Shown: piece by piece, positions 1 to 32,000 of the stretch
How the letters are laid out: each line of letters begins with the position of its first letter
Position numbering within the stretch: position 1 is the first letter of the stretch
Program-made: the position numbers and the translations under genes
Assembly (NCBI GenBank): GCA_964469905.1
Contig: CAYXZW010000004.1
Span: 44,173-76,172 of the forward strand
Direction of reading: 5' to 3'
Length of the DNA stretch: 32,000 nucleotides
Source: an uncultured Smithella sp.
GTDB lineage: Bacteria; Desulfobacterota; Syntrophia; Syntrophales; Smithellaceae
Notes under the pieces: model-generated
What the model saw: the letters and a program-made list of their open reading frames with translations, nothing else
Told to the model about the DNA's origin: nothing
The model's database searches: none

Positions 1-84
1 TATAAACTGTTCCCCCTGCCTTAGTCATTTGGCATATAGATGTGTTTATAATGTCGTGAAGCCCCCGTGTTCTTTTTATGTATA

Positions 85-1077
85 TTATTTTGCGATACAT
101 TGTTTTAACGAAGTCTCAATATCAATGATCTCATTATCTTCTTTGAAATACATGTAGTGTAAATGAAAGCTATCCTGATCATTTTTAATTATTGTGCCTG
201 CAATAGATTTGTCATTATTAGTTATTGAAGGCATTACGCAAGCGACATATAATTCAATTTCTTTGGATGGTTTCCCTTTAAAACCAAATATATTCCACCA
301 TTTTTCACCGCTACCGCTTCTTAAAAGTTCTCTTATGAAAGTAGCGTAAGCCAAACCTTGTTGGATTGCCTTTGCCGGTGGTTCTTTTGAAATATTTTCA
401 TCCTTAAGTTCCATAATACAAAGTTTTGTCTGCTTCCCCCCCAATCCAATGCGGGACATAATATCAACATGACCATCATGATCCTTACGATATTCCACTT
501 TTTTTATTTTGTTGGCGCTTAAAGGAATGGGCATTTGAAAGCGGGCAATCTCTGCAATCCTAACGGGCTGGATGTGGCTTAAAATTTTATTTTTACTGCT
601 CCTTTTTGAAAACTCGGTTAATAATAAACTTTCAATTCTATGTTCGTCATTTTTTTTCCCGGAAATGTTTGTTCTTTTGGAACAAGCAGAAAAATATTTT
701 CTGAAATCTTTTGCCTCATTTGACTTCCATTCAACATCGTTTCCTAATTGAACATTACATTTAAAATCTCTGTTATTTTTTTCATCATAATCTTTTGTTG
801 AAATAGTTATTTTATCTTTACCCACTTTAAGCTTTGCGACATCTTGACCTAAATAGCGCAAACTAAATTTCATGCCACGTTTGGCCTCTGTCACATTCAT
901 GTATAAATATAAAGGCGCCCATTCATGGAATTTTTTTTTGTAAGTTCTGATTGTTTCCAAGTTGGCATTTATTTCTTTTGCATACGTCAAATATCTTGTT
1001 TGCCACTCCGTATTTTGTTTTAAGAGCTCCTGTACTTTGGAAATTGTATTTTGGCAGTCATCGATAAAAACGCTCAT
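85..1077 (-). CDS. hypothetical protein with PD-(D/E)xK-like nuclease signature, coupled to the upstream beta-CASP nuclease gene
   Basis: The track ORF 85..1092 begins at a TTG. The ATG at 1075-1077 lies 7 nt after GGAGG (revcomp of 1085-1089) and 2 nt after the TAA (1080-1082) of the upstream gene. The motif GHVDIMSRIG...LCIMELKD resembles a D...(D/E)xK restriction-endonuclease-fold core. I recognise no named family. Confidence 0.6.
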   Translation of the reverse strand: MSVFIDDCQNTISKVQELLKQNTEWQTRYLTYAKEINANLETIRTYKKKFHEWAPLYLYMNVTEAKRGMKFSLRYLGQDVAKLKVGKDKITISTKDYDEKNNRDFKCNVQLGNDVEWKSNEAKDFRKYFSACSKRTNISGKKNDEHRIESLLLTEFSKRSSKNKILSHIQPVRIAEIARFQMPIPLSANKIKKVEYRKDHDGHVDIMSRIGLGGKQTKLCIMELKDENISKEPPAKAIQQGLAYATFIRELLRSGSGEKWWNIFGFKGKPSKEIELYVACVMPSITNNDKSIAGTIIKNDQDSFHLHYMYFKEDNEIIDIETSLKQCIAK

Positions 1078-1079
1078 AG

Positions 1080-2327
1080 TTAAACCTCCCAATATTCGCC
1101 ATTGGAGTGTAATTGAACATTTCTAAATATTTCACTATATTTTTCCGGCATGAAAGTATGGATTGGAACAATTTTGGTTGGTTTCAATGCTTCGGCAAAT
1201 AGATTCAAATCATCAATGCTCGCATGTCCTGAGGTATGAATGCTCACTTTGGGTATATTATGTTTTGCTAACCATTCTCGCAAATAAGAGAAAGATTCTT
1301 GTTCCCAATAACCTTCCCATTGAGAATAGACATATACAGAATCTTTGCACAAATCCGCTTTTTCAAGATCCCGCATATGTAGTGGCCGAAAAAGTAAGAC
1401 GTATTTGGTTGATATTTCTTTCAGGTTATCAATAAAGATTCGGTTTTGAGAGTGTTTTTTTAAAAGATCAAACCATTGATTATTTTTTATTTGAACCCGT
1501 TGCGATTGCGGAATATAAAGAGCTATCTTTGGCCAAAATGATTGCGGGATATTCTTATTCCCAGTAGCCTCAAGAATGATGGCAGTATAAAGGTCAATAA
1601 CCAAGGTTTTTCCGGTTCTCTTGCTAGCCTTGAAAATGGAAACAATGCGGTCAATATTTTGGGAGGAGGTATGCACAAGAGTAAGGCCGCTTGCATTTGT
1701 AAGAGTATTTACAAACTTCTGCTCAATGTCTTCTTCACGTGGGAAAGATTCATGCTTTTTTAATCTACCGAGAGTAGAGCCCTCTAATAATAAAACATCA
1801 ATGCACTCCGGTGGATTGGCGATTAATCTTTCTGTCAGTTTAGCCTTTCGACCATGCATCCTGAAATCACCGCTATATAATAAACGTTTTCCATCTGCTT
1901 CAATCAAGAGCGAATAAGCATCATATCCGGAATGGTCAATTAAAAAAGGTGTAACTTTGAAAGGTCCAAGTTCAATGGGTATTTCAGATTTCAGATTCAA
2001 GCCATCGGCAGGTATTGGCCAATTACTTGGTAAAAAACGGGATGCTTGTGTTAATATTCTTCGAGCATTAGCACCCATTATTATAGGTATCTTGCTGCTG
2101 ATATGAGCAAGTAACCCAAAATGATCTAAATGAGGATGTGAAATCAGTATTGCCAAAAGCGAATCATCGTTGCCATCAAAACCAGAAATATCAGGCAAAT
2201 ATTTAGCATCATTCTTTTTGGCATCAAGCGGTAAGCCAAGATCAATGATCAGCCGTTGACCATTAGAAATAATTTCAACGCAACTTCCTCCAATCTCTTT
2301 AGCACCACGGTGAATGCATACTTGCAT
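1080..2327 (-). CDS. metallo-beta-lactamase-fold nuclease of the beta-CASP type (RNase J/CPSF-like)
   Basis: HPHLDH (HxHxDH) zinc motif with an upstream GGSC. Later LLLEGSTLG, HTSGHAS and VPIHT motifs fit beta-CASP motifs A, B and C. The N-terminus MQVCIHRGAKEIGGSCVEI is typical of the family. ATG at 2327; the track uses a TTG at 2342. Confidence 0.85.
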   Translation of the reverse strand: MQVCIHRGAKEIGGSCVEIISNGQRLIIDLGLPLDAKKNDAKYLPDISGFDGNDDSLLAILISHPHLDHFGLLAHISSKIPIIMGANARRILTQASRFLPSNWPIPADGLNLKSEIPIELGPFKVTPFLIDHSGYDAYSLLIEADGKRLLYSGDFRMHGRKAKLTERLIANPPECIDVLLLEGSTLGRLKKHESFPREEDIEQKFVNTLTNASGLTLVHTSSQNIDRIVSIFKASKRTGKTLVIDLYTAIILEATGNKNIPQSFWPKIALYIPQSQRVQIKNNQWFDLLKKHSQNRIFIDNLKEISTKYVLLFRPLHMRDLEKADLCKDSVYVYSQWEGYWEQESFSYLREWLAKHNIPKVSIHTSGHASIDDLNLFAEALKPTKIVPIHTFMPEKYSEIFRNVQLHSNGEYWEV

Positions 2328-2399
2328 TAGAAATCCTGTCAAACTTACTTACCAAGGGTCTAAATACCTAGGAGTAACTCCATTAGCTTTTCATGCAAC

Positions 2400-2723
2400 T
2401 TATCTTAGCATCCCTGTGTTTGTTGCTACGCTAACACAACGATCATCCCAAAGCTCAACCATATCAAAGTCTTTTACATTGGTAACTTCAAGTTTCGGCA
2501 AACCATGTGCAACAAGCCATTCATGGATATATCGTATTGCTTCATCCCCATGTGTCACTCTGGCTGTAAATATCTTGACGCATTTCCCTTCGGCAATCCA
2601 ACTTTTCACTCGGTCCAGCATTGGTAGTATAGGTTTACCGATGTGTTCAATACCTATCCAATCATTGTATTCAGCCAGCGTCCCATCAAGATCAACACCT
2701 ATCCACTGATTACCCTTGTTCAT
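2400..2723 (-). CDS. small HAD-superfamily phosphatase-like protein (capless)
   Basis: 107 aa. VDLDGTL matches HAD motif I (DxDxT), FTAR matches motif II, and LWDDR is an acidic motif IV-like element. Confidence 0.65.
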   Translation of the reverse strand: MNKGNQWIGVDLDGTLAEYNDWIGIEHIGKPILPMLDRVKSWIAEGKCVKIFTARVTHGDEAIRYIHEWLVAHGLPKLEVTNVKDFDMVELWDDRCVSVATNTGMLR

Positions 2724-2771
2724 TTGCTATATGTCTCCATACTTTTTAAGGGATCTTCTTTGATAGCACTG

Positions 2772-4238
2772 TCATGTAAACTTGTATAACTTCTCTACGA
2801 TATCAACCATACCCATGGTATCTAATCCACAATATTCTTCCAGTAACTTTCTGACCTTGGCCCTATCTTCATTATCTTCTGAAAATGTAACCCTTAAATA
2901 TTCGCTACTAGCTGTCCCACCATCACCAATCTCCATATCATCATATGACTTACCTGTAAGTACCGGCAATACTTTCTTGAGCGAACAACTGCCATCCTGC
3001 TTGGGATGATAATAAGCAAAATCCCTGAAAGGCTGAAGTAAATCAACAATTCTTTCTTCTATAGATGCCACCCATTTTTTATATTCGGGAAGGACATCGG
3101 TACATCTTTTAAGAATACCTATCTCAAAACCAGCATTATATGCAATTACAGAACCTTTGGCGCCCATAACTTCGTTTAGCTTTGCCATAAACTCCGGACG
3201 CGGATCATTAGTTCCATCTGCCAGAAATGAAAAATGTTCTGGTCTGGCCCCTTTTTCTTTAACAACATGCACGGAGAATTGGAAGGGGATTTGCTGATAA
3301 GGTTTGGAATCATCGAACATCGGAATACCTGAAGAACATGTCTCAAAATCCATGTAATAAGCAGGATATTGAATTGTATCTAAAAACCCTTTTACCATCT
3401 CCAAATCAACATAAGGTTTCTTCGATTTTTCACAATCAACCTGTATTTGATTCTTTTCGTTTAGCTTAATTTTGTCAGGTATTTTAACTAAATCAAGGAT
3501 GTCATCTTTAATCAAGGCTAGGGGAAGGTTCTTGTTTCTGTAAAGCAAGAATACATTTCTTTCCGGCAGGAATGACCAGCATATATCTATTATTGGGCAC
3601 TCGTATGGATCATTGCAATGTGTGCCAATGCCTATCTCGGGACATGTTTCAGCGGTAATAGCTTTAACCATTTCTACAACATCATTTTCAATTGCCTTAC
3701 TGTATGATGTTTTTATTTCTTTAGTAACATCAATCTTTTTAAATAATTTATAAGGATCTATATCTCCCTTGCGAACATAAGTATTATCAATGCACATTAA
3801 ATAACATTTATCTATCTTTATCCCGGCTCCGGAATAAACATAATATTGAAAACCAATATCAGCGTAATTAACATCCTTCAAGTCTGTCGAACTTTTAACT
3901 TCAATCAAGTTCCACTTGCCCCAGCCAGTCGGTTCTAAAATATCCGCCCTTGCATAGCAATTCTTATATGCCAAAGCCGCTTCAAATATTGGGACTCTTT
4001 TTAGTATAAGTTCCCTGGTTGATTTCAGGCCTTCTTCAAATGATTTGCTATGATCAACTTCTATACCTTCTGGAAATAATTTCTTTGAATAGTCGCCTAC
4101 GAGATGTCCCTGTGAAAATATGGCTTGAGTGGATTCATCCGGTTCAGGAATGGATTCCGATTCATTATAAATATACCAAAGCAGCTTTTTACACTGTAAC
4201 CCGTTAAGATATTTTGTTTTGGATAGTCTTATGCTCAT
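2772..4238 (-). CDS. DUF2779 domain protein (RecB/Cas4-like N-terminal nuclease fold plus C-terminal DEDD-like exonuclease fold)
   Basis: 488 aa. The N-terminus LSKTKYLNGLQCKKLLWY is the characteristic DUF2779 opening. A Cys cluster follows (CPEIGIGTHCNDPYECPIIDIC). YYMDFET and IPFQFSVH are present in the C-terminal half. Confidence 0.8.
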   Translation of the reverse strand: MSIRLSKTKYLNGLQCKKLLWYIYNESESIPEPDESTQAIFSQGHLVGDYSKKLFPEGIEVDHSKSFEEGLKSTRELILKRVPIFEAALAYKNCYARADILEPTGWGKWNLIEVKSSTDLKDVNYADIGFQYYVYSGAGIKIDKCYLMCIDNTYVRKGDIDPYKLFKKIDVTKEIKTSYSKAIENDVVEMVKAITAETCPEIGIGTHCNDPYECPIIDICWSFLPERNVFLLYRNKNLPLALIKDDILDLVKIPDKIKLNEKNQIQVDCEKSKKPYVDLEMVKGFLDTIQYPAYYMDFETCSSGIPMFDDSKPYQQIPFQFSVHVVKEKGARPEHFSFLADGTNDPRPEFMAKLNEVMGAKGSVIAYNAGFEIGILKRCTDVLPEYKKWVASIEERIVDLLQPFRDFAYYHPKQDGSCSLKKVLPVLTGKSYDDMEIGDGGTASSEYLRVTFSEDNEDRAKVRKLLEEYCGLDTMGMVDIVEKLYKFT

Positions 4239-4320
4239 AGGGTTATTTTGTCATTTTCTGCTTTAATCATAAGAGAATGAACATCATTTAAGTGAATTCT
4301 GTATCTTTTCAAATATACTT

Positions 4321-4971
4321 TCACAACAATACTTTGAAGTAAGGATATGATACAATAAGAAGTCCAAATATAATCGTATATGCAATTAAAGTTAATGCTT
4401 TTGATTCGACTACTAATTTTAGGGCAGATCCCAGTGATTTTTTAGGTGACCAGAAAATTAGAAATTTAAAATAAAAAAGCGAGCTGCCTTCATCAAGCAC
4501 GAGATGACTTAGATAACCTGCGCCTAGGGCAATGGCTATATAAAACCTCAACCTCATACCTAAATCGACTACCTGTAAAGCAAGGAATGATCCAAGCGTT
4601 ATAATAACCGCAGCTGGTATTGAATGCCAAATTCCCCTATGAGTGGTCATCTTTTTTATAATAGGACTAATCACGAACTTAACTGCCAGCACAGCAATTA
4701 TAACTCGCAATATAATTTCACCGTTATCGGATAGTATAGCTTTGAAATAGCTGTATGTTAATGCACCTACGGCCAATGAAAGCAATGATGAGGCAACGTG
4801 AAAAGGCACGGAAGTGTCCGAGTCCAAATCTGGTAAAATCGAGCCGATTGCTATGGCCACGGTGATTAAAAATGCTTTGGGCTGAGGGAGAAGCCCGTTA
4901 GATAAGATGAATATCAAAGCTGCACCACCTAAAACTACGCCGGCAGAAATGTGCGTATTGAAGCTGGCCAT
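4321..4971 (-). CDS. membrane-bound metal-dependent hydrolase, YdjM/DUF457-like
   Basis: 216 aa polytopic membrane protein. It has an N-terminal FNTHISAG, then LPDLDSD and WHS/SHLVLD histidines, as in the DUF457 family. Confidence 0.65.
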   Translation of the reverse strand: MASFNTHISAGVVLGGAALIFILSNGLLPQPKAFLITVAIAIGSILPDLDSDTSVPFHVASSLLSLAVGALTYSYFKAILSDNGEIILRVIIAVLAVKFVISPIIKKMTTHRGIWHSIPAAVIITLGSFLALQVVDLGMRLRFYIAIALGAGYLSHLVLDEGSSLFYFKFLIFWSPKKSLGSALKLVVESKALTLIAYTIIFGLLIVSYPYFKVLL

Positions 4972-5066
4972 TAAATTTTTCCCTTTATCTATTATACTGA
5001 GGTAAAATAATTATTCCGGTTTAAGCTAACTTTATTATTTATATGCCCCTAGGACGATCTTCTCTT

Positions 5067-5520
5067 TCAAATTCTACTGCTAAAGTAATGGACAATCTTC
5101 ACCATGGCTAATGTATTTTGACCACAGTAATTCAGCATATGCTTGCGCAATGTTTCCTTACGTTTTGTTGCTGTATCTGGATGTATCGCTTCAAAAAACG
5201 CTGCCTGTGCTTCCATTCCATCGTGTACCTCTTCAAGTTATTCATAATTAAATTCAGGCGAAACTGTTTGCAGTACTGCCTTAATAGACCATGAACCATT
5301 CATATCTTGATGGTAATAGCAGCTACGTAGAAGTGGAAGCAGGTCACATATTCTACCCTGAATTGCTGTCAAAGCACCCCCTATATTGGAAAGAGCTCAA
5401 TTAAAACACCAATAACCATTCTTTCAAAATGACCATAGGTGATAATTGACCCTTCTTTTTCAAGGTCAAGGATCATTTGTTCTGCATGGTTCCGCACAGC
5501 AAGCCCCTTTAACAGTTTTT
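5067..5520 (-). pseudogene. decayed 3' portion of a second DUF2779 gene
   Basis: Minus-strand translation across at least two frames gives AVRNHAEQMILDLEKEGSIITYGHFERMVIGVLIELFPI*, then ALSNIGGALTAIQGRICDLLPLLRSCYYHQDMNGSWSIKAVLQTVSPEFNYE*LEEVHDGMEAQAAFFEAIHPDTATKRKETLRKHMLNYCGQNTLAMVKIVHYFSSRI*. This is colinear with the C-terminus of the intact copy at 2772..4238 (EFMAKLNEVMGAKGSVIAYNAGFEIGILKRC...YYHPKQDGSCSLKKVLPVL...KLLEEYCGLDTMGMVDIVEKLY). There is an in-frame TAA at 5238-5240 and a frameshift near 5385-5395. The remnant may extend up to about 5600, into the tail of ORF 5521..5973. Confidence 0.75.
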
Positions 5521-5973
5521 TCAAGAAAACCTATAGAAAACAAATGCCAGCAATTCCATTTCCCTAATTTCAAAGAGAATCTTAAACGGGAGATGCATAA
5601 TCATCTGTTTTTCGGTTTCAGACACTGACAGAAGAGTTAAATCGACCAATGTCTTCAATTGTTTTATTTCTTCGGCAAGCTTCTTGGTCCCTTTGAAAAC
5701 ACTCTGTCGATAATAATCAGCCTTCTCCCAGATCTGTTTATTGCCCGCATTGCCGATGTTGATCGTGTGCTCCAGAAGAGCAATATTGCCAATCTTCCAT
5801 ATCCAGTCGTCATAGTTCTCATTTGTCGACTTCAGCCAGACATCCTTCAATTCCTGATAATTCACGGCGTTCTGTGAAAATACGTGTTCACGCTGTATCT
5901 GGATGCCGTCATCCTCATCTATGTCATAGTCGAAAATCCTACTCAATTCTTCATCTGAGTAGTCATAAACCAT
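5521..5973 (-). CDS. DUF1524 (His-Me finger/HNH-like) C-terminal half of a GmrSD-family type IV restriction enzyme; likely part of an interrupted gene
   Basis: REHVFSQ ... IGNIALLEHTINIGNAGNK matches the DUF1524 EH..(P/S)Q ... GN..LL....N....N pattern. The ORF is in the same reading frame as 6022..7662 and is separated from it by a single TGA. Confidence 0.7.
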   Translation of the reverse strand: MVYDYSDEELSRIFDYDIDEDDGIQIQREHVFSQNAVNYQELKDVWLKSTNENYDDWIWKIGNIALLEHTINIGNAGNKQIWEKADYYRQSVFKGTKKLAEEIKQLKTLVDLTLLSVSETEKQMIMHLPFKILFEIREMELLAFVFYRFS

Positions 5974-6021
5974 GCGTTCATATTCATAGAGGACATACTT
6001 GAAGTTTCCATACCCCAGATC

Positions 6022-7662
6022 TCAGACAAGATATTCCTTTTTATATCCAAAGGAAAAATTGCGGACATGGTCGACAATTTTATCCACATAGTTAGATTCC
6101 CAGACGAAGCTACCGACCGGACGCTTTCCGATAGTCCAGATTGCGAGCTCGTTTTCTTCAATAAGATTGAAGATCGTTACCGGCTTCGAGGCAAACTGAC
6201 TGAATTCGTCAATTTGTCCAATGCACATTCCATATCGGTCTTTCAAAAATCCGAATAGGTCCCTATATGGTCTAATCAGCTCAATGTCCCGTGAAACCCC
6301 AGATTCAGCTGTCAGTGCAGCAAGCTTGGCATTTGCTCCCTTGATCCGGTCAATCTCCTCAAACAGATTGATGGCGGCCATCTCCCCCGTCTTGGGAATA
6401 CTCTGTCCCGGTTCAAGCATGGACATGGTTTGTGGAGGTGTATTTTTATATATCTCAACCAGCAGCGCCTTGCTAAATACCGACAGCCCCAGGATGCTGA
6501 AAAGCTGTTTGAATGGATACCAGGTCTTGGCAATATAAGGGTCTTTGTGACTATAAGCCAATTCACAGGGGACTGCCGTGTCAGCAACATAGCGCAGGAA
6601 AGATATGATGCTACGGATCTTGTCCGCCAGATATGGGATAATGACTTTGATGTTGTCATTCTGCAGCACCAACGTTTCGCGGAACACCTTATTAATGGAC
6701 TCGTAAATCCTGTCTTCGCCGGATTCGTACCAAACCTCTACCTTGCGTTTATTGTCTCCTTCATCATTGAGCAGGTCGTTCAGGTACTTCCGGTAGAAGC
6801 CTTCCCGGAGCAGCATGAAGTTTAGAATCCGTATGACGTCGGCCTCGGCGCTCTCCGGCTTAGGATAGATTTTGAGCGAACAGAGAAGCTCTATGGTTTC
6901 AAAAAGTCCGCCGAACATGTTATCAATATCACGGTCCAGGTCAATATCCTTTTCAACCTTCTGTGCGTAGAACATCAGGGTGCTCTTGAGCTTTTCCGTA
7001 TTGGTCAATCGCTTGCCCCGATCGGTTTGAGAAACGAACAGGGTTCCCGCCAGTTCTAGGTTATCCTCGACCAATATCTGTACGACTTGAAGATTCTGCT
7101 GAACAAACCGCTTTAAGTCGTCCCGGCGCGGAAAATCCGCCAGCCGGCGGCGGAAATAGTCGTAAGTTACCCTGATGCGACGATTGCTTTTCGTCTTCGG
7201 CTCTATCGCTGTGCCACTAACAAGATGCAGGAAATACTCGTGGTCCACCTTGCCGGGGATCAGTTTGGGAATAGCGGCATTGAAGATATGCGACACGATG
7301 GCGGCATCCTGAAAGGCGAGGAGAAAGAGAAAAAAGGTTATGGTGCGCTGCTGGCCATCGATGACAAAATAGAAGTCGTTGCCTGTGTCCAACTGCGCCA
7401 GCAGCTCGTGGCGCAGGATGTCCTGATTTACATATTCATCCAGCTGGGCATAACTGACCTTGGCAAGATAGATGCTACCCAACAAGTAGGGCAGGTATTC
7501 CGCTTCTTCAATGGCAAATACCAAGTCGTTCCAGAAGTCCTCGATGTGCTTCTCCTCCCAGGAGAATGGACGCTGGTACTTGGGCATCAACAACTGCCTT
7601 TTGCCGCCGAACATTTCCGTATAGTAGTTACAGATGGAAACCTTGATCTTGTCAGTGGTCAA
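6022..7662 (-). CDS. DUF262 (ParB-like nuclease/NTPase) N-terminal part of a GmrSD-family type IV restriction enzyme
   Basis: MPKYQRPFSWEEKHIEDFWNDL and VIDGQQRTITFFLFL (DGQQR) are DUF262 hallmarks. The TTG start at 7660-7662 overlaps the TGA (7659-7661) of the upstream TIR gene. The ORF ends at TGA 6022-6024, and the same frame stays open beyond it into 5521..5973. Confidence 0.8.
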   Translation of the reverse strand: MTTDKIKVSICNYYTEMFGGKRQLLMPKYQRPFSWEEKHIEDFWNDLVFAIEEAEYLPYLLGSIYLAKVSYAQLDEYVNQDILRHELLAQLDTGNDFYFVIDGQQRTITFFLFLLAFQDAAIVSHIFNAAIPKLIPGKVDHEYFLHLVSGTAIEPKTKSNRRIRVTYDYFRRRLADFPRRDDLKRFVQQNLQVVQILVEDNLELAGTLFVSQTDRGKRLTNTEKLKSTLMFYAQKVEKDIDLDRDIDNMFGGLFETIELLCSLKIYPKPESAEADVIRILNFMLLREGFYRKYLNDLLNDEGDNKRKVEVWYESGEDRIYESINKVFRETLVLQNDNIKVIIPYLADKIRSIISFLRYVADTAVPCELAYSHKDPYIAKTWYPFKQLFSILGLSVFSKALLVEIYKNTPPQTMSMLEPGQSIPKTGEMAAINLFEEIDRIKGANAKLAALTAESGVSRDIELIRPYRDLFGFLKDRYGMCIGQIDEFSQFASKPVTIFNLIEENELAIWTIGKRPVGSFVWESNYVDKIVDHVRNFSFGYKKEYLV

Positions 7663-10625
7663 GCCGGCATAACCTCACTGCTTTCTTCTTTTGTTTTTTT
7701 CTCAGAATTATCTGCAAGTAATTCATCTATCAATGGAGTTACTTGCTCTTTCATGATTTTGAACTTTTCCTTAAAATACGACTGCATCTCATATTGGTTT
7801 TTTTCATCTATTACCTTCTTTTCCGTTCCAGCAGTATTCCTAAACTGTGCATCAGCATACTGCCACCACGGCCACCCCCTTTCTGATCTTCCAGATAAAA
7901 ATATTTTTTTTATTTTCTCACTGAAATCGGTGTTTTGAGCATTTATTGTGCTGTCGCATGATTGGATACCATAGAAGAGATTATCAAAATCATTAGTTCC
8001 AGCCTGAAGTGTAAGACAATATGTGCTTTTATCCTGGTCTGGTTTTTTCCAGGCTTCTTTATAGAAAGATATCCCCGCATACTTTTCCATGGTTTTTGCA
8101 TTGGTATACATCTTCCATCCATCTTTCTCAGGGAAAAGCGTTTTTAGTGTATTGGTCAGCCCATCTATCAAGTTTTGAAGTTCTCCAATGAAATGAACCT
8201 GGTAGTTGTGATCATTGCACAGTTTCTTAATCAGGGGCTCCATTTTTAAAATATTTTTGGCTAGCCCTTCCATTGTCTCATCAAAAAATATACACCTTTC
8301 ACCTGCAATAAGAGGCCAGGAACCATCGTTAATCCAATCAAAGTTACTTCCCCCTGTTTTTGTAAAGTTAGCCAAATTTGCACTCCAGATTCCGTAAAGA
8401 TTCCCCGTGTCATGACTTTTTCCGAATGCGAATTCGCAGGCGCCGCATAACATCCCCAGCTGATGCTCGAATTTCGGGTCAATTTGCTCGTTTTGCTTCA
8501 GGGAGACAACGAGGCCATCAAAGCATGGTTCCGTCGGAATAATCTGCAGCATGACGGGGGGGAGGTCATCGTCGTTTGCGCCACTTTTGCGCCATGTCGA
8601 ATGCCAGATTGAAATGGGAGCCATTTTTTCCAGTGAAATGGCTTTATTTTCAACTTTCCATACTCCTGTTTCACTCACAAGAAACTGCTCCAATACTTTG
8701 CATGCATGCGTCACAAGGTTTTTAACCGCTTCCAGATGGTTTCTGAGCATAATAAATTCAGGCAGGATCTTGTCAATTTCTTCGGTTACGAAAGATTCGT
8801 AACGAGCAAGCCATTCTGCTATACTTTTTCCTTCAAAATCATCAGATACTGTTATATTCTTAGGTATTGTGTATAGGCCACGATTTTTAATAAACGCCTT
8901 GATAATCTCCGTTTCAAAATCAGGCGGCTCTAAGTTCTTGAACATAACTGCCATATTTTTTTTCGTGCATGTAAATGCAGCAACTGCATCAAATTCTTCA
9001 ACCTTAAAAGTTAAATAAGTTTCTAACGTAATCCACTCACAATCAAGATTCCTGGACATAAACGAAAATGTCATCCCTGCTTCACTTGCCTTTTGATTGC
9101 ATTTTTCAGTAATCATTCTGAGATAATTATAGATATAAAGACCGTTATTCCAGGTTCTTCTTTCTTCCTCCATTACAAGGGGATTTGCTAATTGCATTCT
9201 TGGGATGTCATTACAGGCATCACCAATTATCACTTCCAAATCCTTCAATTTTTTAAATTTCCCCACACAATATTCAATGAAACCGTCAAGGTCATCTTGC
9301 CAGTCAAATGAAATATCGGCAATTCCACTATTGCGCCATTTTCCATCAAGTAGTTGCCACCACGGCCAATATGGTTCCGGCTTTTCCGTCTGTTCCATTA
9401 TTTTTATTGCCCTATCTGTAATGCGTGACTCCCAATCACCTAATGTCATCCAACTTTCATATTTGAGGATGCCGATATACAAGCCGTTCAAAAAATGTCC
9501 TCCGCTTTCCAGGGTGAAAGACAACAAGCCGCGCCCCCGGTAGTTATCTGACTGCGGCTGCCAATCCTTTTTGAAGACGTTAAGTTTGCCATACTGCCTA
9601 AAACCGCTTAATCGTTCCCCCTCCGGAGCGCCTACCATCCAGTCTTCTGTTTCGGGAAAGATTTCTTTCAGCTTTTCTTCCAGCCGACTGATGGTTTTCT
9701 CCACCTTTCCTGCATAGTCAATCCAGTCGAGCAGTCCGGGGAAAATTTTATCAGAAAAAGCTTCAATATTATCTTTGAATAAATCAAAACATTTTTCCAA
9801 GGAATGGCCAGCAAGTTTGTTTGTTAATGGTTCTTCCTTCAATAAAGCGACAAAATTCCAGCGCCTTGCCCCGGGAATCCTCTTGACATCTTTAAATGTT
9901 TCGCTTTTTTCTTTTTGAAAAAATGTTACAAAGGGATATTTGAGGGGATCTCCATCTGATGCTGAATCTGCATATATATCTATTGTTTTTTTCTGTGTGC
10001 TAAATTTGAATATCAGATCAACACCTGTGGCGCCTATTCTAATGGGAAAAAAGAGGACAACATCTTGAGTCGCTCCCTTCTGAATAGAAAACATGGCATT
10101 GATGGTATCCAGACGCAGCCTATATTTGCCGTTTAAATTGTTTGCCAATAGTCGAGCAGCTCCTGATATGCCGCCGTCCATATCTCCTTTATCAACGGAT
10201 TCCTTGTTCAGCATGACAAGAATGGCATCGACAGCCGCTTGAAAACGCTCGCTGCCTTCCCCTTCTAAAGCATCGACCCATTGCTTATCAGAAAGATGGT
10301 ATTTGAACGCCTCTTTTAACGGTGAATCTTCAATGCGTATCGGAAGCAACATCTTTTTATCGCTATTGGCAATATCCACTTCTTTAGCGCACTCCGCCGA
10401 TCCCATAGATGCCTCAGAAACAAGCAGGGCAAGAATGTCCGTTTCGCTAATTCCTGCCATGATGGCGTTAGCCCACTGTTGGCCTGCTCCGATATCTCGC
10501 GGGGCAATCCAACAGGAAATACCTGCGCCCTCAAGCAGATTGCATAAATACTGGGCATCATTCTTATTCTTTTCTGTTCTTGTTGTATAACTAATAAATA
10601 CTTCCTTTTTTTCTGTTCTAGCCAT
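7659..10625 (-). CDS. TIR-domain protein with a large internally repeated C-terminal region (TIR-A-B-A'-B'-B'')
   Basis: Residues ~8-125: VFISYTTRTEKN...CWIAPRDIGAGQQW...LLVSEASMGSAECAKEVDIA...LLPIRIED is a bacterial TIR_2-type pattern. The C-terminus holds three related ~150-aa modules (approx nt 9216-9683, 8211-8708, 7716-8168). Shared landmarks are LFPE(T/K)(E/D)(D/G)W, L(Y/F)(I/Y)GI and (Y/G)WPWWQ. GGAGG lies 4 nt before the ATG at 10625. Confidence 0.85.
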   Translation of the reverse strand: MARTEKKEVFISYTTRTEKNKNDAQYLCNLLEGAGISCWIAPRDIGAGQQWANAIMAGISETDILALLVSEASMGSAECAKEVDIANSDKKMLLPIRIEDSPLKEAFKYHLSDKQWVDALEGEGSERFQAAVDAILVMLNKESVDKGDMDGGISGAARLLANNLNGKYRLRLDTINAMFSIQKGATQDVVLFFPIRIGATGVDLIFKFSTQKKTIDIYADSASDGDPLKYPFVTFFQKEKSETFKDVKRIPGARRWNFVALLKEEPLTNKLAGHSLEKCFDLFKDNIEAFSDKIFPGLLDWIDYAGKVEKTISRLEEKLKEIFPETEDWMVGAPEGERLSGFRQYGKLNVFKKDWQPQSDNYRGRGLLSFTLESGGHFLNGLYIGILKYESWMTLGDWESRITDRAIKIMEQTEKPEPYWPWWQLLDGKWRNSGIADISFDWQDDLDGFIEYCVGKFKKLKDLEVIIGDACNDIPRMQLANPLVMEEERRTWNNGLYIYNYLRMITEKCNQKASEAGMTFSFMSRNLDCEWITLETYLTFKVEEFDAVAAFTCTKKNMAVMFKNLEPPDFETEIIKAFIKNRGLYTIPKNITVSDDFEGKSIAEWLARYESFVTEEIDKILPEFIMLRNHLEAVKNLVTHACKVLEQFLVSETGVWKVENKAISLEKMAPISIWHSTWRKSGANDDDLPPVMLQIIPTEPCFDGLVVSLKQNEQIDPKFEHQLGMLCGACEFAFGKSHDTGNLYGIWSANLANFTKTGGSNFDWINDGSWPLIAGERCIFFDETMEGLAKNILKMEPLIKKLCNDHNYQVHFIGELQNLIDGLTNTLKTLFPEKDGWKMYTNAKTMEKYAGISFYKEAWKKPDQDKSTYCLTLQAGTNDFDNLFYGIQSCDSTINAQNTDFSEKIKKIFLSGRSERGWPWWQYADAQFRNTAGTEKKVIDEKNQYEMQSYFKEKFKIMKEQVTPLIDELLADNSEKKTKEESSEVMPA

Positions 10626-10643
10626 AGTGCCTCCGTCAACAGA

Positions 10644-12680
10644 TTAGTTCTGCTTTTCACTATCGTTCATGAATTGTCTTTGCTTCTGCCATCCGGGACT
10701 GGCCAGAAGGTTCCTGATATTTTCAAGCATGTCCTTGTCCTTTTGCTTCTCGCTTTCAGAGAGTTGTGCATAAGGGATGATCATTGGATGGATTTTTTTC
10801 TCGTTGTTTCTTACCAGACCATAACGCCACCCATCCATAAGTCTTTCAGCCATCCACCGCCTGTGTTCCATCTCTGACAGCATTTCAAAAAAAACATGGT
10901 TGTGAGCAATATTAGCTAGAGGAGTCAAATCTTGACCATCACAACCGATAGCGCGAAGCTTGACCGAAAGATGATCAGCCGGCCAGCGATTCGCGTCCTT
11001 CATGACTTCGTTGAGTTCCTCCCATACTACCAACGAAATATTATCTCTCTTTTTCTGGGGATAATGCATCGGGTAGGCTGCATCAAGCAAGGATGCATTC
11101 AGCCGGAATAACTGTGTCTGTTCCGTAATGGTGAGCTCATGGAAAAGTTTGCTCCTTATTGAAGACGTCCGAGTTGCCAGCTTTTCAAACCTCGGTGCCA
11201 AAACCGTGCCGCGTTTCTTAAAGATTCGATCATAGAGACTTGGCATCTTCAGGATTCGATTGAGAGAGGCTATGGGATCTTGTTCCTTGAAGTCCGTCAA
11301 TTCGGGGATGTCCTTTAACACGGCATGAATAAAATCAAGAGGTTTGCTTTCTTTGAAGTCGTTTTCATTGAAAGGAATCTGAGTATTGACGTATGCTGAG
11401 TGGATTGTTCGCGCCAACTCATCTGTTACCTCGTCCATTAGGACCTGATAACCACAAGCAGCATCATAAATATTGAAACCCTGTATATTCAGGTCTAATG
11501 TATATTGCGATTCGTTTCCCTCCATGAGTTCAGACAAAGAAGATCTCATGCAGACTACAATCGGTATGTCGTCTGAGGGAAGAAGAGATCGAATCCGCAT
11601 AGCAAGAGAAACACCAGTCGAATCATCATCTAACGCAATATATACAGCAGCCGGTTTTGAACAGGTAATCTCTTCTATCGACAGAAGGCATTCGGGATCA
11701 TGATCGATAAAACGGATATTAACACCAGGGACAATAAAAGATGGAGGTTTCGCCCCATCACCATAAACCGCAAGAAACTTCTCAGAGTTTGTTTTGATAT
11801 TTCGATCAACGACGTTAATTTCCAGTCGCTGCCACTCGGCGTAATGCCCGATTCGTGCAGCCTGTTTAATGATGTGCTCTCCCATCCTGCTGAATCCAAT
11901 TATGACAAAAGAGATGGTTTTATCTGACAGTCCTTGTTTTCTGGCATACAGGTCAGGAGGGTATTTTTCCAAGATAACACGGGCAGATGTTTCGTAGATG
12001 TTGAAGATACTGGCATCGAATTCGTTATAGGTTCTTGCAAAGAGATCATGGTGGGCGAAAATTGATCGCAAACTTGAACTGGTAATATGGGTATAACAGC
12101 GCAAATTAACCGTCGAATCATTTCTGTAAGCGGTTTCTGCCAGCAGCTTTCCCTCACTTGCTATTTTAATATTGGCATTGTCACTCCCTGTGACGGCAAA
12201 AAGATATTTTGCTTTTGCAGTATTTGCTTCATCCAGCATGACCTGGTCCGAAGCGTCACCTATCAAAACTAATACACCACGTTCCCTGCAGCCCGGAATG
12301 TCGGGATGATCTTTCTTGGACTCTATAACAACCACACGGTATCCTTTTACTAGAAAACTGCTCATCAGGCGCATTCCCTTGTCTCCGAGACCGCTGATGA
12401 CCACATGGCCAGAAGTCTGCTGAAGGCGGATCAGTTCGTATTTTTCCCGAATTTGCTTCCAGAATGCCTGAATAGAACCTAGTGCTGTTCCCCCCGCCCC
12501 TAAAAACTTGGCAATAGTAAACAAGAGCTTTTGCTGCTCTGGTTTACCGACAATAATTAATATAACGCCAGTAATAACCAGAATTACAGCCGTCACCAAC
12601 AGACCGATGACCAACCACCAGGAGTATTTACGATTCCAGCGCCCAAAGGCAGTAAATGAAGAGACACTATGTTTTTTCAT
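10644..12680 (-). CDS. membrane-anchored protein with two TrkA_N/RCK-type Rossmann domains and a C-terminal RyR domain
   Basis: N-terminal TM helix WWLVIGLLVTAVILVITGVILIIVG. VVISGLGDKGMRLMSSFLVKGYRVVVIE carries GxGxxG plus an acidic beta2 end. A second copy is FVIIGFSRMGEHIIKQAARIG...INVVDRN. The C-terminus MEHRRWMAERLMDGWRYGLVRNNEKKIHPMIIPYAQLSESEKQKDKDMLENI matches the RyR-domain consensus (E..W......GW.YG......K.HP.L.PY..L.E.EK..D). The ATG at 12680 is preceded by AGGGG and lies 4 nt after the upstream TAA; the track start at 12704 is a TTG. Confidence 0.8.
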   Translation of the reverse strand: MKKHSVSSFTAFGRWNRKYSWWLVIGLLVTAVILVITGVILIIVGKPEQQKLLFTIAKFLGAGGTALGSIQAFWKQIREKYELIRLQQTSGHVVISGLGDKGMRLMSSFLVKGYRVVVIESKKDHPDIPGCRERGVLVLIGDASDQVMLDEANTAKAKYLFAVTGSDNANIKIASEGKLLAETAYRNDSTVNLRCYTHITSSSLRSIFAHHDLFARTYNEFDASIFNIYETSARVILEKYPPDLYARKQGLSDKTISFVIIGFSRMGEHIIKQAARIGHYAEWQRLEINVVDRNIKTNSEKFLAVYGDGAKPPSFIVPGVNIRFIDHDPECLLSIEEITCSKPAAVYIALDDDSTGVSLAMRIRSLLPSDDIPIVVCMRSSLSELMEGNESQYTLDLNIQGFNIYDAACGYQVLMDEVTDELARTIHSAYVNTQIPFNENDFKESKPLDFIHAVLKDIPELTDFKEQDPIASLNRILKMPSLYDRIFKKRGTVLAPRFEKLATRTSSIRSKLFHELTITEQTQLFRLNASLLDAAYPMHYPQKKRDNISLVVWEELNEVMKDANRWPADHLSVKLRAIGCDGQDLTPLANIAHNHVFFEMLSEMEHRRWMAERLMDGWRYGLVRNNEKKIHPMIIPYAQLSESEKQKDKDMLENIRNLLASPGWQKQRQFMNDSEKQN

Positions 12681-12684
12681 AAAG

Positions 12685-14493
12685 TTACCCCTGTGGAACC
12701 TCAATAGGACGTTCGCGGTGCATCAATAGCCAGTCCCCATTTTCGGCGATGGCTTCCTTACCGAGCTTGAGTAATACATCACGGCTCTGTAATTCATTGT
12801 CAGGATTTGACTCCAGGAGCTTAAGCGCCTTATTAAAGAGCGCCCCCATCCGTATGTATTGTTTCGCTTGTGCAGAAAAGAGCATTTTATCATTGTAATA
12901 ATTTATGGCACCGGCAATGACGAATGAGGCAGGTGTGGCAACTTGCATCCAATTGTCTAACAAATCGCCACCAAGCTTAAACTTGTGAATAATAAGCATT
13001 GCGGGTGTTAAAACAAACATAGCAATGCTGAAGAATACTTTAGAAATTAAGTTTAATCTTTCCATTTTTTTCTTCTGTTTAATGGCAGCATTTCTATAGT
13101 AGTGTGATTGTCCTTGCACCCAGTATGTTTTAACTGCTTGAAGAGCTTCTATATGGATGGGCTTGTTACAATCGTTGACAAAACCAGTTAAAAGATTCCA
13201 ATTCCTGATGGCTTGACGAATCCAATCAAGCTCACTCTGTTGCTTGCCCAGATAGTCAGAAGCGACAGATTCGCGCAATCCAGCCAGTCTCCAAAAAAAT
13301 TGAACGCGTAATCCTTCTGCAAGCGCCCGGTAATCGAGGAATTTTTCTTGATTTTTGCGTTGCTTTGACCAGTAGTAAACACCATAGGCGCACGCCATTG
13401 GTGCAAGATATCCTAAAATGACAATCAGTGCCGAAGAAATGCTCAGGTACATTTCAAAAAAGAAGACTATAAGCGGTACAAAACATGCGATGGCATATAG
13501 GGCGGCATAGGTATCCTTTTGAAAATGGATTGCCATAGCATCCGCAATTGCAAATCGCTCAAGCAATTCCTTCTGTGGTCCGGAAAGATCCTCCTTTGTG
13601 AACTTACTATCTGTATGCTGCCCGGGAGATGACGTTGGAATCGACATAAGCCATTCCACCGACTGCTTTGATTGTGTCGCAAGTTCATTGGCAAGCGTGA
13701 TCGCATCGCAGTTAAATGCATCAATACATGTAAAGACTCGCTGCTGCTCTTCTTCTCGAGATCCCGTGTTGTCTTCATTGAGTGGATATAGAATGTTTAC
13801 TGCAAATTGATTAAATGACGGGAATGTATCGTGCGACAGGAATTGCTGAAAAAAGCCTGTATCAGGCCTTATGGATCCATTTTCCGATTTGCGACGAGTT
13901 ACAATATGATAGACAGGACCGGTCTGGATGGGATTAAATATGATATCCTCGTTGTCAGCCCTTGTCGTATCGCCCGATAACTGAAGTTCTACGATGTCTG
14001 CTGTACCACCGAGTTTCTCATTGAGAATACCATCCCACAAGGCAATCAGAATCTGGCAATGCTCAACCATGAACTGGCCTGCTGCGAAATACTGTCGATC
14101 ACGGGCAGGTCCGTAGTCCTTGATTGAATTAATGGTGTTTCCTTGAACGATGGGAATTACAAATGATGAAAATGCTTTGGAAAGAAGCTTTGTAAAATTT
14201 TCTTTTGATGAACTGGATTCAAAGTCTCTTTCGTATTCATCTTGGGGGAGCGGCAACGGGACAATAAGTTGCATACTATTCTCGATAGCTACTTCCGCAG
14301 CAATACGGTCGGCACCTTCTGCAAGAGAGGATATTAATGAGAGGGGCGTAAATGGATACTTAGCTTTAAGATCAGCAAAAATAGATTGTACCCGCCTCTT
14401 TAACTCCTGATAATCTTCTTCGTAAATGTCACGATGCCCTGTGACACCTATCATAATGGGTACAGACGCCATTGATCTGCCTTTAATATTCAT
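12685..14493 (-). CDS. SLOG-domain (YpsA/DprA/LOG-like) protein fused to a 4-TM region ending in a SLATT-like 2TM module
   Basis: The N-terminus IGVTGHRD ... SSLAEGADRIAAEVA ... LIVPLPLPQDEYERDF ... ILIALWDG...LGGTADIVE follows the SLOG/YpsA strand-loop pattern. TM pair 1 is YAIACFVPLIVFFFEMYLSISSALIVILGYLAPMACAYGVYYW. The distal part is YYRNAAIKQKKKMERLNLISKVFFSIAMFVLTPAMLII...VATPASFVIAGAINYY...AQAKQYIRMGALFNKA, i.e. helix-TM-TM-helix as in SLATT/DUF4231. The alternative start MASV at 14472 is possible. Confidence 0.7.
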   Translation of the reverse strand: MNIKGRSMASVPIMIGVTGHRDIYEEDYQELKRRVQSIFADLKAKYPFTPLSLISSLAEGADRIAAEVAIENSMQLIVPLPLPQDEYERDFESSSSKENFTKLLSKAFSSFVIPIVQGNTINSIKDYGPARDRQYFAAGQFMVEHCQILIALWDGILNEKLGGTADIVELQLSGDTTRADNEDIIFNPIQTGPVYHIVTRRKSENGSIRPDTGFFQQFLSHDTFPSFNQFAVNILYPLNEDNTGSREEEQQRVFTCIDAFNCDAITLANELATQSKQSVEWLMSIPTSSPGQHTDSKFTKEDLSGPQKELLERFAIADAMAIHFQKDTYAALYAIACFVPLIVFFFEMYLSISSALIVILGYLAPMACAYGVYYWSKQRKNQEKFLDYRALAEGLRVQFFWRLAGLRESVASDYLGKQQSELDWIRQAIRNWNLLTGFVNDCNKPIHIEALQAVKTYWVQGQSHYYRNAAIKQKKKMERLNLISKVFFSIAMFVLTPAMLIIHKFKLGGDLLDNWMQVATPASFVIAGAINYYNDKMLFSAQAKQYIRMGALFNKALKLLESNPDNELQSRDVLLKLGKEAIAENGDWLLMHRERPIEVPQG

Positions 14494-14539
14494 CTAACGT
14501 TTCTGTTATGATAGATATGTTCACATTCTTGAGTCTTTA

Positions 14540-15688
14540 TTATAGGAGTTTTTTGCTCGCGACACTCCAAATCAAATTTATAAATGTCACAAGTTGTTCG
14601 GCAACATATTTAGCGAACCCAAGATCAGCCAATTCCGCAAATGACACTCTTTTTATGGTTTCAAAGCCAAGGTTTCCTATTTCTTCAGAGTTCAATTCAT
14701 AATAATGATCTTTAACATGAAAACCACCTTTTGAATCAAGCGCCTCTGGGATCAGGTTAAATTCATCACAAGTCTGTCTGAACAGTGGATCTCTTTTTTC
14801 GCTTTCTGAATAGATTCCCCATACAACATTTATCCTATCCAGGCGTCTCTTGGTCAGAGAGACTGAAATGAAATATTTTTCATTGATCTGCCAATAGACC
14901 CAATTCTCTTCTGCAATATCATCATCCTGCGCAATTTCATTTGGGATGAATGGCAATCGAGCAGGATCCATTGTTTCTCTAACTAATTTTAAGAATTTAA
15001 TGCCCACATTGGGCCATGCATTATCTCCAACGACAACAGGGTCACTTTGAACTATAGTCCCTTTAAAACTAATGTTTGCTTCATCTATCTCACTCTTTAC
15101 CCTCGCCTCTAAGTCCTTTGCTCGGTCAATAGAAATGCAAAGATCCCTTGTTAGGTTATTTATTGTATCTCGTTCAATATCCGTTATTTGACCATCTTCA
15201 TACGCCATACGTAGAACTTTTAATAGTGCTTCCTCATTAGATCTGTTTTCAGATTCAGTTACTTTTGTCTCCTTTTTTTCTCGTTGGCTAAATAAATCAA
15301 CTTGTTCTTTAATCCTCTCAGCGACAGAATTAAGATGATCGACTTGACTGTCTAAAATATCAATAACGTTTGGCGTAGCTAAATGATATTTAAAAGCTCG
15401 TTCAGGTGCAATGTCTTCAATCCGAACCGGAATTAATAGGCATTTATTTTGTGCAGAGAGCGTTAACTCTTTTAGGACATTTTCGCTATTCTGTGAATTT
15501 GAAGAGAATACAAGAATTACAATGGGCACATTATCGATAGCGTCGACAATTTTTTCCGCCCAATTCCCAAGGCCGATGTTATCTTTATCTCGCCAGCAGC
15601 GGACTCCATTTTTTTCAAGCAAATCCCTTAAAGTTACAACAAATTTCTCATCCTGCCTCGAGTAGCTTAAAAATACATCATAGCTCAT
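14540..15688 (-). CDS. TIR-domain protein (ThsB-like architecture: TIR plus coiled coil plus a distinct C-terminal domain)
   Basis: YDVFLSYSRQDEKFVVTLRDLLEKNGVRCWRDKDNIGLGNW...VILVFSSNSQNSENVLKELTLSA...LIPVRIEDIAPERAFKYHL is a clear TIR pattern. It is paralogous to the TIR of 7659..10625, which carries LLPIRIEDSPLKEAFKYHL. AGGGGA precedes the ATG at 15688. Confidence 0.85.
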   Translation of the reverse strand: MSYDVFLSYSRQDEKFVVTLRDLLEKNGVRCWRDKDNIGLGNWAEKIVDAIDNVPIVILVFSSNSQNSENVLKELTLSAQNKCLLIPVRIEDIAPERAFKYHLATPNVIDILDSQVDHLNSVAERIKEQVDLFSQREKKETKVTESENRSNEEALLKVLRMAYEDGQITDIERDTINNLTRDLCISIDRAKDLEARVKSEIDEANISFKGTIVQSDPVVVGDNAWPNVGIKFLKLVRETMDPARLPFIPNEIAQDDDIAEENWVYWQINEKYFISVSLTKRRLDRINVVWGIYSESEKRDPLFRQTCDEFNLIPEALDSKGGFHVKDHYYELNSEEIGNLGFETIKRVSFAELADLGFAKYVAEQLVTFINLIWSVASKKLL

Positions 15689-15734
15689 TTGTTATTCCCC
15701 TTTCTCATTTTGATCACATATACTTAAACAAAAG

Positions 15735-16268
15735 TTATACTCTAATTCCGCGACTTGCAAGGGTTCTTTCCGGATTAAATATTCCCTCTTTATTCCTGAC
15801 AAGAGCAAAAACAATTGGGGATAGGACAAGGAGAAATGCAAAGCCTGTGCGCCGAGAAGAAGCCCTGTTTGAACCTGTTTTACCAGAAGGTGTCACAAAG
15901 TTAAGTAGATTAATGATAAATAATACGGAAAGAGAAATCTTTGTGACTAACGCAAATAAAATACCTAGAGGATTTTGATTATCTTGAATGGTTCTGATAA
16001 CAATCCATAAAAAAAGAACAGATTCAACAATGGCAATAAATATGAAACCTATTTTATGGTTATCCTTTGATGCAAATGAAAAAACATACATGAGAATTAT
16101 AGGAACCAGACCCAGTAAAAAGACTAGCCCCAAATCATTATAATCCCGAAAGACGGTGATCTTCTGTTTGAAGCCCATAACAACTCCGATTACAACAAAG
16201 ACAACCCACGCAATCAATGTGTAGATGTTAAATATCCAGTCTGTCCAGACATACACATTAGCTTCCAT
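15735..16268 (-). CDS. polytopic membrane protein of unknown function, first gene of the TIR operon
   Basis: 177 aa with about 5 hydrophobic helices. The RBS AAGGAAAGGA precedes the ATG at 16268. Only 46 nt separate its stop from the TIR gene start. A 309-nt non-coding leader lies upstream. Confidence 0.6.
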   Translation of the reverse strand: MEANVYVWTDWIFNIYTLIAWVVFVVIGVVMGFKQKITVFRDYNDLGLVFLLGLVPIILMYVFSFASKDNHKIGFIFIAIVESVLFLWIVIRTIQDNQNPLGILFALVTKISLSVLFIINLLNFVTPSGKTGSNRASSRRTGFAFLLVLSPIVFALVRNKEGIFNPERTLASRGIRV

Positions 16269-16577
16269 TGGTGATCCTTTCCTTATTATGTTTGAGTCGA
16301 GGTTGGTATAGAAATACGGCGTGCACAGTTTTAAGTGGTGAGCTACAAATTAATGCACTATTTCGGTATTAGAAGTTGGTTCCTGATTCCACAGTAACCA
16401 ACGTTCCCGCAAGCCCCCCGTTTCATCCACCCGGGAACATCCATGTCGTTTATATCATAATCATGGGAGAAAAGGCATTATTTATTAACGATTGAAATCA
16501 AGCATTTTCATCAACGTTAACGTTTTGTGTACTTCAGGAAGCTGTCATCATCCAGCCCTGTTGATATTAGCTTTAAA

Positions 16578-17282
16578 TTAAACACCCAGATACAAAATGC
16601 TTAATGCAATGGCATATTGAGCGGCATAATAAAGTATATGGTTAATTGCAATGTACGCACTCGAGTCTTTGTTTTGATAGTATACGCCTATGAGAACAAC
16701 ATCGGACAGCAAAAACAATACAGAGCCAACTGCAAGCAATAAAGTAGCTGCCGCATAGCCCTGAATAACCGCTGCGTAGCATGCCTGTGTCATCATGTAC
16801 GAAAGGAAGAATGAATAAAGATAGGAATCAATGGTATGTTCTTTGAAATCGACTTTGAGAATATAGATGCTGATTAATATAATTGCCAATGCAATTACAA
16901 CAGCAAATATTAATGGAATCCAATTGAATCCGAAATACATGATCAATGCGGCCAAATAGAATAAATGGCCTGCAAGAAATGCCACCATTCCACCATGTTG
17001 ATATAGCGAGGATGATTCTGAATATAATATTTTGAGGTCTAAAACAATATCGCCAATCAGTCCGCAGATAAGGCCCATAGTAATCAGCATAAAAAAAGCA
17101 GTTACACCAGGACTTGGGTTGGCAATAAATGAAACAAAGGCTACTGCTATGAACAAAAAGCTGGGAATAATTTTAAGCAATACCGCCTTTACACTACCAT
17201 TACGGTCTCTGGCGATGAGGAATAGGGTTAGTGCAACAGCGCCTAAAAATATAATCACGTAAGGATATAAATGCATAAACAT
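16578..17282 (-). CDS. YhhN-family membrane protein (lysoplasmalogenase-like)
   Basis: Multi-TM protein with GLICGLIGDIVLDL and AFLAGHLFYL, matching the YhhN GD..L and GH..Y motifs. The track start at 17303 is a TTG. ATGs occur at 17282 and 17276, and the latter lies 8 nt after GAGG. Confidence 0.65.
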   Translation of the reverse strand: MFMHLYPYVIIFLGAVALTLFLIARDRNGSVKAVLLKIIPSFLFIAVAFVSFIANPSPGVTAFFMLITMGLICGLIGDIVLDLKILYSESSSLYQHGGMVAFLAGHLFYLAALIMYFGFNWIPLIFAVVIALAIILISIYILKVDFKEHTIDSYLYSFFLSYMMTQACYAAVIQGYAAATLLLAVGSVLFLLSDVVLIGVYYQNKDSSAYIAINHILYYAAQYAIALSILYLGV

Positions 17283-17286
17283 TACC

Positions 17287-17463
17287 TCATGTTTTTGATT
17301 CAATCATGGTTGCGTGAACTCTTTTCATTTCTTCCAGCAGTTCCTGTTTGCTGATGATGCCTTTTTTGTCCAGAAGATTGATCAGTGCTTCCGATTGAAT
17401 GACTTCGGACATCAGCAATTCTTTGAAGTTGACGAGTTCTTTTGGATCAAGTTTTTCCGCCAT
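17287..17463 (-). CDS. small hypothetical protein (58 aa), below the ORF-track length cutoff
   Basis: My manual translation is MAEKLDPKELVNFKELLMSEVIQSEALINLLDKKGIISKQELLEEMKRVHATMIESKT*. AGGA lies 9 nt before the ATG at 17463. Its TGA (17287-17289) falls among the candidate starts of the downstream YhhN gene (TTG 17303, ATGs 17282 and 17276), so the two ORFs abut or overlap. The helical, charged composition looks protein-like. Confidence 0.4.
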   Translation of the reverse strand: MAEKLDPKELVNFKELLMSEVIQSEALINLLDKKGIISKQELLEEMKRVHATMIESKT

Positions 17464-17486
17464 TAAATGTTTTCCTTTCTATATGT

Positions 17487-18260
17487 TTACCACAGTCCTT
17501 GTGCCTTATTCGTCTCGATGATATCCTGATCTTGTTTGTTAATATTGGACAAGAAATCTAGTCCTGTCTTTGATTCTACTTCCCGGATCGTCACAATATA
17601 GTTAGGCATGTTCTTCGTTTCTAATTTCTCATTGGGCATGATGAAGGCAATGGCTTCTGCTTTATTTGGATCATATACTATCTTATAGAGATGTGTCGGT
17701 ACTGCCACTTTGTTATTTCCAATTGTTTCTTTAACTCCGTCTTCATAAATTGGTCCGGTAAAAACATATAACTCATTTCGATCAATTGCCCATCCCCGGA
17801 TATACTCTTCCAGGTTCTTCCATATCCCTTGATTCATACCTTTGCCGACTTGGGGCACCATATTGGAAAGATAAAAACATTCCACCATCGCCTGTTGATC
17901 CCAGCGCATATCAGCAGATGGTGCCATGTGTCCTCTGTCATAACCACTTTTTTTATAATCTGAGAGTTCTGCTCGTTTTCCTTCTTCCAAATCGGGATCA
18001 GGTTGAAACTTATTATATCGTGGAATATTGCCTTTTGCTTTTTCCGCTGTCAGATGTTCAATAACCCATATGGGCGTTTTATATTCAGAGCTATGGGCTA
18101 AAAGAAAACCTTTTCTACAGAGTAGTTCTCCATTCTTGCCTGGTATGCCAAGCTTGGCATATTCCTCACAATCGTCAATTGGGCCGGCAAGAGCTATGTT
18201 TAAACTTAAAATGAAGGCAATGATTGCAAATAAAGCTGTCTTTCTATTCAATACAGTCAT
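17487..18260 (-). CDS. secreted DNA/RNA non-specific endonuclease (Serratia NucA/EndoG family)
   Basis: Signal-peptide-like N-terminus (ALFAIIAFILSLNIALAG). SGYDRGHMAPSAD (DRGH catalytic His) and LSNMVPQ (Mg-binding Asn) are the family's beta-beta-alpha-Me motifs. AAGGA lies 8 nt before the ATG. Confidence 0.9.
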   Translation of the reverse strand: MTVLNRKTALFAIIAFILSLNIALAGPIDDCEEYAKLGIPGKNGELLCRKGFLLAHSSEYKTPIWVIEHLTAEKAKGNIPRYNKFQPDPDLEEGKRAELSDYKKSGYDRGHMAPSADMRWDQQAMVECFYLSNMVPQVGKGMNQGIWKNLEEYIRGWAIDRNELYVFTGPIYEDGVKETIGNNKVAVPTHLYKIVYDPNKAEAIAFIMPNEKLETKNMPNYIVTIREVESKTGLDFLSNINKQDQDIIETNKAQGLW

Positions 18261-18525
18261 TCTTATATCCTTCCAACAATTCCCGGATAATCGGTTTTAT
18301 ATAGATCTCACTGACATCAAATTGCCGTAGTGCTTTAATCATAACATGAATCTTATCTTTGACTGTAGCCTTGGAATTAAGAATCAGAATGTATTTCCCT
18401 TCAAAACGGCAGATACCTCCGGTGCTCGATGATTCCTCTAAATTCATATTTTCATCACGAACTAATATTTCAAGTTTTTCTGCCAGTTCTTCAAGTTGAT
18501 TTAAAAGGACTTCGTCATTCATCAT
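18244..18525 (-). CDS. small cytoplasmic hypothetical protein overlapping the nuclease gene start
   Basis: 93-aa ORF with no signal peptide. Its 3' end overlaps the nuclease ATG by 17 nt. The protein has an acidic helical N-terminus. I recognise no family. Confidence 0.5.
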   Translation of the reverse strand: MMNDEVLLNQLEELAEKLEILVRDENMNLEESSSTGGICRFEGKYILILNSKATVKDKIHVMIKALRQFDVSEIYIKPIIRELLEGYKNDCIE

Positions 18526-18603
18526 CCGGTTTAAAAACCCTGTTAGTTAGATTGATGATCATTATGTGTAAAATCTAATGCTTATTATGAAGCACATTAC
18601 CGG

Positions 18604-18939
18604 TTATGATCTTTTAACTTTGATATTTTCCATCTCGAAGGTTCTGTATTCACCGGTATCTTGATCATAGGCTTCAATATTTGTTTCGTCTAAGGTCTTT
18701 ACAATGGACATGATTTCAATAGTATGATGATTGCTGTCCTCATTATCATAAATTTGAATAATGACTCCAGAAGCGAGCGAAGATATATCTGAATCATCAA
18801 TCTCGATGTAATTGCCGGTATCGTAATCAAAGCCGTCCCATGAGAATCCAGATAAAGGGAATATGAGACTTAAGATCATTATAAGGCAGATCATGCTAAG
18901 ACTTATCTGCGTCCAACTATTAAATCTGCTTTTGTTCAT
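18604..18939 (-). CDS. small exported or membrane-anchored hypothetical protein
   Basis: 111 aa with a hydrophobic N-terminal segment (ISLSMICLIMILSLIFPLSGF), followed by an acidic domain with repeated D-x-D/TG-x-Y elements (FDYDTGNYIEI ... YDQDTGEYRTFEM). Confidence 0.5.
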   Translation of the reverse strand: MNKSRFNSWTQISLSMICLIMILSLIFPLSGFSWDGFDYDTGNYIEIDDSDISSLASGVIIQIYDNEDSNHHTIEIMSIVKTLDETNIEAYDQDTGEYRTFEMENIKVKRS

Positions 18940-18967
18940 ATAGCCTTCGAGTTTATTTGATCATTTG

Positions 18968-19252
18968 TTATTTGGCGTTTAAGGCATCCTTCAATACCAA
19001 TGACGGTTTAAATGTAACAACCTTTCTTGCTTCAATCATCATGGGATCACCAGTCTGCGGGTTCCGGCCATTGCGTTCTCTCTTGGACCTGACAGTCCAT
19101 TTGCCGAATCCAGAGATATTTACTGGATTGCCTTTTTCTAGTTCATCTTTGATTAGATCGAAGACCGACTCGACAGCTGATACAAATATCTTTTTTGATA
19201 AAATTGTTTGTTCGGAGTGAAAGTCCATAAGATCTTTTTTAGTCAGTGCCAT
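18968..19252 (-). CDS. HU/IHF-family DNA-binding protein
   Basis: 94 aa. GFGKWTVRSKRERNGRNPQTGDPMMIEARKVVTFKPS is the canonical beta-arm motif (GFG.F......R.GRNP.TG....I.A..V..FK.S). A strong RBS AAGGAG precedes the ATG at 19252. Confidence 0.9.
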   Translation of the reverse strand: MALTKKDLMDFHSEQTILSKKIFVSAVESVFDLIKDELEKGNPVNISGFGKWTVRSKRERNGRNPQTGDPMMIEARKVVTFKPSLVLKDALNAK

Positions 19253-19313
19253 AATGATGCTCCTTGGTAATCTATAAATAATCTAATCTTGAGGGTAAAA
19301 TGATTGCAATATA

Positions 19314-19350
19314 TGGAAAAGAGAAAACCCCAGAAAACTTATCTGGGGCC
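19314..19350 (-). terminator. Rho-independent terminator after the ComEA-like gene
   Basis: Minus-strand RNA reads GGCCCCAGA-UAAGUUU-UCUGGGG followed by UUUUCUCUUUUCC. The stem corresponds to 19328-19334 and 19342-19348 on the plus strand. It starts about 20 nt after the TAG at 19371-19373. Confidence 0.75.
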
Positions 19351-19370
19351 TTCTTTCGAGAATATTAAAA

Positions 19371-19733
19371 CTATTTCTTTTTCGGTGCTTGCTTAGCTAT
19401 AATCATGTCACTGATCTTGTCGTAAGTTGCACCAGGGATGATCTTCTTGGATTTCAATTGATCCTTTTTTGCATAAGGACGTCCGTCAATGATCTTCTGG
19501 GAATAGGCATCACCGATACCGGGAAGTGATGTCAATTCTGCTTTACTGGCTGTGTTGATGTCGATTAAAGCAGCTTTTACATCGGCCTTTTTATCGACAG
19601 CTTTTTCTGCAACCGCTTTTACTGCTGGTGGTGTCGGTTTTACCGGTGCTTTAGGATCTGCTGCAAATCCAACTGTGCTGATGAATAACAGCGAAACGAC
19701 AATGGCAATAATTCTGAACATATTTTTCTTCAT
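19371..19733 (-). CDS. secreted ComEA-like helix-hairpin-helix DNA-binding protein
   Basis: Signal peptide (MFRIIAIVVSLLFISTVGFA), a Pro/Ala/Lys-rich linker, then IDINTASKAELTSLPGIGDAYSQKIIDGRPY, the ComEA-type HhH motif. Confidence 0.8.
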   Translation of the reverse strand: MKKNMFRIIAIVVSLLFISTVGFAADPKAPVKPTPPAVKAVAEKAVDKKADVKAALIDINTASKAELTSLPGIGDAYSQKIIDGRPYAKKDQLKSKKIIPGATYDKISDMIIAKQAPKKK

Positions 19734-19980
19734 AAAAAGTACCTTCCTTCTTTTGTTAGATTGAAAAGCATTATCATGAATATGATTGATGTTGTCAATG
19801 AGTAAATCGAGATAACATTTGGCAGGATATATGGACTTATATTTTCTTTAAAAAACAGTATTTTTAAGATAATTGACGATTTCTTAAAAATAATTTCTAT
19901 GGTTTTTTGCAGAAATTTAATGGATAAAAATAATTGTAAAAATGACTTATTTAGAACGCTTAAAATCAAAAACAGATAAA

Positions 19981-20037
19981 ATCCTTGCTTCAAAACACCT
20001 AATCCTTACCGACTTAGAGCCAATCCTTGCCGACTTT
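19981..20037. repeat. three direct copies of AATCCTT(G/A)C, the last two extended to AATCCTT(A/G)CCGACTT and spaced 21 bp apart
   Basis: aatccttgc at 19981, aatccttaccgactt at 20002-20016, and aatccttgccgactt at 20023-20037. They lie in the intergenic region between the ComEA/HU block and the AT-rich island. Confidence 0.6.
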
Positions 20038-20201
20038 TGGCACCTGTTTTTTGCTTCCTGTGGTTAGTACAGGAAATCTGGATATTCACCAAATTTCTCT
20101 AAAATAAAAATGTTTTCTTTATAGGATTTCTTGGAAATATTTACTAGCTTACTATTTGTATAAATGGATTTACCTCTTCCATACCGTTTACACAAAATTA
20201 T

Positions 20202-21176
20202 CTACACTCCCAACTTAAGCCATTTTTTTAACCTTTCAAATTCATTTTTTGTTCTAATTAAAAAACTAATACCATCCCGCCATTCACTAATTTCAATTTT
20301 ATCCCCAAATAATTCGATTATCTTATCTGTACCTTCTTGTTTATTATCTATTCCAGTGTAAACATTTATATACTTTTCTCTAAAATTCAAGCTAATCCAA
20401 TTAAATCCATCAAAACCTTTTTTTATGTTACCAAATCTTCTTCTTTTTGGATCACCTTCGAGATGTTTTCTGCACAGATTAATACCTTCTTCTGCAAAAT
20501 CATATTTTAAGTGTGATATTATCTCTTCCCAAGTAATATTTTTATCTTGTCTTTTATCATTATTTTTTCTTCTGGGTTCATAAGATTCAGTAAGTTCTTT
20601 TAAAGGATATTTTTGTTCTGTATCAAGAATTAACTGATCATTTATTTTATGCAAACTAATCGAAAATGCAGTGATATTCATCTTATATTGTTTGGTTAAC
20701 CAATCTGCAGTTATAATTACTTCTGGGTCATAATATTCTGCAATTAAAATAATTTTGATTTCTTCGTTTATTTCAGAAGTTTTTTCTATTATGTCTTTCA
20801 CTTCGCTGGAATTCTCTTGATTAATAGTTTGTATATTTCTTAAAATTCTTTCGGAGTCCCAATTCGAAATCATAGCAGCATATGATAGTGATTGAAGAAG
20901 TTGAAATTTATTCTTATCTCTCTTTAATTCAATAATAATTAATGATGCATCATCTTGGTCAAATGCTAATATATCTATCGAATCCTGTACTGTTTCATGA
21001 GGTTTAATTTCTTGTCCTACGAAAAGTGCTGTTGGAATTCCGATTTCATTTTTAAATGTTTCCCACGAATTTACAATTAGTTGCTGCAAATCATATCTTT
21101 CAAGGATTTTTTCTTGTTTTAATTCTGTTTCTTTTAATTTTTCAAATTTTCTTGACGATAAATCAACTTTTAACAA
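20202..21176 (-). CDS. NucS/DUF91-like PD-(D/E)xK nuclease-domain protein
   Basis: EKILERYDLQQLIVNSWETF...LFVGQEI...DSIDILAFDQDDASLIIIELKRDKNKFQLLQSLSYAAM fits the E..L...I...(x)..riDiLa.D..g.lviiElKr......Q.l.Y pattern of NucS-type nuclease domains. The TTG start at 21176 is supported by AAGGAGG 5 nt upstream. Confidence 0.6.
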   Translation of the reverse strand: MLKVDLSSRKFEKLKETELKQEKILERYDLQQLIVNSWETFKNEIGIPTALFVGQEIKPHETVQDSIDILAFDQDDASLIIIELKRDKNKFQLLQSLSYAAMISNWDSERILRNIQTINQENSSEVKDIIEKTSEINEEIKIILIAEYYDPEVIITADWLTKQYKMNITAFSISLHKINDQLILDTEQKYPLKELTESYEPRRKNNDKRQDKNITWEEIISHLKYDFAEEGINLCRKHLEGDPKRRRFGNIKKGFDGFNWISLNFREKYINVYTGIDNKQEGTDKIIELFGDKIEISEWRDGISFLIRTKNEFERLKKWLKLGV

Positions 21177-21257
21177 AATATCCTCCTTCTGTGTCGTTTA
21201 ACATTTTATTAGGCGAATCGTTATCATTATGTCAAAAAATATTGTACTGAAAATATA

Positions 21258-22211
21258 TTAATTTTCATATCTGCAATATTCATTTACGCCACATATATTG
21301 CATCTTGGATTCTTTTCAAGGCAGATTCCACCGTTTTTTAAACCAAATCCTTCTTCGTCTCCCATTTGGCCATATTTAACCATTATAATATCTATGTAAC
21401 GAATTGGTTCTTGAATTTGGCGTGAAAATTCTTTGCCAACGTTCACTGCTTGTTCTATGTTTTTTTCATCGTTAATCAATCCAAGTCTGAATAATATTCT
21501 ACAAATTACTCTATCCGGCTTCCATACATTTAGTCCCAAATCCAGCATGAAATGATAAGCTGTAACTGGACCGATATACTCAAATTGCATTAAATCTTTT
21601 TTTAATTGATCAAGTGTTTTGTCATCTCGCAAGTCACCAAATCTTTCCAAATAATTTATGAAGGAACCATGCTTTGTTACTAACTTGTGAAATATTTTTG
21701 CATTCTGAATGCAGGCTTCAATTTTCCTTTTATAATGAATAGTGTTCGGATCTTTAAGAACAGTGTTTATTTCAGATTGGGAATAATTTATTACTGTTTT
21801 GTAGTCATTAAAATATTTTCTAATTGCAGGAAGCTTTGGTGTTACCGTTGCTGCTTTCATTCCCGAATAAAAGGTAACTGGTACCAATAACCAATAGATG
21901 TCGTTGTCTGAATAATTCTTGTAATTATACTTCTTGAACTTACCCCAATATTTTTCAAATTCCTCATCAGAAAAGGAACATTCTTTTTTAATTGTTGTCT
22001 CTATTCTATAAAATATATCCTTAAAATCTGATGTATTAATATTTTTAGGAACATTTAAATAAGTTCTAAGATCACCTTTGGACTTTGCATTTCTGTTCGT
22101 CTCAATTATTTTCTGATTATCTGCATCCAGGTGGTTTTCTGTTTTTATGCCGCACGAGAAACAGTATTTGTCTGTTTGTTTTATCTTCGTACCACAATTA
22201 GAACAGAACAT
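21258..22211 (-). CDS. HhH-superfamily DNA glycosylase: Tag-like core, N-terminal zinc ribbon, C-terminal EndoIII-type 4-Cys cluster
   Basis: N-terminal CSNCGTKIKQTDKYCFSCG (CxxC-x11-CxxC). IHYKRKIEACIQNAKIFHKLVTKHGSFINYLERF resembles the Tag motif (RNR.KI.A.I.NA......E.GSF..Y.W.F). IGPVTAYHFMLDLGL is HhH-like. The terminal CLEKNPRCNICGVNEYC has C-x6-C-x2-C-x5-C spacing, as in the EndoIII/MutY [4Fe-4S] loop. Confidence 0.65.
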   Translation of the reverse strand: MFCSNCGTKIKQTDKYCFSCGIKTENHLDADNQKIIETNRNAKSKGDLRTYLNVPKNINTSDFKDIFYRIETTIKKECSFSDEEFEKYWGKFKKYNYKNYSDNDIYWLLVPVTFYSGMKAATVTPKLPAIRKYFNDYKTVINYSQSEINTVLKDPNTIHYKRKIEACIQNAKIFHKLVTKHGSFINYLERFGDLRDDKTLDQLKKDLMQFEYIGPVTAYHFMLDLGLNVWKPDRVICRILFRLGLINDEKNIEQAVNVGKEFSRQIQEPIRYIDIIMVKYGQMGDEEGFGLKNGGICLEKNPRCNICGVNEYCRYEN

Positions 22212-22303
22212 AATTATTCTCTTTTTAAGATAATACTCATTACCTTTAAAACTCTAATCAACTTATCTCTGGCCTTATAATGTATGTGGTTATAGCATTC
22301 TGT

Positions 22304-23365
22304 CTATGGTTTATAAATTGGAAATATGGTTGGCTTCAATTCAACATGAATATCTTCCTTGCTCAAATATAAGTTCATCACACCTGGCGCATTAGCATCG
22401 TTGTCTGATAGAGGCCACAATAAAATATGATCTCCCACGTAATCTCCATCACAAATATCAAGAGAAATAATCAGACAATCATCTTTCCACTTTCGTGATC
22501 TAAATATTTTCTTGCTCTTTCCGATATTACCATGTTTATCGACAGCAGCAGTATCTACGACGGTTTCCTTTTTCCATTCATCACTCATTTTGAACAACCG
22601 AACATTCGCTTTGAATTCGGTTAGCTGTTGGATATTATCTACTTCTACTGGCTGTATTATTGTCCGCTCTTTATCTTTTTGATATCTTAATACATTTCTG
22701 CATACTTCAAGAAATTCATCTAGCTTTAAATCATTCTTGCAATCGTTCAGACGCCATGAACAAATTCGAAAAGTCGGATGATCATAGTCACCATCAAAGT
22801 GGTCAATCGTTGGTAAATTCCCAAATTTCTTTTTGTACTCTCGTTTACCTGCTTTTGAATCTTCGTTGTCGTATTTACTAATTAATGTCCAGTTTAATGG
22901 TTCTCCTGTATATGCATCATATTGTCCACCATTTAAAACAGCTTGGTGAATGGCTTGCTTATATGAAGAGCATGAAATATTCTTTATCCTCCTTTTTGAA
23001 TCTCTTTTGAAATGAGCCATAGCCTTCCGATGTAACCATCTTTTGTATTGTTCAGAAGTACAAACATTAACAAGGAAAGGCGGCAATAAGTATCGTTTTT
23101 CTGTTGCATATCGTTCCACCTTATTTACGAGGAACTGCAAGGCTTTATTTGGAACTTTGGTGTAATTATAAAGGCCTTTTATTTTGTAAGAGCCAGATTC
23201 AGTAACATTCTCGAAGACTCTATAAAAATCATTCTTCGTCATCTGAAATATTCCGTCAGGTGTTTCGACACAGAAATAGTCGTGCACATCTAACGGTTCG
23301 ATTAAATCACGTTTGAAAGTAAGTCGTGAATATCCGTAAGTGACTTTAGGTCTATCTGTCGGCAT
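22304..23365 (-). CDS. hypothetical protein with an HNH-like nuclease motif
   Basis: LPTIDHFDGDYDHPTFRICSWRLNDCKNDL fits the DH...N...N..K His-Me finger spacing. The ATG at 23365 lies 8 nt after GGAGG; the track start at 23368 is a TTG one codon upstream. Confidence 0.5.
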   Translation of the reverse strand: MPTDRPKVTYGYSRLTFKRDLIEPLDVHDYFCVETPDGIFQMTKNDFYRVFENVTESGSYKIKGLYNYTKVPNKALQFLVNKVERYATEKRYLLPPFLVNVCTSEQYKRWLHRKAMAHFKRDSKRRIKNISCSSYKQAIHQAVLNGGQYDAYTGEPLNWTLISKYDNEDSKAGKREYKKKFGNLPTIDHFDGDYDHPTFRICSWRLNDCKNDLKLDEFLEVCRNVLRYQKDKERTIIQPVEVDNIQQLTEFKANVRLFKMSDEWKKETVVDTAAVDKHGNIGKSKKIFRSRKWKDDCLIISLDICDGDYVGDHILLWPLSDNDANAPGVMNLYLSKEDIHVELKPTIFPIYKP

Positions 23366-23552
23366 CAAAATACCTCCAAAGTTTTACTCATTACAATAAT
23401 GTTTCTTTAATTGATATTTTAGCAAAAATAACTACGTTCAGCACATCTTTCGTGTTAAGCGTTCTAGCGTTTTTTGCTTCTGCTTACTCATTTTTTTCAG
23501 AATAGTGATTTAGTTAGATCTTGTACTGTTTAATCAATGTTAAATGTAAATC

Positions 23553-25430
23553 TCATTGTGCAATTTTACTATTAATTTCCTTTAATCTTTCATAAATATT
23601 CTGATCGAACTTTATATACTCTAGATTAACGTTTGCTAATTTGCATAATGACTCTTTGCGTTTATCAAGTTCACGCCTATCTCTAAGACCATCTTCTCCT
23701 CCAAAAAACACAATCGGATCATAGTGTTGTTGACCATTATACTCAATTGCCAATTTTAATTCTGGAATGAATATGTCTAAGTGCTGTGGGCTTAACCATG
23801 ATGGGCGCGCATGTCGAATGATTTCTTTGTCCTTGAAGATATCTTTTGCTATGGTGAACATCATAGATTCAGATTTCCAAATGTCTGCACCGATTTCTAT
23901 TTCCCACCGTTCAGTTAACCACTTATGACAAAGCTTAATCATTTCTTTCCACTCTCTCATATTTCTGGGAGAATCTGGATATCGAAATTCTTCGTGCCAC
24001 GGAGAATTCTTCACTAGCTGAGCATTTTTACTAATCCATTTGCTGACAATATCACTTAATACCTCTTTGCCATCTGTATCTATCCATTTTTGAAGATTTA
24101 GTTCAGCCCAAGAAGATGTATCTGAGATATTTTCATATTTGAGTAGTTTATTATTCTTACCTTCTAAAGAATAGCCAATCGACGAAATATATTGAAATAT
24201 TCCAGTAAGTAAGTCAAGGCCAGTGATCGGAATGTTATTGCCAATTTTATATGTCAATAAATCAGAAAAAAATAAATTACGGATTACAGGGTGAGAGTAA
24301 AATAACTTTTGTAATGAATCTAATTTATTTCCCAATACTTCAAATAAATCTTCCCCTGAAATAATGATCATTATAAATGTTTTTACTATTTTATTTGTGG
24401 TACCCAAAGATATCAAATTTATGAAATCTTTTAAATATACATCATCTCTACTTTCAATGTAATTTTTTAATATTATTGACGCTTTGTATACGTTTGATTC
24501 CAAATTATTAATAAATAATAGGATATTTCTTGACTTATCGGTATGCCCTAATTGGATAGCAGCATTTATATCAATATGATCTATTGGTATTTTAATTTTA
24601 GGTATATTTCTTTTATTAAATGAAGCAATTTCCTTTTCAGATAAAATGAGTGCCTTCTGTATATGGATATTGAATTCATCTATGGATACTTTAAAAGTTT
24701 TGCGTATCTTTTCAATTAATTCTTTATCATCTACCTTATTTAATTTAGTAAGAGAAACAGTTGCCATTAATAAAAATGGTGTTAATGATGTAACTTTATT
24801 TTCAATTAAAATGAATTCCCCATCTTGAGTGTATATTGTTCCAACATGCAATTTCAATATCAAATCAAGGGTTGATTCCCAATCTGCAAGAAAGAAGTTA
24901 AGTTTGATTAACCTATCCCAATCTGTTGCATATCGATATTTAATCCATCCCGACGGATCTGAAGTCTCACTGGGAGGTTGTGAATAATAATATTTTGCCT
25001 TTGCATAATCACCTAATATCCATGAAATATGACCAAGCATTGAATAATTTTTAGACTTTTTGAATATTTTAATGGAATCTTCCAAGCAGCCACATAGGAG
25101 ATATAAATATACGAGATCATTTTCCATGGGAGGAGTATAATGATTTGTTTTCTTAATATCGGAGCATTCAAATATATATAAGCGTTCAAATTGGTTCAAT
25201 TCGGAATTATATGACTTGAAATTCGTTTCTATAACACTCCAAAACATAAGCACATCTAATGGATAATTTGACTGTAACCTATTACCAAGTCTGAATTTCG
25301 TGCCGTTATATATTGCTTCAACTTCCTTTATGTTTAATCGATACAAGTGTTCTCTCCTTTGTGGTGCTATTTTATTACCACTATAGAAGGTAATGCAGCA
25401 AATTACGTTTGTTAATGCTGATCTCTTCAA
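23553..25430 (-). CDS. large hypothetical protein with a C-terminal Vsr/DUF559-like PD-(D/E)xK endonuclease domain
   Basis: The C-terminus LSPQHLDIFIPELKLAIEYNGQQHY...RDRRELDKRKESLCKLANVNLEYIKF matches the D-x(n)-(I/L)E(Y/F).G.QH...D..K core of Vsr-like restriction-fold domains. The N-terminal ~480 aa are helical and unrecognised. The start is uncertain: the TTG at 25430 has no RBS, whereas the in-frame TTG at 25344-25346 follows AAGGAGAG. Confidence 0.55.
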   Translation of the reverse strand: MKRSALTNVICCITFYSGNKIAPQRREHLYRLNIKEVEAIYNGTKFRLGNRLQSNYPLDVLMFWSVIETNFKSYNSELNQFERLYIFECSDIKKTNHYTPPMENDLVYLYLLCGCLEDSIKIFKKSKNYSMLGHISWILGDYAKAKYYYSQPPSETSDPSGWIKYRYATDWDRLIKLNFFLADWESTLDLILKLHVGTIYTQDGEFILIENKVTSLTPFLLMATVSLTKLNKVDDKELIEKIRKTFKVSIDEFNIHIQKALILSEKEIASFNKRNIPKIKIPIDHIDINAAIQLGHTDKSRNILLFINNLESNVYKASIILKNYIESRDDVYLKDFINLISLGTTNKIVKTFIMIIISGEDLFEVLGNKLDSLQKLFYSHPVIRNLFFSDLLTYKIGNNIPITGLDLLTGIFQYISSIGYSLEGKNNKLLKYENISDTSSWAELNLQKWIDTDGKEVLSDIVSKWISKNAQLVKNSPWHEEFRYPDSPRNMREWKEMIKLCHKWLTERWEIEIGADIWKSESMMFTIAKDIFKDKEIIRHARPSWLSPQHLDIFIPELKLAIEYNGQQHYDPIVFFGGEDGLRDRRELDKRKESLCKLANVNLEYIKFDQNIYERLKEINSKIAQ

Positions 25431-25511
25431 CCGTAATTTAATAAGTGAGACTTACAACTAAAAAAGATATGGACGCAAAAATTGTATTTAAGATAATGGA
25501 CGTAACCTTAA

Positions 25512-26663
25512 TTATTTGACACATACAATATTACTTGGATATGTATACTGCTGTAGAATATTATTCACTTCATCTTTTTTTTCCTTCGGAAAATGTTCGG
25601 CAAGAATTTTCTCGTTATGATAAAATATACCGTAATTTCCACAGTCGAGGATGGTAGAAGATAGATTTTTTTGTTTGGCAAGTGGTTTATCCCATTCCTG
25701 TAAAGTATCGGCTATCTTAAGTAGCCATGATAGTGGCCTTTTGTTCATATCGAATATTTTTAAATATTTTGTGCAGGCTTTTAAAGCTTCTTCATACTGT
25801 TCAAGGTTGTGAAGAGCTACCGCAACAGCAGCTTGTAGAACAGAACTTGTTAAAAACGATGGATGCCATACAACTTTTGTGGATATAAGACATCCATTTT
25901 GATTATGCTTTGCATACGCCTCATTCATTAACCGCAATAATATTAAGGCACTAATTATTCCATGATCATAGTATACTTCACCCTTAAGAGGACTTTTACT
26001 TTGATAATTCATGTATTCTTTAATTGACACTTCAGGAATAGCACCATCTAACTGATCCAACAGATTAATACCTTCAAACATCCATATGTCTTCTATCTTG
26101 CTAATTTTGGTTTCATATAAACACAATACTTTATTAACCATGTCGATAATCTTCTTGGTTCCTTTTTTATTAAGAGATATTAGATAACCTAGGTCGTGCG
26201 ATAGTGATGACAGACGCCAACGATAAAGAAACTCTCCATATGGTGTTTCTCCGGAATATCTCCAATCCTGATCAATACCTAAATTTAAATCTGTTGTTGT
26301 TAATTTCATTTCTTTAGCAATTGAACTTTTGATATCAGGAACAATTTGATATAGGTACAATCCGAGAAGGAATACATTTAGCTGATGTATATAGTGAACA
26401 CGTTGTTGTTCATAGCTATAATGTCCTCCTAATTCAAAACATTTCAAGAGATCTAATATAGGTTCGACGTATCGGTTTTTTTCATGTTGGCTCAATACAA
26501 ATTGAATTAACTTCTTAGCGGATTCAACTGCATCATCAAAAATTGATTTATCAAGATATTCAAAAATGATTTGTTTGAATTCATCATTTGCATTCCATGA
26601 AAAATCACTTCCGAAAGAATGATCTCTATCAACCAGGGCTTTTATCTGTTGTTTAATATTCAT
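25512..26663 (-). CDS. HD-domain-like metal-dependent phosphohydrolase (divergent)
   Basis: RVHYIHQLNVFLLGLYLY (His) is followed about 50 aa later by LSSLSHDLGYLIS (HD), matching the H...HD spacing of the HD superfamily. The first ATG is at 26663; the track start at 26750 is a TTG inside the repeat region. Confidence 0.5.
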   Translation of the reverse strand: MNIKQQIKALVDRDHSFGSDFSWNANDEFKQIIFEYLDKSIFDDAVESAKKLIQFVLSQHEKNRYVEPILDLLKCFELGGHYSYEQQRVHYIHQLNVFLLGLYLYQIVPDIKSSIAKEMKLTTTDLNLGIDQDWRYSGETPYGEFLYRWRLSSLSHDLGYLISLNKKGTKKIIDMVNKVLCLYETKISKIEDIWMFEGINLLDQLDGAIPEVSIKEYMNYQSKSPLKGEVYYDHGIISALILLRLMNEAYAKHNQNGCLISTKVVWHPSFLTSSVLQAAVAVALHNLEQYEEALKACTKYLKIFDMNKRPLSWLLKIADTLQEWDKPLAKQKNLSSTILDCGNYGIFYHNEKILAEHFPKEKKDEVNNILQQYTYPSNIVCVK

Positions 26664-26686
26664 AATTATTTTCACATCCGTATTTA

Positions 26687-26745
26687 TAAGAAAATATGCA
26701 TTATGGAAACAATATTTTATTTTTAAGATTATGTTAGCATCTAAT
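26687..26745. repeat. direct repeat copy A flanking the McrBC cassette
   Basis: taagaaaatat-g-cattatggaaacaatattttatttttaagattatgttagcatctaata. Compare copy B at 30872-30945. The shared blocks taagaaaatat, cattatggaaaca and atttttaaga are identical. By eye, about 40 of ~48 positions match in the core. Confidence 0.7.
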
Positions 26746-26765
26746 AACAACTGTCCAGTAATGCG

Positions 26766-27113
26766 TCATTTTCCAGCCTTTTGATTATTTCGGGGAAGTG
26801 TTCCATTTCTGAGACGGTTTTCATAAGACCCCTCCTCCTTGCATCGATTGATAATGGTTGTTTCTTCAATTGGTTCTCCCATCGTCCAGTAAAGTAATCC
26901 ATCTTCTGCAAAGTATGTGAGAATGTGTTGGTAAAAGCGTCCTTCAAAACCGTGTTGATGGATGTGGCGAACTAATTCGTCGAAAAGCATGCTGTCGACC
27001 CGGTCTCGAACGATATATTCGTGGGGCCATTCCAGCATCGTCTTGGCAAACGTCCATTGTGCGGAGGCAATGAACTCCCGTAAAGCATTGGGCAAGGCAA
27101 CTGAAACACTCAT
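26766..27113 (-). CDS. small hypothetical protein translationally coupled to mcrC
   Basis: 115 aa. Its ATG (27111-27113) overlaps the mcrC stop (27110-27112) in an ATGA arrangement. It contains WTFAKTMLEWPHEYIVRD, a motif I recall from conserved hypothetical proteins but cannot assign to a family. Confidence 0.6.
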   Translation of the reverse strand: MSVSVALPNALREFIASAQWTFAKTMLEWPHEYIVRDRVDSMLFDELVRHIHQHGFEGRFYQHILTYFAEDGLLYWTMGEPIEETTIINRCKEEGSYENRLRNGTLPRNNQKAGK

Positions 27114-28300
27114 AATTTAAGACTCTGACACTCAGTGTTACGTAGAATGTCATCAGAACTGTGCGATTCATCAGGTAATACCACCACTCGCAGTAATTGC
27201 TTTCGTATTTCACTAGCTGTAGCCCCGAGGTCAACGGTTGCAAACCGTATTGCATGCCCTTGTATCACCACAGTTTCATCGACCATCTCATCTATCGAAG
27301 GGTGAAGAAGAAGCCCTGACGCATTGGATGCAAGCGGATTTCCATCGTCCTCCTGGGATCGGAGGTAGGCATATATTTGGTAAATGTACCCGCTACGCAA
27401 AGTATCTTCCCTGTACCATCCTTTCGTAACAATGGACGTGAATTTCGTGTCGATGACTATGCGTCGTCCGGTGTCGTGATGGTCAAGAATAACATCCGTC
27501 CGCATTGTAGGCAGAATCTTGTCTATTCCCGCTGTTTTTCTTTCTATAAGCCAGTTGATTGATTTCCCCGCATCGATATGCCATCCAGAACCGGACAACA
27601 CAACATCATAGAAACCTGCAACCGCCTTCTCGTAAAGACGCCTGACCCAATTGATTTCCCGGTCCGGAAGAGCCAGGAGTTTACTTCCTTGGGCTTCTGT
27701 TGGAAGCGATAGGTCGAAAGCAAGGTGTGCCGCCGCTGTCATACGCTGATCATCAGTATCATGGCACCCCAATCGATCGGCGGACACTTCAGACCGGCTG
27801 GGCTTCTCTCCTGTAACGCCGAGCCGTTTTAAACTGACCGCAAGCGCTCGGCATCGGTGCGCAAGGTCGGGGCGGAGAACTATTCCAGCTATTGCGTCAA
27901 GTGCTGCGCGAACGAAGCGATTGCGGGGTGTATTGACGGTGAGATCTTCAAATCGGCAGGCAACAAGTCCTCGTGCAAGAAGTTGATGACGCTCGGTGCT
28001 CAGAAGATCGATGTGCCCTCGAATTCGGCCAAGCACGGCTACTTTTGATCGGTAGCCAAAACTAAGGTTACGCATGAGCCGACGCTCCACCACACGAGCC
28101 AGAAGTTCTGCAACTAGGTCAGGAATGTCATCGGGATTATCCTCTATGGCAATCTTTCCTCGATCAAGTTGCCTGAAGAGCTCTGAGGCATAGAGCATCA
28201 GAAGCCATAGATTGCGAACAGGAATCCTGCCGATATGCCCAAGCTCCAAATGGGCAGGAATGTTTTTAATTGATGCCGTCATTGCCACCATCAGATCCAT
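27110..28300 (-). CDS. mcrC: McrC-like endonuclease subunit of a McrBC-type restriction system
   Basis: 396 aa, overlapping the mcrB stop by 10 nt. The C-terminal PD-(D/E)xK-like core is DVILDHHDTGRRIVIDTKFT ... YIYQIYAYL, as in McrC (D...(I/V)DTK(F/Y)...Q...Y). Confidence 0.8.
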   Translation of the reverse strand: MDLMVAMTASIKNIPAHLELGHIGRIPVRNLWLLMLYASELFRQLDRGKIAIEDNPDDIPDLVAELLARVVERRLMRNLSFGYRSKVAVLGRIRGHIDLLSTERHQLLARGLVACRFEDLTVNTPRNRFVRAALDAIAGIVLRPDLAHRCRALAVSLKRLGVTGEKPSRSEVSADRLGCHDTDDQRMTAAAHLAFDLSLPTEAQGSKLLALPDREINWVRRLYEKAVAGFYDVVLSGSGWHIDAGKSINWLIERKTAGIDKILPTMRTDVILDHHDTGRRIVIDTKFTSIVTKGWYREDTLRSGYIYQIYAYLRSQEDDGNPLASNASGLLLHPSIDEMVDETVVIQGHAIRFATVDLGATASEIRKQLLRVVVLPDESHSSDDILRNTECQSLKL

Positions 28301-30480
28301 TCTGTCAGCCGCTGCCGGGCTTTTCGGGCCTTATCGAGCGAGTCAAACCAGTATTCGTCCAGGAGTGGGCCGATTTCAGTTTCGACAACTTGCTTAAACC
28401 ATTCCCGAGCGTCACTGATCGGAATTTTGAAGGGCGGTGTCACATAGCTGTGGCCGATTCGGAACTGGCGACCGAGACCGGTATCCGCTGTTATCTCTTC
28501 GTTCAAGGCAAGAATTCTCTGCCTGATCTCTGAAAGTATTTCCGAATCCATGCCGCAATGTTTCTGTACCCATTCAAGCCATGTTTTCCCGAGCTCTGGC
28601 TCAAGATTAATAAATGCGAAACGCCGCCTCAGTGCCAAATCAACCAGCGCAATAGAACGATCCGCAATGTTCATCGTGCCAATAACATAAAAATTGTCGG
28701 GGATGAAAACACGTTCATCGTCTGCTCGTCGATAGCAAAGCTCCAATGCTTCCGTTGGTGTTCTTTTATCCACTTCAAGCAGCGTCAACATTTCACCGAA
28801 TATCTGAGCTGGATTGCCTCGGTTGATCTCTTCGATGACAATAACGTGCCGAACCGTGGGCTCTTTTAATGCGGCCTTTACCATTTCCATGAATGGACCG
28901 TCGACCAGCGATAACTTCCCTTCTCCGGTAGGCCGCCAACCACGCACAAAATCTTCATACGACAGATTGGGATGGAACTGTAACGCACGCACCTTTCTAT
29001 CGTTTCTCTGACCTATCAAAGCAAAAGCCAAGCGTCTTGCAAGCCATGTTTTTCCAGTACCGGGAGGCCCCTGGAGTATCAGATTTTTTTTTGTACGGAG
29101 CCGCTCAAGCATTTTCTCCAGTTTAGACGGCTCAACGAAACATCCATCAGCAAGAATGTCATCCACCGAGTAAGTCACAATGGGTGAAACTAATACTTCT
29201 TCCTCCGATATTGTATGATCTTCGCCGTCCAGCGGATCTGGCGGAGACGTCCCAGGGTCTTCAATCCAGGCAGCCAAGGATAGCTCAGGAAAGGAATGGA
29301 CCGGGTATGCTTCTTCCTCAAAGCGAGCTTCTAAAGTTTCCAGAACGGTTAGATAGTCATTTGCATTGCAGCGCCCCCTGGAGCCATTCATGCCGATTTT
29401 AATTCCCAACTTCATATCAATGTATCTTCGTGACTGACTATCCAGTGTCAGGTAATTCCATGGCCGAATCCAGTAAAGCCCCATTGTCAGATTCCAGCCA
29501 ACTCCGAACCTGTGAGTCGCATTGTCATAGGCTTTAATAAATGCAGACTGGGCTTCTGTGTCTTCTGATTTGGCAAAGCTAATTGCTTCTGCAAATATTT
29601 CCCAGAGAGTATCGATGTCGTCTGGCTGCCGGTCTCTTTCAAAACCAAAAAACCAAGATTTCTGGTTGTTGAGAACAGGTATCCCCTCAAATGAATCAGG
29701 AACCGATTCTTTCACGCCCAGAAATTTTGCCAACTCTGCTGCTATATTTTTTCGGTTGGCTTCAGTAATGCCTCGGTTGAAAATTCCCATGGTAGTGAAG
29801 GGGCAGATATCCTTAAGTGGGCCTGATGATCCATCTGCGAATTGATCCTGCAGATTCTTAAGTCCATCTACGCGTCCGGCAATATCATGAATTCCGGCAA
29901 CCAATTCGGCCCTTTTATCGCGGTATTCGAGAAGATGATCGGCGATGGCCTCATAGAATGTTGTCCAGTTGAATCTAGGCTTATCCACCGCGCTATCACC
30001 GAACCGCTCTCGCCAAAAGGGTGAATTCATAAACCGGCTCAGGTCTTGGGGTTTGTCATCAAAAGTAAATCCAATCAGAGCATCGGTAGCCCAATCGCCA
30101 GGTAGCACCCTCCAAACCGTTTTTCTAAAAGTGAAGAAGTACCATTCGCGCGGAGTCTTCATCTGATTCCAATCAACTTGAACCTTAAGGCCATCACCAG
30201 CATTAGCGGTTATTGTCCCGATTGCTTTGATCGCCATGGTAGAAACCCATTTTCCCCGATTATCGAAAAGCAGGTTGTTCTTGCGTACATAGGTCGACTT
30301 TATTGCAATGCGGTCACCGGGTGCCATTGATTTAACCATAGCTTTTTCCTTGTCATTGGGCATCCGTATTTCCCAAGTCCCCTCATCAATAAATCTTTGC
30401 GTCTGATCGTCAGTTCCTCCGAAAGCTGCTCCAACAAACCAGCAAGCTCGTGCACCGACTCCCTCTATCTTCGAATTCAT
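28291..30480 (-). CDS. mcrB: McrB-like AAA+ GTPase with a long non-canonical N-terminal region
   Basis: LILQGPPGTGKTWLARRLA is Walker A. FHPNLSYEDFVRGWRP and VIVIEEINRGNPAQIFGEMLTLLE carry Walker B and the McrB signature. IGTMNIADRSIALVDLALRRRFAF matches MNxxDRS. The ~450-aa N-terminal part (ACWFVGAAFGG...PGDRIAIKSTY...) is not the E. coli McrB DUF3578-type reader. Confidence 0.9.
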   Translation of the reverse strand: MNSKIEGVGARACWFVGAAFGGTDDQTQRFIDEGTWEIRMPNDKEKAMVKSMAPGDRIAIKSTYVRKNNLLFDNRGKWVSTMAIKAIGTITANAGDGLKVQVDWNQMKTPREWYFFTFRKTVWRVLPGDWATDALIGFTFDDKPQDLSRFMNSPFWRERFGDSAVDKPRFNWTTFYEAIADHLLEYRDKRAELVAGIHDIAGRVDGLKNLQDQFADGSSGPLKDICPFTTMGIFNRGITEANRKNIAAELAKFLGVKESVPDSFEGIPVLNNQKSWFFGFERDRQPDDIDTLWEIFAEAISFAKSEDTEAQSAFIKAYDNATHRFGVGWNLTMGLYWIRPWNYLTLDSQSRRYIDMKLGIKIGMNGSRGRCNANDYLTVLETLEARFEEEAYPVHSFPELSLAAWIEDPGTSPPDPLDGEDHTISEEEVLVSPIVTYSVDDILADGCFVEPSKLEKMLERLRTKKNLILQGPPGTGKTWLARRLAFALIGQRNDRKVRALQFHPNLSYEDFVRGWRPTGEGKLSLVDGPFMEMVKAALKEPTVRHVIVIEEINRGNPAQIFGEMLTLLEVDKRTPTEALELCYRRADDERVFIPDNFYVIGTMNIADRSIALVDLALRRRFAFINLEPELGKTWLEWVQKHCGMDSEILSEIRQRILALNEEITADTGLGRQFRIGHSYVTPPFKIPISDAREWFKQVVETEIGPLLDEYWFDSLDKARKARQRLTEWI

Positions 30481-30568
30481 AGATTCTCCTCATAATGGTT
30501 TTCTGCATCATTGCAAAAGACAAGAGTTATAGAAATTGTCCTAAATTTCATTTATATTATCCATACGC

Positions 30569-30739
30569 CTATTTTTCTGCAAATGCGATAACGAAAACAC
30601 GATTAGCCTCAACCTTTCTCCATGGTAGCGGATTCGCATTATTCCCGTAATACGCCTCGGTGATCTATCCATAGACTGCCCCAGTTGTATCTGCATTATC
30701 GCCTAGGTTAACGGCCATAGAAAATAAGCTGTTAAACAT
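30569..30739 (-). pseudogene. remnant of the 3' end of an ADP-ribosylglycohydrolase (DraG/ARH family) gene
   Basis: Minus-strand translation gives MFNSLFSMAVNLGDNADTTGAVYG*ITEAYYGNNANPLPWRKVEANRVFVIAFAEK*. This matches the family's C-terminal GGD(T/S)DT.(G/A)A(I/V).G...GA.YG...IP..W...L pattern. There is an in-frame TAG at 30665-30667 and no intact upstream ORF. Weaker similarity may continue to about 30830 in other frames. Confidence 0.6.
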
Positions 30740-30871
30740 TTACAGCTTTCATACCGGAGTCAATGATCAGGCCTGCGTATCAAAACAAACGACTTGTATT
30801 TGAAGTCTGGAATGCTAGCGCAATGATTAATTCTAAACTTGCCCAGCAGACACCACATTAACCAGTATTTT

Positions 30872-30945
30872 TAAGAAAATATATTTAAGATTTCATACAT
30901 TATGGAAACATTTTTTATTTTTAAGAGTATATAACATCCAATACT
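30872..30945. repeat. direct repeat copy B flanking the McrBC cassette
   Basis: taagaaaatat-atttaagatttcata-cattatggaaacattttttatttttaagagtatataacatccaatact. It is the same element as 26687-26745, with a ~15-nt insertion and scattered mismatches. Confidence 0.7.
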
Positions 30946-31123
30946 ATGCCATGTTTGTCATTAATTTGATTTAAGAATTACGGCATTAAACAAACATTGA
31001 AGGCGTCGCCATAATGTCATACGCATACATAGAAAACTGTGTGGCTATCTAGGTAAGTTAAAACATAGCGAAGAGCCCTTTGTTCTTTATATCGTGTCAT
31101 TTTGTGGTTACTTTGAGCTGGGA

Positions 31124-32000
31124 TTAATTATAGTAATTCAGGAATTTATACTTCGCATCATTAATGGATGCTTCACCTCCTCTTTTTACATATGCAACAT
31201 CGGATAATGTTTGGTTCTCTAATAGTGCTTTGAATACTTGACCAAATTGACTTACAGACAATACTGTAGATTGATTTGCCTTCTCGTCTGCACGTGTAAT
31301 TATACCGACAAAATCTTTTTGTGGTTTTCCTTGTTCAATTAAGAAGACAGGTCCGCCGCTATATCCGCGCAGCAAAGCTTTATTTAAGCTTATAAATTTA
31401 TCATTAGATACAGAGACAAGTACTCTTTCAACTTGTGGGTTATGCTGTGCTGGAAATCCCCACACTTCAACTTTCATCCCAGAAATATTTTCAAAATTAG
31501 TTAACGTCTTTATTGGTAAAGGCGCCTGACGATCTTTGCTGTAGGCTTTTAATACTAGCGGCTTATCTTTGTCGTCTATTGACATAACGCAGAAATCTTC
31601 ATTCATACTGACAATAATCGTGCTTGGCTGAACGCTCAATCCTCCAATAATGATTTCTGACTGGATGAGTGAAATGTTTTTGAAAGTAATTGGATCACCT
31701 TTGTCTGAAATTTTAATCTCCTTTATTTGTGAATTTGGTATTACAACATGCTTAGCTGTTAACACATAAAGTTTACCATTGAATGAAAAAAGCCCCCCTG
31801 CACCATGAACAACATAATCAGCTTTGGATTCCTTATCTTTTATATTTGTTCCTAAAAGATAATGACGCGAAAAAATGCGAATCAACCCTTGGTAACCATC
31901 TTTTTGTTTGGACGATTGCTGTTGGTCAGCTAGTGCCGAATATCCTTGACTTCTTGCTTTTTCCAATATTTGTGATTGCCGGATTTGCTCTGCTTCTTTG
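31124..32000 (-). CDS. trypsin-like (S1 family) serine protease, 5'-truncated by the window edge
   Basis: VLTAKHVV is the catalytic His context, DFCVM holds a candidate Asp, and GYSGGPVF is the GxSGGP catalytic Ser. The track start at 31966 is a TTG, but the frame stays open to nt 32000 (..KEAEQIRQSQILEKARSQ..), so the gene probably begins outside the window. Confidence 0.8.
   Translation of the reverse strand, partial: KEAEQIRQSQILEKARSQGYSALADQQQSSKQKDGYQGLIRIFSRHYLLGTNIKDKESKADYVVHGAGGLFSFNGKLYVLTAKHVVIPNSQIKEIKISDKGDPITFKNISLIQSEIIIGGLSVQPSTIIVSMNEDFCVMSIDDKDKPLVLKAYSKDRQAPLPIKTLTNFENISGMKVEVWGFPAQHNPQVERVLVSVSNDKFISLNKALLRGYSGGPVFLIEQGKPQKDFVGIITRADEKANQSTVLSVSQFGQVFKALLENQTLSDVAYVKRGGEASINDAKYKFLNYYN

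What the first reader, a model, noticed from the sequence alone, without database searches (positions are those of the whole stretch)
7659..16268. Operon combining two TIR proteins, a SLOG-SLATT membrane protein and a TM-TrkA_N-RyR protein: candidate Thoeris-like nucleotide-signalling defence system of undescribed composition
Five co-directional genes are packed with gaps of 46, 46, 4 and 18 nt, and each has its own Shine-Dalgarno sequence. The order is a 177-aa membrane protein, a 382-aa TIR protein, a 602-aa SLOG plus 4TM/SLATT protein, a 678-aa TM plus 2x TrkA_N plus RyR protein, and a 988-aa TIR protein. A GmrSD-like gene is start/stop-overlapped at the 3' end. Established knowledge: in Thoeris, TIR proteins (ThsB, often several per locus with different sensor domains) make cADPR-isomer signals from NAD+, and these are read by the SLOG domain of ThsA. 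SLATT 2TM modules were predicted by comparative genomics (Burroughs et al. 2015) to be membrane-perturbing effectors attached to SMODS/SLOG sensors. In this locus the SLOG is fused directly to TM/SLATT modules instead of SIR2 or Macro. A second membrane protein carries NAD(H)-type Rossmann domains plus an RyR domain, whose bacterial function is unknown. Inference: the TIR proteins sense infection and produce an NAD-derived signal; the SLOG-SLATT protein, and possibly the TrkA_N-RyR protein, read the nucleotide state and collapse membrane integrity (abortive infection). I know of no described defence system with this gene set.
Basis: partly seen in the sequence, partly recalled or inferred. Interest (0 to 1): 0.9.

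Follow-up and report, generated by a model that had tools for sequence, protein, structure and literature searches.

The report
TIR, SLOG-SLATT and RyR defence operon
A five-gene bacterial operon pairs two TIR enzymes with two membrane proteins that carry different nucleotide-signal-binding domains (SLOG and the ryanodine-receptor 'RyR' domain); the same partnership recurs in distant bacteria and archaea, sometimes with a true potassium channel, and looks like an undescribed relative of Thoeris anti-phage immunity.

Summary
Five co-directional minus-strand genes (7659-16268; gaps 46, 46, 4, 18 nt) encode a small membrane protein, a 382-aa TIR protein, a 602-aa SLOG + two-SLATT protein, a 678-aa membrane/tandem-RCK/RyR protein and a 988-aa TIR protein. 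A GmrSD gene follows, broken by one in-frame TGA.

The SLOG-SLATT call rests on family-level HMM hits and a confident model (pLDDT 92) matching DprA/LOG/ThsA-SLOG folds.

In 80 species-level loci with a homologue of the 602-aa protein, TIR genes cluster within 500 bp (25 ORFs, against 0 at 5-10 kb). Thirty loci have a TIR gene within 2.5 kb, ten a TrkA_N/RyR gene, seven both.

TrkA_N-RyR proteins also occur as two-gene cassettes with TIR or TIR-like DUF4062. In three Acidobacteriota loci the partner is a K+ channel (TVGYGD/TIGYGD) + RCK + RyR.

A 2026 preprint shows that phage RyR domains bind or cleave 2'/3'cADPR, so RyR is a plausible second signal receptor or signal hydrolase.

The closest catalogued item, the unverified 'SLOG and 4TM' Thoeris candidate (Yirmiya 2025), is a different protein family. 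I found no description of host TIR + RyR operons.

Verdict: a new variant of Thoeris-like signalling; function untested.

The parts
15735..16268 (-). 177-aa small membrane protein (4-5 predicted TM helices). It is the first gene of the cluster; its membership of the system is uncertain.
   Evidence: ORF and hydropathy. No Pfam, NCBIfam or PADLOC hit. An 82%-identical orthologue sits in the same position in L001-L003, but none is found in L004 or any other locus.
14540..15688 (-). 382-aa TIR protein: N-terminal TIR domain plus a roughly 250-aa C-terminal domain of unknown family (candidate sensor).
   Evidence: TIR_2 at 4.1e-20, residues 5-112. The orthologue in L001 is only 45% identical, while the neighbouring effector genes are 84-88% identical.
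15353..15676 (-). TIR domain of the 382-aa protein. The candidate catalytic Glu74 codon lies at 15467-15469.
   Evidence: Pfam. E74 is invariant in 48 of 48 aligned TIRs and aligns with the conserved Glu of B. cereus MSX-D12 ThsB.
12685..14493 (-). 602-aa SLOG + 4TM protein (alternative start at Met8, position 14472): candidate signal-gated membrane effector.
   Evidence: The family has at least 4192 word-index hits and 1444 50%-identity representatives at E<=1e-30. AlphaFold2 pLDDT 92.2, pTM 0.91.
13639..14466 (-). SLOG domain (about residues 10-285) of the YAcAr/DprA-like kind. Conserved motifs are GxTGHRD, LAEGADR and WDG...GGT.
   Evidence: Invariant columns. YAcAr hits in 7 of 18 homologues, best 1.6e-6. 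Foldseek: DprA 3uqz E 1.6e-3 prob 1.0, ShosA 8zva, LOG proteins, BcThsA SLOG with 3'cADPR 7uxs prob 0.95.
13285..13581 (-). First 2TM module (about residues 305-403), SLATT_3/DUF4231-like, followed by the conserved amphipathic helix LDYRALAEGLRVQFFW.
   Evidence: Hydropathy. Model helices H305-351, H356-378 and H381-403. SLATT_3 and DUF4231 hits in homologues at the equivalent position.
12715..13152 (-). Second 2TM module (about residues 448-593), SLATT_1-like, with the conserved C-terminal motif GKEAxxENGDWxLxHRERP.
   Evidence: SLATT_1 hits in homologues at the equivalent position.
10644..12680 (-). 678-aa membrane-anchored tandem-RCK + RyR protein: candidate second signal receptor/effector, or signal hydrolase.
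   Evidence: TrkA_N 2.2e-17 and RyR 1.9e-17. AlphaFold2 pLDDT 87.9, pTM 0.83. Foldseek: GsuK channel 4gx5 E 9e-9, TrkA ring 4j9v, KtrA, BK, MthK, RyR3 R12 6uhb.
12420..12659 (-). N-terminal helical hairpin (residues 8-87) with one strongly hydrophobic TM segment. It has no pore loop or selectivity filter.
   Evidence: Hydropathy and model. The alignment shows that the pore-loop segment present in relatives is deleted in this subfamily. Relatives in L051, L060 and L065 have Ion_trans_2 and a TVGYGD/TIGYGD filter at this position.
11436..12404 (-). Two RCK/TrkA_N-type Rossmann domains (about residues 93-415).
   Evidence: Pfam TrkA_N covers residues 93-181 in 678-aa numbering. The second domain is seen in the model and its Foldseek matches.
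10686..10895 (-). RyR (R12-type) domain, residues 596-665. H606, W609, H631 and D648 have the spacing reported for the ligand-binding/catalytic residues of phage RyDEP.
   Evidence: Pfam. Animal RyR repeats match at E 6e-29 and B. thetaiotaomicron 3nrt at 3e-9. Residue table. RyDEP residues from PMC13232231.
7659..10625 (-). 988-aa TIR protein: N-terminal TIR domain plus a roughly 850-aa C-terminal region of unknown family (candidate sensor).
   Evidence: TIR_2 at 1.5e-19. Weak PADLOC PDC-S26 hit at residues 806-962. The C-terminal region is found only in L001/L002 (two paralogues, 44-49% identical) and L004 (43%).
10236..10601 (-). TIR domain of the 988-aa protein. The candidate catalytic Glu82 codon lies at 10380-10382.
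5521..7662 (-). GmrSD-family type IV restriction gene, start overlapping the upstream stop (TTGA), interrupted by an in-frame TGA at 6022-6024. It is a neighbour and probably a separate defence gene.
   Evidence: GmrSD_N 6.5e-29. GmrSD_C 3e-7 on the 150-aa remainder. Same frame. Intact 713-aa orthologues in L001 and L004.

Best explanation
The locus is a Thoeris-like TIR signalling system with two signal makers and two signal readers.

Shown by computation:
- Both TIR proteins keep the conserved catalytic-type Glu.
- The 602-aa protein is a DprA/YAcAr-type SLOG domain fused to two SLATT-like 2TM modules.
- The 678-aa protein is a membrane-anchored tandem-RCK protein ending in a RyR R12-type domain.
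- Each reader type is found next to TIR genes in many unrelated genomes. The RyR protein and the SLOG-SLATT protein are often adjacent or overlapping, with a single TIR gene beside them.

Inferred mechanism:
1. On phage infection, the variable C-terminal domains of the TIR proteins sense a phage cue.
2. The TIR domains convert NAD+ into an ADP-ribose-derived signal, probably a cADPR isomer.
3. The SLOG domain binds this signal and drives the SLATT helices to breach or depolarise the membrane, giving abortive infection or growth arrest.
4. The RyR domain of the 678-aa protein binds the same or a related signal. The RCK domains add NAD(H)/adenine-nucleotide sensing.
5. In relatives that keep a K+ channel pore, this would gate ion flux. 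In the window's pore-less version, I think it most likely acts as a second membrane effector or as a co-receptor that modulates the SLOG-SLATT protein.

The GmrSD gene is an independent, here inactivated, restriction gene travelling with the island.
For: Domains.

Catalytic Glu: invariant in 48 of 48 TIRs.

Co-localisation around homologues of the 602-aa protein in 80 species-level loci from at least 10 phyla:
- 25 TIR ORFs lie within 500 bp (32.8 per 100 kb), against 0 in 529 kb at 5-10 kb distance.
- A TIR gene lies within 2.5 kb in 30 of 80 loci, and in 27 of the 55 loci with full flanks.
- A TrkA_N/RyR gene lies within 2.5 kb in 10 of 80 loci.
- All three are present in 7 loci: L004, L013, L042, L051, L060, L063 and L065.

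TIR_2 is the commonest Pfam family among 101 same-strand neighbours.

One TIR gene serves both readers in L004 and in L051/L060/L065.

TrkA_N-RyR proteins occur with TIR or TIR-like genes and no SLOG-SLATT:
- L085 and L086-L088.
- L122, an archaeon.
- L089, with DUF4062 on a plasmid beside a type I restriction-modification system.
- L121.

Further three-component or RyR + SLOG-SLATT loci: L161 and L163.

K+ channel (Ion_trans_2 5e-17, TVGYGD/TIGYGD) + TrkA_N + RyR proteins overlap the SLOG-SLATT gene in L051, L060 and L065.

Phage RyR domains bind 2'/3'cADPR with nanomolar affinity or hydrolyse them (PMC13232231). The window protein has H606, W609, H631 and D648 at the same spacing.

Sensor-like divergence: between the window and L001 the TIR proteins are 45-51% identical, against 82-88% for the other genes.

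Defence-island context.

Both membrane-protein families are nearly absent from viral contigs.
Against: - There is no experiment. Signal production, binding and phage protection are all inferred.
- About half of the homologue loci show no TIR gene within 2.5 kb. The SLOG-SLATT family may therefore also work with other partners or alone.
- The window protein's own Pfam SLOG hit is insignificant, and all family-level SLOG/SLATT hits lie below Pfam's gathering scores.
- The 678-aa protein has lost the pore loop that its relatives keep, so an effector role for this particular protein is the weakest step.
- An architecturally analogous 'SLOG and 4TM' + TIR pair gave no protection when cloned in E. 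coli (Yirmiya et al. 2025, Table S2). That effector is a different family.
- Two TrkA_N-RyR contexts initially showed no TIR by Pfam. One (L161) turned out to have a TIR-WD40 protein; the other (L123) has a STAND NTPase instead.
- The mapping onto RyDEP residues is by spacing only. The RyDEP sequence itself was not available.
Confidence: 0.6

Rival explanations
1. The system is the same, but the 678-aa RyR protein is a regulator and not an effector. It would be a membrane-tethered, RyDEP-like glycosidase or sponge that destroys or buffers the TIR signal. This would set an activation threshold or reset the system, as ring nucleases do for type III CRISPR cyclic oligoadenylates. The SLOG-SLATT protein would be the only killer.
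For: - The window protein and its close relatives keep all four RyDEP-type positions, including the putative catalytic dyad H606/D648. The channel-fused RyR domains have N/N at two of them.
- Other TIR + SLOG-SLATT operons carry stand-alone RyR proteins of 95-144 aa (Pfam E about 1e-36) that cannot be membrane effectors: L013, L014, L021 and L161.
- The window subfamily has lost the pore loop.
- RyDEP enzymology: PMC13232231.
Against: - Two-gene TIR + TrkA_N-RyR cassettes with no other candidate effector (L085, L086-L088, L122) argue that this protein can be the output module.
- In the RyDEP study most homologues with conserved residues were binders, not enzymes, so residue conservation does not show catalysis.
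- A mere hydrolase has no obvious need for membrane anchoring and tandem RCK domains.
Confidence: 0.3
2. The cluster is two independent two-gene Thoeris-like systems, plus GmrSD, that merely sit side by side in a defence island. One would be TIR-382 with SLOG-SLATT and the other TrkA_N-RyR with TIR-988. Each would have its own signal and no cross-talk.
For: Each pair type exists alone elsewhere: TIR + SLOG-SLATT in about 23 loci without Trk/RyR, and TIR + TrkA_N-RyR without SLOG-SLATT in L085, L086 and L122. The gene order TIR-reader-reader-TIR is what two head-to-tail modules would give. Defence genes cluster in islands generally.
Against: - Only 4 nt separate the two reader genes.
- RyR-protein/SLOG-SLATT adjacency recurs in L042, L161 and L163.
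- Trk/RyR ORFs lie within 500 bp of the SLOG-SLATT gene in 8 cases, against 0 beyond 2.5 kb.
Confidence: 0.2
3. The TIR proteins are NAD+-depleting effectors and not signal generators. The RCK (NAD(H)-binding) and SLOG domains would sense the resulting fall in NAD+ or rise in ADPR and add a membrane response. A further variant is that the whole module serves a non-defence physiological role such as K+/NAD homeostasis.
For: - Many bacterial TIRs act as NADases in other systems, as stated in Yirmiya et al..
- GsuK RCK domains bind NAD+ and ADP; the best Foldseek matches include '4gx2 GsuK channel bound to NAD' and '1lss KTN ... in complex with NAD+'.
- Two TrkH genes lie downstream of the archaeal TIR + TrkA_N-RyR pair in L122.
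Against: - Dedicated ligand-binding domains (SLOG, RyR) that are known readers of TIR-made cADPR isomers sit in the partner proteins.
- The distribution is patchy and cross-phylum, the setting is a defence island, and the TIR C-termini evolve fast. None of this fits housekeeping.
- K+ uptake genes are absent from the other loci examined.
Confidence: 0.12

Closest known systems
Type III Thoeris (several TIR proteins + the SLOG effector ThsD; van den Berg et al. 2024, as summarised in Yirmiya et al. 2025 and in PMC13276650)
   Same: It has more than one TIR gene in the operon. Its effector carries a SLOG domain of the SMF/DprA kind, not the STALD kind of ThsA. The best structural matches of the window SLOG domain are likewise DprA proteins. 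The signalling mode is uncharacterised in both.
   Different: The window SLOG is fused to four TM helices (two SLATT-like modules), and the operon adds a RyR/RCK membrane protein. I could not obtain the ThsD sequence. A plasmid locus with a 65%-identical homologue of the type III TIR-4 domain has a 193-aa soluble SLOG-like protein that gives no hit to the window family profile, but its identity as ThsD is unconfirmed.
'SLOG and 4TM' putative Thoeris type (Yirmiya et al. 2025, bioRxiv 10.64898/2025.12.03.692087, Tables S1/S2)
   Same: It is a two-gene TIR + effector arrangement in which the effector is a SLOG-like domain followed by four TM helices, predicted to be a TIR-signal-gated membrane effector.
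   Different: It is a different protein family. I recovered the effector on one of its own listed contigs (Ga0163163_10000077, locus L093). It is 399 aa with a LOG-like 'LLIGGGNST' motif. It gets no hit from the window-family HMM and an hhalign probability of 1.3%. It has few TIR entries in Table S1 (five seen in the parts read), and two cloned examples gave no defence in E. coli. No RyR or TrkA partner is mentioned.
Type VII Thoeris (TIR + the SLATT effector ThsH, signalling by canonical cADPR; Yirmiya et al. 2025)
   Same: It uses SLATT-type 2TM membrane effectors downstream of TIR signalling, with a predicted membrane-breaching oligomer.
   Different: ThsH is described as a SLATT protein whose ligand pockets form between SLATT protomers, with no SLOG domain mentioned. 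The window protein has a separate N-terminal SLOG sensor and two SLATT modules. No ThsH sequence was available for direct comparison.
Type I Thoeris ThsA (SIR2-SLOG)
   Same: A SLOG domain acts as receiver of a TIR-made cADPR isomer. The BcThsA SLOG-3'cADPR structure 7uxs is among the fold matches.
   Different: The window protein has no SIR2 NADase domain. Its SLOG is of the YAcAr/DprA type and not the STALD type. Its output is membrane helices, not an enzyme.
Phage RyDEP family (RyR-domain defence-evasion proteins; Lopez Rivera et al. 2026, PMC13232231)
   Same: Same Pfam family (PF02026). Residues occur at the spacing reported for the adenine-stacking Trp, the phosphate-binding His and the His/Asp dyad. 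Two hundred and twenty-one phage records carry homologues of the window RyR domain.
   Different: The window domain is host-encoded, sits inside a TIR operon, and is fused to TM helices and tandem RCK domains (or, in relatives, to a K+ channel or an AAA ATPase). The expected role is signal reception or host-side regulation, not anti-defence.
RCK-gated K+ channels (GsuK, MthK) and the TrkA gating ring
   Same: A tandem RCK fold follows an N-terminal membrane hairpin. GsuK is the best structural match (E 9e-9). Relatives in L051, L060 and L065 have a canonical Ion_trans_2 pore with TVGYGD/TIGYGD.
   Different: The window protein lacks the pore helix and selectivity filter. It carries a C-terminal RyR domain that no characterised RCK channel has.
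Type X Thoeris (TIR + 'ion channel' effector ThsK; Yirmiya et al. 2025)
   Same: [quoted passage not shown]
   Different: The type X TIRs belong to the type II-like TIR cluster. The TIRs here are of the 'FISY...CWIAPRDI' TIR_2 kind. Neither the paper nor its supplements mention RyR or TrkA. In 28 IMG/VR loci with type X/II-like TIRs the neighbours are small TM proteins with no RyR or Trk similarity. The ThsK sequence itself could not be retrieved, so identity is not excluded.

Membership tests
Thoeris-type TIR signalling systems (generic) | A TIR-domain protein with the conserved catalytic Glu | tested here: met
   TIR_2 at 4e-20 and 1.5e-19. E74 and E82 fall in a column invariant in 48 of 48 TIRs and aligned with the ThsB Glu. 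The catalytic role of that Glu is established knowledge, recalled and not tested.
Thoeris-type TIR signalling systems (generic) | An adjacent effector gene carrying a domain able to bind an ADPR-derived signal | tested here: met
   SLOG domain in the 602-aa protein. RyR domain in the 678-aa protein. Binding capacity is inferred from ThsA-SLOG and RyDEP precedents.
Thoeris-type TIR signalling systems (generic) | TIR-effector adjacency conserved across unrelated genomes and in defence islands | tested here: met
   30 of 80 loci have a TIR gene within 2.5 kb. There are 25 TIR ORFs within 500 bp and 0 at 5-10 kb. The window has GmrSD, McrBC and PDC-S11.
Thoeris-type TIR signalling systems (generic) | Infection-dependent production of an ADPR-derived signal that activates the effector, and phage protection | not testable with these tools
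   Needs cloning, phage challenge and LC-MS.
Type I Thoeris | The effector is SIR2 fused to a STALD-type SLOG | tested here: not met
   No SIR2 hit in any gene of the locus. The SLOG is YAcAr/DprA-like.
Type III Thoeris | Multiple TIR genes with an SMF/DprA-type SLOG effector | tested here: inconclusive
   Two TIR genes and a DprA-like SLOG fold fit the published description. ThsD sequence and architecture were not available. A possible ThsD-like 193-aa protein in L132 shows no similarity to the window family.
Type VII Thoeris | The effector is a SLATT-domain membrane protein | tested here: inconclusive
   SLATT_1, SLATT_3 and DUF4231 hits occur in homologues only, and all are below Pfam's cut-offs. 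The window protein has an extra SLOG sensor. No ThsH sequence was available to compare.
'SLOG and 4TM' putative Thoeris type (Yirmiya 2025) | The effector is homologous to the listed 4TM-SLOG proteins | tested here: not met
   The effector on the listed contig (L093, 3829-5028) gets no hmmsearch hit with the family profile and an hhalign probability of 1.3%. Only the architecture is alike.
RyR domain family PF02026 (includes phage RyDEP) | RyR/R12 fold and sequence signature with the ligand-contacting His, Trp, His and Asp | tested here: met
   Pfam 1.9e-17. Animal RyR repeats at 6e-29. H606, W609, H631 and D648 are present; H606, W609 and D648 are at least 90% conserved in 53 homologues. The mapping to RyDEP numbering is by spacing only.
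RyR domain family PF02026 (includes phage RyDEP) | Binding or hydrolysis of 2'/3'cADPR | not testable with these tools
   Needs EMSA, TLC or LC-MS with purified domain.
RCK-gated K+ channels | A pore domain with a K+ selectivity filter | tested here: not met
   No Ion_trans_2 hit, and the pore-loop segment is deleted in the alignment. The feature is met in relatives L051, L060 and L065.
RCK-gated K+ channels | Cytoplasmic tandem RCK/TrkA_N domains | tested here: met
   TrkA_N 2.2e-17. Foldseek matches GsuK, TrkA, KtrA, BK and MthK with probability 1.0.
GmrSD type IV restriction enzymes | GmrSD_N (DUF262) and GmrSD_C (DUF1524) in one polypeptide | tested here: not met
   Both domains are present but separated by an in-frame TGA. 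Intact 713-aa orthologues exist in L001 and L004.

The most novel reading that the evidence does not exclude
Host-encoded RyR-domain proteins are receptors for TIR-made cADPR-type signals. These include genuine K+ channel-RCK-RyR proteins and the pore-less 678-aa protein of this window. They would work together with a SLOG-SLATT effector in a two-receiver immune circuit. That would make these operons a prokaryotic counterpart, and possibly the evolutionary source, of the long-debated cADPR-to-ryanodine-receptor axis of animal cells. It would also explain why phages carry RyR-domain sponges and hydrolases: they would be captured copies of the host's own receptor domain.
Probability: 0.4. Interest if true: 0.92.

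Novelty: new variant of a known kind. Interest (0 to 1): 0.78.

Why it matters
Thoeris-type immunity is being mapped quickly: 11 named types and about 29 predicted effector classes by December 2025. Even so, neither the large YAcAr-SLOG + double-SLATT family nor any host RyR-domain protein appears in that catalogue or in PADLOC 2.0. The SLOG-SLATT family has 1444 50%-identity clusters at E<=1e-30, and all are annotated 'hypothetical'.

If the reading is right, it adds three things:
1. A widespread new effector family.
2. The first case of a TIR operon with two different signal-reading domains, which would allow threshold setting or a two-stage response.
3. A direct genomic link between TIR enzymes and RyR-domain ion channels.

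The third point makes an old question in animal physiology testable in a simple bacterial protein: does a cADPR-type nucleotide act through the RyR R12 domain? It also gives a host-side rationale for the phage RyDEP family described in 2026.

Tried and rejected
1. Nucleotide search of the operon against plasmids found no match. Exact look-up of the 595-aa protein found nothing on record. The source organism stays unknown; identical contigs come only from Logan runs SRR13723392/3.

2. Direct Pfam, NCBIfam and PADLOC annotation of the 602-aa protein found nothing significant. A PDB sequence search with the family profile gave no hit.

3. I tested whether the locus equals the published '4TM SLOG' type.
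   - TIR-domain BLAST was uninformative.
   - A homologue search with the Nitrospira TIR gave only short contigs, with no effector visible.
   - The metagenome scan recovered the listed contigs and showed that the effector is a different family. Rejected.

4. I tried to identify the type X 'ion channel' and type VII ThsH effectors through plasmid and IMG/VR loci carrying similar TIRs. This found only type II (Macro) systems, small TM proteins, or TIR-only loci. Unresolved.

5. I tried to obtain type III ThsD. A plasmid locus with a homologous TIR has a soluble SLOG-like protein unrelated by HMM. Unconfirmed.

6. Burroughs et al. 2015 (the definition of SLOG and SLATT) is not in the paper library. 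It is cited from memory and through its later citation in PMC7159879.

7. The RyDEP (phage DyoEdafos gp78) sequence was not found among the listed phage hits or in the PDB copy, so the residue mapping is by spacing.

8. The promoter and terminator scan gave no more sites than shuffles, so operon boundaries rest on spacing only.

9. I considered TIR-SLOG-SLATT fusion proteins (Rosetta-stone evidence). The 840-aa relatives carry a second SLOG and not a TIR. Rejected.

10. Phage origin of the two membrane proteins: they are essentially absent from IMG/VR. Rejected.

Full report
**1. What is in the sequence**

On the minus strand of the window there are five tightly packed ORFs:
- 15735-16268 (177 aa)
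- 14540-15688 (382 aa)
- 12685-14493 (602 aa)
- 10644-12680 (678 aa from its ATG)
- 7659-10625 (988 aa)

The gaps are 46, 46, 4 and 18 nt. The next ORF (6022-7662) begins at a TTG that overlaps the stop of the 988-aa gene by 4 nt.

Four of the five starts have a purine-rich Shine-Dalgarno-like sequence. The first ATG of the 602-aa gene has none, and public gene calls use Met8, so its start is ambiguous.

The cluster has 36-48% G+C against 39% for the window. It sits in a defence island. GmrSD lies directly downstream, an McrBC pair lies at 27110-30480, and a PADLOC 'PDC-S11' candidate lies at 20202-21176.

A simple promoter/terminator scan found nothing beyond chance. The operon call therefore rests on spacing and on conservation of gene order.

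**2. Domain assignments**

The TIR domains are unambiguous: TIR_2 at 4e-20 and 1.5e-19. I aligned them with 45 TIR domains found next to homologues of the two membrane proteins and with the B. cereus MSX-D12 ThsB TIR domain. That this Glu is the NADase/cyclase catalytic residue is established knowledge, which I recall and did not test.

The 678-aa protein has TrkA_N (2e-17) and RyR (2e-17). Its AlphaFold2 model (pLDDT 87.9, pTM 0.83) shows an N-terminal helical hairpin, two RCK-type Rossmann domains and a C-terminal helical RyR domain. Foldseek's best matches are the GsuK K+ channel (E 9e-9), the TrkA gating ring, KtrA, BK and MthK, plus the human RyR3 R12 domain.

The 602-aa protein is the weak point of a sequence-only reading, because on its own it gives only YAcAr at E 0.055. 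The evidence for it comes from elsewhere:
- It belongs to a large, well-conserved family. There are at least 4192 hits in the word-indexed search, and 1444 50%-identity representatives at E<=1e-30 (4653 at 1e-10) in the exhaustive search.
- Across 18 diverse members, Pfam finds YAcAr (a SLOG family) in 7, SLATT_1 in 6, SLATT_3 in 5 and DUF4231 in 5.
- In the 840-aa relatives, SLATT_3 maps to the first TM pair and SLATT_1 to the second, and a second SLOG is added at the N-terminus.
- All these hits are below Pfam's gathering scores, which explains why public records call the family 'hypothetical'.
- With a 63-sequence alignment the AlphaFold2 model is very confident (pLDDT 92.2, pTM 0.91).
- Its N-terminal alpha/beta domain matches DprA (probability 1.0), ShosA, LOG proteins, the MoCo carrier protein, TRPM channels and the BcThsA SLOG-3'cADPR structure. 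All of these are SLOG-superfamily folds.

**3. Conservation of the neighbourhood**

The closest relative (84% identity for the 602-aa protein; metagenome contigs L001-L003) has the same five genes in the same order. It also has an extra 213-aa gene, a third TIR protein and an intact 713-aa GmrSD.

Between the two loci the 177-aa, SLOG-SLATT, RyR and GmrSD proteins are 82-88% identical, but the TIR proteins are only 45-51% identical. This is the pattern expected of fast-evolving sensors.

A Desulfuromonadales genome (L004; 45% identity) has SLOG-SLATT, TrkA_N-RyR, one 983-aa TIR protein and, 2 kb further on, a 79%-identical GmrSD.

I then took 80 loci from one-genome-per-species GTDB contigs that encode a homologue of the 602-aa protein. 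They span Ignavibacteriota, Acidobacteriota, Proteobacteria, Chloroflexota, Firmicutes, Verrucomicrobiota and others. The census gave:
- TIR ORFs are strongly concentrated next to the gene. Twenty-five lie within 500 bp (32.8 per 100 kb), 5 at 0.5-2.5 kb, 5 at 2.5-5 kb, and none in 529 kb at 5-10 kb.
- Thirty of 80 loci have a TIR gene within 2.5 kb (27 of the 55 loci with complete flanks).
- Ten have a TrkA_N/RyR gene within 2.5 kb.
- Seven have both: L004, L013, L042, L051, L060, L063 and L065.

In a Pfam census of 101 close same-strand neighbours, TIR_2 was the commonest family (14). RyR (5), TrkA_N (4) and Ion_trans (4) were also present.

**4. The RyR protein is a TIR partner in its own right**

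Homologues of the 678-aa protein nearly all share the TrkA_N + RyR architecture. Their contexts include:
- Two-gene cassettes of a TIR protein followed by TrkA_N-RyR, with no SLOG-SLATT gene: L085 and L086-L088.
- An archaeal 1515-aa TIR protein followed by TrkA_N-RyR: L122.
- An Arcobacter plasmid with split TrkA_N and RyR genes followed by a DUF4062 protein, next to a type I restriction system. DUF4062 is a TIR-like NADase family (bioRxiv 10.64898/2026.05.01.722283).
- A locus with TIR, AAA-RyR, TrkA_N-RyR and DUF4062-STAND-WD40 genes: L121.
- L161, which has TIR-WD40, SLOG/SLATT-like genes, TrkA_N-RyR and a small RyR protein.
- L163, in which TrkA_N-RyR is followed 2 nt later by a member of the 602-aa family.
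- L123-L126, the only context with no detectable TIR, which has a STAND NTPase instead.

In the seven three-component loci the RyR gene lies next to, or within about 1.5 kb of, the SLOG-SLATT gene. It overlaps or abuts it in L004, L013, L042, L051, L060 and L065. L004 and L051/L060/L065 contain a single TIR gene. This argues for one integrated system and against two systems that merely sit side by side.

**5. A channel lineage**

In the Acidobacteriota loci L051, L060 and L065 (two of them Vicinamibacterales) the gene overlapping the SLOG-SLATT gene encodes Ion_trans_2 (5e-17) + TrkA_N + RyR. It has a canonical K+ selectivity filter, TTVGYGD or TTIGYGD. These are true 2TM K+ channels with an RCK domain and a C-terminal RyR domain.

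A larger group of relatives keeps a degenerate pore-loop-like segment ('Y.T.QLFTLESG'). The window's subfamily has lost that segment altogether.

The RyR domain also appears in these operons as a stand-alone 95-144-aa protein (L013, L014, L021, L161) and fused to AAA ATPases (L012, L063, L121, L123). RyR thus behaves as a portable module attached to different outputs.

**6. What RyR probably does**

A May 2026 preprint (PMC13232231) reports that the mycobacteriophage RyR-domain protein RyDEP is a glycosidase. It opens 2'cADPR and 3'cADPR to linear ADPR. The catalytic dyad is H75/D117, W78 stacks on adenine, and H100 binds the phosphates. Other phage homologues are nanomolar sponges for the same molecules.

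The window protein has H606-x2-W609-x21-H631-x16-D648, exactly that spacing. H606, W609 and D648 are at least 90% conserved among 53 homologues. The stand-alone host RyR proteins also have H/W/H/D.

The channel-fused RyR domains have N/N at the last two positions, as does repeat 2 of human RyR2. Because I could not obtain the RyDEP sequence, this mapping is by spacing and by the shared Pfam consensus only.

It suggests that channel-fused RyR domains are pure binders. The window protein and the small RyR proteins could be either binders or hydrolases.

**7. Most likely mechanism**

Shown: the domain content, the conserved Glu, the conserved three-way gene association, and the defence-island setting.

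Inferred:
1. Phage sensing by the variable C-terminal parts of the TIR proteins.
2. Production of an ADPR-derived signal from NAD+.
3. Binding of that signal by the SLOG domain, with membrane disruption by the SLATT helices. [quoted passage not shown]
4. Binding by the RyR domain of the 678-aa protein.

For the 678-aa protein I favour a second receptor/effector or co-receptor role. TIR + TrkA_N-RyR exists as a complete two-gene cassette, and relatives are real ion channels. The rival reading is a host-side, RyDEP-like signal hydrolase or buffer that sets a threshold. It is a serious alternative (about 0.3), given the retained H/D dyad, the loss of the pore, and the stand-alone RyR genes in sister operons.

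Other rivals are less likely, for the reasons given in their entries. They are two independent adjacent systems, TIRs acting as NAD+-depleting effectors sensed by the RCK domains, and a housekeeping role.

**8. Comparison with what is known**

Yirmiya et al. (bioRxiv, December 2025) list 29 putative Thoeris effector classes and name types I-XI.
- *'SLOG and 4TM'.* This is the nearest class in architecture. It is unverified, and two examples gave no defence in E. coli. I recovered one of its listed contigs (Ga0163163_10000077). Its effector is a 399-aa LOG-like + 4TM protein with no detectable relationship to the window family: no hmmsearch hit, and hhalign probability 1.3%.
- *Type III.* It has multiple TIRs and a DprA-type SLOG effector. 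It is the closest validated type in logic, but I could not obtain ThsD for a direct test.
- *Type VII.* It uses a SLATT effector without a SLOG domain.
- *Type X.* It uses an unspecified 'ion channel' with a different TIR family. Identity with the channel-RCK-RyR proteins cannot be excluded, but nothing supports it.
- *Mentions of RyR or TrkA.* Neither term occurs in that paper or its supplements, in the DUF4062 paper, or in the domain-centric screen PMC13069673.
- *The RyDEP paper.* Its text search found no occurrence of 'host-encoded', and its operon mentions concern the phage NARP1 operon and the Thoeris systems used in assays.
- *PADLOC 2.0.* It has no model for either membrane protein.

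I therefore file the locus as working like Thoeris, but not as a member of any named type.

**9. Verdict**

The system is a new variant of a known kind, TIR-based signalling immunity. It has an uncatalogued and very widespread SLOG-double-SLATT effector family. More strikingly, it has a host RyR-domain partner that in some genomes is a bona fide K+ channel.

The main uncertainties are the complete lack of experimental evidence, the role of the pore-less 678-aa protein, the role of the 177-aa protein, and my inability to compare directly with the ThsD, ThsH and ThsK sequences.

Noticed in passing
window 5521-7662 (-), stop codon at 6022-6024: The GmrSD gene is a single reading frame broken by one in-frame TGA, which splits it into a 546-aa GmrSD_N part and a 150-aa GmrSD_C part. 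Orthologues in L001 and L004 are intact (713 aa, 79-83% identical). An independent Logan contig (L084) has the same 546-aa truncated ORF.
   Followed up: yes
window 27110-30480 (-): An McrC (396 aa) + McrB-like AAA_5 (729 aa) pair lies in a block of 47-50% G+C, against 39% for the window. It is probably a separately acquired type IV restriction module.
   Followed up: partly
window 20202-21176 (-) and 22304-26750 (-): The 324-aa ORF matches the PADLOC candidate defence family PDC-S11 (1e-30). The three large ORFs at 22304-26750 (354, 625 and 412 aa) lie in a 28-35% G+C stretch and have no Pfam or PADLOC hit.
   Followed up: partly
window 2772-4238 (-); L004 9406-9972: A DUF2779 (Cas4/RecB-like) gene lies near the operon in the window. 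A DUF2779 ORF lies immediately upstream of the SLOG-SLATT gene in the Desulfuromonadales locus. This may be a further travelling companion of the island.
   Followed up: no
L051 8205-9980, L060 8202-9926, L065 8196-9920: In three Acidobacteriota loci (two of them Vicinamibacterales), genuine 2TM K+ channels (TVGYGD/TIGYGD filter) with RCK and C-terminal RyR domains overlap a SLOG-SLATT gene. A convergent TIR gene follows.
   Followed up: yes
L013 8560-8847, L014 9191-9625, L021 1015-1314, L161 6886-7344: Stand-alone host RyR-domain proteins of 95-152 aa (Pfam E about 1e-36 for the three scanned here) sit inside or beside TIR + SLOG-SLATT operons. They have the same size class as phage RyDEP-type proteins.
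   Followed up: partly
L116 6414-6953, L118 7844-8335: Loci of the published '4TM SLOG' Thoeris candidate also encode a small soluble SLOG protein (163-179 aa). It is homologous to the N-terminal domain of the window's 602-aa protein (hmmsearch 2e-17), although the 4TM-SLOG effector itself is not.
   Followed up: partly
L089 (Arcobacter plasmid CP146529.1, locus 7962-11685); L121 8028-13812: TrkA_N/RyR genes lie next to DUF4062 proteins. DUF4062 is a family recently reported as TIR-like NADases. RyR partnership may therefore extend beyond canonical TIR domains.
   Followed up: partly
proteins P0022-P0120 of about 840 aa, e.g. P0042 and P0068: A large subfamily of the SLOG-SLATT protein carries a roughly 260-aa N-terminal extension that is a second YAcAr-like SLOG domain (tandem SLOG + two SLATT).
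   Followed up: partly
L122 7163-10278: In the Thermoplasmatota contig, two TrkH K+ transporter genes lie just downstream of the TIR + TrkA_N-RyR pair. This could be coincidence or a link to K+ transport.
   Followed up: no

Follow-up and report, generated by a model that had tools for sequence, protein, structure and literature searches.

The gene at positions 10644..12680 (minus strand) of the window, the 32,000-nucleotide stretch of uncultured Smithella DNA that was analyzed, encodes a 678-amino-acid protein that retains the RyR pocket with which phage proteins bind TIR-made cyclic ADP-ribose signals. It is therefore probably a membrane effector that receives the signal of a Thoeris-like TIR system. 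This reading draws on homology and genomic context. The TrkA_N-RyR protein, as it is called here, consists of a two-helix membrane hairpin followed by two RCK/TrkA_N Rossmann domains and a C-terminal, split RyR-like module, and it is built like a ligand-gated potassium channel without a pore loop. The AF2 model has a pLDDT of 89.4 and a pTM of 0.84, and its best Foldseek matches are GsuK structures (4gx0, 4gx1, and 4gx5; E 4e-9), followed by TrkA and BK gating rings. Tandem Rossmann domains and a C-terminal RyR domain had been proposed in the original prediction, and this architecture is borne out, since Pfam scores the RyR domain and the first Rossmann domain, and AF2 and Foldseek show the second. 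NCBIfam yielded sub-threshold TrkA matches alone, and none of the PADLOC 2023 models matched the protein. The ATG start codon, at 12680 within an open reading frame of 10644..12704 (minus strand), is preceded by a GAGG/GGGG stretch.

The gene is part of a tightly packed array, which reads in order as follows.

14540..15688, minus strand: TIR_2 protein of 382 aa, the second TIR of the array (Pfam TIR_2, E 4e-20)
12685..14493, minus strand: SLOG-SLATT (SLOG plus 4TM) protein of 602 aa (weak YAcAr SLOG match; homologue matches)
10644..12680, minus strand: the whole TrkA_N-RyR gene (ORF and translation, Pfam TrkA_N and RyR, AF2 model, Foldseek)
7659..10625, minus strand: TIR_2 protein of 988 aa, 18 nt downstream of the TrkA_N-RyR gene (Pfam TIR_2, E 1.5e-19)
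6022..7662, minus strand: GmrSD_N (DUF262) gene (Pfam GmrSD_N, E 6.5e-29)

The gene thus lies, as predicted, between a SLOG-SLATT gene upstream and a TIR gene downstream. The SLOG-SLATT stop codon is 4 nt ahead of the TrkA_N-RyR ATG; an 18-nt gap and a 4-nt overlap, between the stop of the 988-aa TIR gene and the start of the GmrSD_N gene, form the next junctions. Ribosome-binding sites accompany the junctions, including a GGAGG for the 988-aa TIR gene. A scan for promoters and terminators gave no more matches than shuffled sequence. The sequencing runs on offer consisted of metagenome DNA from rock, sediment, and wastewater, with no RNA among them. The 988-aa TIR_2 protein, which has orthologues at the same position in loci L001 and L008, is the probable partner making the signal, and the TIR of the 382-aa protein shares 33 to 36% identity with those encoded by the two-gene cassettes at L004, L005, and L009. 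The SLOG-SLATT product itself has no significant Pfam match (YAcAr SLOG, E 0.055); its full-length homologues match SLATT_1, SLATT_3, DUF4231, and YAcAr SLOG, and the gene accompanies the TrkA_N-RyR gene in L001, L006, L007, and L008. The GmrSD_N gene is syntenic in L001 and L008 (75 to 79% identity) and is probably a separate, co-located defense gene.

The evidence for a signal-receiving role centers on the RyR-like module, which is divided as follows.

11379..11435, minus strand: first helix of the RyR-like module, residues 416 to 434, ELARTIHSAYV (equivalent to phage RyR alpha1)
11046..11378, minus strand: helical insertion, residues 435 to 545, splitting the module (about 118 aa between alignment anchors 434 and 553)
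10647..11045, minus strand: RyR core, residues 546 to 678 (Pfam RyR; candidate pocket H606, W609, R624, H631, K647, and D648)

The proposed C-terminal RyR domain is confirmed by Pfam RyR (PF02026), which matches residues 604 to 673 (E 1.9e-17; 63.7 bits versus a cut-off of 27.4), and by phmmer, which aligns the last 138 aa with each of the four RyR2 repeats (E 9e-30). The B. thetaiotaomicron protein 3nrt also matches the core (E about 4e-9). The earlier view that no function is established for bacterial homologues of RyR domains is outdated with respect to phage homologues, which bind 2'cADPR, 3'cADPR, and cADPR at nM to sub-µM levels or cleave them (PMC13232231; 10.64898/2026.06.04.730250). 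RyR Tad (Pectobacterium phage CB1 gp68) has a KD of 43 nM for 3'cADPR and of below 1 µM for 2'cADPR and cADPR, and it contacts its ligand through H129/W132, K147/H154, and K170/D171 (10.64898/2026.06.04.730250). Over the pocket helices, the core aligns without gaps to the RyR protein of Pectobacterium phage Nepra (43% identity; E 5e-14), the numbering of which is that of RyR Tad, and these three pairs fall on H606/W609, R624/H631, and K647/D648. All six contact positions are therefore retained, with one conservative change (K to R at R624). The spacings also agree with those of RyDEP (H75/W78/H100/D117), whose catalytic His and Asp positions correspond to H606 and D648.

Conservation was assessed in a family alignment of 66 sequences, of which 28 are close and 38 are distant relatives. 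The pocket residues, in sequence order, are kept as H in 63, W in 62, K/R in 57, H in 42, K in 44, and D in 59 members, so that H631 and K647 are present in about two thirds of the family. A423 and H427 of the first helix are almost invariant; a phage RyR protein carries IARAAHSA where the TrkA_N-RyR protein has ELARTIHSAYV, and the module shows internal half-repeat similarity. The helical insertion (pLDDT 75 to 95 in the AF2 model) is found in 21 of the 28 close relatives and in none of the 38 distant ones, is missing in L008, and has no Pfam match.

The two Rossmann domains offer another candidate site for nucleotide sensing.

11991..12410, minus strand: Rossmann domain 1, residues about 91 to 230 (Pfam TrkA_N PF02254, E 2.2e-17)
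11469..11924, minus strand: Rossmann domain 2, residues about 253 to 404 (AF2 beta-alpha-beta pattern; Foldseek)

Domain 1 scores 63.9 bits against a TrkA_N cut-off of 23.8 and carries G97-L-G99-D-K-G102, E120 at the end of beta2, GDA, and D167..N170. G97 and an acidic residue at position 120 are present in all 66 sequences, G99 in 60, and G102 in 64. The TrkA_N match covers this domain alone, and Pfam gives no match on domain 2, which is seen instead in the strands of the AF2 model (255 to 261, 285 to 292, 320 to 326, 374 to 378, and 399 to 403) and in Foldseek alignments of 400 to 520 columns that span both RCK domains of GsuK and TrkA. The family norm in domain 2 is GxGxxG with Asp at the end of beta2 (G262 in 62/66, G at position 264 in 50/66, G267 in 65/66, and D292 in 60/66); here the motif is G262-F-S264-R-M-G267 plus D292, with S264 replacing the middle Gly. 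Judging from the model, the two Rossmann domains resemble the scaffold of an RCK gating ring of the GsuK/TrkA type. A secondary NAD(H), ADP, or ATP input may exist at this scaffold, and it is conceivable because the GxGxxG and E120 are retained.

In the original prediction, these tandem NAD(H)-type domains were the primary sensor, responding either to NAD+ depletion or to a product derived from NAD, and the RyR domain would then be an accessory. TIR enzymes consume NAD+, which fits such a role, as does the conservation of the domain 1 motif and of its acidic residue. Furthermore, NAD+ and ADP activate GsuK, the closest fold, by way of its RCK site (PMC3510474). However, nucleotide sites of this kind are generic to thousands of K+ transport regulators that have no TIR link, and the second domain lacks its middle Gly here. 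It is the RyR domain that distinguishes the family and travels with TIR genes, and RyR domains experimentally bind TIR products. We thus regard primary sensing by the Rossmann module as quite unlikely. Since phage RyR proteins bind or cleave cADPR isomers and the six contact residues are kept, the RyR domain would be the likelier sensor of the TIR product.

The N terminus had been described as a single TM anchor; a hairpin is found there instead.

12546..12620, minus strand: TM1, residues 21 to 45, WWLVIGLLVTAVILVITGVILIIVG (Kyte-Doolittle 19-residue maximum 3.08; AF2 helix 8 to 44)
12459..12527, minus strand: second helix, residues 52 to 74, presumed return TM (Kyte-Doolittle about 1.0; AF2 helix 47 to 87)

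The two helices are linked by six residues (KPEQQK), and the P-loop is absent. The second helix is weakly hydrophobic, has the K-channel inner helix of relatives as its homologue, and contains A57, which is almost invariant. A return through the membrane would be needed for the RCK and RyR domains to stay cytoplasmic. Neither a T-V/I-G-Y/F-G selectivity filter nor a re-entrant P-loop was found between the helices, and Pfam Ion_trans_2 did not match the protein. Among the 28 close relatives, the loop between TM1 and TM2 spans 12 alignment residues, except in one protein with 13. In the 38 distant relatives, it comprises 30 to 45 residues (mostly 36 to 41), and most of these proteins have a P-loop-like segment with the motif D[IL]xYxTLQLFxLESG, in which LESG replaces GYG. 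The close subfamily has lost the K-channel P-loop, of which distant relatives retain a degenerate form. Without a P-loop, the TrkA_N-RyR protein cannot be a selective channel, and any account of a pore in it would be speculative. “K+ channel” was rejected as a family assignment for the same absence.

A TIR gene adjoins the TrkA_N-RyR gene at 9 of 12 loci from close relatives (the window, L001, L003, L004, L005, L008, L009/L010, L011-L013, and L014) and at 6 of 7 sampled loci from distant relatives with 23 to 30% identity (L015, L016 from a Thermoplasmatota archaeon, L017, L018/L019, L020, and L021). Five of the TIR-adjoined close loci are two-gene cassettes of TIR and TrkA_N-RyR genes amid housekeeping genes, without SLOG-SLATT. 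Among 80 unselected metagenomic loci, 24 have a TIR gene within the flanks (at most 7 kb on each side), and TIR genes number 9.7 per 100 kb in the nearest 2 kb versus 3.3 per 100 kb at 2 to 7 kb from the gene. The TIR gene is directly downstream on the same strand at 12 of the 68 metagenomic loci that have at least 700 bp of downstream flank. The link is not obligate for the family. Two close loci, L006 and L007, have SLOG-SLATT but no TIR was seen in them, and none was seen in the flanks (at most 7 kb) of about 70% of the unselected distant loci, several of which extend 7 kb on both sides. The TIR-negative loci have no shared alternative partner, as no Pfam family occurs more than five times among 113 neighboring ORFs. 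The anticipated association with TIR/SLOG genes therefore holds as one that recurs across phyla and in minimal two-gene cassettes, though not as an obligate one, and this recurrent partnership gives the prokaryotic RyR domain the functional context that had been proposed for it. RyR domains are also carried in the same neighborhoods by AAA ATPases and by stand-alone small proteins.

The nonobligate link bears on whether the protein is instead an ordinary physiological ligand-gated cation channel or transport regulator, with TIR neighbors that reflect hitch-hiking in defense islands or non-immune NAD signaling. With 6,332 representatives at E<=1e-30, the family is a large one, most unselected loci show no TIR and have miscellaneous neighbors, and JGI labels relatives “Kch.” However, the TIR density beside the gene greatly exceeds what any genome could plausibly average, and many of the TIR genes are directly downstream on the same strand. 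The link persists at 25% identity and in archaea, the two-gene cassettes are located outside defense islands, and the member studied here lacks a P-loop. Together, these points make an ordinary channel very unlikely.

The cassettes also bear on a role as a host signal damper, in which the RyR domain would sequester or hydrolyze the TIR-made cADPR isomer, setting the threshold of SLOG-SLATT or turning it off, and the membrane-RCK part would localize or regulate this activity. Self-limitation of this type is a known principle from sensor-nucleases (the CARF domains of Csm6), and the gene is paired with SLOG-SLATT, itself a plausible effector, in five loci including the window. The positions of the RyDEP catalytic dyad are also present, as H606 and D648 (PMC13232231). 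Phage homologues that share the pocket residues are sponges or glycosidases, so the residues cannot separate a receptor from an enzyme, which weighs against the effector reading. Yet most phage homologues that were assayed with the same residues do not cleave (PMC13232231). At least five independent loci contain only the TIR and TrkA_N-RyR genes amid housekeeping genes, with no other effector candidate visible, and a damper makes no sense there. A membrane-RCK scaffold of 540 residues would also be a large cost for a sponge. We consider this alternative unlikely, although of those weighed here it is the one to which we give the most room.

The candidate catalytic Glu is retained in 45 of 52 partner TIRs, and the partner TIR proteins have C-terminal regions of their own that are large and variable, or else WD40 arrays. 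The order of events could in principle be reversed, with the membrane protein sensing infection through membrane potential, ion flux, or phage entry and then activating an NAD+-depleting TIR, and with the RyR domain binding ADPR as feedback. A membrane location fits the detection of entry events, and some bacterial TIRs are effectors that deplete NAD+ rather than make signals (10.64898/2025.12.03.692087). However, the variable C-terminal regions and WD40 arrays are typical of ThsB-type sensor-TIRs, and wherever RyR and SLOG domains have been studied, they receive ligands and belong to effectors or sponges. A position upstream of the TIR is thus highly improbable.

If the TrkA_N-RyR protein is the signal-receiving effector, infection would trigger the neighboring TIR, which would convert NAD+ into an ADP-ribose-derived signal; homology and context point to a cADPR isomer as the most likely one. 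The signal would then bind the C-terminal RyR domain. Both the phage proteins and the TrkA_N-RyR protein have one RyR repeat per chain, which implies dimerization, and the RyR domains would probably be paired as in the phage proteins. They would sit on a GsuK/TrkA-like tandem-RCK ring, probably a tetramer, which would pass the change on to the two-helix membrane hairpin. As the P-loop and filter are deleted in this subfamily, activation would open no selective channel; a non-selective leak or membrane disruption might follow, with depolarization and abortion of the infection. Membrane and ion-channel-type proteins are validated Thoeris effectors of types V, VII, and X (10.64898/2025.12.03.692087). 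In the window, the same signal would probably also reach the adjacent SLOG-SLATT membrane protein, which is a second candidate effector, so the TrkA_N-RyR protein need not be the killing component here.

A bolder proposal, which taken as a whole we regard as possible rather than probable, is that the host RyR domain acts as the physiological receptor of a cyclic ADP-ribose isomer made by TIR and controls the gating of a membrane protein derived from a potassium channel. It would then be the prokaryotic counterpart, and possibly the evolutionary source, of the disputed link between cADPR and ryanodine receptors in animals. Deletion of the P-loop in the Desulfobacterota subfamily would have produced a membrane-breaching suicide device, and the His/Asp dyad might hydrolyze the ligand as a timer.

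TIR signaling systems and their effectors are being cataloged fast, and the RyR domain was linked to cADPR-type ligands only in 2026, solely for phage counter-defense proteins. TIR operons of different bacterial phyla, and of at least one archaeon, contain host RyR domains on a channel-derived scaffold. If the effector role is correct, these would add both a sensor domain and an effector class to those known for Thoeris-like immunity, and they would account for what the phage RyR sponges mimic. They would also offer a small, tractable bacterial system in which to ask whether RyR Repeat12-type domains are cADPR receptors coupled to channel gating, so that a question about animal ryanodine receptors that is decades old and still debated becomes approachable in bacteria.

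Animal ryanodine receptors (Repeat12; PDB 9l90 and 6uhb) have homologous RyR repeats and the same pocket residues as the TrkA_N-RyR protein, and in both cases the RyR domain is on a cation-channel-type protein. However, the animal receptors are 5,000-residue proteins with four repeats, and their channel cores are unrelated in detail. Their link to cADPR has long been debated, and direct binding of cADPR is unproven. The best structural match is GsuK, the multi-ligand-gated K+ channel of Geobacter sulfurreducens (4gx0, 4gx1, 4gx2, and 4gx5; up to 537 aligned columns; PMC3510474). In both proteins, a single chain carries two TM helices and then a pair of RCK domains, with a nucleotide-type Rossmann site, and their hosts fall within one broad lineage (Desulfuromonadota/Desulfobacterota). 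The differences are the P-loop and K+ selectivity filter of GsuK, which lacks an RyR domain, and the six-residue loop and added RyR module of the TrkA_N-RyR protein.

Among Thoeris systems, type X (ThsB plus a ThsK “ion channel” effector) likewise pairs a TIR with a channel-derived membrane effector; defense was validated for one such system (10.64898/2025.12.03.692087). At the type X locus of Vibrio sp. JCM 19052, the candidate ThsK, identified by its position between two ThsB_TIR genes, is a 208-aa Ion_trans_2-like protein with a TLTYGG pore motif and a weak match that is below the cut-off (E 0.001). Unlike the TrkA_N-RyR protein, this candidate has neither RCK nor RyR domains, and the TIRs of that locus are ThsB_TIR (PF08937) and those of the window TIR_2. 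A type X effector was also sought at five plasmid loci, which proved to be type II (macro) or uninformative. With its two TIRs, SLOG, and 4TM, the array in the window fits the type VII, type III, and “SLOG and 4TM” configurations as far as the neighboring gene is concerned. In the accessible descriptions, type VII combines TIR and SLATT with canonical cADPR, type III combines several TIRs with a SLOG effector, and both “SLOG and 4TM” systems assayed gave no defense in E. coli (10.64898/2025.12.03.692087, Table S2). A TrkA_N-RyR partner is absent from these accessible descriptions, which sets the system apart from the validated types open to inspection, and it is absent from the searchable literature. 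One of the 29 TIR configurations that the preprint predicts could be TrkA_N-RyR (10.64898/2025.12.03.692087).

The closest functional precedents are the phage proteins RyDEP (mycobacteriophage DyoEdafos gp78; PMC13232231) and RyR Tad, which share Pfam family PF02026 with the TrkA_N-RyR protein. Both are small, soluble, and viral, and they act by sequestering or cleaving the signal of the host. In contrast, the TrkA_N-RyR protein is host encoded within a TIR operon, has a hairpin and two RCK domains fused to its RyR module, and contains the 118-aa insertion. Its role would thus be the opposite of theirs, namely, receipt of the signal rather than its removal.

The gene under study occupies an open reading frame at 10644..12704 on the minus strand, in which the ATG at 12680 yields a 678-aa product, in agreement with the originally predicted coordinates (10644-12680). 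It lies in an array of genes, listed here in window coordinates:

14540..15688, minus strand, TIR_2 protein of 382 aa
12685..14493, minus strand, 602-aa protein (SLOG-SLATT)
10644..12680, minus strand, target gene, 678 aa, between the 602-aa gene and the long TIR_2 gene
7659..10625, minus strand, TIR_2 protein of 988 aa
6022..7662, minus strand, GmrSD_N protein

The target ATG is 4 nt past the stop of the upstream gene and is preceded by a stretch rich in purines (GAGG...GGGG). A gap of 18 nt separates the target stop from the downstream TIR gene, which has GGAGG in front of its start, and the GmrSD_N gene shares 4 nt with the end of that TIR gene. This tight packing suggests that the array forms one operon. 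A scan for promoters and terminators did no better than on shuffled sequence, and the sequencing runs containing the target sequence were of metagenomic DNA only. Upstream of the short TIR gene is a gene for a 177-aa multi-pass membrane protein (15735-16268, minus strand) that could be a further array component; a 44%-identical homologue has the equivalent position (7128-7673) in L003, one of the loci from other genomes and metagenomes with relatives of the target. The GmrSD-type pair (a DUF262 part and a 150-aa downstream open reading frame; 5521-7662, minus strand) appears to be an interrupted copy compared with L001 (8018-10156) and L008 (14958-17072), where GmrSD-type genes of 75-79% identity, syntenic with the TIR/RyR array, are called as single open reading frames of ~700 aa.

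The 602-aa product itself has only a weak SLOG match (YAcAr, E 0.055). Its family comprises >4,000 clusters, and its full-length homologues (35-45% identity) match SLATT_1, SLATT_3, DUF4231, and YAcAr, with the SLATT_1 match over the cut-off in the L007 homologue. The label “SLOG-SLATT” is therefore acceptable, based upon the Pfam matches of homologues.

Both domain types predicted for the target are present, with Pfam matches far over the cut-offs for TrkA_N (E 2.2e-17) and RyR (E 1.9e-17). Its last 138 residues match all four RyR2 repeats (E 9e-30), and the C terminus also matches “putative ryanodine receptor” structures from Bacteroides thetaiotaomicron. An AlphaFold2 model made from 66 homologues (pLDDT 89.4, pTM 0.84) contains two successive beta-alpha-beta domains, in keeping with the proposed second Rossmann domain, although that domain has no Pfam match. 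Foldseek aligned 400 to 540 columns of the model to proteins whose chains each carry two RCK domains, ranking GsuK first (E 4e-9), followed by TrkA, CASTOR, and BK gating rings; RyR3 Repeat12 was also among the matches (E 2e-4). Across the family, GxGxxG and the acidic residue at the end of beta2 are kept in both Rossmann domains, with Ser in place of the middle Gly in domain 2 of the target. Sensing of NAD by these Rossmann domains, as the primary input of the protein, is an unlikely reading.

A two-helix hairpin is a better reading of the proposed single TM anchor, as indicated by the AlphaFold2 model and Kyte-Doolittle hydropathy. TM1 (residues 21-45, score 3.1) is followed by a six-residue loop (KPEQQK) and a weaker second helix (residues 52-74, score ~1.0), which probably crosses the membrane back, given a basic N terminus and RCK and RyR domains that have to lie in the cytoplasm. 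An insertion of ~118 helical residues (11046-11378, minus strand), for which no family match was found, splits the RyR-like module between its first helix (ELARTIHSAYV, residues 419-434) and the remainder (residues 546-678); it is present in 21/28 close members and 0/38 distant ones.

The TrkA_N-RyR architecture was found in 87 clusters by a word-indexed search, and searching 1.84 billion representatives with a profile gave 6,332 proteins at E ≤ 1e-30; among the best 150 of these, all have E < 1e-180 and most span nearly the whole profile. In distant members (n = 38 in the alignment), the helices are separated by 30 to 45 residues, mostly 36 to 41, which in most of these members include a motif of the form D[IL]xYxTLQLFxLESGxxxGPxPWxLE. 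This is a degenerate K-channel pore helix and filter that can still be recognized. Close members (n = 28, target included) have 12 to 13 alignment residues between the helices and have lost the P-loop. Because distant kin keep a degenerate pore and close kin are without the P-loop, the target is a derivative of a GsuK-like channel and not a K+ channel. It was rejected as a K+ channel on the absence of the P-loop, the defining feature, and a role as an ordinary channel is very unlikely.

The premise that prokaryotic RyR domains are without known function is outdated for phage homologues, which bind or cleave 2'/3'cADPR (PMC13232231; 10.64898/2026.06.04.730250). The key residues of RyDEP (mycobacteriophage DyoEdafos gp78) are H75, W78, H100, and D117, and six of eight phage RyR homologues bind these signals, mostly as sponges (PMC13232231). 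RyR Tad (Pectobacterium phage CB1 gp68) binds 3'cADPR at 43 nM, and 2'cADPR and canonical cADPR below 1 uM, with H129/W132, K147/H154, and K170/D171 as contact residues (10.64898/2026.06.04.730250, June 2026). A near-identical Nepra protein with the same numbering, taken as a stand-in for RyR Tad, aligns with the target without gaps (43% identity, E 5e-14), giving the following equivalences:

RyR Tad (Nepra) H129, target H606
RyR Tad (Nepra) W132, target W609
RyR Tad (Nepra) K147, target R624
RyR Tad (Nepra) H154, target H631
RyR Tad (Nepra) K170, target K647
RyR Tad (Nepra) D171, target D648

Counted from the His, the target residues are spaced as in RyDEP (+3, +25, +42), and, among 66 family members, the pocket positions are H in 63, W in 62, K/R in 57, H in 42, K in 44, and D in 59. 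By these contact residues, spacings, and family counts, a candidate RyR ligand pocket is conserved in the target. Sponge and enzyme homologues share the pocket residues, so that sequence cannot separate binding from cleavage; that the target is a host-encoded damper or timer of the signal is rather unlikely.

Among close relatives (44-88% identity, Desulfobacterota MAGs), a TIR gene adjoins in the window and in L001, L003, L004, L005, L008, L009/L010, L011-L013, and L014. The L002 locus ends at the contig end, and no TIR is visible in L006 and L007, where SLOG-SLATT is present. Minimal pairs of TIR and TrkA_N-RyR genes are found in L004, L005, L010, L011-L013, and L014; in L010-L014, for which gene calls are available, they lie among housekeeping genes (e.g., CTP synthase, ATP synthase, and peptidase M16). 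The minimal pairs come with neither SLOG-SLATT nor a defense island, which is the chief reason for regarding the RyR protein as an effector and as more than an accessory. A role as an upstream membrane sensor is highly improbable.

L003 (7895-7993 and 10279-11307) is a decaying copy, with SLOG-SLATT down to a 33-codon remnant; the TIR gene that comes after the RyR gene is broken into two open reading frames, one of 100 aa with the TIR and one of 214 aa for the C-terminal part. In L006 (5276-6433 and 11414-12412; a Trichlorobacter lovleyi MAG), the RyR gene is beside a WYL-WCX regulator, a split SLOG-SLATT, and a Cas_NE0113 protein, of a CRISPR-associated, CARF-like family.

Among distant relatives (23-30% identity), TIR or TIR-WD40 adjoins in L015, L016 (a Thermoplasmatota archaeon), L017, L018/L019, L020, and L021, and no TIR adjoins in L022-L024. 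A TIR HMM built from partner TIRs was applied to an unselected sample of 80 metagenomic loci of the P-loop-bearing subfamily. TIR was found within the available flanks of 24/80 loci and in 9 of the 21 having at least 3 kb on both sides; of the 68 whose downstream flank reaches at least 700 bp, 12 have a same-strand TIR open reading frame starting ≤400 bp downstream. Up to 2 kb from the gene, TIRs occur at a density of 9.7 per 100 kb, as against 3.3 per 100 kb at 2 to 7 kb. The TIR link is strong, not obligate. No alternative partner family stands out at TIR-negative loci.

Many partner TIRs, and the long TIR of the window, bear the signature FISY...CWIAPRD...P[IL]R[IV]E, and the candidate catalytic Glu is kept in 45/52 partners. 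That this signature is common to partners from unrelated metagenomes hints at co-evolution of a single TIR clade with the RyR-channel family. In the L033-L112 partners (e.g., L082, 4278-4952, and L085, 8774-9778), it reads HDVFISYS...RCWIAPRD..PG...IPLRIE.

Genes for large AAA-type ATPases ending in RyR (L015, 3977-6784, minus strand, 935 aa; L022, 2955-5582, minus strand, 875 aa) lie head-to-head with the TrkA_N-RyR gene, with TIR adjoining in L015; they seem to form a further class of candidate effectors, the second one to bear RyR. Stand-alone RyR proteins directly follow the channel-like gene in L018 (7886-8344, plus strand, 152 aa) and L027 (5951-6451, plus strand, 167 aa). Arcobacter plasmid CP146529 has the architecture divided between two genes, one for TM-TrkA_N and one for RyR only, and a DUF4062 protein is next, at the place expected for the TIR gene.

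The best reading, which we regard as moderately probable, is that the RyR protein is a signal-gated, membrane-disrupting effector of TIR signaling. The TIR partner would produce an ADPR-derived signal, the RyR domains would bind it, and the RCK ring would relay the change to the membrane hairpins. As these have no selectivity filter, we propose that the membrane would become leaky or disrupted. The SLOG-SLATT protein of the window may be a second, parallel signal receiver.

No PADLOC (2023) model matches the target. Among the full texts searched, which cover part of the 29 predicted effector configurations of the Sorek-lab preprint (10.64898/2025.12.03.692087), none was found to link a RyR or TrkA protein of a host to Thoeris or TIR, and the two phage RyR papers (PMC13232231; 10.64898/2026.06.04.730250) do not discuss host-encoded RyR proteins. 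In the available part of that preprint, “SLOG and 4TM” is a predicted Thoeris effector, for which 0/2 systems tested were defensive in E. coli, and TIR with SLATT (type VII) uses canonical cADPR (10.64898/2025.12.03.692087). Among validated systems, the closest in concept is Thoeris type X, a TIR with an “ion channel” effector. In the type X locus of Vibrio sp. JCM 19052, a single protein is a candidate for the effector: it is Ion_trans_2-like, has 208 aa and a TLTYGG motif, and, unlike the target, lacks RCK and RyR domains. The TIRs there are of the ThsB_TIR family, versus TIR_2 in the window. If this 208-aa open reading frame is ThsK, as assigned solely from its location with a ThsB gene on each side, type X and the target belong to different families.

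Follow-up and report, generated by a model that had tools for sequence, protein, structure and literature searches.

A SLOG-SLATT fusion gene and its RCK-RyR operon partner between TIR genes of an uncultured Smithella sp.

Described SLOG and SLATT effectors

The SLATT domain ("SMODS and SLOG-associating 2TM effector domain") was named from its association with SLOG and had earlier been predicted to act as a membrane effector regulated by ADPr derivatives. An architecture of one SLOG and two SLATT units, to which the family names also point, is reportedly described by Burroughs, Zhang, Schaffer, Iyer and Aravind in NAR in 2015. SLOG-SLATT fusions of nucleotide-dependent conflict systems follow a predicted logic in which the receptor of a nucleotide signal is combined with a 2TM pore-forming effector. 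The gene studied here, a SLOG-SLATT_3-SLATT_1 fusion on the minus strand at positions 12685..14493 of the window (the whole 32,000-nucleotide stretch analysed), shares both this logic and the domain order, and its full-length homologs match the Pfam models, whereas the protein itself scores under every curated threshold and is matched by no PADLOC model. More than 4,192 homologs and 7,682 representatives were found, and, grouped at 50% identity, the family forms between 1,444 and 7,682 clusters, distributed patchily across many phyla. Taken alone, the gene is one further member of a large bacterial immune effector family that had already been predicted computationally, and its design is not new. 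The "minimal sensor-pore design" proposed in the earlier note is not supported as a novelty, given the size of the family and a SLATT name already derived from SLOG. Its surroundings are of more interest, with host-encoded RyR domains on K+-channel/RCK proteins in TIR operons, here and in related loci.

Type VII Thoeris, in which the TIR protein ThsB and the SLATT protein ThsH defend via canonical cADPR and ligand binding is predicted to drive assembly of the effector into a membrane-spanning oligomer (Yirmiya et al. 2025, bioRxiv 10.64898/2025.12.03.692087), resembles the present locus in that a TIR gene stands beside a SLATT membrane effector; defence has been validated for type VII. Compared by description, ThsH is annotated as SLATT only, with the ligand proposed to occupy pockets between SLATT protomers, whereas the present protein carries a dedicated SLOG domain fused to two SLATT units. 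In type I Thoeris it is the SLOG domain of ThsA (SIR2-SLOG) that binds the TIR product 3'cADPR, in agreement with the role as gcADPR receptor that the earlier note had assigned to SLOG in Thoeris. ThsA (8btp) was among our structural matches, but the output here would be a membrane SLATT pair instead of a SIR2 NADase. Type III Thoeris, with several TIRs and a SLOG effector, has the multiple TIR genes in common with this locus. Throughout the named Thoeris types (I-XI), no PADLOC or NCBIfam effector model, including ThsA/Thc, matched SLOG-SLATT.

The idea of a TIR gene with a neighbour that combines SLOG and four TM helices is also found in '4TM SLOG', a candidate Thoeris effector listed in Tables S1/S2 of the same study, two representatives of which were tested and gave no defence in E. 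coli (Yirmiya et al. 2025). We rejected an identity of the two, since L089:3829-5028, from one of the loci given in that study, encodes a LOG-like SLOG protein of ~400 aa with four Gly-rich TM helices. By tblastn it had no similarity to SLOG-SLATT at E<=1e-3, and its TIR domains had no match among the TIRs of 81 SLOG-SLATT loci. In TRPM2 and TRPM4 the SLOG-like N-terminal MHR1/2 region gates a cation channel, and in TRPM2 it binds ADPR. Both were weak Foldseek matches of the present protein (probability 0.13-0.38), and a SLOG-type domain and a membrane permeation module in one polypeptide are shared by analogy only, the TM parts being unrelated (a tetrameric six-TM channel there, 2TM SLATT hairpins here).

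The SLOG domain and the two SLATT units

The open reading frame specifies 602 aa, and an alternative start at 14472 yields 595 aa. The identical database protein P0001 has 595 aa and AAGG is found ahead of this second ATG (M8), so that M8 may be the true start. The motifs quoted in the earlier note were all found in the frame, TGHR at residue 18, EGADRIAAEVA at 59, PLPLP at 79, LIALWDG at 149 and GGTADIV at 162, and the 43-aa hairpin string begins at residue 333. The AF2 model of the protein reached a pLDDT of 90.5 and a pTM of 0.90.

The N-terminal domain (residues ~10-200; 13894..14466, minus strand) is modelled as a cytoplasmic SLOG fold of the YspA/YpsA-like type, as had been proposed. AF2 placed strands and helices in residues 13-198 with pLDDT >90, giving the Rossmannoid three-layer alpha/beta fold of DprA/Smf and LOG. 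In Foldseek comparisons all matches with probability 1.00 belonged to the SLOG superfamily (DprA or ShosA), followed by LOG-family proteins and ThsA (0.89-0.98); the structures matched by the domain were DprA 3uqz/5mll/4ljl, ShosA 8zva, LOG 1wek/5zi9, PpnN and ThsA in its 3'cADPR-bound form. Only this fold comparison succeeded, as neither the family profile nor the isolated SLOG domain found a meaningful match in sequence searches of the PDB. The protein itself scored 13.7 bits against Pfam YAcAr (PF10686; cut-off 28.2). The YAcAr/YspA SLOG model was matched by 11 of 53 homologs at E<0.01, with homolog P0009 lying at the threshold (28.2 bits).

Across the 53 homologs (36-84% identity) residues G19, H20, A58, G60, A61, D62, W153 and T164 were invariant, and the Gly-rich loops GxTGHR (G16, T18, G19, H20), EGAD (G60-D62) and WDG...GGT (W153, G162, G163, T164) were invariant or at least 90% conserved, which argues that the SLOG motifs did not arise by chance. 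Arg131 and Tyr135 were invariant as well. The SLOG pocket has an invariant His20 and Asp62, which could point to catalysis instead of pure sensing: SLOG would then be an enzyme, for example one that cleaves the N-/O-glycosidic bond of an ADPR derivative or releases a base as LOG does, and SLATT would serve mainly as an anchor or secondary effector. The superfamily glycosidases LOG and PpnN among the structural matches and the invariance of His20, Asp62, Arg131 and Tyr135 are in line with this, as are SLOG clades that in the literature span enzymes to non-catalytic sensors. We nevertheless regard an enzymatic SLOG as quite unlikely, because the sequence matches fall in the YspA/YpsA-like clade, which the literature ties to cADPR sensing, because the Glu of the LOG motif 'PGGxGTxxE' is not conserved (GGTxxVV here), and because conservation along the protein is highest in the juxtamembrane coupling helices, which fits signal transmission.

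The C-terminal half contains the two helix-TM-TM-helix units that the earlier note had seen there. The first SLATT-like unit (residues ~305-435; 13189..13581, minus strand) runs from a long helix through TM1 (331-351), a 4-residue loop and TM2 (356-376) into conserved amphipathic juxtamembrane helices (YRALAEGLRVQFFW...SELDWIR), with AF2 helices at H305-351, H356-378 and H381-403, and is the most conserved stretch of the protein. The second (residues ~448-602; 12688..13152, minus strand) consists of a helix, TM3 (483-505), a short loop, TM4 (~511-531) and two C-terminal helices closed by a conserved LGKEAxxENGDWxLxHRERP motif (AF2 helices H448-505, H509-537, H539-562 and H567-593). The prediction of TM helices, which had been named as a check, thus returned four of them from AF2 helices and hydropathy, arranged in two tight hairpins with outer loops of 4-5 residues and Lys/Arg-rich inner flanks. 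From these flanks the loops are predicted to lie outside and the termini inside. TM4 is only moderately hydrophobic (Kyte-Doolittle 0.88) and owes its TM assignment to the AF2 hairpin and the SLATT_1 matches of homologs.

Assignment of the hairpins to SLATT families came largely through the homologs. The protein itself matched NCBIfam SLATT_3 over residues 313-395 with E 0.029 (14.4 bits versus a cut-off of 45). Homologs reached 27.8 bits with SLATT_3 (PF18184) and 28.3 bits with DUF4231 (PF14015) over hairpin 1, each above its Pfam cut-off, and 26.0-26.1 bits with SLATT_1 (PF18181) over hairpin 2 (~440-600), about 0.2-0.3 under the cut-off of 26.3. Altogether, 10-14 of the 53 homologs matched SLATT family models, and the order along them was YAcAr SLOG, SLATT_3/DUF4231, SLATT_1. 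With PADLOC, the CBASS '2TM effector' models matched weakly in four of the 53 and ShosA models weakly in a few. An origin of the two 2TM units as internal duplicates was rejected, since hhalign of hairpin 1 against hairpin 2 was not significant (probability 3.5%, E 0.012); judged by sequence, the units appear divergent and answer to different SLATT families. Homology between the units is no defining trait of SLATT, but it matters for whether they should be termed a 'tandem SLATT'.

TIR genes and other neighbours of SLOG-SLATT

The SLOG-SLATT gene, and with it the TrkA_N/RyR gene, is located between two TIR genes, as had been stated. The upstream TIR protein TIR382 (14540..15688, minus strand; Pfam TIR_2 4e-20) has 382 aa, an N-terminal TIR domain and a C-terminal region without known fold. 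The downstream TIR988 (7659..10625, minus strand; TIR_2 1.5e-19) has 988 aa, with an N-terminal TIR domain and a ~850-aa region, and contains an internal repeat in which the motif WPWWQ occurs twice (E 3e-11). It is 44% identical over its full length to the product of the TIR-983 gene of a Desulfuromonadales cassette (L001/L008) and is a candidate infection sensor and signal synthase. Both TIRs of the window matched ThsB/ThcB4 models weakly (E 1.6e-5 to 0.013) and align a Glu, E74 in TIR382 and E82 in TIR988, with the Glu of the BcThsB 'RYEIM' motif, which we take to be the catalytic E85.

The positional tie between the family and TIR genes was counted in 81 SLOG-SLATT loci representing about 80 species. 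In 19 of them a TIR open reading frame was the immediate neighbour, in 28 one lay no more than three genes away, and the counts dropped with distance (19, 9, 3, 4, 1); TIR within three genes at about a third of the loci supports a Thoeris-like reading. About 65% of the loci lacked a TIR in this three-gene range. L104, a relative with 45% identity, has SLOG-SLATT paired with RCK-RyR and shows no TIR within 8 kb, and at L103 neither a TIR nor an RCK-RyR partner was found by SLOG-SLATT. TIR is therefore not obligatory for SLOG-SLATT.

On balance, and with moderate confidence, we take the SLOG-SLATT protein to act at the inner membrane as effector of an anti-phage system that resembles Thoeris and signals through TIR. 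One or both of the flanking TIR proteins, whose large non-TIR regions possibly sense infection, would turn NAD+ into an ADP-ribose-derived signal, which would be bound by the cytoplasmic YspA/YpsA-type SLOG domain. Via the juxtamembrane helices, whose sequences (377-435 and 534-602) are highly conserved, the resulting change would reach the pair of SLATT 2TM hairpins; by rearranging or oligomerising, these would break the membrane barrier, so that growth stops or the cell dies before phage release. In this scheme we infer the gating by a ligand, the nature of that ligand and the formation of a pore. Weighing against it are the loci with no TIR nearby, the scores of the protein itself below the curated cut-offs, the invariant His20 and Asp62, and the absence of defence in E. 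coli for the analogous pairing of TIR with '4TM SLOG'.

If, instead, the protein had no immune role, it would together with the RCK-RyR protein be a housekeeping membrane regulator responsive to nucleotides or NAD(H), for example in ion homeostasis or stress, and the TIR genes would be coincidental cargo of a genomic island. Many SLOG-SLATT loci contain no recognisable conflict gene, and in Kapabacteria and Ignavibacteria the gene follows FBPase in conserved synteny; moreover, responses of RCK domains and GsuK to NAD+/ADP are part of normal physiology. Against this, TIR open reading frames cluster one to two genes from SLOG-SLATT, and proteins of STAND, TPR, WD40 and CHAT conflict systems recur nearby (among the recurrent neighbours are TIR-TPR, TIR-like(DUF4062)-NACHT-WD40 and CHAT-TPR proteins). 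The setting is that of a defence island: in the window a split GmrSD gene (GmrSD_N/GmrSD_C) follows directly downstream and DUF2779 and McrB-like AAA_5 genes are present; GmrSD and MazE/PIN lie beside the Desulfuromonadales cassette, and CcdAB/PIN is also found among related loci. Together with the patchy spread across phyla, this neighbourhood makes a purely housekeeping function very unlikely in our view.

The RCK-RyR partner and the RyR domain

The SLOG-SLATT stop codon TAA (12687-12685) is followed by 'cttt' and the ATG at 12680 of the TrkA_N-RyR gene, so the 4-nt spacing given in the earlier note is correct. This gap speaks for co-transcription and possibly translational coupling; it implies no fixed ratio, and the "stoichiometric co-expression" that had been read from it goes too far. 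Since promoter and terminator scans gave signals at or below shuffled expectation, gene spacing is the sole basis of the operon structure.

The partner (10644..12680, minus strand; Pfam TrkA_N 2e-17, RyR 2e-17) has 678 aa and comprises a TM helical hairpin, a tandem RCK (TrkA_N), a helical region and a C-terminal RyR domain. Its presence is less expected than the SLOG-SLATT fusion itself, and we know of no description of it in Burroughs et al. 2015. Its AF2 model (pLDDT 87) gave as best Foldseek matches GsuK (4gx1/4gx5; E 1.6e-8), a TrkA ring, MthK and RyR3 Repeat12. The tandem RCK is shared with the multi-ligand-gated K+ channel GsuK, but the clade of the partner is without the pore helix and selectivity filter: in the N-terminal alignment ~28 aa are deleted at the site where the relatives L049 and L055 retain TTIGYGD. 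From this alignment the partner is identified as a GsuK-like tandem-RCK protein with a deleted K+ pore, and a functional K+ channel role was rejected for it.

The RyR domain of the partner (10683..10895, minus strand) is of the Repeat12 type (phmmer versus RyR1-3 repeats, E 1e-30). Its residues H606, W609, H631 and D648 have the same spacing as H75/W78/H100/D117 of the phage RyR-domain protein RyDEP, which bind and cleave 2'/3'cADPR (PMC13232231). Binding or cleavage of 2'/3'cADPR by RyR-domain proteins was shown in 2026, for the phage-encoded counter-defence form only (PMC13232231). RyDEP is small, soluble and phage-encoded, whereas the partner's RyR domain, carrying the same ligand and catalytic residues, is encoded by the host, within a TIR operon, and forms part of an RCK protein of the membrane.

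The partner adjoins SLOG-SLATT in L001/L008, in the 84%-identical relative L102 and in L104. As this clade conserves an RCK-RyR membrane protein alongside SLOG-SLATT, the latter is unlikely to act by itself, and the term "minimal" is inappropriate for it also on this account. Within the preferred scheme of a TIR-dependent membrane effector, the pore-less partner would most likely act on the same signal, either as a further receptor and regulator at the membrane or by hydrolysing it, so as to set a threshold or reset the system.

The window might also hold two adjacent two-gene systems, TIR382 with SLOG-SLATT (Thoeris-like) and RCK-RyR with TIR988, the RyR/RCK protein serving its own TIR as effector or receptor. 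In line with this, TIR followed by TrkA_N-RyR occurs alone, without SLOG-SLATT, in L105-L108, and L109 combines a TIR, an AAA-RyR, a TrkA_N-RyR and a TIR-like STAND gene; TIR with SLOG-SLATT and without RyR is a common arrangement; and TIR382, which has a counterpart in L102, is missing from the Desulfuromonadales cassette. We consider a division into two pairs unlikely, since SLOG-SLATT and RCK-RyR stay adjacent in L001/L008 and L104 at an identity of 45%, even without TIR, since the two genes are only 4 nt apart in the window, and since RyR-domain genes of several architectures adjoin SLOG-SLATT in 9 of the 81 loci.

A more far-reaching reading of the operon, which we put forward tentatively and hold to be rather doubtful, combines a TIR signal synthase with two membrane proteins whose ligand-binding modules would be bacterial counterparts of those found in two ADPR-linked animal channels, SLOG corresponding to the MHR1/2 region of TRPM2 and the RyR repeat to the Repeat12 domain of RyR. 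The host RyR domain would be a receptor of a cADPR isomer or a threshold hydrolase and would gate a K+ channel directly in L049/L055, and the pore-less RCK-RyR protein of the window would assemble with or regulate SLOG-SLATT as a two-receptor complex. If this were true, the series from intact over degenerate to deleted pore would show a channel turned into the regulator of another membrane effector, and L049/L055 would represent a prokaryotic pathway from cADPR via an RyR domain to ion flux. Should the RyR domains sense a TIR signal, the long-standing question of how, if at all, RyR repeats are acted on by molecules of the cADPR type could be studied in a tractable bacterial model.

The first gene of the string, on the same strand and separated by a 46-nt gap, encodes a 177-aa multi-TM protein (15735..16268, minus strand) that matched no family in Pfam, PADLOC or NCBIfam. 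It is a possible member of the system, conserved only in the close relative L102.

Fold and membrane topology of the SLOG-SLATT protein

The SLOG-SLATT fusion gene (window positions 12685-14493, minus strand) was called as an ORF of 602 aa. Because an identical database protein of 595 aa begins at M8 and AAGG stands before the second ATG, the true start may be at 14472. By itself the protein gave E 0.055 with Pfam YAcAr SLOG and E 0.029 with NCBIfam SLATT_3, fell short of all curated cut-offs and matched no PADLOC model. Its domains were assigned from conservation among homologs, the family matches of these homologs and structure, rather than from its own scores.

All N-terminal motifs that an earlier note had quoted were recovered (TGHR at residue 18, EGADRIAAEVA at 59, PLPLP at 79, LIALWDG at 149 and GGTADIV at 162), as was its hydrophobic string of 43 residues beginning at residue 333. 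In an alignment of 53 full-length homologs with 36-84% identity these motifs form the invariant core: G19, H20, G60, A61, D62, W153 and T164. The homologs match YAcAr/YspA SLOG N-terminally, SLATT_3 or DUF4231 in the region of the first TM hairpin, and SLATT_1 from the second hairpin onwards as far as the C-terminus; several of these family matches equal or exceed the Pfam gathering scores. In Foldseek searches of the PDB, the AlphaFold2 model (pLDDT 90.5, pTM 0.90) matched DprA and ShosA with probability 1.00 and LOG-family proteins, PpnN and 3'cADPR-bound ThsA with 0.89-0.98, all members of the SLOG superfamily; TRPM4 and TRPM2 were low-probability matches only. The SLOG fold proposed for the N-terminus was thus borne out. 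That this SLOG domain works as an enzyme is a reading we consider quite improbable. The domain (residues 10-169 of the protein encoded at 12688-14493, minus strand) also matches the phage family phrog_289, annotated 'GTP-binding domain', with an E value of 1.5e-4; phages therefore encode related SLOG domains.

The proposal of TM helices with a second helix-TM-TM-helix unit resembling SLATT/DUF4231 agrees with the model and the homolog matches. The membrane half consists of two such units (TM1 331-351, TM2 356-376, TM3 483-505, TM4 ~511-531) with outer loops of 4-5 residues, and no duplication between them was detected (hhalign probability 3.5%). Since the flanks of the hairpins are rich in Lys and Arg, all soluble parts are predicted to be cytoplasmic. 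Conservation is lowest in the TM helices and highest in the juxtamembrane region 377-435 (YRALAEGLRVQFFW...SELDWIR), above the SLOG domain; this pattern would fit an element that couples the sensor to the membrane.

The operon and the family neighbourhoods

The gene lies within a string of minus-strand genes with short gaps, encoding a multi-TM protein of 177 aa (15735-16268), TIR-382 (14540-15688), the SLOG-SLATT protein, a TrkA_N/RyR protein (10644-12680), TIR-988 (7659-10625) and a split GmrSD restriction gene (GmrSD_N, 546 aa, 6022-7662; GmrSD_C, 150 aa, 5521-5973), of which the GmrSD_N ORF, as called, shares 4 nt with the end of TIR-988 at its stop. The SLOG-SLATT TAA (12687-12685) is, as previously noted, separated by four bases from the ATG of the TrkA_N/RyR gene (12680), a gap that does not justify the 'stoichiometric' co-expression deduced from it.

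In both TIR proteins a Glu aligns with the Glu of BcThsB 'RYEIM', which we take to be E85; as each also carries large extra regions, both are plausible sensor-synthases. Within TIR-988 a stretch of ~130 residues occurs twice (~302-434 and ~810-932; 25% identity, E 3e-11), each copy ending in a WPWWQ...RN motif; no family matched apart from a weak hit to PADLOC PDC-S26.

The family is large and widespread. Scoring of 8,000 candidates yielded more than 4,192 SLOG-SLATT clusters (90% identity), and when 1.84 billion representatives (50% identity) were searched exhaustively, 7,682 matched at E<=1e-3, 4,653 at 1e-10 and 1,444 at 1e-30. At least 524 GTDB species genomes carry a relative, in Ignavibacteriota/Kapabacteria, Acidobacteriota, Proteobacteria, Desulfobacterota, Firmicutes, Chloroflexota, Planctomycetota and one archaeon; a further size class has ~840 aa.

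Neighbourhoods were surveyed by calling ORFs in 81 loci and by iterated profile searches. A TIR ORF was the immediate neighbour of SLOG-SLATT in 19 loci and lay within three genes in 28 (counts by gene distance: 19, 9, 3, 4, 1), and about two thirds of the 81 had no TIR nearby. The neighbour cluster comprised TIR in 29 of 53 members, together with TPR, WD40 and NACHT proteins, and single loci carry TIR-TPR, DUF4062(TIR-like)-NACHT-WD40 or CHAT-TPR proteins.

The 84%-identical relative has the same five genes. A 45%-identical Desulfuromonadales relative keeps the order SLOG-SLATT, TrkA_N-RyR, TIR-983 beside MazE/PIN and GmrSD, with TIR-983 and TIR-988 sharing 44% identity from end to end. Another 45% relative (L104) has SLOG-SLATT followed by TrkA_N-RyR only, with no TIR within 8 kb, and a 47% relative (L103) has neither TIR nor RyR partner. 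It is rather unlikely that the operon represents two adjacent pairs instead of one system.

In L104 a divergent gene for a Cas_NE0113 (CARF-type) protein (6675-7832) adjoins the pair, which hints that SLOG-SLATT/TrkA_N-RyR may be linked to nucleotide signals of another kind. The neighbourhood in L103 (9263-12577) is an RNA-repair and toxin island with RtcB, RF-1-like, cREC_REC, Tpt1/KptA (PTS_2-RNA), CcdAB and PIN genes.

A channel relative without a pore that carries a RyR domain

The partner (678 aa) was modelled (AlphaFold2, pLDDT 87) as an N-terminal TM helical hairpin, two Rossmann lobes, a helical region and a RyR domain; its best structural matches were the GsuK channel, the TrkA gating ring, KtrA, MthK and the BK ring, as well as RyR3 Repeat12. 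RyR-domain genes lie at most three genes from SLOG-SLATT in 9 of the 81 loci and show several architectures: a K+ channel pore (Ion_trans_2) with TrkA_N and RyR (L049:6015-7823, L055:6202-7926), TrkA_N with RyR, AAA with RyR, and solo RyR of 99-132 aa. Alignment of the N-termini revealed a pore gradient, the TTIGYGD selectivity filter being intact in L049 and L055, the pore degenerate in several others, and pore helix and filter (~28 residues) deleted in the clade of the window; the series also includes L035:3495-5228 and L048:4915-7212. It looks as though the channel was turned into an RCK-RyR protein tethered to the membrane.

In a 2026 preprint that covered virally encoded members only (PMC13232231), the RyR-domain proteins of phages (RyDEP) use H75, W78, H100 and D117 to bind, and one of them also to cleave, 2'cADPR and 3'cADPR. 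The partner's RyR domain (10683-10895, minus strand), a typical RyR repeat (E 1e-30 to RyR2), has H606, W609, H631 and D648 at exactly this spacing, in a comparison of residue distances; the strict pattern recurs in 32 of the 85 matches that make up this small TrkA_N-RyR family. Three reciprocal look-ups placed TrkA_N-RyR directly after a TIR gene without SLOG-SLATT (L105-L108), and L109 carries TIR, AAA-RyR, TrkA_N-RyR and DUF4062-STAND-WD40. As RyR neighbours occur with and without SLOG-SLATT, TIR, SLOG-SLATT and RyR-domain proteins form a mix-and-match network. The three look-ups suggest that RyR domains of bacterial hosts receive or process TIR signals, a role beyond phage counter-defence. 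The less expected element is that, in TIR operons, the host itself encodes a RyR domain attached to a channel relative lacking its pore; no description of this was found in the literature searched.

Relation to Thoeris and the surrounding defence island

A Thoeris-like system is the best-supported reading and one we hold to be somewhat probable; we infer every step beyond the architecture. SLOG is the 3'cADPR receptor in type I Thoeris, and TIR with SLATT (type VII) is validated defence signalling via cADPR, whose SLATT effector is predicted to form oligomers within the membrane (Yirmiya et al. 2025, bioRxiv 10.64898/2025.12.03.692087). The protein joins the receptor domain type of the former to the output module type of the latter. 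As a concept the SLOG-to-2TM fusion is not new, because the SLATT name encodes the SLOG association, later papers by the group that had predicted SLATT as a membrane effector regulated by ADPr derivatives repeat the SLOG-SLATT prediction, and a '4TM SLOG' effector beside TIR is one of the 29 putative Thoeris types given in the 2025 survey; ours is one more of a known, predicted kind. Two '4TM SLOG' representatives gave no defence in E. coli (bioRxiv 10.64898/2025.12.03.692087). Identity with '4TM SLOG' was rejected: in the one survey locus examined, that protein (~400 aa) has four Gly-rich TM helices and a LOG-like SLOG, lacks similarity to ours and belongs to a different family.

A non-immune role is very improbable; the window is a defence island with GmrSD, DUF2779 and a McrB-like AAA_5 gene in a GC-rich patch. 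A GmrSD gene is also found near the related Desulfuromonadales cassette (L001). The DUF2779 protein (2772-4238, minus strand) may be a recurrent neighbour of SLOG-SLATT; in L001 (7553-7987) the genes directly upstream of SLOG-SLATT are DUF2779 ORFs as well. The McrB-like AAA_5/nSTAND3 protein (729 aa, with an overlapping 396-aa ORF; 27110-30480, minus strand) lies in a patch with a GC content of 0.47-0.51, flanked by 0.28-0.35 on the low-coordinate side and tapering to 0.37-0.41 on the other, and probably represents an McrBC-like defence module that was acquired separately. A 93-aa ORF runs at its end into the start of the gene for a DNA/RNA non-specific endonuclease (257 aa, E 2e-60), which has a signal-like segment at its N-terminus (together 17487-18525, minus strand); the two could be a nuclease/inhibitor pair.
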